Source of the DNA: Mayamaea pseudoterrestris
Lineage: Eukaryota
Direction: 5' to 3'
Length of the DNA stretch: 47,453 nucleotides
Assembly: GCA_027923505.1 (NCBI GenBank)
Contig: BROI01000036.1
Coordinates: 186,001 to 233,453, forward strand
Numbering within the stretch: the first letter of the stretch is position 1; every line of letters begins with the position of its first letter. Shown here piece by piece: positions 1 to 47,453 of this stretch. The position numbers were made by a program, and so were the translations under genes. Below the pieces are notes generated by a model, which was not told the origin of the DNA, made no database searches, and saw only the letters and a list, made by a program, of their open reading frames with translations.

Positions 1-1007
1 TCGTCATTCTCGTCGTCATCATGAAACGCTGTGCTTCGACTAGAAGTCGTTGGACTAGATAGTTGCGTGACGCGCCGCGGTTCCGGCGGAAGCAAGTCTA
101 GGTCGTCGGCATCCTCATCGTCGTAGGAAAACGACTTGAGTAGTCCCTTTGGTGTGACAATGTTTGTGACTCGTGTTTGTCGGACTTGCGAGGGTGGAAG
201 GGGCGATTTCTGGACTAGTTTGAGCGGCGGTTGTGGTGGCTTGGTAAAGTCTCGCATTTGAGGCAAAGTACTTGCATTCGTCAAGTGTAAGGGAAGCGGA
301 GTAAGTGGTTCATGTTCATCTTGCTCTTGCTCCTGTTGTTCGCTTTCATCTGTAGAAGAAAGTGTTGCAATCGCTTCATCTCCTCGTCGTCCAACAGGTT
401 CAAGCTCTCCCTCGTACACGCCTTGTTGGAGTCGCTTGCGTCGCTCATATTGCAATTTCGACGACCGATCCTGAGGAGCAGGAAGTTTCAGGAGCGATTC
501 TAGTGGCTTGGCTTGTGGCTGATTGCTTGCTGAGAACTGAGATGGAGCTTGGTGTGATGACAGCGAGGAAGAAGATGATTGTGCATCTCCAGCAGTTGAA
601 GTCGTTTCTTCTCTAACATTCCGACTTGCCAATGATGCGGCGCTGCTATTGGAGGTACTGAAACTGGGCATTCTCTCGTACATGTATGGCTTCTTTACCG
701 GTTGCTCTGAAGATTGAGATGATTGCGATTGCTGAGGCAAGAGCTGCACTGGAACCGCCTTGAGGCCCGGCGGTGGACGCTGCATGGGTGCAAGTTGATT
801 GTTTTTGCTATTTCGTGGACGATGATTTGGAATCCGAATGGCAATACAATTGCGATGTGATCCTGCTATACCGGTTGCTGCTTCACTAGGTAAGTATTGC
901 TCGCGTGGTTGTCGCTGAGGTTGCTGCGATTTTCTCGATGCTTCAGTCGATTGATCGTCGCGAGAATGATGCTGCATGGTTTGACTTGGACTGGAGTGAC
1001 GTAGCAT
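1..1007 (-). CDS. Hypothetical S/P/Q-rich low-complexity protein, 5' part (runs off left edge)
   Basis: Manual translation: stop-free minus-strand frame from ATG at 1007 (context ACC-ATG) to position 1: MLRHSSPSQTMQHH...KSFSYDDEDADDLDLLPPEPRR...AFHDDDEND. Not in the ORF track, presumably because its stop lies outside the window. Start codon uncertain; no recognisable domain. Confidence 0.65.
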   Translation of the reverse strand, partial: MLRHSSPSQTMQHHSRDDQSTEASRKSQQPQRQPREQYLPSEAATGIAGSHRNCIAIRIPNHRPRNSKNNQLAPMQRPPPGLKAVPVQLLPQQSQSSQSSEQPVKKPYMYERMPSFSTSNSSAASLASRNVREETTSTAGDAQSSSSSLSSHQAPSQFSASNQPQAKPLESLLKLPAPQDRSSKLQYERRKRLQQGVYEGELEPVGRRGDEAIATLSSTDESEQQEQEQDEHEPLTPLPLHLTNASTLPQMRDFTKPPQPPLKLVQKSPLPPSQVRQTRVTNIVTPKGLLKSFSYDDEDADDLDLLPPEPRRVTQLSSPTTSSRSTAFHDDDEND

Positions 1008-1463
1008 GGTAGGTCTGTGCGCAGTGTACGTGCAGAGAAAGATGGCGGAGTCGTCGATTGTAGCAGAGAGAGGCTTGACTATGGACGCTTCATGGCCGAT
1101 GGAAACCGCGGAAAGAATTGGCGCGGCAGCGCGCCACGACGCACGAGTACACTTCAAGCTATAGTCAAACGAGTTGGCGAGTCGCTCGCCGACCGGCGCG
1201 CCATGCATCGCCGTTACTTTCGTCGTCGTAGCGGTATTTAAATGACTACTCACATGCTTTCGCACGACTAAAAACTCACAATTGATAAAGATACATTACA
1301 TATCGATCAATACAGCAAAAGTGAATATGAATAAAATGTCTGAATCTGAGTAAGACAACGAGAGCCACCGAATGCAGGCTGTTGCACAAACAAGTCGTTG
1401 TCAAAGGAACTCACACTCACAAAAAAGGCCTTGTCGATCAACCATTACAGTGTCAGTAAAAAC

Positions 1464-2711
1464 TCAAGCGCTATCATTCTTGGGACCATTGCTGGCATCT
1501 CGCTCTCGTTGCTGCTGCTGCGCCAAGAGGGCTCGCAGCAAGGGAGTTTGAAGGTCGTTTGATGCTGCTGCTGCTGCGGACGATGGATTAATCCCCAACA
1601 ATGTGCTTGCTCCTCCTCCAAGTCGGCCTTGCTGACTTTCGCTCAACAAGAGTCGTTGTGCCGGCGTGAGTTGGTCGAGGAGTGACGAGGAGCCTGCCAT
1701 ATATGACGATGATGGATGGGCTGGCTGGCCCAGTGAAAACAGGAGACGTTGCTGCTCCATGACATCGCGCTGCGCAAGCATGGACGCCAAGGACGATGAC
1801 GTCGCTGATGAATCTTGCGCTGTTGGGAAGAGAGACCGCATATCTGACAAGCCGGTGGCGGCTGAGTGCTGGTTAGACAAGGAGAGTGACTGCAGCAAGG
1901 CTTGGTGCTGCAAATGGCTATTGCTTGCTGCGGCCAATTGCTGCTGCAGTGACAAAGGCGATGGATCCACGCCCAAGGACCCTCCAGCTGCAGTTGGTGA
2001 AAACAAGCTGCCCGCTCCTTGACTCATGGTGAGTCGTTGACGCAGTAACGCATTCTCGTTTGACAGCGACTCGACTTGGCGGACAAGCTCGACGTTGAGT
2101 CGCTGCAGCTGAATGTTTCTGGCTGTATATTGGTCTACTTCGCTGCTCAAGTCTTCAATCTGTTGCTTGGTTCGCTGGCGAGCTCGAGCAGCGTTCATGC
2201 GGTCTGTCATTCAAGAGTGCAGAGTGTTGCGTGGTGAGGCGCAATGAAACGAGCAGATTCTGATCAGGGATTATGTCACCCCTTCCAACTCCCGGCCACT
2301 TACTGTAAGACCGTTTGGCTTCAAGTCTACGTTGTTCAAGACTTATGTGTGGATTCCCAGGTAGTGTAGCCATTTTGGTTTGGCTGTCGGAACCATCTAA
2401 AGGTGAGTGTGAAATCCCGATACACGTGTGAGTTGCAGTGACATCATTTGCGATTCGTTTGTCCACCAAAAGTCGCGCCTTCTCTCATATCATTTCCTTT
2501 CGATGCATACAATAAGGAGCACTTGCAATGATGATGATTAATTACCTCCTGCTTCATCGCTGCGTTCCGATACCTCGGCGAGTCGTTTGCTATTGCCGGC
2601 AGCACCAATTGGCTCTCTCGCTGACTTGCTCTCGTCGCTTTCCAAATCATCATCTTCCATGTCTTCATCAGCACTACTCCCTTTGGAAGCCGCATAACCT
2701 TCTTTCTGCAT
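1464..2711 (-). CDS. bZIP transcription factor (paralog 1), 3 exons: 2711-2546, 2396-2304, 2203-1464
   Basis: GT-AG introns 2545-2397 and 2303-2204 (both phase 1) join an acidic N-terminus (MQKEGY...DEDMEDDDLESDE) to EAKRSY-N-RMNAARARQRTKQQIEDL (basic N-x7-R motif), a heptad zipper (I..L..V..L..L) and a Q/S-rich tail. Confidence 0.88.
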
Positions 2712-3572
2712 AATGTTATGTCAAATATAGCTGTCGAGTCTTAACGTTTTGCTGCTTGTGTGAAGGGCTTGATGTGCCTTGATGTTCACGAGTCTCGAGG
2801 CCCCGTGGAAGGTCAAGATGACTCGGGCGCTCCGCCACGATTCCTGTCTTGCCACTGGAGGCAATAGTCAATTTTTGTTTACGAATCATATCCGCGGATT
2901 ATACTAATGCGCCCTTGAAGTATTCTGGCGTCAGGGTTCCAGAATGCCAGTTTCTATTATGACCGTGGACAAAGGCTAATCTCTTTTAACTATGCCGGCG
3001 GGCTTTGCTGCTCAGGCTATAGCAAAACATCAGTGACTCAAACGTCGGGAAGGTATCATTGCGATGATTTAATGACGTGAGCTAGAATACAAAAGAGCAA
3101 AATGTCTCTCAAGTCTTGAACATATGATATTGCCCTCAACGAATGAGGAGTACTCTTATCACCCAACTTGAAGCGTTGAAGAATCCCACGGCACAATGCA
3201 ACCTCACTATTCTATTCTAGAAAGAATGCGGCTGAAAGATCTGGCGCTTTGTGCTTGCCCAGTTCCCTCACTATGTATCACACTTGGCAAGGTTAAAAAA
3301 CAGACGAAGAGACCACAGCTTCCCGGTGACGATGAAGGATCGAAATGGTGGCAAATGGGCAACTGAAACGACCTCATCTTTAGCTCTTCAGCATACTACT
3401 ACTACCCATACCGTTGCTCGCTGCCAACTATGGTACCGCTAGCTGGCTAACGGCAAGCTCAAGCACTACGCTACACTATAAGCTCGAGTCGATTACCAAA
3501 TCATTCCAAAATCTGTTTGACCCATTTCAAATAGCTATGTATGCCCCACCCTTGTTCAAAAGATCATTCCAA

Positions 3573-4583
3573 TTATGCGGAACTGGCAAAAATGAGACGC
3601 AGCAGTGCCTGCTTCTTGTCAGCGTCCGACACCTGGTTCGAGGACGGGGAATGTGCCCCCATGAGTTGCTCCTTGAGTGAAAATGGCATGTCAGGACCCA
3701 GTTGGATCGGCGCACGATGCAGGGCCGACAAGAGGGAGTTGGTAGCTAGCAAGTTCGAATGGCCGCGTGGCTGTGTGACACTGATGCATCCATCCTCGGC
3801 GTTTAAGCCATGCCAGCCAAAGATCGCTGCGCCAGTTGGTGCACCAGCATCTTTCGACTGGGAACAAGTCAGTCTGTTCAAGAGCGCGGCGCGAAGGAGC
3901 TTGTTTTCCGATTCCAAGGCGTTGAGCCTTTCCGACAGGTCATTGTTCTCGACTTGCAGATGACTGCTCGACTCGGCCAAGTCGTTTAGCTGTTTGCGCA
4001 GGCTCTGTATCTGGTCCTTTGTGCGCTGCCGAGCACGAGCGGCGTTCATTCGATCTTGAAGGCAGAATAAATAAAGTGAGAATAAGCTTGCTCCCTTCTT
4101 TCAAAGCACGACAATTGGCGATATGCCAGGCGAGAATTGTGCCCTTCCATGTCAGACAGATGCAAATACTTACTGTAGGCTCTCTTTGACTCGATAAGCT
4201 TCTCCTGGGTGTCGCCTTCCGACAATGAATCAGATTCGCTAGCTGTGAGACGAGTACAGCAAGGAGTGAGTGCAGAATACCTACGAGTAGTTTCGTTCAC
4301 CGCCAGCTGTGTGGGTGAACCATATCCAAGCCTCGCATCCAGAGTAGAAGCAGTAGTTTATGTGTATTGTTACAAGCCGGTCAATCGCCTATTGTCCAGC
4401 GCAGCCATTAGAACATAATACTCTACAACTTTGGCTTGATCTCGCAAACAATGCGCCTCTCTTGCTTCTTGTTCCTTGTTCCTCCAAACACTCACCTTTG
4501 CAATGCGTCCGCTTCTTCATCATTGGCTGCTCCTCGACTGAAAAATCTTGGACGCTTCGCTTGTTGTCCATCGTGCCTGCCAT
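3573..4583 (-). CDS. bZIP transcription factor (paralog 2), exons ~4583-4496, 4242-4174, 4054-3573
   Basis: Intron 4173-4055 (TAC A|GTAAGT...AAG|AT) restores ESKRAY-N-RMNAARARQRTKDQIQSLRKQLNDL plus zipper. First exon (MAGTMDNKRSVQ...HCK, donor G|GTGAGT) is phase-compatible but less certain. Confidence 0.8.
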
Positions 4584-5138
4584 TCTTGGATTTTGGTAAA
4601 TGACAAGGTGCATGCATGCAAGCATGACTCCGCCCTATTCTTTCAAAACCGACGCATCGGAGCATTCTTGCACGGATGAACTCGAGGTACGACTGACATT
4701 TCTGCGCGTTCCTTGAAGTTAAGTTGTTCGTCCTTGTGACGATGATGAGCGTCACATCGAGGCTGTTGAACAATGACTGTGATATTAAGAGTAGTCCATG
4801 AGTCATTATTTCTCCGTCTGATTCCGTGACGCCATTTTTCTTCAATCTGTGCCTTGCAGTCACTTTGAAATCTGCTGACGTACGTTTGGTCGGATGGTGA
4901 CTATTGCCGCGTGTTTCGATTGGCTGGACATATTCGTCGGAGTCGCACACCGTGCGCACTGTGACGCCTAGAGTACTTGCGATCCTTTCGCTCGCGGAGA
5001 AGGGTCCTGCACCTTTTTTCCTCGTGGTCCGACTCATTTGCCGACTCCGTTTCGTCATTTTCAAGCCAAAGACTCCTTCATATCCAAGCAATTTCTGTAA
5101 CGGAGCAGACGATAGACTCAATCGATACTACGGTAGTC
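4584..5138. promoter_or_regulatory. Divergent promoter between bZIP paralogs 2 and 3 with CRE/AP-1-like sites
   Basis: ATGAGTCAT 4798-4806, TGACGTAC 4876-4883, TGACGC 4827 and 4962, GCGTCA 4749. Motifs seen directly; function inferred. Confidence 0.45.
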
Positions 5139-6407
5139 ATGGAAGGGGAGAGCAGCCATTCGCAGCAGTCAAGCATCGACAAGAAGCGCAAGATCGATGA
5201 GGCTGCAGCTGCTGCCGAGGAATCGTTCGACGGAAGTGCTGCGAGTCATGCTTCAGACTCTAAGAAAACGTATGGAGACGATGACGATGAGAAGAAGCGA
5301 CTGGAGGAGAAGCGAGCGTACAGTAAGTTTTACATGGGAGAGTACTGATCGTGAGACTGGGTGCATGAAAACTGGATGTTCCTTGCTTGCGAAAGAGGTG
5401 CTGCAGGAGCTTGAGTCGAATGACTTGATCGAAACGCACGATATTAATCTCAATTCAACTCATTTTGCTCTTTCATTCTCTTTTCCGTAGATCGCATGAA
5501 CGCAGCTCGAGCTCGCGCCCGCATCAAGGTGCAGATTGGCGAATTGAGCAATCAAGTCGAAACGTACGCTGCCGCGAATCTTCAGATTCAGGAGCAAAAC
5601 GAGGAGCTTACCAAGCGATTGAACCTACTGACGGAGGAGAATATGAGACTGCGAGCTTACATTTTGAATCCTGGAGTCGCTGGAGTCGGAATGCCAGTGC
5701 CGCAAATGGATCAATTAATGCAGCAGCAGCAGCAGCAACAGCAGGAGAATGGAACGAGCAATGGCAACTCTGCTCCATCTTCGGACGCGCAGCCGCAGCA
5801 ACCTCCACTAGCCTTAGGACAGCAGCAACAGCAAAACCCGGCGGCTTCGGTTCTACAGACGAATCAGGCGCTCCATCAAAGCATTACGCAGCAGCAACTA
5901 CTTTTGCAGCGCCTGCACCAGCAGCAACAGTTTTCCAGCTTGAATCCATTTGCAGCCGCGCAGTCCATGATGCAACATCAGCAGCACATGCCGAATGGAA
6001 TGGTTATGGCCCAGAATAATCAGCAAGGCAACAATGGGAACAATAATAGCGGCAACAACCATCAGTTGAATGATCAGCAGCGCATGCTGCTGGAGCAAAT
6101 GACTCGACTGCAGCAGCAGCAGCAGCAGGTTCCGTCGTTCAGTGTCAACATGGGACCGTCGGCCGAGCAAAACATGGCAGTCGTGGGTCAGTTTCTGCAG
6201 CAGCAACAAGCAATGGGACAGGCGCAGCAGCCAAACGGCGTTGGAGACGGTCAGCAGCAGTTGCCATTGTTGCAGCCAGCAGTGGCGACGCAGCAGCAAG
6301 CTCTTCCTGCACAAGAGACGCAACAGCAACAGAAAGATGGTGACGAAGGATCGTCACTCAATGATGAGTCCGACTCGGATGATGGTGATGACGACGATGA
6401 CGAGTAA
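5139..6407 (+). CDS. bZIP transcription factor (paralog 3), exons 5139-5322, 5491-6407; poly-Q C-terminus
   Basis: Intron 5323-5490 (TAC A|GTAAGT...CCGTAG|AT) gives EEKRAY-N-RMNAARARARIKVQIGEL plus zipper. KKRK NLS-like motif in exon 1; Q/N-rich region and acidic tail. Confidence 0.9.
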
Positions 6408-7699
6408 GTGTTAGGTTTTGGTGCAGTTTTAAATGATAATGGGAGCGTTTTGTAAATGTAAACTGTCTGCCACATAAGAAGTCAGATACAATTTCATCAT
6501 CAGCCGCGATGCTGAAATCATAGTCAACTCCAAGCTTTTCTCTCGCCGCTCGTCAAAATAGGCTCCTTTTATGCAAGGGCGCCGATGGAAAGCCTTTATC
6601 GCATCGTTGAAGCGCATCGTTGAAGCGTTCGCTTCAAAGATTGCAGGTCCTTGCTTGGTATATAGCCGCCACTTGTCGCATCTGCATGTACATCTTGGTT
6701 CTCGGTGTAAAAGCCCACCATCCCGTCGGCAAAACTGGGTAAGGTATTGAATTGACTGTGATGCAAAATACGAAGCGTTGGAGATTGGCGCAAGCGATAT
6801 CTTACTGTGCACGTCCAAGTCCTTCATGTTCGTCGTATTTTTTTGTTCATAAGCATTCATCTTGTAGCTGTTTCAACAAAACCCATGAATTATCAATGCA
6901 TATCTTTGTAAATTTCACTCAAGCTGAATGAATGAGCAGTGGACTCTGCATGGGTCGAGTCTGCGAGGGTTAATTGTTTCACGCAGGCCTTTTGATTGGC
7001 TCTTCTAATGCATTCGTTGAATGCACTATTGGTAGAAACACCTATCTTTCCTTTTTGAACGACAATATACAGCGTCTGGTTGCAAACTCAGTTAGTTGCT
7101 TGCTTGCTCGCAGCTCATTGCTGATTGCTGCCAGAGCCAGAGTCAGCGTTAACAGATCGGGAGAGCGATAACAATCATCGTATTGACCGGCACTCCTTGA
7201 GTCTCTCCAATCTGCAAGTTCGTTCGCTTGTGTGCATGAAGACAAGCTTTGAAAGTGTTGCCTCGATAAAAAAAGGTATTGCTAGAGTGCACGAGCAAGG
7301 TTGTAACGTCACATATTTGCCCAGTCATGATGTGTCACTGCATTTATACTATACTGTAGTCGACTTGATCTTCCCCGCCGCTAACTTGGGTGACTGGGAT
7401 CGCCCCTTGTTCATTGTCGAACGACGGCTTGATTGCCATGGTCGAATGTTGATTGGCGATGCAAACGAGAAACGCGATTGTGCGTTTCCCAGTAGAATGA
7501 AAAATGTACACTTCACCCAACAATCATCATGAATACTACGTCATCGAATCCGGGTCCTGGACCCATCAAAGCGCAAGCGTTGCGTCTCCACCATGAGAAA
7601 AAGGCCGGTCCATCGTCAATTCAATTTGAAGCTTGTTAGACTGGGTCAAGAGCTTGCATCTACTTATAAAAAGGATCTCTTTTCCATCATTATCAGAAA

Positions 7700-8942
7700 A
7701 TGGAATCATCCTATCCCCGCGGTAGCAGCAATCGTCGAAGCGGCAATCCTCGCCACGCCAAGCAGCGAGCCGGAGGCACGGCGGATCGTCCTTTGGCGGC
7801 CGAGGATGAATACATTCGGTCGTTGCGCAAGCGTCAAGTCGAGCGAGAGCAGCAGCAACTGAATAGTCATGCGGCAGCATCAGCAAGCAGCAATTCTAGT
7901 CCGCCTCCGACGAGCCGAACGAGCCCATCATCCAGCAGCAACCGAAGCATTTACGACGATCACGAATCTACCATTCGAAGCAGCAATCGAAGGACATCGG
8001 CAGTGAATTATACAGGCAGCAATTTGCATTCCTCTACTAGTAGTCGCCGAAATTCAAGTAGCAGCAGCTGGCGCAAGGAAGAGACTGATTCATCGACGGA
8101 GCAGCCGCCAGTTGCATCGTCTTCGTCGTCGTCACGAAGGAATGCGTCTTCTAATTCCAATTCATCGCACTACCCAAGATCCAGCCATGGCAGCAGCAAT
8201 AATAATATGAACGCATCGTCGTCGAGTCACTATCCAAGCGCAAACGCTACAGGCAGCAGCAGTCGCGGCGGAGCATCAAGTCGACGTCAACAACAAGTAG
8301 CACCAGCAAGTTTGAGCGCCTCTTACACTGCTCCATCGGCATCATCACATTTATTTCGCGACGCGCCCTACACGAGCGCCTCTTCATTGGCGTCTCCTCA
8401 CTACCATAAGAGCAGCGTCAACCTTTCAGGCAGTGCAGGAGCCAAGGAAGTGGTGCTCGTGAGCGGCATTAGCAGCAGCAACAGTCATCTTTCGAGTGCA
8501 AACGCTACTAGTCGCATTGAATTAGCAGCAGCTCCAACGTCCAGTCACCAGTTACCTATGTCTCCGCCGCCGCTGCCACTGGATCCGGCGTCGTCAACGA
8601 GTGCGCGCGTCGTTCAAGTCGATGGACATCGCTACTCGGTGTCAAGTAGTTTAAGCGGAAGCAGCAAACATATCGCGCGGCAGAAACAACGGAGTCCCAG
8701 GCGGTCCGAAAAGGAGTCGATGAATCATGCAGCAGCTGTAGCAACAAGTAGTAGCAGCAGTCCCAATGATGTCTTGACGCGAAGCAGTCAGTCGAGAAAA
8801 CAAGGAGGAGGAAGTAGCAGTCACTCGCGCAAGGTTGTTACGGACGATGGAGTCGGAGGCGCTGATGTAGCAGCAGTGAGGCGAAATCAGGCAATGCAAT
8901 CCACAGCGGAATTTGCGCAAAGCCATTCACAATTGCCATTGA

Positions 8943-8974
<32 letters not shown>

Positions 8975-11900
8975 TCGACACCAGTATTACCAACTCCGCC
9001 TCAAGCAAGTAACAACAACAATTCATTCGACGTACTGGGAGGTTCGGCCGCTGATAATGCTCGGGCACTGCGAGCGCAGCGACTGCGCGAATCAGTGGTA
9101 CGACGAAATTCAAGTAGCACCGTCATGGCGGCCGTGGCTGGCTTGGAGGAGGTAACGGGCAAGCAGCAATCAACGACGGATAATGATAGTGGAACGAACA
9201 ACAATCAGCAACAATTACCGCAGCAATCTGCAACGCCACTGGTGACGCAGGCAACCATCGCTCCTAGTCCAGTTTCGGCGCCCTTGAATTTGCCAGGAGT
9301 CAATCAGTTTTTGTTGCAGCGACGAACAACAACGACATCGTCGGCCGTTGGAGACCTTCCACTTCCGTCGACAATGCTTCGAAGCCAGACGGTACCAAGC
9401 ACATCTGGTCGGCAGCAGCAACAAGGCAACAGCAATACTAACAATGCCACCATGATGTCGTCACTACTGTCACGCGACTCGAAGAGTTTTGAGTTTGATT
9501 CCGATTCATCGAGTGACGCCGCCGAAGCTGACCAGGAAACCGCAGCGAGTGGCGAGGGCTACTTGTCGAGCGACGACGATGACGATGAATTTACCGATAA
9601 CATGCCCGAGTACAGTGTCCGCGTGTCGATTGTTTCAGCCGTGGATTTGCCGGCCAATGTTGTTCCAAACTTGCCGCTCAGTCCAGTACTGCGCGTTGGC
9701 TTGGTGCGCATGATGCCGGAGCAAGAGAATCCGCAAGGCGACTATGGAGATGATTACACGAGTATTGGCGTCAAGAATCGACAGGAGCAAAATCAAAAGG
9801 CACTCATGACAAAAATTGTTTCGACTGGTCTTCAATCAATTCCAAATGCCAAGGTGCGAACAACATCCGCCAAGATTTTGAGCAAGCGCGACAATGGCTC
9901 TGTTGAATTTCACGAGGAAATGCGATGGGATCGGGTCCGCTATCCGGACCAAATGGTTGTTGCCATTGAACTTTCGTCACGAGCCGTCATGGTGCCTCGC
10001 AACATTAAGGAAAGTCCGCCACCGCCTAAGGCACAGCAGATTCCATTCATGATGAATGGAACTGCATCACTTGGCACGTTACAGCGACAGGCAGAAGCGA
10101 CGGCGGACACTACTGCGCGAGGAAACTTGGCAGCCTTTGGTTCGCTGTTCAAGCGACCGGCTAAGAAGGAAAAGGAGATTGAAACAGCCACGGCTGCTGC
10201 CGCCGTTGCACACATGCTTGTAGAACCTGCGGACGGTGAAGCGCCGAGACAACCGACGATGCGGCCATTGAATCAAAGTGAACTGTATGTCAAACTTCGA
10301 CCAAGAAAACCTCGAAAGAAGAAGCTAAAAATGACGGAGGACCTTCACATTGCATCGCAGGTCATCCCTTTAACGAAATTGCCGCTCCGCAAGGCACTGC
10401 TGGGGATGGATTGTGCCCGCATCGAGCAGTGGATTGAACTGGATGGCTCTTTCGGTGCATGCGCGGTGACACCTGGTGCAGCGGCCCCATTGGCTAATAA
10501 ACGCAATCCAAGCATTTTGGTTGAAATTACCTTTAGTCCGACGGAACGTCTTGATGACAGCGAGGATGACATGGACGAAGATGACGATATGGAAGCGCAG
10601 GTTCGGGCGTCCTATGCGAAGCGACAATCAATGAAAATTCGGAACCAGTTAAGGGAAGAGTCGGCACGACGGGAAGCCAAGCATCAAGTCAAGAAGGAAC
10701 CAGAATTGGTGCCAGGTGTAATAGATTTTGTTTGTGTAGTCGGTGCACGCGATATTGGCGACCAAAAGTATGATGATGGATCCAATGGTTGGGTCAATAG
10801 TAGTCCGGAATGCTGCATACTCGAGCGATTTCCACCGAATGACGACTTTCATCTTGACAAGGGAAGGATTGCGACATTGCCGGACAAGGTTGAGTGGTTT
10901 TGCTTTCCTGATAGCTGCCGTTTATGGAGAGGGTCCACTCCGCCAAACCTGGACGAACTGAACCTCCAGCGGTTTTCGGCGTCGTCGCCTGCTAATATTG
11001 CGACATCAATTGCTTCCTTTGACGCATGCCTTGGATGCACCACATCCTTTACATGGTTTGTTTTGTCATCAAACTCGGATGAATACGGTTCTGAGAGTTC
11101 GAAGAATTATGGTGCAGCAATTCGATTCTTTGTTCCGTCCCCAAGAGGCATCGATCCTACGCAGGATGATTTTGCGCAGGCAATTATGGATCCGGATGCA
11201 GCGGATGATTTTGATCTCCCGGGCGGCAAGCGTTTGTGGGTGCCGATGGCTGTCATGATCACTTCTCGCCTTCCCATTATCGGAACAATGGAAGTAATGC
11301 TGCTTCGTATTTGCGAAGCGCTTGGTAACATTGGCATACCAGGAGATTGCAGTGGTCTTTCTCACGTTCTGCACAAGGAATTGGCAAGTCTGATTGTGTC
11401 TTACCAGCGACCCATCCCCGGCGTCGTTCACTGCTCGGTTCCGTTCCTGGCTGGTGATCGCTTCCACATTGCTTTGCCTCCTCCCGGTGGGCTCCCACCT
11501 TTGCCGCACGGTAATTCAGTAGCATCAGTCTGCCGACTACTCGGTCCGGATGGTTTGAATTTCCTTTTGGCTGCCTTTTTGACAGAGTGCAAGATTGTCT
11601 TGCATTCTAATGACATGGCGAATCTTTGTTTAGTGTCGGAAGTTATGACAGCGCTCATTTATCCGTTCACATGGACGCTGCCATACGTTCCGGTCCTTCC
11701 GACCGAAATGATTGAGCTAATCGAGGCGCCACTATCGTACCTGATCGGTGTGCCCAGTTGCAATATGAAGTATATAGATCCCAGACAAGTGGAAGATGTT
11801 ATTTTTGTTGATCTTGACAAAGATTTCTCCTCTGCGGACTATCAGGAGTCGAAGGATGCCGGAGCTAAACTCAAATCGTCGACCCCTCTTCCTGCGTCTG

Positions 11901-14900
11901 TGGCGAGCAATATATCAAAGGCAGTTTACAGGTTGCTACGGACCGAAGAGGAGAATGAAGACGAAGACGTTGTCGTGCCGACGGAACGCTCGTTTCCGCG
12001 GATGGAAGCTGAGAGTGCAGCTGAGCGCGAGTTTCGTGTTGCTGTGGCTATTGAAATATGCGGATTGTTGCGTGGGTTCCAGGATTGTCTTATCTACGCG
12101 TCGTCGGCACAGCCTATTTTTAACATCGATCGGTTCCTCCAGATTGCACCAGCATTATTTGAAGAGCAGCGCGGCACATCCGCGCAAGGTTCACAATTGC
12201 TTACGCAAGTATTGTCACCAAGGTCTCGCCGCTTCATGTCCATTCTAGTCAACTGCCAGCATTTCCACCAATTTTTGGAGACACTCGAGTCGGAGCACAC
12301 CTTATTCTTTCGCGAAATCATGTCCACCGTTCATGCGAACAGCGCCACTCGTCGTACGGGCCGATCAGGCCAGCTGACTCTTGACTATCAAAACACACAA
12401 GCATCACTTTGTACCTTTTTGCAAAGATTGGAAGATAAAGTTCCTACGTATCATGTTGGTCGAGTTTTTGATGATACTGAATATACGTTAGATCAAAGCC
12501 AACTAATCGACAATGGATCGCGCTGGCCTCGAGATTTACTGCAGCGAATATCGACAGTCAACGACTCAATGTCGGTGGCAGGTTCCGTCGACCAGTCTGA
12601 CGGCGGCATCAAGCAGATATCCGTAGAATATCTCGTTGAATTAGAGAAGAACCCCTGGCGGTATCAAACTCTGTTTGAAATCCCTCCAGAACACTTGGCA
12701 GGCGCCCCATTTGAATCGGCAGCTCGAAAAGTGAAGCTAAAGGACGCCATTGGTGAGCGACGCTATCAAGCTTGGAAGTTGGCGCTTGAGCAAGAGAAGT
12801 TTGATTTTGACGATTCGAGTCCCTTGTCACCCGAGCCGGGCACCAAGTCTGCATCGGCTAACTTGGATTTAAATTCACTGCTCACGTCTGCTGCAGATGA
12901 TGTCGCACCACTGTCTGCAAATCCGTGGGAAGACGGTTTTACGAAGAGCAAACTTGTTTCTGCCCAGCAACGACTGCAGGATGCTAAAGATCGCGATGTT
13001 TTACGGCGCTGTATTGTACATGCCCTCATGAATAAAGCTTCGAAAACGAAAGACTCAGTTGCCGAAAACGATATGGTTAGTGAGTCGGAAATTGCTCTTC
13101 GAAATGAGTCGGCAAGGAAGTTTCTGCTGAATGTCTTGAGCAAAAGGACACCGACTTCTGCAGATGGCGCCAACGATAAGCGCGCTCTTTCGTCTGCTGG
13201 CGCGTCCAAGCTTGAAAACAACGCGTTTCTCATTTTACTTCGCCTCGGTTGTGCACTCTTGGACGCTTGTATTGAATTAAAAGATTATGATTCGGCATAT
13301 GCCATACTGAAGCTGACAGCAGGCATCTATACAATTACTGGCGATAAAGAGAATGTTGCCGTGTCTTATTTGACTGCACGCTTGGGACTACATCCGATAT
13401 TTGGAGACATGGGCGTTTGGGAAAGGTCGAAAGACCTCCATGTTGCCGCTAGGAGAGAAAACAAGGCGGAGGAAGCTGCTTCAGGCGCCAAAGCAGAGGA
13501 ATACAACGAAGAAGAAGATGAGTACGATGCTGCCGTTGCAACACTGTACGAAATGCTTGGGTACGGAATACCTTCCGAAGAATTGGCACGTTTTGCCGCT
13601 CGGGTGAACGAAATTCACGGTTGGCATCACTCGGAACGTGGCCAGTCGTTGCTTATGCTTGCGAGGAGACTATCGGTTCGACGAGAACATGGTGCTGTGG
13701 GCACCTCCCCCGAAAAAAGGAGCGACCTAGAGTTTATGAGTTCATCTTCAGGACCTGCGGTTGCTCGTCCTGCTTTGAAGGGCGAATTGGAAGTACAAGC
13801 CGTCGATAATCCTGCTGCTGTCAAGGTTGAATCGGCAGCGTGTTCGATTGCTGACAACAGCCAAAATCTCCTTTTGAACTCTGATGCGCCAGCGATTCAA
13901 TACGATGAAGACTTTGAATGGGTGGATCTTGGATGGTGTCACCCCGCTGCCCAGTCGCGTCGCATGAACACTGGCGCGTCTCATGATATACGGCGGCCTG
14001 GTGGTACTTCAAGTTTGTTGAGCATGCTGGACGAGACCAAAATTAATGCGGATGCAGCCAAGCAAACAACCAAGCATATGAAACGATCCGCTATCACATC
14101 GATGGCTTACCTCGGCGCTTCCGTCGTGGTCACGGGCGGTATCGACGGCGGAGTTTTTCTCGCTCGCAAGACGTTTCCCTCAACAGAGTCGTCCAGCGTT
14201 CCGGACGGGACGGAAAAGAACGGTGTTTGCGGCGTTCATCTTGACTGGGGAAGCTCAGGCAGTCGCTATACGGTTGGCTCAACCACCAACACGTTGGATG
14301 GCGAGTATGGAGTTGGCGCAGTAACTTGCCTGGCCACTACGAGTGGAGGAAGCCTTTACGCATCTAAATCACAGTCCAATAGCAAAGGAGTTTTTGATAG
14401 CGTTGCGTGCTTGGATGACGAGGATCTATTGGAGGCTATGGAAGGTCGGCGAGTGGTGGCTGGAACGACATGTGGGGATCTGCGCGTATGGTCCGTCAAG
14501 GATGTTTTCTCGTCCGTTTTTTACTCCAACCACAACGAAATGGGCTCGAGTGCCAGTAGCAGTATCGCTCAAAGTCATGCTTCGGGCGCTGCATCCAGTC
14601 GCGTGGCAAATCCAGCACGACGAAAGTCTGCAACGGACTTTGCCGCAGGAAGCTCCTTGACGAGACTAAAGTTTTCGCTACGTGGCAGAGCCTTATCGGG
14701 TCACCGAGGCGGTGTCTCGTGCATTGACGTTCCTTCAAGCATTTATCGCCCCGATGCGATTGTTTCAGGAGGCGCGGATGGTCTGATCAAGCTATGGAAC
14801 CTTCGCTCGCCTGGTGCTGCCGCCACGCGCATGGATCAAGCTGTTGCTGCAGGAACTGGCGCCGGCGATACATTGGCTCAGCAACGCAGCAAGTCTGCTC

Positions 14901-15700
14901 CAACCGGCGATGCTTTGAGTATTCTTTCAGGACATGGTGGTCGGATTTTGTGTCTCAAAACCGCATGGCATGGCGATCGTCTTCTGTCCGGTGGAGCTGA
15001 CCGTACCGTTCGCATTTGGGATCTTGCTGGAAGTGGCGGCCGATGCCTTCACTCCTTGTCGGGCCATTTGGGTTGGGTGACGCAGGTTCAGTTCTGGGGA
15101 CCAAACACCATTGTGTCTGCATCGACAGATCGTTCCGTCGCCTTGTGGGACGCTCGTGTACGAGGTACGCCACTCTTTATGCTCCGACACCATTATGCTC
15201 CTGTCTCGGATTTGCTGGTTGGGTCGCGGACGGATCCTATAATGATTAGTGCCGGCAGCGATGGTTCCATCGCCGCTTGGGACTTCCGCTACCTTTCTAA
15301 CGATCAAGGAGCTGGGCCAGGGCCATCAAAAAAGCAGCAGCGACTCTGCACAACAGTCCGCGATCCAGATGGACGGCTATTCCTTCAGAAATACAGTAAA
15401 CACGGCCGTGGTAGCGGATCAGTGTTGCTGTCGCGCGGTCCAAACCGAGTTAATCGCAAAACCATTCTCTGCGTTGGCACTGACAGCGTTGTCCGCGAAT
15501 GGGACTACCAAACGGGCCAAGTAGTGACGGAACACGCCACTGGCCACTGCGACTTGGTGAGTTCCTTCCACTCGGTCCAAGGCAACAAGCTGTACGACTC
15601 TCAACTGTCTTCGAGCGCCCGCATGACTGGAACAATATCAACGTCGTGGGATGGAACGGTTCGAATGCGCACACTAGTGGCCACGACGGCTGAAATATAA
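7700..15700 (+). CDS. DENN-domain / WD40-repeat protein (putative Rab GEF, SCD1/DENND3-like architecture) with C2-like segment
   Basis: Single 2666-aa ORF. uDENN (VIDFVCVVG...LERFPP...WFCFP), cDENN (LLAAFLTECKIVLHS...LIYPFTW..PYVPVLP..IEAPLSYLIGV), dDENN-like (FMSILVNCQHFHQFLE) and C-terminal WD40 repeats (LSGH..V..IVSGGADGLIKLW; LSGGADRTVRIWD; SASTDRSVALWD). Confidence 0.9.
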
Positions 15701-16226
15701 TGCGCTTGCGTAAAATAATATAGAATACAAGTATATATGCGTTAGAGAATAGAAATATGATGTTTTTTGTAATTATAATATGTTGCCAGCCTACGTACGG
15801 CATGCTCTGGAATGAATGGCACGAAAGTGAGTTCTGTCTGGAAGTGGGCGGCTAATCCAAGCTCTTTTGATACCAAGGTCACAGATAATCTGACCTGCAC
15901 TTGTCAGCGGCATGCTATAGACTGGTTTGGCATGATACATTCATTGTTGCCCATGAGATTGGTCTTGGAGTGGGGCGTTGGTAGGGCGGTTGTTTCCTTC
16001 GATAATCGCCAAACGAGTCGAGATCGCACCGGTTCTAAAAGGGAAACGCTGCGACAGGCAACGACGTACGTCACGGACCATCATGATGGATGCCATCGAC
16101 AAGAATGCGTGACGGCGACGACGAGCAAGCAAGAGGCGACGCATCCCAAGCATAGTAAGCATCGTTTGCGAAGGGATACTCTCATATCAATACTCTACCA
16201 GAAGCCAAGTCTTTTATTGGTCCAGA

Positions 16227-18151
16227 ATGATGCGCGTCTCAATATTCAGTCTCCTCTTGATTGCGTCGTCGTCCAGCGCCTTTACGGCTGCGCCTCGAAG
16301 CAATGCGTTTCGTCATGCACTCTCCATGGCGGACGCTGCTTCGTCAGACTTTGACTTTGACGTTGCCATTATTGGATGCGGAGTCGGAGGACATGGAGCT
16401 GCTCTACATGCACGAGCGCAAGGCTTGAAGACGGCAGTCTTTGCCGGAAATGACGTTGGAGGGTGAGTGAATCGTCATTCATATTCAATGCTGCAAGACT
16501 GCAGGAGTGATCTTAATATATGAATGACATGAATGGAATGAGAGTTTATGCAAGATGCGCGGAAAAAAGAAGAACCGAGGCTGCATTAAAAGCAAGAGGG
16601 AGGAACCGAATGACGGCTCGGAGACGAGAGGAGGTCAAGCATCTAGAATGATCCATTGATTGCTTTGTATATCTGTCGCCATGCTTCTTTTGTTTCACTT
16701 AACTCAATCATTTTAAATCTTTCAAATCACGTTAGAACATGCGTCAATCGCGGCTGCGTTCCCTCCAAGGCTCTACTGGCCGCCTCTGGTCGCGTCCGCG
16801 AAATGAAGGACGCAGAACACTTGGCGTCGCTTGGAATTACCGTTCCAGAAGTTTCCTACGATCGGTCGGCCATTGCGGCGCACGCCAAGAACCTGGCCAA
16901 TCGAGTCAAGGGTAACTTGGAAGCCAGCTTGAAGGGACTTTCGGTGGATGTTATTGAAGGCAAGGGCTCGCTGACTGGAGTGGCGCATGAGGTCAAGGAC
17001 CAGTCAACGGGCAAGGTATATCGCGCCAAGGATATAATTTTGGCACCTGGATCCATTCCCTTTGTTCCGCCAGGTATTACCGTTGACGAAAAGACAGTCT
17101 ACACGTCCGACGGTGCACTGGAGCTTCCCTTTGTTCCAGAGTGGGTTGCCATTATCGGATCCGGCTACATTGGACTTGAATTTAGTGACGTTTACACAGC
17201 GCTTGGCTCGGAAGTTACCTTCATTGAAGCACTACCCATGCTCATGCCAACCTTTGATCGCGAAATTGCCAAGCAAGCGGAGCGATTCTTGATTCGCGAG
17301 CGAGCGATCGACTACCGCACTGGAGTATTTGCGGCCGAAGTCACGCCGGGTATTCCAGGTGAAAAGCCTGTCACGATCAAAATGATTGACGCCAACACAA
17401 AGTATGTCATCACGAGTGTTCTTGTCCGATAGCTTATGCCGCATATGTAGCTCATTATTCCCTTCTCTCTCACTCTCATTAACACAGGGAACACGTCGAA
17501 ACACTCGAGGTCGACGCTTGCATGGTTGCCACTGGCCGCGTTCCAAACACCAAGAACATGGGCTTGGAAGACATGGGCATTGAAACAAACCGCGGATTTG
17601 TCGCCGTCAATGAAAAGATGCAAGTCATGACCAAGGCTGATGGCGGTGAGCTTGTTCCGCACGTGTACTGCATTGGAGATGCCAACGGAAAGATGATGCT
17701 GGCGCATGCCGCTTCGGCCCAAGGTATCAGCGCCGTCGAAAACATTGTTGGGCGTTCCCATGTTGTCAACCATGACGCCGTTCCTGCTGCATGCTTTACG
17801 CACCCTGAAATTTCCATGGTTGGACCGACGGAGGAACAATGCATTGAAAAGGCCAAGAAGGAAGGATGGACGCTTGGTAAGAGTCAAGGCAACTTCCGCG
17901 CCAACAGTAAGGCATTGGCGGAAGGGGAAGGCAACGGTATTGCCAAGGTTCTTTTCAACAAGGATACGGGCAAGGTTGTGGCCGTTCATATTATTGGCAT
18001 CCATGCGGCTGACTTGATTCAAGAGTGCGCCAACGCTGTCGCCGCTGGAACCACGGTGCAGGAGCTATCCATGATGGTGCACACGCACCCTACGCTTTCG
18101 GAAGTAATGGATGAAGCCTTCAAGGGAGCAGTTGGCATGTCGTCGCATTAA
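16227..18151 (+). CDS. lpdA: Plastid dihydrolipoamide dehydrogenase (PDH E3), exons 16227-16462, 16736-17401, 17488-18151
   Basis: Signal peptide + SAF cleavage motif; FAD GxGxxG (IIGCGVGG); spliced redox motif [25 protein letters not shown]-terminal HTHPTLSE. Both introns are GT-AG and restore frame. Confidence 0.95.
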
Positions 18152-18431
18152 ACGAATGATTGAGCTGGCGGCGCAGCGCTGATGATTTTGAGGCGTGACG
18201 GCGGCTTCGGATAGTCAGTGTATACTGGATTAGTAGACAAAAATTACATATTTTTCGCAATATCTGTTTGCGTAGTTTGTGGCGGACGCGTGTTTATTTT
18301 TTATACACTAAAAGCAACCTACGGCGAAAAACACCTTTTCTTTATCTCACGACGGAACAAGTAAGTCGATTAATCTGATTATATCAATTTATAGCTGTCG
18401 ATGCATGTTCCATCAATTGCACCACTATCTC

Positions 18432-20280
18432 TTACACATACTGCACACGCATCAAGTTGGTGCTTCCCTTGTGATGAATTGTTCCCGTAATGACAATGAC
18501 AGCGTCGCCCTTTTTGAGTCCATGTGACTCCTTCATTTCTTCCAGGCAAGTGTCAATGTTCTTGTCCAAGTCGCCAAAGCTCGTCAAAACCTTGGCAGCC
18601 GCCGACCGCAAAACGCCACAAACCTGACGAGCCACACGAGCTTCCAAGGTCAAGCACAAGATTGGCACGCCCGGACGAAACTTGGCCACCTGCGTGGCAG
18701 TCGTTCCCGACTCGGAACACACAATGATGGCCTTGGCCTTGACGTCAATCGCCGTCTTGACGGCCGAGCTGGCAATCGACTCGGACGTGGACAAGTATCC
18801 ATACTGCGCCAGCGTGCTGTTGCGGACGGCTTGGTAAAGCATGTTCGTGTTTTGGGCACTCTCTGCTTCGACGCATGTTTGACTCATGATTGTGACGGCG
18901 GCCGTTGGGTATTGTCCATTGGCCGTCTCACCCGACAACATGACGCAATCGGTTCCGTCCAAGACGGCATTGGCAACGTCGCTACACTCGGCGCGAGTGG
19001 GGCGAGGGTTGGTAATCATGCTTTCCAGCATTTGCGTGGCCGTCACAACTGGCTTGCCGGCAATGTTGGCCTTTCGAATCATGTACTTTTGCGCCAAGAA
19101 GACCTTTTCGGGAGGGATCTGCGGAAGTGAGGGAAGCAAGCGTGAGTCGGTGTGACAGGCTAACTTTGTTCAAAAACAAAACTGAAGTATTTCATACATA
19201 CCTCCATTCCAAGATCACCACGAGCCACCATGATGGCATCCGTCGCTTCCAAAATGGCATCATAATTCTCGAGTCCCTCCTGATTCTCAATCTTGCAGAT
19301 AATCTTGATACCTTCGGCGTTGTGCTCCTTGAGAATCTCGCGAATCTTGTGCACATCCTCCGCCTTTCGAACGAAGGATGCCGCAATAAAGTCAATCTCG
19401 TTTGGAATACCCCAATTGACAATGTCATCAATATCCTTGTCCGTCAACGTTGGCAAGTCCACGACGACGCCAGGAAGATTCATGTTTTTGCGCTCGCCAA
19501 TGGCCACAGTATTTTCAATGCGAGTTTCGACCGTCTTTTCCGCTTCATTCGTCGAAAGCACCGTCAAGACCAATGAGCCATCCGCCACTAGAATTTGCTG
19601 TCCCTTGGTAACATCCCGCGCCAAGTTTGGGTAGGAGCAAGCAATCTTGGTCGAGTCGCCCTTGAAGTCATAGTCGGCCGTGAGCGTCAGCGTATCGCCC
19701 TTGTTCAGCTGCACCTTGTTGGCGCCGTTGGCAAAGAAGCCAGTGCGAATCTCGGGTCCCTTGGTGTCAAGCATGACGGCTGTTGAGTGAATGAATTGGG
19801 TGAGAGACAGTAGCGAGTGATAACTGACAATGACATGAGACTTCATGAACGAATCTTGAACTCAATTGCCATTGAATAGCAGCTTCATCATCGCCCTTCT
19901 CACCAGACAAAACGCTCAACTTCTCCTCTTCTATGATATCTCGCTCTTTCAGATCCGATATACATCAATGACATCCATTCCAATCATGATGCAATATAAA
20001 AGTACGTACCAACATGCTTATTCTTCTTCTTTGCTGCTTGACGCAATCGATCCAAACAAGCCTTGTGTCCCTCATGGTCTCCATGCGAAAAGTTGAATCT
20101 GGCCACTGCCAATCCAACATCCATGAGTTCCTCCAGCTGCTCCACCTTCCAGCAGGCTGGTCCAAGCGTGCAAATAATCTTGGACTGGGCCTGCGAATCG
20201 TTGACTCCCAAAATGCTTTCCAGCGTAATGTTGGCGCCGCGAAGCTCGGGGCCGCTGGTGCTCGTTTGACTCAATGACAT
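18432..20280 (-). CDS. PK: Pyruvate kinase (no obvious targeting peptide, likely cytosolic), exons 20280-20010, 19779-19202, 19118-18432
   Basis: [90 protein letters not shown] introns restore frame. Confidence 0.96.
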
Positions 20281-20560
20281 ATTAGTAGTGATAAAAGGAG
20301 AAGGCTACTTGTTGTGATGGATGGATGCAGCAATGCAGCAATGCAAATTGTAATGCGAGAAGCAGCCAAGGTCGTTGTCGGGAAGCAAGCATGCAAGCGA
20401 TGCATGGTGGAAAGCGGCGGCGCGGTGGCGAAACTGACGTACTTCTGCAGTTGTCGGAGCGGGACAAAAGTCGCAGCGGTTATTGGGTCGTGGTGGCGCG
20501 CCATGTTCAAAGTTCAAAGATCGACACGAGGCAAACCAAAACCAACAGGACTAATCTACC

Positions 20561-21442
20561 ATGTTCTTCTCCAACACAGCCGCACGAAAGGAGAAGCTCT
20601 GCGAGCCGCTCAAGGGTCCTCCACCAGGTCGTTACCCTTGCAATCCGACGCTCCTGCTGGGAATTCCACGATTCATCGCCGAGGAGCTGCACCATGTACT
20701 CATCAACGACTTGGTGTATTCGCGCACCAGCAAGCTCCAGCAAGAGTTGAATCCTCGTCTCTCCGACTTGGATCTATTGCAAATTCTTGAAAACTTGTCG
20801 GGGTCAGACTTGATCAATTTGACAAAAGCCTATAATGGAAGTATTTTGGTTCTGGATGACGACATTTACGTCAATGACACCGATCAAGTGAGTGCAGCAA
20901 AGCTTGAACAGGTCTCTGCTTTAGCTCCCTTTCAGGCAATTGTCGTTCACTCCAATTTCGTGTACGAAGATTCGATTCGTGAGTTTACTGTGATGAGCTA
21001 CAATCAGCATGGGACGTCGGTGGTATACATGTCGATTGAAGGAATCTTTGACATGTCAGCCTTGCGGCAAGCGTTTGGAATTGACTGGAACCTTTCCGCA
21101 TACACAAAGCGCCAGATTCAACTCACAGCAAGCCAGGGCCACCGCATACTTGGCCGAAACGCGTTTCACCCGCACGACACGTACACAAAGGCACATTACG
21201 TCACTTCACGTCGAGCCGAGGAAGAGTTGTTTGCCGAATGCGTTGATCCGACGGACTATGAGGGAGAGGACGACGATGAAATGCCGGCTCCATCTCCAGG
21301 CTCGCCAGCGTTGGCTCATATTGACGGCAACAAGAGCGTTTCGTACTTTGGTTTTGTGAATTCACTGGATGTTTCCTACGGCGCAATCATGTATCGACTT
21401 TGCTTTGCGGCGGAATTTGACAAGGTTGAGAAAAGCAATTGA
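20561..21442 (+). CDS. Hypothetical protein (293 aa), divergent from PK
   Basis: Long ORF with globular-looking composition followed by an AT-richer 3' region; no recognised motif. Confidence 0.65.
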   Translation: MFFSNTAARKEKLCEPLKGPPPGRYPCNPTLLLGIPRFIAEELHHVLINDLVYSRTSKLQQELNPRLSDLDLLQILENLSGSDLINLTKAYNGSILVLDDDIYVNDTDQVSAAKLEQVSALAPFQAIVVHSNFVYEDSIREFTVMSYNQHGTSVVYMSIEGIFDMSALRQAFGIDWNLSAYTKRQIQLTASQGHRILGRNAFHPHDTYTKAHYVTSRRAEEELFAECVDPTDYEGEDDDEMPAPSPGSPALAHIDGNKSVSYFGFVNSLDVSYGAIMYRLCFAAEFDKVEKSN

Positions 21443-22027
21443 CCAAGTTAATTTGGAGGAACCAAATGCTTGCTGACGGCATTCGATTTCGTAAATATAA
21501 TTCTCGCGACACACTTATTACATAGGCAGCTAACCTGATTTTAGTAGTTTTAGTACTTAAGCATTCAAGTCTACCTATGCCTCCGCTGTCCAACAATCGT
21601 CCAGCCATTTCGCAAATGCTCATGTAAAAGTCGCGAGAGCAGTACAGCAGTAGACTGCTTGGGCAGCGAGTATACTTCTTGATTGTCGTTTCGACTAACA
21701 GTAAATCGCACTTTAGAGCCTGAAAGCAGTCGCAAATGCTAGCACGAGAGCAGTGTATTCCAATTTCAATTCGAATCATGCTGAGGGCTTGCATCACCCC
21801 AAAGATAAATCCCGTGATTTGCATTTGGTATGTATTTGGGCAATTCCCAACGCAACAATGGTTCGACGTTCGCAGCACGCGATGGCAAGATTTCTGCGTC
21901 GAGGATCGGGTGTGCTTACTACGACGTGCTTAGCGCACCGGAAGGCTCGTAATATAATTTGCTGAGACGGTTTGACAAGCATGATACAATAATAAGCATA
22001 CTCAATACATCATTACTTTAGACACCT

Positions 22028-23691
22028 CTACACTGGAAGACCTCCGCGCCGAGGTCCAAGAATGTTCTCCGCCACTTGGGCTTCACCCAGTCCCAAAATA
22101 TTTTGACATAGCAAATCACTGTAGGATTGTTGCAGGCGCTCCACCGTCTTGACTTCGGCGGAACGCAAGCACTCGCGAGGGTCGTAGTACTTCTTGTTGG
22201 GCTTGTCAGCACCTTCAGGGTTACCAATCTGAGTTTGCAAGTAGTCATGGTACTTGGCTTCGAAACTACGAATACCTTCCCAATATGACCTAAAAAGCGA
22301 CATTGATAAAGAAGTTAGTCAGTATCAAAACAAACCAATGAAGAATGACAAAATTTATAAAGACCGCAACGTACCATTGGGTGTCCGTGTCAATGTTCAT
22401 TTTGATGACGCCGTAGCCAATGGACTCTTGGATATCATTGATATCCGATCCACTTCCTCCATGGAAAACAAACTTGACTGGCTTGCCGTCAGCCGGAGCC
22501 TTGTCACCAAGCTTTTCCGCAATGTATTCCTGTGCGCGCGACAAGATTTTGGGCTCGAGCTTAACATTTCCTGGTGAATACACGCCGTGCACATTTCCAA
22601 AGGCAGCAGCGACAGTGAACGCCTCGCTGATGGGAGTCAACTCCTTGTAAACTTGGTAAATCTCCTCCGGCTTGCTGTACAAGTCCTCGGCAGGTCGGTC
22701 CGAGTTGTCAACACCATCCTCTTCTCCACCCGTAATGCCAAGCTCCATTTCCAGCATGATACCAATCTTGGACATTCGCTTCAAGTACGTCTTGCAGATT
22801 TCAATGTTTTCCTCAATCGGTTCCTCCGACAAGTCAATCATGTGACTCGAGAACAATGGCTCGCCATGCTGCTCAAAGTATCGCTCGCTTGCCGCAAGGA
22901 GTCCATCAATCCATGGAAGCAGCTTCTTGGCGCAATGATCCGTATGAAGAATGACAGGAACTCCATATTGCTCGGCCATGGTTCGTACATGAAAAGCACC
23001 CGATACGGCTCCAGCAATAGCAGCCCGATAGTTGGTATTGTCTAGTCCCTTGCCGCCGTAAAACTGCGAACCGCCCGAGGAGAATTGAATGATAATGGGA
23101 GCGTCGTTGCGGCGAGCCGCCTCAAGACAAGCGTTGATACCCGATGAGCTGACGCAATTGACTGCTGGAATGGCGTAGCCTGTTCAGTGATGAGTGAATG
23201 GAGAGTGCAGATAAGAAAACGAATTGTTCAGGAAAATGACGTCTGAATGCGTGACAAACGAAGTCTCCCAAAAACGAAGCGCTGTAAAGCCATGAATTTC
23301 GGCCGACATGGTCTCCAATTCAAGCCAGCAAGAAGCTGTCAATCAATTGTATAACTTTCAGAAGCAAATCAGACTAGCCGAGTCCTCCAAGAGGTCCATT
23401 CGTTCCGTTTCATTCACTTGTTCCTCCGTTTCCCAGCAACATTGGCTTACCTTTCTTCTTGGCATCCTCCAAAAGGTCAACGACAGCCTGTCCACTCAGA
23501 ACTCCAGGATGGACTGAATCTGGCATATTGGGGTACTTGGTGATGGCACATTCCGCCTCGCACGGCAAGCCAAGCTCGCCCGCCGATCCAGAGAGCGCAG
23601 AATTGCTGCTGCAACTTTTTGGAGCGGAATGAGTTGCAAAGGCGACTGCGACTTGCGGCAAGAGCAGTAATGCAAGGACTTTCATCATCAT
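22028..23691 (-). CDS. FBAC1: Plastid class II fructose-bisphosphate aldolase (FBAC1-like), exons 23691-23451, 23179-22375, 22289-22028
   Basis: Bipartite presequence (AVA-FAT); YAIPAVN, IIIQFSSGGSQFYGGKG, ILHTDHCAKKLLPW, FSSHMIDLS, EMELGITGGEEDG, AAAFGNVHGVY, VFHGGSGS, KMNIDTDTQW, NKKYYDPR. Class II is secure; the FBAC1 isoform name is from recollection of diatom homologues. Confidence 0.93.
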
Positions 23692-24093
23692 TCCCTACGT
23701 ATATCTCACAGACTTATTTCAGAGGGTCGAATAAACGATCGTATGAAAGGTCAACAGGTTTGACGATGGTGATGAAACTCATTGTCGACGACGAAACCTC
23801 ATCGTCGCGGATCTTGCGGCTCGCAAGCGCAACTGATGACGTACGTGCGTCGGCGCGCCAGCCCGGTGCCATAACCGGTCCGACATCCATTCTTTAAAAT
23901 TCGCGCGCGCCGTGCTTCCAACATGCGAGCTACGCTACTTGACCATGGACCATAGTTTGAGCCGCACAGAAACGCATGCACAAGTCATGGTATATAAGTG
24001 CGCTACAGTATAAATGTACATGCAAAAATCCCTGTTATATTGTAATATCTACCGATAACATACACTCTCCGTACAGTATTGTCGCTCTGAACT

Positions 24094-25593
24094 TCAGCCA
24101 ACCCAAGCATGCCCTTGTAGAGCAGCAACTGGAAATGGGCGACGACGTTGCTGCAACATACGCTCACGGGCGCGTGAGCGAGCTTGCTCACACAGCGACG
24201 GATTCTCGTGAGCCAAGTGATAGAATATACAATCCAAATGGTTGCGTACTGCACCAAGCATTTGCAAGCCAGCAGCGTCATCTCCAATGTCCAACTTTAG
24301 GTATTTACGGCCCGCCATATTAAGCATTGGAATCGTTTGAAGGCTGCTCTTGAAGTTGGCTGTCCAAGGCTCAATCCGTCCCGATTGCAAGCGAATAGTA
24401 CAAACACTGTAGTTCGACTTGAGAGCTTCCGCAAGCCAAGGTGATTCGTTTAGTTTCGGAGCGTCGTCCGAAAGCGAGCTGCAATGCACCGCGATATGCT
24501 TGAGTTTGTCGTTATCAGGAGCAACGCATGCAGCCAACGCTTCATCCAGATCTGAAACAAACTCATGGACAAAGATTGTTAATGACTTGAGTTTTAGGCA
24601 CTGGGCGGCTGCCGATACTAGCTGGGCGATGGCACGATCATTGGCAAGCTCCGTTGCACGCTGATCAGCTCCATTGCCGACACGATGCTCAAGAATGGCG
24701 TCACGCCCAATGTGCATACGTTCCAAATGTGTCAGAAGATGGACACTCTGCGCCATCGTACGAAAAAAATCAGCCGTTTGCTGTCCTGGAAAGCGTAAAC
24801 CATGACATGTTAAGGATCTGATTCCAGAAGCGGTAATGGCAATTGCTAATGTCGACGGATCAGCAAATGAGATTTCCATCATACTGAGACAAAATATACG
24901 TGATGCAGCAATTCCTTGACAAAGTATCTCTTGCGACCGTTCCGTGCGAACGTCCAAATTCAAAAAATTAAAAGTGGCACTTTGCGTGCTACCCTGACCC
25001 ATGCTGCGCAGCAGACCCGCAATGGCAAAAGCTGCGTCGGGCAAGATGCTCGAACTGATCCCGTGGCTCCCTGCCAAAGTGACGAATTTCAAGGTGCGTA
25101 TCGAGTTCAAGGCTGGCAGAATCATTGGGTAACTCTCAGTAGGAATGACAAGATAGATATTCTCGAGCGACGAGTGGTCATTGAGGGCCGCATGGAGCTC
25201 GCGGAAGACTTGTTCATTTGCGAATCGACTCTGAAGATGCAAGAGTTTGATGAAAGGCATGTTTCGAAGAATAGTAGCATGGCGTACACTGAAAGTACTG
25301 TCGCCTCTAAAAGGGCCATAAATGCTTGCCGTCTTTGTCATGGCAGCCAATGTCGTGTACAGCAATTCCATAATCGGCGTTCGCAGCTCAAAGCTCGCTT
25401 CCAGGCGGAGGCCAGAAACGCGATTATTCTTTTCCAAAGCCTTGGCGGTCTTGTTCGCGTCAATCTCGCGCAAGTTAGAAAAGTTGTTTACAAAGACCGA
25501 GTCAATCACAAGCGCATGGATTCTTGATCCGTCACTTGTCACTTTCCGGATGAGCTCCTCGTGACCTTCATTTTCCTCCCAATTGATATCCAT
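24094..25593 (-). CDS. RNI-like/degenerate leucine-rich-repeat protein of a diatom-expanded family
   Basis: 499-aa ORF with LxxLxL-type units (IKLLHL, LENIYL, LKFVTL, LERMHI, LKSLTI) and C-terminal LNxAGRxYL...LDCIFYHL..NPSLC cap. Family assignment is from pattern recognition. Confidence 0.7.
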   Translation of the reverse strand: MDINWEENEGHEELIRKVTSDGSRIHALVIDSVFVNNFSNLREIDANKTAKALEKNNRVSGLRLEASFELRTPIMELLYTTLAAMTKTASIYGPFRGDSTFSVRHATILRNMPFIKLLHLQSRFANEQVFRELHAALNDHSSLENIYLVIPTESYPMILPALNSIRTLKFVTLAGSHGISSSILPDAAFAIAGLLRSMGQGSTQSATFNFLNLDVRTERSQEILCQGIAASRIFCLSMMEISFADPSTLAIAITASGIRSLTCHGLRFPGQQTADFFRTMAQSVHLLTHLERMHIGRDAILEHRVGNGADQRATELANDRAIAQLVSAAAQCLKLKSLTIFVHEFVSDLDEALAACVAPDNDKLKHIAVHCSSLSDDAPKLNESPWLAEALKSNYSVCTIRLQSGRIEPWTANFKSSLQTIPMLNMAGRKYLKLDIGDDAAGLQMLGAVRNHLDCIFYHLAHENPSLCEQARSRARERMLQQRRRPFPVAALQGHAWVG

Positions 25594-25949
25594 GATTGCT
25601 TGCTAGTGATCAGACTTGAGAGCAAAGCTACGCGGATGAACTTGAATCAAAGCAAGCGTGGCGAAGCGGCGGAGCGGAAGCGGAAATCAATGAGAGGACC
25701 ATGGCGACAATTCTGCGCGGACGGTTGTCGCAGCAGTACCAGAAGTTCAGTTTAGCTACGTGCGCCGCACCTAGCTGACAAGGCATCCATGGTCACTACT
25801 ATATTCGGCGGGAAACATAGCACCACCATATCAATGCAGAAAGAAGCTAATTAACATTAAAAACTTTCAAGCAAACAGTTTTTATATTTCAATCGTATTT
25901 CATACAAAACGGAACAGTGCGACTCGTTCGAGGCAGTTCAAAGTGCATC

Positions 25950-26800
25950 CTAGTAATCCCAAGCGTCTAAACACCAGCAAGTTCGTCATTTGGATCCAGC
26001 GTCGCGTATCAAGCTATATCGGCATTGAGCCCGAGCAAGAAGTCAATGGAAGCCGTCTCGAGGCCAAAGTTGCGAATCGTTGTAATATGCTTGAGCGCTT
26101 TCAAAAAGCAATGACGATTCGCTCACCTTGGGGATTGCCGGCGAGTCGAGTGACTTGCAGTAGACGTGAATTCCATCAAGCTCGCGGTTCTCTGGACAAA
26201 GCAAGCAGCAAGTGCATAGTCCAGCTTTGGAACATTCTTGTTCAGACCAAAAGTCAGTGACTTAAATTCATGGCATTGAGCCGCTGCCAACGCAGTTTCG
26301 CCACGACAAGATCGTCAACGAGCCACGTGGCTTCAGTGTCATGGTCGTCATCGAGTCCACCAGCAACTGGGGATGCACCAGCTCAGCGATTCCAATCGAT
26401 GCATGCTATGGATCCATGCGCCAGCGACGAGAAGAAAATTGCCGCTTCTTACCCGGCAAAGTCCAAGCAAATGAATGCAAGGCATTTACAGTTAATTGAT
26501 GCAGTCAATGCGTCCGTATCGGATCAGCAAATTTGCAGTCGCACAAGAGAAGGGTTTGAATGCTTGACAAGAGCATTGCAGAGGACATCTTGGGTCCCAT
26601 CCAAAGTTGAATCCCAGGACAAGAGCTCGAGCTCCGAGCCTTGCGCAAATCAGAGTCGCCATGACATGCATTACGGCCGCGCAGAGCGGAACGCCTAGGA
26701 CACAAGGATTGCGCAAGACGACTTGTTCAAAGGATGCTTCGAAAGCTACTTTGGAATACTATAGTAATCCATTGGAATGTCAGTAAATATGAATGGTTGT
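25950..26800 (-). pseudogene. Frameshifted paralog of the adjacent RNI/LRR-like gene
   Basis: Minus-strand fragments in shifting frames match 24094-25593 collinearly: TQDVLCNAL~SQEILCQGI, CKFADP~ISFADP, AAAQCHEFKSLTF..LDYALAAC~AAAQCLKLKSLTI..LDEALAAC, PENRELDGIHVYCKSL~PDNDKLKHIAVHCSSL. Several frameshifts and stops; boundaries approximate. Confidence 0.72.
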
Positions 26801-27594
26801 GGAGCATGTCGGCCAGCTTGCGCATGACATCTACCTCCCGTCAAGTCGCCGAGAAGGTTCAGTATCTGGAGATGCGGGCCTGCAATGATAGTAATGTTTT
26901 CCGTTGCACTTCCTGCTGCCTTTCCCCTCGTCTGAGGCTGCTTCCTCTGCCGACGGCCGATGACACCACAGTGCGCAGTGCGCCGTCCCGAAAACCAGCC
27001 ACTTATGTAGACAGTGATCGTGTTATGGTCCCTTTTTTAGCTTCTAAGCACTATCGAACATGATTGTCACTTCCAGTTGTAACTGTTCGAGAGCTCTGTA
27101 ATGGTGGCTGGATGCTTTCATCACAAAATCGCAAGTCATTTTTCGTGTTTATGTGCATGACGCATGCAGGGGTTAAGCATGGTAATCTCGCAGATTATTG
27201 AACAATCATTTCAGGCGTCATCATTTTCCCAATTCTTTGCAACTGTATAGCCTTGTCTCGCTCGTCATTTAAAGTTGACACCAGCTGTATCCTGCGCAGC
27301 AGCAAGCACGATTGATTCCTCGACACCAACCATCACACCATGCGGGCGGCCGATTGCATGCATTCACCTCCTCATCTCCTTTCAACGATTATCGGTAGAC
27401 CTATTGACACATTGCTATCAACTCATTCCCAAGACTCGATGCTGTAAACACTGCAATGACGCAAATGGTGCTCTCATGATTCGTGATGCAAACGTGCATC
27501 AATGTGCAGTTGCCAGGTGGCAGCTCACTAGCCATCGTCCATCAATCTCTGTCAGAATCTTCAGTTCGTAGTGAGCTGCAACATACTGCTAGCG

Positions 27595-28767
27595 ATGGTC
27601 TCGACTCGCTCAATGACTGCTGCCGCCGCCGCCGCCCTTTCTGTTTCGATATTGAACAGCACGGACGACTCATTGGCGACAGTCGCTCGTCATTCCGCCA
27701 TACTTCTTCCGGATCGACCGAACGAAACAAGGAAAGGTGAGCGAATCAAGAAAGCCGACAAGACGGAAATTATGATCTCATCAAATGACTGTATCGTCGG
27801 AAACACTTTACCCGTGGCGGCGGCGGTGGCAGCTACTGCTGCTATTTTCGAACCGAGGATCGTCGAACTCGCCATTTGCGACACAAATGAAGTCGCAACT
27901 ACGAGTACGAGTAACGCAACTGAGACAACGGCACAAGTCGAGTGGGCCAGGCAAACAGTGACAAAAACAAACGCTGCTTTTGGTGCTCTTCCTCCTGTAG
28001 ACAAGACGTTGAGCGACGACGCGATGCCGGTCACGCCTTCAGCCGCACTGAAACGGCCGAGTCAAGTGAGGCCAATCAATGCGGTTACTACAGACCCAGT
28101 TATTGCAAAGGAACCTAGAATTTGTCGGAATATAGATGCAGGAAAGACGGCAGAGGTTTCGAAAGCAGCTGATGTGATCGCTTTGCCCGCCCAAGAATTG
28201 AACGACGCGGCATGGGCCAATGAGACTACTGCTACTGCTACTGCCACTGCTACTGTTACTGCTACTGCTGCAGAGTCAGTAGCTATTCCATTGCGGCTTG
28301 CTCCACAGCAAGTAACATCATTGGATCAACTTGCTGATCCAGCATTGAAGGTTGCTTACGCGTCACTATCAGGTCTTGCAGTTGTTGGAGCTGTCTCCGA
28401 GTCAGCAATCATCAATGCAACGGATCCACTCGATGGGAAAGGCAACTTGCTTACGACGATTATTTCGCCAATCAAGAGCGCGATGACGACAAGTTCCATG
28501 GTGGATTGGCTGTACTGGTTCATGCGTGCCGGAGTGCAAACCATTTGCTTGCTCCGGTATGGTAACAAATTCTTCAGCCTTGCTGCTGCTCTTCTAAACT
28601 ACTTGCCGAATACGCCGATAATCATGTGGGCGGTTGCACTAAACGCGGTTTCTACAATCATTGGACGGAACGTTGCGTGGTCTGCATATATTGTTTGGAT
28701 CGCCATCTACTACACGCTTCCATTTATGTTGCCAAAGGTTGGATTCCTCATTTTGGGCTGCGAATAA
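27595..28767 (+). CDS. Hypothetical A/T-rich protein with hydrophobic (probable transmembrane) C-terminus
   Basis: ORF 27571-28767, first ATG at 27595 (MVSTRSMT...); Thr-Ala repeat at ~28225-28270; several hydrophobic segments at the C-terminus. Confidence 0.6.
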   Translation: MVSTRSMTAAAAAALSVSILNSTDDSLATVARHSAILLPDRPNETRKGERIKKADKTEIMISSNDCIVGNTLPVAAAVAATAAIFEPRIVELAICDTNEVATTSTSNATETTAQVEWARQTVTKTNAAFGALPPVDKTLSDDAMPVTPSAALKRPSQVRPINAVTTDPVIAKEPRICRNIDAGKTAEVSKAADVIALPAQELNDAAWANETTATATATATVTATAAESVAIPLRLAPQQVTSLDQLADPALKVAYASLSGLAVVGAVSESAIINATDPLDGKGNLLTTIISPIKSAMTTSSMVDWLYWFMRAGVQTICLLRYGNKFFSLAAALLNYLPNTPIIMWAVALNAVSTIIGRNVAWSAYIVWIAIYYTLPFMLPKVGFLILGCE

Positions 28768-29290
28768 ATTCGAGTACTTGTTTCGCTTGGAGTAAATGAT
28801 TGCAAAGTTTGCGGGCGCATAAAAGGGAGGAGCTGTACGTACCTTGCAGTAATTGTCGTGTACTGTCGTATTGCGATTCACATGTCTATCGCTTGTGAAG
28901 TTAACTCGTATTGTACCGATCCATCTGTTTACATTATTTACTTGTATCTAGCCTTCATCCAGCTGCTTGATCAAACGTAACTTTAAGTGGCATGGGTGAT
29001 ATTTACATGCATCGGCATAAACACATTAGCTGAAATGGAATCATAGTCATCGAGCTCCTTCTACGCGTCATTACTTGATATGCCCCGTCATCACGATTAC
29101 ATAAGCCTCGACAACCGCTCTGACGAGCCGCCATACCTTTGTGACGGTTCGTCGGCTTCGGCGAGAATGCGAAGTCATTTTGTTCTTCACCGTTCACACA
29201 ACTGGAGCCTGCATGAACTTTCGACCGGCGGTCATTAACATAGCAGCATCGAGTCTTCTACTGTAAGCATAACTACAGATTAATACTACC

Positions 29291-31360
29291 ATGGATGTCA
29301 ATGAAAGCATCGAACGCAATTTGCGTCAACTTGAAGGCGAGGAATCTACACGCTCAGTCATTCACGTCAAACCGCCCGGTGTCGACGGAATCAGTCACGA
29401 GGAAAGTCATATTGTCCCGGTCTACGAGCTGGCTCGCAACGCTCAGCTCTGGCAAGTCACGCAAATACCTCCTGGATTATTTTGGGACTTCTACGTGTCG
29501 CGATCAGGCATGGTGGTGCGACTGTCCGAGTGGACGGTCGCAGTATTCTTATTTGACTTGGAGGGCCAATTCACCTCTGAAAACCATATCCGCTTGGCAC
29601 CAAATATGAACGGAGATGAAAGTGATTACATTGCTGCAGGTCCAACTGTGTACGCATTTGATCCATTAGCAGTTGGTGGAGCGGGAGCGGTAGTTTGTCA
29701 GACGTTTGTATCGGTGTCAGCTATTCCGTTGGACGATGCAGCGTTGCATCAAACTCGCCTTGATTTGAAGGATACACTTCAGTTTCTTGTGTCGTTACCA
29801 AGCTTAGAATTAGATCAGCCCTATAATCGATATGTTTGGTTTCGTGGGACCGACGACTTCCAAACTTTGCGGCATATGAAGGATTGCTACGCGATAGAGG
29901 GCCTGCAAGAGTGCTTCGACAACGACGAATGGAACAACGGCACTGCTATATTTCAGATGGAATCTTTTGAGCCATCAGTGGAGCAATGGGCATTTATTGA
30001 ATCACTGGAGTTGAAATCCATTCGCATGGAATGTATGGCCTTTCCGTTTACAGTTCTACAGAACACAAAGGCGCTGTTGGCAGTTCTCTACAACGTGCAG
30101 ATGCAAGGCCCAACTACTGCGCATTCCACTGCTCCTACGACAACAAATACAAGCTTGCGGGTGATATTCGATAAAGATGCATTGTCTTTGGACACTGATG
30201 CAAGCGTTGACCAGCTCTTGGACGAGTACATGTCACTTTCACAGTCGATTCAATTCTATAGGGTTTCCATGTCGAATCGAGGATGGCTTCGTTTCTGGTC
30301 CTCGCCTGTTATGTCTCAAGACACGACATGCCAGCGACTCCTTTTGGAAGATTGGCATATTGACGGCGCACCAATGACTGCAGAGCACGCTTTGCTTATT
30401 CCCAACCGGCAATGGATGTTTTGTCTGATCAACAACGATGGCGTGAATGAAGGGCAGCAGATTGATGGCATTCATGGGCTCACGCTGTTTCGGATTCCAT
30501 GTTCTTTCACGACCGAAGAAATGAACTACTTTCGACCTGAATTGAATCCTTTTCTGGCAGAGACGCCTCCATTTGACTTTTCTCATCTTGCTCTCCAAGA
30601 GTTTCTGCACCGTCATTCCAACGATGCAAGCACGATACGCAATCTTTTGCAACACCATCTTGCAACCTTGGTTGTGCAGCCCCGATCCGCAGAAGCCATT
30701 GCCCATGATATGGAAACGTCAATCATTGAGCTGCGAGGCCATGTCATTGACCACCAAGCCATCCTCGACATTATTACAATGTCAAATCAAGAGCACCATG
30801 TAGAGCAGGCTCGTGACCAGATGGCGTTACTGTCGCAACTTGACGAAGAATGTCAAAATTGCATTGCTGACGACAATTCTCTGGATGCGCGTATGTATTT
30901 CGAATTGGGTAGTGTTGCGGATCTGTCTTTACAGGTTGAAGCGTTGCGTCAAGAAAGTCGAGAGAGTCAAGACGCGATGCAAGCGATGCGTCGAGAGCAC
31001 CAGGAGCAGCTGCAAGAGAGCCAAGACGCGATGCAAGCGATGCGTCGGGAGCACCAGGAGCAGCTGCAAGAGAGCCAAGACGCGACGGAAACGATGCGTC
31101 GGGAGCACCAGGAGCAGCTGCAAGAGAGCCAAGACGCGACGGAAGCGATGCGTCGGGAGCACCAGGAGCAGCTGCAAGAGAGCCAAGACGCGATGCAAGC
31201 GATGCGTCAAGAGCACCAGGAGCAGCTGCAGGCGCTGCATCGGGAGCACCAAGGGCAGCAGCTTGCCGCGCAGAATCGCTTCGCGCTTTTGGAGGCGCAC
31301 ATGGTAAGAGTGTTAGCAATGCTTGAGGACGGACGGGGTCATGGCGTCAATAATTCGTAG
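29291..31360 (+). CDS. Hypothetical protein (689 aa) with C-terminal coiled coil of 18-aa repeats
   Basis: Long intronless ORF, ACC-ATG-G start context, repeat ESQDAMQAMRREHQEQLQ x5. Confidence 0.75.
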   Translation: MDVNESIERNLRQLEGEESTRSVIHVKPPGVDGISHEESHIVPVYELARNAQLWQVTQIPPGLFWDFYVSRSGMVVRLSEWTVAVFLFDLEGQFTSENHIRLAPNMNGDESDYIAAGPTVYAFDPLAVGGAGAVVCQTFVSVSAIPLDDAALHQTRLDLKDTLQFLVSLPSLELDQPYNRYVWFRGTDDFQTLRHMKDCYAIEGLQECFDNDEWNNGTAIFQMESFEPSVEQWAFIESLELKSIRMECMAFPFTVLQNTKALLAVLYNVQMQGPTTAHSTAPTTTNTSLRVIFDKDALSLDTDASVDQLLDEYMSLSQSIQFYRVSMSNRGWLRFWSSPVMSQDTTCQRLLLEDWHIDGAPMTAEHALLIPNRQWMFCLINNDGVNEGQQIDGIHGLTLFRIPCSFTTEEMNYFRPELNPFLAETPPFDFSHLALQEFLHRHSNDASTIRNLLQHHLATLVVQPRSAEAIAHDMETSIIELRGHVIDHQAILDIITMSNQEHHVEQARDQMALLSQLDEECQNCIADDNSLDARMYFELGSVADLSLQVEALRQESRESQDAMQAMRREHQEQLQESQDAMQAMRREHQEQLQESQDATETMRREHQEQLQESQDATEAMRREHQEQLQESQDAMQAMRQEHQEQLQALHREHQGQQLAAQNRFALLEAHMVRVLAMLEDGRGHGVNNS
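30962..31231 (+). repeat. Coding 54-bp tandem repeat, 5 copies
   Basis: Unit GAGAGYCAAGACGCGAYG...GAGCACCAGGAGCAGCTGCA repeated in frame. Confidence 0.92.
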
Positions 31361-32646
31361 GGAGCCATCATCCATTGATGCAAAGACGATTTTCTATAAA
31401 AAAATGTTACATGATTAAACTGCATAGACTTTGTAGCGACGCAAATCGCGTATACTCGCAAGCTTCGCGTAAGTTGCGGCCGCGTCAATGCAGCACGAAT
31501 GCATAAAGTAGAACCAATGATTTCCAGGAAACAATTGCCAAAGAATACTGCCGTCGTTGTTCCTGATTCAAATCATAGCCAATGCAAACATTGCTCGTAT
31601 CCAGTATTTCCAAGTTGAGCACACTTTAATGATAGAAGAAGGAAGCTTGGTAATGACGTGCCGCGTGGAAGCCGCGTTGAACTAGCGCTGACTCAAAGGC
31701 CCTCCTCCTCGTCGCATGCATAGAGTAGGGCTCATAATTCCAATCTAGTCAAGGCAAGTAATATGGAGTTGGCGCTGCTAAAGTTCCAAGTGTAGTTTTG
31801 TCGTGCATGTTGCATCTTGTTGACCTTGATGGCTGGCCTTCTCCTCGCCCCAAGCTTCATGGATTGTTAGCTACTCCACTGAGAACGACATGAAATGACT
31901 CCTTTCATTATGAACTAATCGCATCGTCGCATCGTCGCATCGTCTTGCGAGTCAATTGAATGTTGGAGCCATGACAATACATGGTGACGACTGCCAATCC
32001 TAGCTCAGCTTGTCGTTTCGTTCGTTGAGAATGGACCTTTGTACGTTCCGTCTATTCCGATCTTGCTCAAAGCCATATGCAACGTTTTCGCTTGTGATTG
32101 TCGTTTCGATGCTTGACTGGCCGATGGCGCCGCAAGTCATTAGTCGTCGTTTGCAAATTCTGTCAGCATGTCTGATTCCGTCAGACGTGACACATGCAGA
32201 CGCACAAACCATGACGTTTCAAGTCGATTGTCTCATGATATCAAGTCGAGGTAAACGATCCGCTAGAGTACAGTACTTCCCAGCTTTGTGACTTGCCAAA
32301 AAGTCACGTCATGGCATGGTCGAAATTAATGTGCGGCGACGAACATGAGCGCCCGGAACGCTCGCTGATTTGTAGTAAAAGTCGTACCGGTACCAGATTT
32401 CATTCCCGCTAAATGGCAGAGATAAGTTAACGGCTTCCCGCTTACTTAACGCCATGCTTGTCACCAACTGCACGCATGCACAAGCTTTGTATGTTGTAGT
32501 CTGATGTTTAAATTTAGGTGTTGCCTTGGGGCCTGCCAGACCACTGCACTGAGCTTGATCTTGGATCATTTTGGAGCACATTGACAGCATTAATGGGAAC
32601 CTAACTGGAGCAGCCAAGTCCTGTTAGTCATGACCGTATCAATGTT

Positions 32647-33480
32647 GTAGGCCTCCAGGCAGTCCTTTTTGCACCATTTGAGACAATGCACCTGTCAATG
32701 GCACACCCTGGACAGGTATTGCCTGACTCATTGGGTATTTGGGTGGTCAGGGCATGGGGCGTTTAACAGGGAAGAATCTACAACTTGTGGTGTTGGCCAT
32801 ACCCACAGTGGAGGCCATACCCATGGTGTCAGCCTCCAGGCAGTCCTTTTTGCACCATTTGAGACTCTGCACCTGTCAATGGCATACCCTGGACATGTTT
32901 TGCCTGACTCATTGTGTATTTGGGTGGCCAGGGCATGGGGCGTTTGACAGGTCAGAATTGACAACTTGTAGTGTTGGCCATACCCACCGTGGAGGCCGTT
33001 CCCATGGTGTCAGCCTCCAGGCAGTCCTTTTTGCACCATTTGAGACTCTGCACCTGTCAATGGCATACCCTGGACATGTTTTGCCTGACACATTGGGTAT
33101 TTGGGTGGCCAGGGCATGGGACGTTTGGCAGGTCAGAATCTACAACTTATGGTGTTGGCCATACCCACAGTGGAGGCGCGCCGTACCCATGGTGTCAGCC
33201 TCCAGGCAGTCCTTTTTGGCAACATTTGAGACTCTGAACCTGTCAATGGCATACCCTTGACATGTTTTGCCTGACTCATTGGGTATTTGGGTGGCCAGGG
33301 CATGGGGCGTTTGACAGGGAAGATTCTGCAACTTGTGGTGTTGGCCATACCTACAGTGGAGGCCGTACCCATGGTGTCAGCCTCCAGGCAGTCATTTGTG
33401 CACCATTTAAGACTCTGCATCTGTCAATGGCATACCCTGGACATGTTTTGTTTGACTCATTGGGTGTTTGGGATGTTGGC
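32647..33480 (+). repeat. ~181-bp tandem satellite, ~4.6 copies (left arm)
   Basis: GCCTCCAGGCAGTC recurs at 32651, 32832, 33013, 33198 and 33380 (periods 181, 181, 185, 182); CpG-poor and TG/CA-rich. Confidence 0.93.
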
Positions 33481-33521
33481 ACCATTCTGGTGTATTTTGG
33501 GCACCTACAGGGCTTGCTGTA

Positions 33522-33916
33522 TGACAAGTCGCAGAGTGGCGAAGTCAAGAGCCCAAACCCTAATTAGCTTGTGTCGAGTCCGCAGCTGTCGTATGTGACA
33601 TGTGAATGAAGAAAGTGCGCAACCGTCGTGTGGATGCGTTGTATGAATGGAACGACTGATTACGACTGATGTAATGTGATTGAAAGAAACGGATTGATCG
33701 GATGATCTTCCGAGTGGTCGATGTAGCGATGTAGCAATAAGCTCACAATATAGAACTACAAGTTTGCAACGAGAGTGCAGTCATATTCGTGTAGTAGTGA
33801 GCGCAAGACTATTCGACGAGCCATCTCCATCAAGAGCTGTACAGACCGTGGCCAACGACCCTGTATCGGAGCTTTTTGGAGGTAAGACGTTGACTGCAAA
33901 ATCGTCAACGGTGTTA
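33522..33916 (+). repeat. 5' LTR (395 bp, TG...TA)
   Basis: Aligns end to end with 41660-42048; preceded by TSD CTGTA. Confidence 0.93.
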
Positions 33917-34013
33917 GATTAACATTTCAGTGCTTTGAGAGCAAGAACGAGTGAGGGAGTTATCGTGACACATTTGTCTGCAGCAAGTCCGATTCCTCTG
34001 ATCAACCTCCACC

Positions 34014-34604
34014 ATGGCGACGATTGATGTAACAACCTACAAGCGTGCCGTCGGTAAAGTCTTCAACATTCCGTGGCTCGCAGCATCCGCAACTTGGGAC
34101 CCAAACGTCCCTACCGCAGCATGCTTCGAAGCCAAAGAACTCATGACTGCGGAGGCGATGGCCGAGTTGTCGGAACAAGATGTGATGAACATTAAGACCC
34201 AGTACCATTGGTTGACGATACGAACAAGCCGATTGCGCAAGCTCATAAGTTGGATTCACGAGCAACGTCGGATGACTGCACAATGTCAAGACCTGGAGAA
34301 AGACCACATTACGAGCCGAGACCTACCAGTAGCACCGGGGTCACCAACCGCAGGCAACCGCAGTTTCGGAGACTTCAGCGTTATCGGAGGCAACAACACC
34401 ACGACAAAGCGACACGACATCAAGTTGGATCTGAAGACCATGCTGGAGTTCAAGAACAATCGCAAGTTCTGCTCCTACTGGTGGGCCTTCAAGAACCGCA
34501 TGCAAAGCGAGCGACTTGGCTACTTTTGGGACGACGAGTTCAAGGCACCAGCTGCACTCGAGCCCCCCAGTGACACAAAGGTCCTCGCTCTATATAAAGG
34601 CTGA
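34014..34604 (+). pseudogene. gag: Truncated gag-like ORF of the Copia element
   Basis: First ATG ORF after the 5' LTR; breaks at a rearranged, duplicated region. Identity inferred from position. Confidence 0.6.
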
Positions 34605-35255
34605 AACATGACTGGGGTGGAGTGTACACTACTTCGCGAGCCTGTCCTTGTCTTTGGACATCCACGAAGTTGTCACTCCCCTACACTACACCGCAGTCGT
34701 GCGATATTGAGTGCGTTAGATCCAACTGCAACACACGACTAAAGGAGTCCTTCGCTTTCGCGGTCCTACTCCCCGGAGTTCGTACTCCCAGGCGCTCGTG
34801 GCCTGACGTCAGCACTCGTGGCTTGACGCGTCGCGTGACTGCAGTTAAAGATTCGGCCCTTTTTGCATTGGGACTCGAACCCCCGACCACTGTCGAGATC
34901 AATCCCCGACGTACTCCACCAAACACGTGGCGACTCCTTACCCGCGATCAGCAACACGAAGTGTTTGAACGCCGTGGTACGAGTCGAGCGGCCAGTGCTG
35001 TACGTCACGTGTTTCAACCAAATATATAAGCCTGGAGTACCCGGGAATCGCACCCGAGGCATCTCGAAACGTAACTATACTACCCCAGTGACACAAAGGT
35101 CCTCGCTCTATATAAAGGCTGAAACATGACTGGGGTGGAGTGTACACTACTTCGCGAGCCTGTCCTTGTCTTTGGACATCCACGGTCACTCCCCTACACT
35201 ACACCGCAGTCGTGCGATATTGAGTGCGTTAGATCCAACTGCAACACACGACTAA

Positions 35256-38200
35256 ATGAGTCCTTCGCTTTCGCGGTCCCTACTCCCCGGTCTCTCTCCC
35301 AGGCGCTCGTGGCCTGACGTCAGCACTCGTGGCTTGACGCGTCGCGTGACTGCAGTTAAAGATTCGGCCCTTTTTGCATTGGGACTCGAACCCCCGACCA
35401 CTGTCGAGATCAATCCCCGACGTACTCCACCAAACACGTGGCGACTCCTTACCCGCGATCAGCAACACGAAGTGTTTGAACGCCGTGGTACGAGTCGAGC
35501 GGCCAGTGCTGCAGGTGGTTCGACATCAGCAACACAGGCAGGCACCACGCAGACGACGAGTACAACACGCAACGCAAACGTCGCAGCCACTTCATCAGCG
35601 GCAACGACGGCGAGTGCGGCGACCAAGCGTGTGAACAACACCAGCCGTGGCTCAGCGATGCAAAGTTTCTTAGGTCCAGACCAGCCCACGACTACGACTC
35701 GGGGAGCAAATATTGCTCAGAGTCGCAAGTACAAAGTCACGAGCATTGACTTGGATAAGCATTCAGCGTCAACTGTCGATTGCGGCGCAAGTGGCGGAGT
35801 ATGGGGAGCGGACGGCCGCATCCTTACCGAGGACAAGTTCCACAAGATTGAAGTCACTGGAGTTGGTGGTCTCAAACTTCTGGACCTGTCAACCGTCACA
35901 GCAGTCGCCAAGCTTAAGAGCACCGAGGGTTGGGTCGTCGGCGAGTTCCATAATTACGCATATTCTGGAACCGGCAAGACGATTCATTCGAGTATGCAGA
36001 TGGAAGCCTTTGGACTTCATGTCAACGACAAGCATTACAACTTTGGTGGCAAGTTACGAATTGAAACGCCAGACGGATACAAGTTTATGCTCGGAATGGA
36101 AAGTGGCATGGCGACCTTGCCAATGTTTCCAGTGTCGGCGCATGAGCTTCACACCTTACCTCGGGTCATGATGACCTTTGATGGGCCTTGGGATCCGAAT
36201 GAGTTTGACGTCGAGCCGACCAAGGACAATGACTATGACTCTTCGGATGATGATGACAACGAGAACGACGTACCAGACTTGTTGTCACGCGATGAAGACG
36301 ACGAAGACAGTGACGATGAAGAGGGCTTCACGCCTGTGACACGTTCGCGTACGCGGAATCGCACCCATCGTCAGAGCAACGTGGCTTATACGAATCTCGG
36401 ACATGACAATCAACCTGTTTACACCAAGAAGGAGCTGAATGTTTGTGCCGTCGTACAGAAGTACAATGCTGATCTCATCTATCAGCCCTACAAGTCTATC
36501 CTGCCAAAGAAACCTGATATCGATGCATTGCTGCCGAACTTTGCATGGTACCCAGCGCAGACGATCAAGGATACTTTGCGCCACAGCACGCAGTTCAATA
36601 TGCACGAGTGCCAATACCCCCCACGAATGCATCGAAAGAGCCGATTCCTGAACGTCTACCCTCTAGATGATCGAGTGGCCCATGACACCATGTTCTTCGA
36701 CGAACCAGCCATGGATGATCATATCGACGGACATGCAGGGTGCACATGCGTGCAGCTATTCAATGGTTGTCGCAGTCAGATCATTGTTGTGTATCCCATG
36801 CAGACGAAAGGTGACGTACCGAAATGATTTCATGATTTCATCTGTGAGTTTGGAGCTCCGTTGGAAGTCTTCTCGGATAATGCAAAAGAAGCGATGAGTG
36901 CCAAGTTTGACGAAGTAATGCGCGAGTTCATGAATCGCCGTCGTCATACATCGGAGCCGTACTATCAGAATCAAAATCCAGCTGAGCGCATCATCGGGCA
37001 TGTAAAGGAAAGTCATGAATGACTTATGGACCAAACGGGCACTCCGGCATGCTTCTGGCTACGCGCTTTACTCTTTCAGACTGAGATGTACCGTCATTTG
37101 TCGCATCCAGCCTTGGACGGCAAGTCTCCCATCGAGTTTATCACTGGGCAAGTCCCCGATGAGTCGAAGTATTTGCATTTTTGTTGGTTTGAAATTGTCA
37201 ACGACGTACTCCACCAAACACGTGGCGACTCCTTACCCGCGATCAGCAACACGAAGTGTTTGAACGCCGTGGTACGAGTCGAGCGGCCAGTGCTGCAGGT
37301 GGTTCGACATCAGCAACACAGGCAGGCACCACGCAGACGACGAGTACAACACGCAACGCAAACGTCGCAGCCACTTCATCAGCGGCAACGACGGCGAGTG
37401 CGGCGACCAAGCGTGTGAACAACACCAGCCGTGGCTCAGCGATGCAAAGTTTCTTAGGTCCAGACCAGCCCACGACTACGACTCGGGGAGCAAATATTGC
37501 TCAGAGTCGCAAGTACAAAGTCACGAGCATTGACTTGGATAAGCATTCAGCGTCAACTGTCGATTGCGGCGCAAGTGGCGGAGTATGGGGAGCGGACGGC
37601 CGCATCCTTACCGAGGACAAGTTCCACAAGATTGAAGTCACTGGAGTTGGTGGTCTCAAACTTCTGGACCTGTCAACCGTCACAGCAGTCGCCAAGCTTA
37701 AGAGCACCGAGGGTTGGGTCGTCGGCGAGTTCCATAATTACGCATATTCTGGAACCGGCAAGACGATTCATTCGAGTATGCAGATGGAAGCCTTTGGACT
37801 TCATGTCAACGACAAGCATTACAACTTTGGTGGCAAGTTACGAATTGAAACGCCAGACGGATACAAGTTTATGCTCGGAATGGAAAGTGGCATGGCGACC
37901 TTGCCAATGTTTCCAGTGTCGGCGCATGAGCTTCACACCTTACCTCGGGTCATGATGACCTTTGATGGGCCTTGGGATCCGAATGAGTTTGACGTCGAGC
38001 CGACCAAGGACAATGACTATGACTCTTCGGATGATGATGACAACGAGAACGACGTACCAGACTTGTTGTCACGCGATGAAGACGACGAAGACAGTGACGA
38101 TGAAGAGGGCTTCACGCCTGTGACACGTTCGCGTACGCGGAATCGCACCCATCGTCAGAGCAACGTGGCTTATACGAATCTCGGACATGACAATCAACCT

Positions 38201-41200
38201 GTTTACACCAAGAAGGAGCTGAATGTTTGTGCCGTCGTACAGAAGTACAATGCTGATCTCATCTATCAGCCCTACAAGTCTATCCTGCCAAAGAAACCTG
38301 ATATCGATGCATTGCTGCCGAACTTTGCATGGTACCCAGCGCAGACGATCAAGGATACTTTGCGCCACAGCACGCAGTTCAATATGCACGAGTGCCAATA
38401 CCCCCCACGAATGCATCGAAAGAGCCGATTCCTGAACGTCTACCCTCTAGATGATCGAGTGGCCCATGACACCATGTTCTTCGACGAACCAGCCATGGAT
38501 GATCATATCGACGGACATGCAGGGTGCACATGCGTGCAGCTATTCAATGGTTGTCGCAGTCAGATCATTGTTGTGTATCCCATGCAGACGAAAGGTGACG
38601 TACCGAAATGATTTCATGATTTCATCTGTGAGTTTGGAGCTCCGTTGGAAGTCTTCTCGGATAATGCAAAAGAAGCGATGAGTGCCAAGTTTGACGAAGT
38701 AATGCGCGAGTTCATGAATCGCCGTCGTCATACATCGGAGCCGTACTATCAGAATCAAAATCCAGCTGAGCGCATCATCGGGCATGTAAAGGAAAGTCAT
38801 GAATGACTTATGGACCAAACGGGCACTCCGGCATGCTTCTGGCTACGCGCTTTACTCTTTCAGACTGAGATGTACCGTCATTTGTCGCATCCAGCCTTGG
38901 ACGGCAAGTCTCCCATCGAGTTTATCACTGGGCAAGTCCCCGATGAGTCGAAGTATTTGCATTTTTGTTGGTTTGAAATTGTCAAGCGAGCGGCGTACTG
39001 GCTTGGTCCCAACATGACGTGCGGAGACGACCTGACGTACTTCATCTGTGACTGCGAGACCCACGAGATCATGACGCGATCGGTCTGCTTACCCCGAAAC
39101 GACTAAAAATTTTTGAACCTTTGCGTACCGGCACCTGCTTCCCCAGTCATGAAAGAAGGGGAGCTGCGTCTCTATACTGTACCTGGTCTAGGTGGTGAGA
39201 TCCTTATGCCGGAAATGATCAAGAAGATTACCGACGCCAACAGCAGAGACGATAATTCTTTCATTCCTGACGAAGACGATACCCCTTTGGTTGAGACGGT
39301 GGAATACCCGGAAGATGACGATATGACCGACGGGGACGAAGATCCTAATCCTGCCGATGACGACGACGACAAGCCAAAGAAGAAAAACATCAATCCGTGG
39401 CGCAAACTCCCGAAGTATGCACCCAATGAACTTATTGGCAAGTCGTTTCTCATGAAGACGGATGACGGGCAAGAAGTTCGAGCGACCGTCATGAGCAAGC
39501 TGAACAACCGCGACGCCCAGAACCATCAGAACATTAAAATGATGCTGAAGCTTGGTAACGGCGAAGCGGACGAAGTCATGTCGTATGTCGAAGTGAACCA
39601 AGACATGGCGAATCCTGAGCGTAAATGGTTCTTCAAGGAGATTCTAGACCATCAGGGTCCGCTGACGAGCAAGTCCAAGAACTGGAAGCACTCCAAGTGG
39701 AACGTCCTTGTGCAATGGGACAATGGATCCAAGACTTGGGAGCCTCTCAACGCGATGATCAAAAGCGACAAAGTATCAGTGGCAGCCTACGTGCAAAAGC
39801 ATAATCTTCTCGACAAGGACGGATGGGCATCGTTGAATCAATGGGCCCGGAATGCCAAGAAGGTTGCGCGCAAGGTGGCGACCTCCCAAATGGAGCAGCA
39901 GAAGAACGGACCGCGCTACAAGTTTGGAGTCCAAGTACCCCGAGATTGGAAGGAAGCGCAACGTTTGCAGGAAACTGCAGGGCACACAAAGTGGACGGAT
40001 GCGGAAGGCGTGGAGCTTGCGAACCTGGACGAGTACGAGACGTTTCAAGATCTCGGTCCGAGTTCCACCACAGCACCACCAACTGGTTACCAAAAGATCC
40101 GAGTCCATTTTGTGTACAATGTCAAGCACGATTTGCGATACAAGGCACGTCTCATTGCAGGCGGCCACATGACGAAAGACAACGACGATGCCTACTCCAG
40201 TGTTATCTCATTGAAGGCAATGCGTCTAGCTCTCATCATTGGAGAAGCAAACGGCAAGAAGTGCATGGTTGGTGACATTGGGAATGCTTACCTCGAAGCG
40301 TTCACCAAGGAGAAGGTATACTTCGTTGGAGGCCCCGAGTTTGGGGAGCGCGAAGGACACATCCTGGTCATCATCAAGGCTTTGTATGGATTGCGAACGA
40401 GCAGAGCACAATTTCACAAATGCTTAGCCAATGCCCTACTTGCGGAAGGGTGGAAGCCGTCCTATTGCGATTCCAATTTGTGGATCAAGGACGCCGGCGA
40501 CAGCTACGACTACCTCTGTGTATGGGTCGACGATCTGTTGAATATTTCAGACGATCCAGCAGCGTTCTTCAAGATGCTAGAGGAGAAGTACAAGTTTAAG
40601 CTCAAAGGTGTTGGACATCCCGAGTATCATTTTGGCGGTGACTTTGGACGAGACCCTGACGGAACCCTTTACTGGTCGGCCAAGACCTAGTTGCGAAACT
40701 CTTGGCGCAGTACGAGCGTTTGTTTGAAGGTCCTCCAAAGAAGTATTCATCACCAATCGACAAAGACGACCATCCCGAACTTGACCAAAGCAAGCTACTG
40801 AATGACCAAGAGAAGAAGATTTACCAGTCTCTAGTCGGAGCACTTCAGTGGGCGATTACTTTGGGATGATTTGACATTGCCGTAGCAGTTGTGAGTCTGT
40901 TGCGATTCCGTGTGGAGCCACGCAAGGGACACCTGCAGCGGGTGAAGCAAGTCTGTGGATATTTGCGAGAGTTACCGGACGCAGAATCCGTTTCCGTACG
41001 AAGTGGCCAGCCAACGAGGAGCACTTCGGTACCATGGAGGAACAAGATTGGGAGCACAGCGTTTACGGGAAGGACGGAGTTGATGAAATGTTGGACGTCT
41101 ACCCACCGCCAAAGGGTGTGACTGTACAAACATCAACTTTTGAGGATGCGTGTCTCATGCATTGCATGGTGACAGGCAAGTCATTGGAAGGAGTTTTGTC

Positions 41201-41699
41201 ATTTGTCAACCAGACGCCTGTCGACTGGCATTGCAAACTCCAGGCTACAGTTGAGACTGCAACCTTTGGATCTGAATTTGGCATAGCAAAGAGTGGGACG
41301 GATATCAGCATTTCTCTACGTGCGTCACTCATGGCTATGGGCGTACCATTGGAGAAGTCTGCCTGGATGTACGGAGACAACCAAGCAGTGATTACGCAAT
41401 CTACAATCCCAAGTTCGACGTTGTCCAAGCGACACAATGCGTTGGCCTATCATCGTGTTCGTTGGGCAGTTGCTGCGGGGATTATCAAGTTTGTGAAGAT
41501 TGACGGAAAGGAGAACATTGCGGACGTACTTACCAAGTACCTGCCGTACTGTGATGCGATGCCATTGCTCAAGCCAGTTTTGTTTTGGCGCGGCGATACA
41601 TCGTATGCAATTGTGAAGGACAAGAATGCGGCTACAACGAGCAGCGTACCCAAGGGGAGTGAGCAGAGCGGCGAAGTCAAGAGCCCGAACCCTAATTAG
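35256..41699 (+). pseudogene. pol: Disrupted pol: protease and integrase (duplicated), chromodomain-like segment, RT, RNase H
   Basis: Protease DCG; integrase VAHDT / FSDNAKE / SEPYYQNQNPAERIIG; RT YKARLIAGGH, GDIGNAYL, KALYGLR, CVWVDDLL; RNase H FEDA, TVETATFGSEF, GDNQAV, NIADVLTK. In-frame stops at 36825, 37020, 38609, 38804, 39104 and 40867 plus frameshifts. Confidence 0.9.
35418..38985 (+). repeat. Tandem direct duplication of 1784 bp (35418-37201 and 37202-38985)
   Basis: Identical ORF translations offset by 1784; junction GAAATTGTCAA|CGACGTACTCC at 37201/37202. Confidence 0.95.
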
Positions 41700-42048
41700 C
41701 TTGTGTCGAGTCCGCAGCTGTCGTATGTGACATGTGAATGAAGAAAGTGCGCAACCGTCGTGTGGATGCGTTGTATGAATGGAACGACTGATTACAACTG
41801 ATGTAATGTGATTGAAAGAAATGGATTGATTGGATGATCTTCCGAGTGGTGGATGTAGCGATGTAGCGATAAGCTCACAATATAGAACTACAAGTTTGCG
41901 ACGAGAGTGCAGTCGTATTCGTGTAGTGGCGAGCGCAAGACTATTTGACGAGCCATCTCCATCAAGAGCTGTACAGACCGTGGCCAAGGACCCTGTATCG
42001 GAGCTTTTTGGAGGTAAGACGTTGACTGCGAAATTGTCAACGGTGTTA
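41660..42048 (+). repeat. 3' LTR (389 bp, TG...TA)
   Basis: Follows the PPT; 6-bp deletion near its start relative to the 5' LTR; followed by TSD CTGTA. Confidence 0.93.
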
Positions 42049-42253
42049 CTGTAGGGGCATTTGAATGTCACGGCATACTTGAGCCTGTGATGGTGACAAG
42101 TTGTCACCAGAATGGTGCTAGCATCCATATTTCAGGTGCGCTATAATGATGTTGGCACCATTTTGGTGTATTTTGGGCACCTACAGGGCTTGCTGTAGGG
42201 GCGTTTGAATGTCACGGCATCTGCAGGCTGAGACTGGTGACAAGATGTCATCG

Positions 42254-42830
42254 ACCTGTCAAACGCCCCATGCCCTGGCCACCCAAATACCCAATGAGTC
42301 AGGCAAAACATTCCAGGGTATGCCATGGATAGGTGCAGAGTCTCAAATGGTGCAAAAGGGAATGCCTGGAGGCCTACAGCATGGAATGGTCTGCAAGATG
42401 TGTGTGGCCAACACCACAAATTATGGAATCATACCACTATAATGCCCCATGCCCTGGCCACCCAACAACCCAATGAGTCAGGCAAAACATGTCCAGGGTG
42501 TGCCATAGACATGAGGATGGTCTGACATGGTGCAAAACGGACTGCCTGAAGGCCTACACCATCTGCAAAATGGGTGTGGCTAACATCCCAAATTATGGAA
42601 TCATACCACTACAATGCCCCATGCCCTGATCACCCAACAACCCAACGAGTAATGCAAAACGTGTCCAGGGTGTGCCATTGACATGAGGATGGTCTGACAT
42701 GATACAAAACGGACTGCCTGGAGCACATGGAATGGTCGATGGGTGTGGCGAACATCCCCAAATTATGGAACACCACTAAAATGCCACAATGCGCTCTGTG
42801 ACCCACAACCGAATGAGTCCACAAAGCCTA
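42254..42830 (-). repeat. Same ~175-180-bp satellite in inverted orientation, ~3 more diverged copies (right arm)
   Basis: CCCCATGCCCTGGCCACCCAA...TGAGTCAGGCAAAACA is the reverse complement of the left-arm unit; recurs near 42266, 42445 and 42617. Confidence 0.88.
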
Positions 42831-43877
42831 CAGGCAATAATAACATCCATGAAACACTCAAGTCTTGTATGACGTTAACGAAACAAGAAGCATAAGTACA
42901 TTTAATGAATAGCAATGCATTAACCCGAAAGATAACGCCAGGCAATATAATTTTCTTCATGATAACAGCCAGGCAATAATCGATTACTCACCCCTAAACC
43001 CTATCACAAACAGAAAATATCAAAATGACCTTCCCTACATCTTCGTATGTTGGCCTACGTGAAAGTAACCCCCTGTGGACTAATTGGCATTCAAGAAAAA
43101 TTCTTAATATGCCCGGGCTTAAAGACGGATTGTCGAAACTCCGGGTTTTGTGACACGTTTTCCTCCAGACCTCCTGTACTAGCAAGGTAAACCTCAGATT
43201 GGTGACAACAAGTCACCAGTCTCAGTCAGCAGCTGCCATGCCTTTCAAATGCCCATACCTTGAGCCATGTGCATGCTCAATTTAAGCCAGAATGGTGCTA
43301 GCATCCATATTTCAGGTGCGCTATAAGATGAATTGCCTGGATGGTCAATTGCGTCTGTATTGATATTATAGAGCAAAGAACGGAATGAGAATGTGCTTAG
43401 TGAAATCAACCGAGACGATTTGTCGACTCCGTGTTTTGCACGACTCCCCAAGCAGTTTCATTTGATGAGCTCATTCATTTCAAGAACTCTCCAGCATTCA
43501 ACCAAATTTGGCAATCAGCTTCATTACACTATAGAGCAAGTGTATGAACGGTATCAGCAGCAAAAATGGTCTATGGCGCAATGGCGAGGACAGACTGTAG
43601 CGAGCAGTCGATGACACAATGACACGGGCGCATCGCTACCAAAAAGGTGCTGCGGCGGGACCAAGACCAAATCCTCACATACATGAGTGAAATTGCTGAC
43701 GATCGTGACCTCGACCGTGAACCCGTGAGAACGAAAGAAGCACACAGTAGAGTAGCGAGTAACATGCACTATTCGCAATTGAGTTTGTTTGTTAGCTTTA
43801 CGGCTGGGCGAAGAGGTTGATGCTTAGTCCATTGTAGTCGCTGGAATGAAGGTTAGTCTGTGTGCCATTAATCAATT

Positions 43878-46800
43878 TAGGCAGTGAGAATTGCAGTGAG
43901 GCAGTGAGGCAGTGAGGCAGTGAGGCAGTGAGGCAGTGAGGCAGTTAGGCAGTGAAGCAGTGAGGCAGTGAGGCAGTGAGGCAGTGAGAATTGCAGTGAG
44001 GCAGTGAGGTGCGGTGAGCGGTGATGGCAGTGAGGCGAGTGAGGGGTGCGGTGGGCGGTGAGAGTGCAGTGAGGCGAGTGATAGTGCGGTGAGGCAGTGA
44101 GAAATTGCAGTGAGGCGGTGAGAAGTACAGTGAGGGCAGTGAGGGCCGAGGAAGTGAGGCAGTGAGGATTGCAGTGAGGTTGCAGTGAGGCGGTGAAAGT
44201 GCAGTGAGGCAGTGATTGCGGAGGGCGGTGAGGCGTGGTGGTGCGGAGGGGGGGATTGCAGTGAGGCAGTGGGTTGCAGTGAAGGAGGCGGTGAGAGTGC
44301 GGTGAGGCAGTGAGAGGGATTGCAGTGAGGCAGTGAAAATTGCAGTGAGCGCGTAACGTGGATGCGTGGAGGCAGTGAGGTTGCGGTGAGGCGGGGGACG
44401 CAGTGAGGCGGTGAGGCGGTGAGGCGGGGCGTGAGAATTGCGGGGCAGTGAGTGCGTGGGGCTGGTAGGGGTGAGAATTGGGGAATGTGGGCAGGAAACG
44501 GGAGGAGCGGTGGGCAGGGGGGGTTGGTGAGGCGGGTGGTGCGGTGAGGCGGTGAGGGTGCCGGTGAGGCGGTGAGTTGCAGTGAGACAGTGGAATTGCG
44601 TGGGCAGTGAGGCAGTGAGAGTGCGGACGGGATTGCCGTGGAGGGGGAGGGGCGGAGGATTGCGGGCAGTGAGAGTTGCAGTGGGTGAAGAGTTGCGTGA
44701 GGCGGTGGGAGGTTGCGGTGGGCGGTGAGAATTGCGGTGAGGCGGTGAGAGGGCAGTGGGGTTCAGTGGGGCGGTGAGGTGCGGTGGGGCGGTGGGCGGT
44801 AATTGCGTGAGGCGGTGGAGGTGCGGTGAGGCGGTGAGGGTTGCAGTGAGGCGGTGGGGTACGCAGTGAGTGCGTGGGGCAGTGAAGCAGTGAGTGCAGT
44901 GAGGCAGTGAAATTGCGGTGGGGCGGTGAGTGCAGTGAGGCAGTGAGGCGTGAGTGCAGTGGGCAGTGAAGTTGCGGTGGGCGTGGAAGTTGCAGTGGGA
45001 GTGGGGTTGCAGTGAGGCGGTGGTGCAGTGGCGGTGGCAGTGAGTTGCGTGAGGCAGTGGGGATTGCAGTGGGGTGGTGGTGCAGTGGGTGCGGTGAGGC
45101 AGTGGGGTGGCAGTGAAGGCGGTGAGGATTGCGGTGAGGCGGTGGGGGGATTGCAGTGAGGCAGTGAGGATTGCGTGAGGCGTGAGATTGGTGGGGGCAG
45201 TGAGTGCAGTGAGGTGCAGTGAGTGCAGTGAGGTGAGTGACGGAATTGCGTGTGAGGCGAGTGAGGGTTGCAGTGGGGCGGTGAGGCAGTGGGGCGGTGG
45301 GGTTGCAGTGGGCAGTGAGGTTGGCGGTGAGGCGTGAGTGTTGCGGGGGGTGAGTGCGGGGGAGTGGAATTGAGTGGGGCAGTGGTTGCGGGGGGCGAGT
45401 GAGGCGTGAGAATTGCGGTGGGGCGGTGAGGTCGGGGGGAGAGTGCGGTGAGATTGCGTGGGCAGTGGGTGCGGGGAAGTGCTGGTGGCGGTGAGTGCAG
45501 TGAGGCGGTGAGGGTTGCGGTGAGGCGGTGAGAGGTGCGTGGGCGGTCGGGGCGGTGAGGTTGCCGGCGGTGAGGGTTGCGGTGGGGCGAGTGAAGGCGG
45601 GGGCGGTGGGGCGGTGACGGGCGTGGGGTTGCAGTGGGGCGGTGGATTGCGGTGAGGCGGTGGGCAGTGGTTGCGGTGAGGCGGGCGGGTTGCAGGGGAG
45701 GGTGTCGGAGTGCAGTGAGGCAGTGGAATTGCAGTGGGCAGTGAGTTGGGGCAGTGAATTGCGTGAGGCGGAGGTGGGCAGTGGGTTGCGTGGGGCGGTG
45801 AGGCGGTGAGGCGGTGGGATTGCAGTGAGGCGTGGTTGCGTGGGCGGAGCGGTGGGGCGGTGAGGTGCCGGTGAGGGGCAGTGGGTTGCGGTGGGGCGGT
45901 GGGGCGTGAGGCCGTGAGTGGGTGCAGTGAGGCAGGAATCCAGGGGCGAGTGAAACAGTTGCGGTGGGGTAGTGGGGTTACAGTGGGAGAGGGGCAGTGA
46001 GAATTGCAGTGAGGCAGTGAAGGTGCGGTGAGGCGGTGAGGCTGGCGGTGAGGCAGTGGGTGCGTGAGGCAGTGGTGCGGTGAGGCGTGAGGGTCGTGGG
46101 CGGTGGGTGCGTGAGGCGGTGGGATTGCAGTGAGGCGGTGGGAGTTGAATCGTGGGCAGTTGGGCGGTGGGCAGTGGGGTTGCGCAGCAGTGAATGGGAG
46201 GCAGTGAGGCGTGTTGCAGAGAGTTGCAGTGAGGCAGTGGGTTGCGGGCAGTGAGATTGCAGTGAGGCAGTGAGGATTGCAGTGAGGCGGTGAGCGGGGG
46301 CGGCGGTGGGCGGGGAACGGCAGTGGGCGGAGGTGCAGTGGGGCAGGGGGTCGGGCGGTGGGATTGCGGTGAGGCAGTGGGGCCGTGCGTGAGGCGGATT
46401 GCGCGGGCGGTGAGGCGGAATCGTGGGCGTGTGCGTGAGGCAGTGGGCAGTGGGCAGTGAGGTAGTGAGGCAGTGGATTGCTGTGGCAGTGGGGCGTCAG
46501 TGAGGCAGTGGTAGGTGCGGGGCAGTGAGTTGCAGTGAGGCGGATGCGGAGCGCGAGGCGAGTGGGCAGTGGGGCAGTGAGTTGCAGTGAGGCAGTGAGT
46601 GCAGTGAGGCAGTGGTGCAGCGCGGTGGTTCAGTGGGCAGTGAGGCGTGAGGCAGGGTTGCAGTGAGGCAGTGAGAGTTGCAGTGAGTTGCAGTGTGCAG
46701 TAAGGGGCAGTGAGGCAGTGAAGGATTGCGGAGGCAGTGAATTGCAGTGAGGCAGTGAGGGCGGGGGGCGGGCGGAGCGGTGGCGGTTGGGTTGCAGTGG

Positions 46801-47453
46801 GGGTACTGCTGAGGCAGTGGCGCAAGGGCAGTGAGACGCAGTGAGGTTGCGGTGGCAGTGGCAGTGAGGCGGTGAAATTGCAGTGAGGCAATGGCGGGAG
46901 CAGTGAGGATGGCAGTGGGGGCGATGTTTGGTGCAGTGAGGCCAGTGAGATCGCAGTGAGGCAGTGAAGCAGCGAGGAGGAATTGCAGTGAGGCGGTGAG
47001 GTGCGGTGAGGGGGGTGAGGGTTGCGGTGAGGCGGGAGTGCAGTGAGGGCGGTGAGATGCAGTGTGCAGTGGCGGTGGGCGGGAAGTTGCAGTGAGGCAG
47101 TGGGGTGGTGAGGCAGTGAGGCAGTGGCAGTGAGGGCAGTAGAAGGAGAGAGTGGGCGGTGGTGCGGTGAGGAAGGGGTTGCAGTGGGGGCGAGTGAGGC
47201 AGTGAGTGTGTGGGCCGGGTGGGTTGCAGTGGCGGTGAGGCAGTAATTGCGAGAGCGGGGCAGTGAGGGAATTGTGATGGCGGAAGTTGCGGAGAAGGGC
47301 GGTGAGGCAGTGAGGCAGTGGGGCTGGTGAGGGCGGTGAGCGGTGAGGATTGCAGTGAGGCGTGAGGCGGTGAGGATTGCGGTGAGGCAGTGAGTTTGCA
47401 GTGGGGCGTGGTGCAGTGAGGCAGTGAGCGGTAGAAATTGCGGTGAGGCAGTG
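43878..47453 (+). repeat. G-rich degenerate microsatellite (GAGGCAGT)n with GAATTGCAGT variants, to window end
   Basis: Near-perfect GCAGTGAG octamers at 43878-44010, then increasingly degenerate (GCGGTGAG, GCAGTGGG); strong G skew on the + strand. Confidence 0.95.

Follow-up and report, generated by a model that had tools for sequence, protein, structure and literature searches.

A short word with the probable sense-strand consensus (C)GTRCGTCA, or TGACGYAC(G) on the other strand, stands upstream of several genes in a 47,453-nucleotide stretch of Mayamaea pseudoterrestris DNA (hereafter the window), and comparison with related loci suggests that it is a TGACG-type (CRE/CCRE) site of the proximal promoter, conserved and fixed in orientation. 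The word very likely acts as a genuine gene switch, and the whole explanation that we prefer, a conserved TGACG-core promoter site with a predicted bZIP-type reader and a dispersed set of genes, is moderately probable. Diatoms have very few defined cis-regulatory elements, hardly any of them backed by conservation; here, a word of 8-9 bases keeps its sequence, strand and distance before the pyruvate kinase (PK) gene from centric to pennate diatoms. The shared 10-mer, the sense-only conservation at PK, the absence from 5'UTRs and the rarity at neighbour genes are new here. For work on central carbon metabolism, the element is a target that experiments could take up at once; it would also serve promoter engineering and allow a cheap genome-wide test of the clustering of co-regulated genes in a small genome.

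Motif sites and their placement in the window

All six sites in the window (Table 1) contain ACGTCA, giving the TGACG(T/C) core or its complement, and three of them (bZIP2/bZIP3, LPD and FBA) have the 10-mer ACGTACGTCA in common. With start codons taken from ORFs and spliced contigs, the motif is in sense to the downstream gene at DENN, LPD, PK and FBA, at the gaps listed in the table. The five sites and four ATG distances reported in the initial annotation were reproduced exactly, together with the common orientation at these four genes and the copy of the 8-mer GTACGTCA in the bZIP2/bZIP3 promoter. Each promoter carries one sense-strand copy, and an overlapping antisense GTACGTCG occurs at LPD only, where the site is embedded in the palindrome GACGTACGTC. 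The PK site falls within a 280-nt divergent region common to PK and ORF 20561. The bZIP2/bZIP3 copy is in sense to bZIP2, 250 nt before the annotated ATG, and antisense to bZIP3, 255 nt before its ATG. The site nearest the start of the window could be a sixth promoter copy, provided that translation of ORF 3-1208 really begins further downstream.

Table 1. Motif sites and genes, in positions of the window
Feature	Position	Strand	Details
TACGTCA (CTACGTCA)	997..1003	-	5' end of S/Q-rich ORF 3-1208; uncertain
ACGTACGTCA, bZIP2/bZIP3 intergenic	4876..4885	-	GTACGTCA part at 4876-4883
TACGTCA (CTACGTCA)	7537..7543	+	156 nt before DENN/WD40 ATG 7700
ACGTACGTCA	16064..16073	+	GTACGTCA at 16066-16073; 153 nt before plastid-type LPD ATG 16227
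GTACGTCA	20435..20442	-	154 nt before PK ATG 20280
ACGTACGTCA	23837..23846	-	GTACGTCA at 23837-23844; 145 nt before plastid-type class-II FBA ATG 23691
bZIP-like gene 1	1464..2711	-	exons 2711-2546, 2396-2304, 2203-1464; prediction only
bZIP-like gene 2	3573..4625	-	exons 4625-4496, 4242-4174, 4054-3573; 226 aa, identical to P0001
bZIP-like gene 3	5139..6407	+	exons 5139-5322, 5491-6407; X3 contig joins 5322 to 5491
DENN + WD40 protein	7700..15700	+	single ORF, 2666 aa
dihydrolipoamide dehydrogenase (LPD)	16227..18151	+	522 aa; introns 16462-16734, 17402-17487
pyruvate kinase (PK)	18432..20280	-	without presequence; introns 19119-19201, 19780-20009
class-II fructose-bisphosphate aldolase (FBA)	22028..23691	-	435 aa; introns 22288-22372, 23179-23449

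TACGTCA occurs 12 times in the window (3.7 expected), GTACGTCA eight times (0.89 expected) and ACGTACGTCA three times (0.05 expected), and each of these counts was reached by 0 of 100 shuffles. One-mismatch variants of GTACGTCA were not enriched (36 vs 28, a count reached by 7 of 100 shuffles). Half of the eight GTACGTCA copies lie in a repeat-rich retroelement region, two of these being one duplicated segment; the four independent non-repeat copies are all intergenic and in sense to the downstream gene. When shared words were counted in sense-strand regions of 300 nt upstream of 15 ORF starts, TACGTCA was the most widely shared 7-mer (five regions) and GTACGTCA the most widely shared 8-mer (four regions). 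The region upstream of bZIP3 has an antisense copy only, and the share of promoters in the window is 4-5 of 15. If four sites fell randomly within 300 nt, they would span 11 nt or less with P = 2.6e-4, a value calculated post hoc. Upstream ATGs are found only within ~57 nt after the motif, followed by an ATG-free interval of 88-123 nt to each start codon, and the spliced X3/X4 contigs cover PK exon 1 to 20380, 55 nt short of the motif. These results support reading the word as a genuine promoter-associated element and not as chance.

Conservation at pyruvate kinase genes of other diatoms

Conservation in orthologous promoters, proposed as a check in the initial annotation, was found at PK, the only gene whose promoters this test covered. 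Environmental contigs with close relatives of this PK provided 80 loci, 28 of which had at least 250 nt upstream and were dereplicated to 22 promoters. GTRCGTCA was present in sense in 7 of the 22 promoters, 153-263 nt before the ATG, against a simulated mean of 0.25 (0/5000 simulations). The shorter core ACGTCA was found in sense in eight promoters (simulated mean 2.8, P = 0.005) and its antisense form TGACGT in one (simulated 2.0), while RCGTCA was found in sense in 12 (simulated 4.6, P = 0.0007) and in antisense in two (simulated 3.8). Altogether, the orthologous promoters had 15 sense vs 3 antisense sites, with ACGTCA or GCGTCA as the core. In the 28 genomic loci there were 12 motif matches, 10 of them at -153 to -263, all in sense; antisense GTRCGTCA was absent from 66 kb of PK-locus flanks, and the motif was not found in the 5'UTRs of 52 transcript-like PK contigs.

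The position is likewise kept in part of the set: the Mayamaea PK site is at -162, and those of loci L003, L013 and L017/L020 are at -153 to -162. Pure ACGTCA sites in the orthologues, at -208 to -379, are further from the ATG than in the window. A Skeletonema menzelii protein matches the PK of L013 at 96% identity, and every named match is a diatom, so the element occurs in both centric and pennate diatoms. Among the seven carrier loci, four (L003, L013, L017 and L060) share the flanks TTC...C; they are probably of one order, and hence not independent. The GTGCGTCA variant, whose 6-mers rank in the top 20 of 4096, was spotted post hoc in the same data, and ACGTCA itself ranks 36th of the 4096 6-mers in PK promoters. 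At candidate divergent neighbour ORFs, which are crude calls from other species, sense RCGTCA was found in 1 of 10 vs 12 of 22 for PK (Fisher P = 0.02). A tblastn search of the 80 PK loci, with flanks of at most 1.5 kb, did not find ORF 20561, LPD or FBA.

The genes of the window and alternative readings

Pfam confirmed the DENN + WD40, Pyr_redox (LPD), PK and class-II FBA genes. The N-termini of LPD and FBA are signal-peptide-like, with SSA|F and AVA|F, respectively, and by these presequences both proteins are predicted to be plastid-targeted. The three genes that the initial annotation called a bZIP trio do not reach the Pfam gathering score, P0001 scoring 14.3 bits for bZIP_2 (cut-off 22.3) and 13.5 for bZIP_1 (cut-off 27.6); bZIP homology and the basic-region/leucine pattern do support the name. 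A bZIP has N-x7-R, nine residues and then heptad leucines, and P0001 fits this pattern with N66...R74...L84 followed by Leu every seven residues six times. Its unusual basic region, NRMNAARAR, is invariant in the alignment of all three paralogues. Among 30 relatives tested, drawn from 96 found by phmmer, 26 matched bZIP_1 at E<0.01 and 6 passed the curated cut-off, which places the trio, by transitive homology, in the bZIP superfamily. PDB matches were marginal (Pap1, E = 0.04; ATF-2, E = 0.048), and the top Atlas clusters gave bZIP at 0.92 with low recognition. The trio can be described as divergent bZIP-like proteins.

The initial annotation had read the trio and the adjacent genes as a linked bZIP regulon, an operon-like module of carbon metabolism. 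The label "carbon-metabolism genes" holds by Pfam for LPD, PK and FBA but not for DENN, which has the 7-mer only, and the idea of a single-pathway module fails because LPD and FBA are predicted to be plastid-targeted while PK has no presequence. In a linked regulon, one or more trio proteins would bind GTACGTCA, regulate themselves via the 4876 copy and co-regulate DENN, LPD, PK and FBA. Within 24 kb of the trio, four exact 8-mers and one or two 7-mers do stand before 5-6 of ~15 adjacent genes, one copy lies inside the trio's own intergenic region, and the superfamily placement (26/30 and 6/30 relatives) fits such a role. The core is also uncommon at non-PK neighbour genes elsewhere (1/10), and a local run would be unlikely if the element is rare; a connection between the unusual NRMNAARAR and the unusual GTRC half-site would be speculation. 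However, the trio scores below the Pfam bZIP cut-offs with marginal PDB matches, PK keeps the element in diatoms whose flanks of at most 1.5 kb showed no ORF 20561, LPD or FBA, and DENN has no functional relation to the other carriers. Diatoms have ~20 or more bZIPs, so that the prior for any three is low. In addition, the window was picked by a reader, and a chance run among ~650 windows is plausible if at least 5% of genes carry the element. As a counterpoint, at 2% of genes P(>=4 of 15) = 1.8e-4; should the element be rare genome-wide, chance would poorly explain why four of 15 adjacent genes carry it. Overall, the linked regulon is without positive support, nothing tying the element to the trio, and we regard it as unlikely. 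Its boldest form is very improbable: an ancient switch, fixed in orientation and position, would control a central-carbon regulon of diatoms (cytosolic PK, plastid FBA and plastid LPD) and be read by a heterodimer that includes a member of the NRMNAARAR bZIP subfamily, and in Mayamaea the regulator genes would lie beside four targets and control themselves via the 4876 copy. If true, this diatom nucleus would contain a module of physically linked regulator and target genes. The run of 4-5 carriers within 24 kb may instead reflect chance and reader selection, or a loose clustering of co-expressed genes, and we do not take it as a module driven by the trio.

Strict orientation and narrow position, as in core elements, and presence in 4-5 of 15 promoters of an arbitrarily cut window would also suit a generic core-promoter-like element that a large proportion of genes carry about 150 nt before the ATG, with no regulon meaning; one copy even lies 22 nt before TATATAAG in the retroelement region at 35000. 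Yet 10 of the 15 window promoters are without the motif, antisense GTRCGTCA is absent from the 66 kb of flanks, and the core is in 12/22 PK vs 1/10 candidate neighbour promoters of other diatoms, the latter from crude ORF calls; at a 30% share, P(0 of 10) would be 0.03. The element is probably not a generic core-promoter element, a reading that we find improbable. To our knowledge, GTRC matches no classical bZIP half-site, which leaves some room, if rather little, for a conserved promoter element read by a non-bZIP factor through a GTAC core or a CGTNCGT direct repeat. Such a reader would agree with the two CGT units of the extended consensus C-G-T-R-C-G-T-C-A, with the unfamiliar second half-site and with the enrichment of exact but not one-mismatch copies. 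In related PK promoters, on the other hand, bZIP cores of the usual sort (TGACGTCA, CACGTCA and GACGTCA) occupy this position, and TGACG(T/C) is, in the accessible parts of PMC7378808 and PMC11142338, the best-documented diatom bZIP core. Chance or a compositional artefact noticed after the fact would account for distances and a CCGAC co-motif that were spotted post hoc, and repeats contribute half of the 8-mers; still, the 0/100 shuffles for the 7-mer, 8-mer and 10-mer, the intergenic and sense placement of 4/4 non-repeat 8-mers and the independent conservation in PK orthologues make this extremely improbable.

The proposed element and known systems

The conserved TGACG-core promoter site that we prefer would be a TGACG/ACGT-core site of the CRE, diatom CCRE or plant TGA-site kind with one working orientation, and the ACGT/TGACG core upholds the initial assignment of TACGTCA to bZIP-type sites resembling diatom CO2/cAMP elements. 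Its place would be before the transcribed region, with about 150-160 nt to the start codon and ~50-60 nt to the predicted transcription start. The binder may be a bZIP-type factor conserved across diatoms, and a heterodimer is suggested by the second half-site, which is asymmetric in having GTRC in place of TGAC. Such a factor could activate or tune a dispersed gene set including cytosolic PK and, in this species, possibly plastid FBA, plastid LPD, DENN and at least one bZIP-like gene.

The closest known elements are CCRE1-3 (TGACGT, ACGTCA and TGACGC) of the PtCA1/PtCA2 promoters of Phaeodactylum tricornutum, which the parts available of PMC7378808 and PMC11142338 describe as PtbZIP11 targets at -86 to -42 from the TSS, within ~300 bp of start codons. 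According to the accessible text of PMC11142338, both strands of CO2-responsive promoters bear the core, and one-strand promoters were suggested to be differently regulated. The Mayamaea element resembles the CCREs in its diatom host, its predicted proximal position and its TGACG(T/C) core (GTACGTCA contains ACGTCA, and GTGCGTCA the complement of TGACGC). However, the Mayamaea promoters have a single sense copy and not the both-strand CO2/cAMP arrangement, the element has a conserved extra (C)GTR on one side, and its carriers are glycolytic/plastid carbon genes plus DENN.

Aureochromes are stramenopile bZIP-LOV photoreceptors with the target site TGACGT. On these, the available portions of PMC10967249 and PMC11219949 give no motif. 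The aureochrome site shares the 6-mer core with the proposed element and is bound by a stramenopile bZIP, whereas those portions describe neither an extended flank nor a fixed orientation for aureochromes. Metabolic gene clusters of fungi and plants can hold a cluster-situated transcription factor; similarly, regulator-like genes here lie beside genes sharing an upstream word, with one copy in the regulators' promoter region, but the Mayamaea genes do not make up a single pathway, and their products would work in different compartments. Animal CRE/ATF half-sites and plant TGA/as-1 sites have a TGACG core, are bound by bZIP dimers and are usually orientation-independent. They differ from the Mayamaea element in usually working either way round and in belonging to a different kingdom, and are like it in the TGACG core near the start site; the conserved variant of centric diatoms is TGACGCAC, which also stands in the CaMV 35S promoter.

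Gene models and motif copies in the window

The window comes from the nuclear genome of a diatom. In a protein search, the product of the middle bZIP-like gene was the same as a Mayamaea pseudoterrestris hypothetical protein. Its genome report describes this species as a freshwater pennate diatom with 11,019 genes in a 30.6-Mb assembly and a diploid genome of 2.97% heterogeneity (PMC9724779). In a look for co-expression data, the two supplementary files of that report had no rows for the window genes, bZIP or aldolase. The initial annotation had named four genes that carry the motif upstream (DENN, LPD, PK and FBA), and all four identities were confirmed by Pfam. Contigs from two coded sequencing runs, X3 and X4, spanned GT..AG introns compatible with the reading frames, and these joins fixed the exon structures of bZIP3, LPD, PK and FBA; the contig ends and depths were not taken as transcription starts or expression levels. 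A signal-peptide-like stretch opens both LPD and FBA, with SSA|F next in the former and AVA|F in the latter, the pattern of diatom plastid import. PK has no presequence.

Genes, domains and motif copies in the window
Feature	Position	Strand	Remark
bZIP-like gene 1	1464-2711	-	
bZIP-like gene 2	3573-4625	-	
bZIP-like gene 3	5139-6407	+	
DENN plus WD40 (DENN)	7700-15700	+	Pfam
Dihydrolipoamide dehydrogenase (LPD)	16227-18151	+	Pfam
Pyruvate kinase (PK)	18432-20280	-	Pfam
Class-II fructose-bisphosphate aldolase (FBA)	22028-23691	-	Pfam
RVT_2 domain	39107-40687		copia-like region
GTACGTCA at bZIP2	-250 from annotated ATG	sense	
GTACGTCA at LPD	-153 from ATG	sense	
GTACGTCA at PK	-154 from ATG	sense	
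GTACGTCA at FBA	-145 from ATG	sense	
CTACGTCA at DENN	-156 from ATG		in place of GTACGTCA
CCGAC at bZIP2	4889-4893	-	1-12 nt upstream of GTACGTCA
CCGAC at PK	20453-20457	-	1-12 nt upstream of GTACGTCA
CCGAC at FBA	23849-23853	-	1-12 nt upstream of GTACGTCA

When rechecked in the window, every motif coordinate and every distance to a start codon in the initial annotation was correct. The 7-mer TACGTCA occurred 12 times (expected 3.7) and the exact 8-mer GTACGTCA eight times (expected 0.89), numbers reached in none of 100 dinucleotide-preserving shuffles, while one-mismatch variants showed no enrichment in the window count. Half of the eight GTACGTCA copies lie within a copia-like region rich in repeats (about 32.6-42.8 kb), where two of them represent one segment duplicated at 99.9% identity. 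The four copies outside the repeats are all intergenic and all sense relative to the next gene. When words were counted without bias in the 300 sense-strand nucleotides preceding each of 15 ORF starts (one region was mis-sliced), TACGTCA was the most widely common 7-mer (five regions) and GTACGTCA the most widely common 8-mer (four regions). Other common words in the upstream regions, namely AGCAAGC, TGCATGC, CATCGTCA and TCGACAA, had no consistent position.

The 10-mer ACGTACGTCA was common to three motif sites (expected 0.05). CCGAC accompanies three of the four exact GTACGTCA promoter copies, with three matches against 0.00 in shuffles in a comparison made post hoc, and may be the second half of a composite element. 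Among 40 of the 428 differences between the window and the DNA-like contigs from the X1 and X2 runs, 12 fell within 4682-5081 and one at 7544, and the motif copies of 4876-4885 and 7537-7543 were free of them.

Several repeats were also observed. The copia-like element contains two head-to-tail units of 1788 nt (35418-38989) that are 99.9% identical; one ORF is thereby present twice (35256-36827 and 37442-38611), owing either to recent duplication or to an artefact of assembly. The GTACGTCA of 35000 marks the exact end of a 438-nt repeat (34565-35000 and 35083-35511), and TATATAAG follows this GTACGTCA after 22 nt. Repeat arrays in opposite orientation with a unit of about 172-181 nt (32634-33472 and 42240-42819) flank the retroelement region, and a 386-nt direct repeat is found at 33531-33916 and 41663-42048 (96% identical). 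A G-rich degenerate minisatellite of GCAGTGAGG-like units (43875-47453; GC 0.66, GC skew 0.66) opens long spurious minus-strand reading frames.

Placement relative to transcription

Spliced PK transcripts in the X3 and X4 contigs, which cannot show a start, reached 20380 in exon 1, a point 55 nt short of the motif. Upstream ATGs in the four genes were confined to the first 57 nt or so past the motif, and an ATG-free run of 88-123 nt preceded the start codon. This distribution suggests that transcription would start some 50-60 nt downstream of the motif. Diatom CO2/cAMP elements are reported at -86 to -42 in PMC7378808, the same zone as the placement suggested here.

TCGACA and CGACAA were each present in 7 of the 15 upstream regions, and (T/C)CGACAA was the most widely common 6-mer, including in the LPD and FBA promoters. 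The longest spliced PK contig ended exactly at a copy of this word (20375-20380, minus strand). It could be an initiator-like word, bearing in mind that contig ends cannot define a start. Pairing of transcript-like with genomic PK contigs for start sites yielded a single pair of loci, L002/L005, which is without the motif. A scan of the PK promoter for bacterial-type promoters and terminators, not relevant to a eukaryote, found nothing.

Conservation and distribution of the element

A metagenome scan with PK exon 1 as the query gave 277 relatives, of which 80 loci with 60-74% identity were kept. Fifty-two were transcript-like, with 21-211 nt before the ATG, whereas 28 had at least 250 nt upstream and were dereplicated to 22; the comparison covers PK promoters only. 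Eight of the 22 promoters had the pre-specified core ACGTCA in sense orientation (simulated mean 2.8, P = 0.005), always between -400 and -200, and one had its antisense form TGACGT (simulated 2.0). In an unbiased ranking of the 4096 6-mers, ACGTCA was only 36th, but GTGCGT, CGTGCG, TGCGTC and GCGTCA were within the top 20 and pointed to GTGCGTCA, which differs from the word of the window by one base. With this G variant, identified post hoc, sense RCGTCA was found in 12 of 22 promoters (simulated 4.6, P = 0.0007) and antisense RCGTCA in two (simulated 3.8). The longer GTRCGTCA occurred in seven (simulated mean 0.25), a count that none of 5000 simulations reached.

Across the 28 genomic PK loci (66 kb), GTRCGTCA had 12 matches, 10 of them between -153 and -263; every match was in sense orientation, with none antisense. 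In the 52 transcript-like contigs, the word was found inside coding sequence only. The Mayamaea PK copy begins at -162; in L003, L013 and L017/L020 the start lies between -153 and -162. L003, L013, L017 and L060 have common flanks and probably belong to one order. All named matches were diatoms, and the intronless PK of L013 shared 96% identity with a protein of Skeletonema menzelii; the element thus spans centric and pennate diatoms. The 13 promoter instances gave the consensus C(9 of 13)-G/C-T-R-C-G-T-C-A, then C or G. As judged from these sequences, this is a real and conserved element of the TGACG bZIP-site type.

At 1329-1507 in L013, a very compact bidirectional promoter with GTGCGTCA inside it separates the PK start from the ATG of a divergent 442-aa open frame, a distance of just 178 nt. 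ORF 20561, LPD, FBA and ORF 24094, near PK in the window, had no match in the 80 PK loci (flanks up to 1.5 kb).

Whether the element is generic was addressed indirectly, through the candidate divergent ORFs upstream of 10 of the 22 PK loci. Sense RCGTCA lay within 300 nt of the start in 1 of 10 divergent ORFs compared with 12 of 22 PK genes (Fisher P = 0.02), which speaks against an element at a large share of genes, although these ORFs are crude predictions from other species. As for clustering, four carriers among 15 adjacent genes would be unlikely by chance if the element is rare: the probability is 1.8e-4 if 2% of genes carry it, 0.005 at 5% and 0.056 at 10%. However, the window was picked out in the initial annotation from some 650 of equal size, which weighs against these low figures; local clustering may still be real. 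Most likely, the element marks a dispersed target set including PK. We found no treatment of GTACGTCA as a diatom motif in the literature searched, where the diatom papers with these letters appear to have them in primers or sequences, and the accessible parts of PMC10967249, PMC11219949 and PMC7957498 contained no diatom motif beyond TGACGT.

The three bZIP-like neighbours

The initial annotation had raised the possibility that the neighbouring bZIP trio jointly regulates the nearby carbon-metabolism genes. These three are paralogues interrupted by an intron at the same point (KRAY|N); their basic region, MNAARAR-R-K-QI--L, is invariant. The annotated protein of the middle gene, P0001 (226 aa), was below the Pfam bZIP cut-offs, and its best PDB matches, Pap1 and ATF-2, reached only E = 0.04-0.05; its nearest Atlas clusters were bZIP (0.92, low recognition), and it shows N-x7-R-x9-L, then six heptad leucines. 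A word-based protein search returned only 2-3 relatives of the trio, whereas an exhaustive search returned 96. Among 30 relatives tested, 26 matched bZIP_1 and 6 passed a curated cut-off. An additional relative is another gene on the same Mayamaea contig. On the basis of this pattern, these matches and the results for the relatives, the trio is classed by sequence as divergent bZIPs. At two of the five classical base-contact positions, they depart from the usual residues (N for A/S and A for S/C). A link between the element and the trio is hypothetical. Conservation among the three paralogues (1464-6407) and two environmental relatives, P0002 and P0003, extends to a C-terminal motif, (E/D)KKQALLRLI(L/F), and to the intron within the basic region. 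The annotated start of P0002 and P0003 is the Met just after this intron, probably a truncated model.
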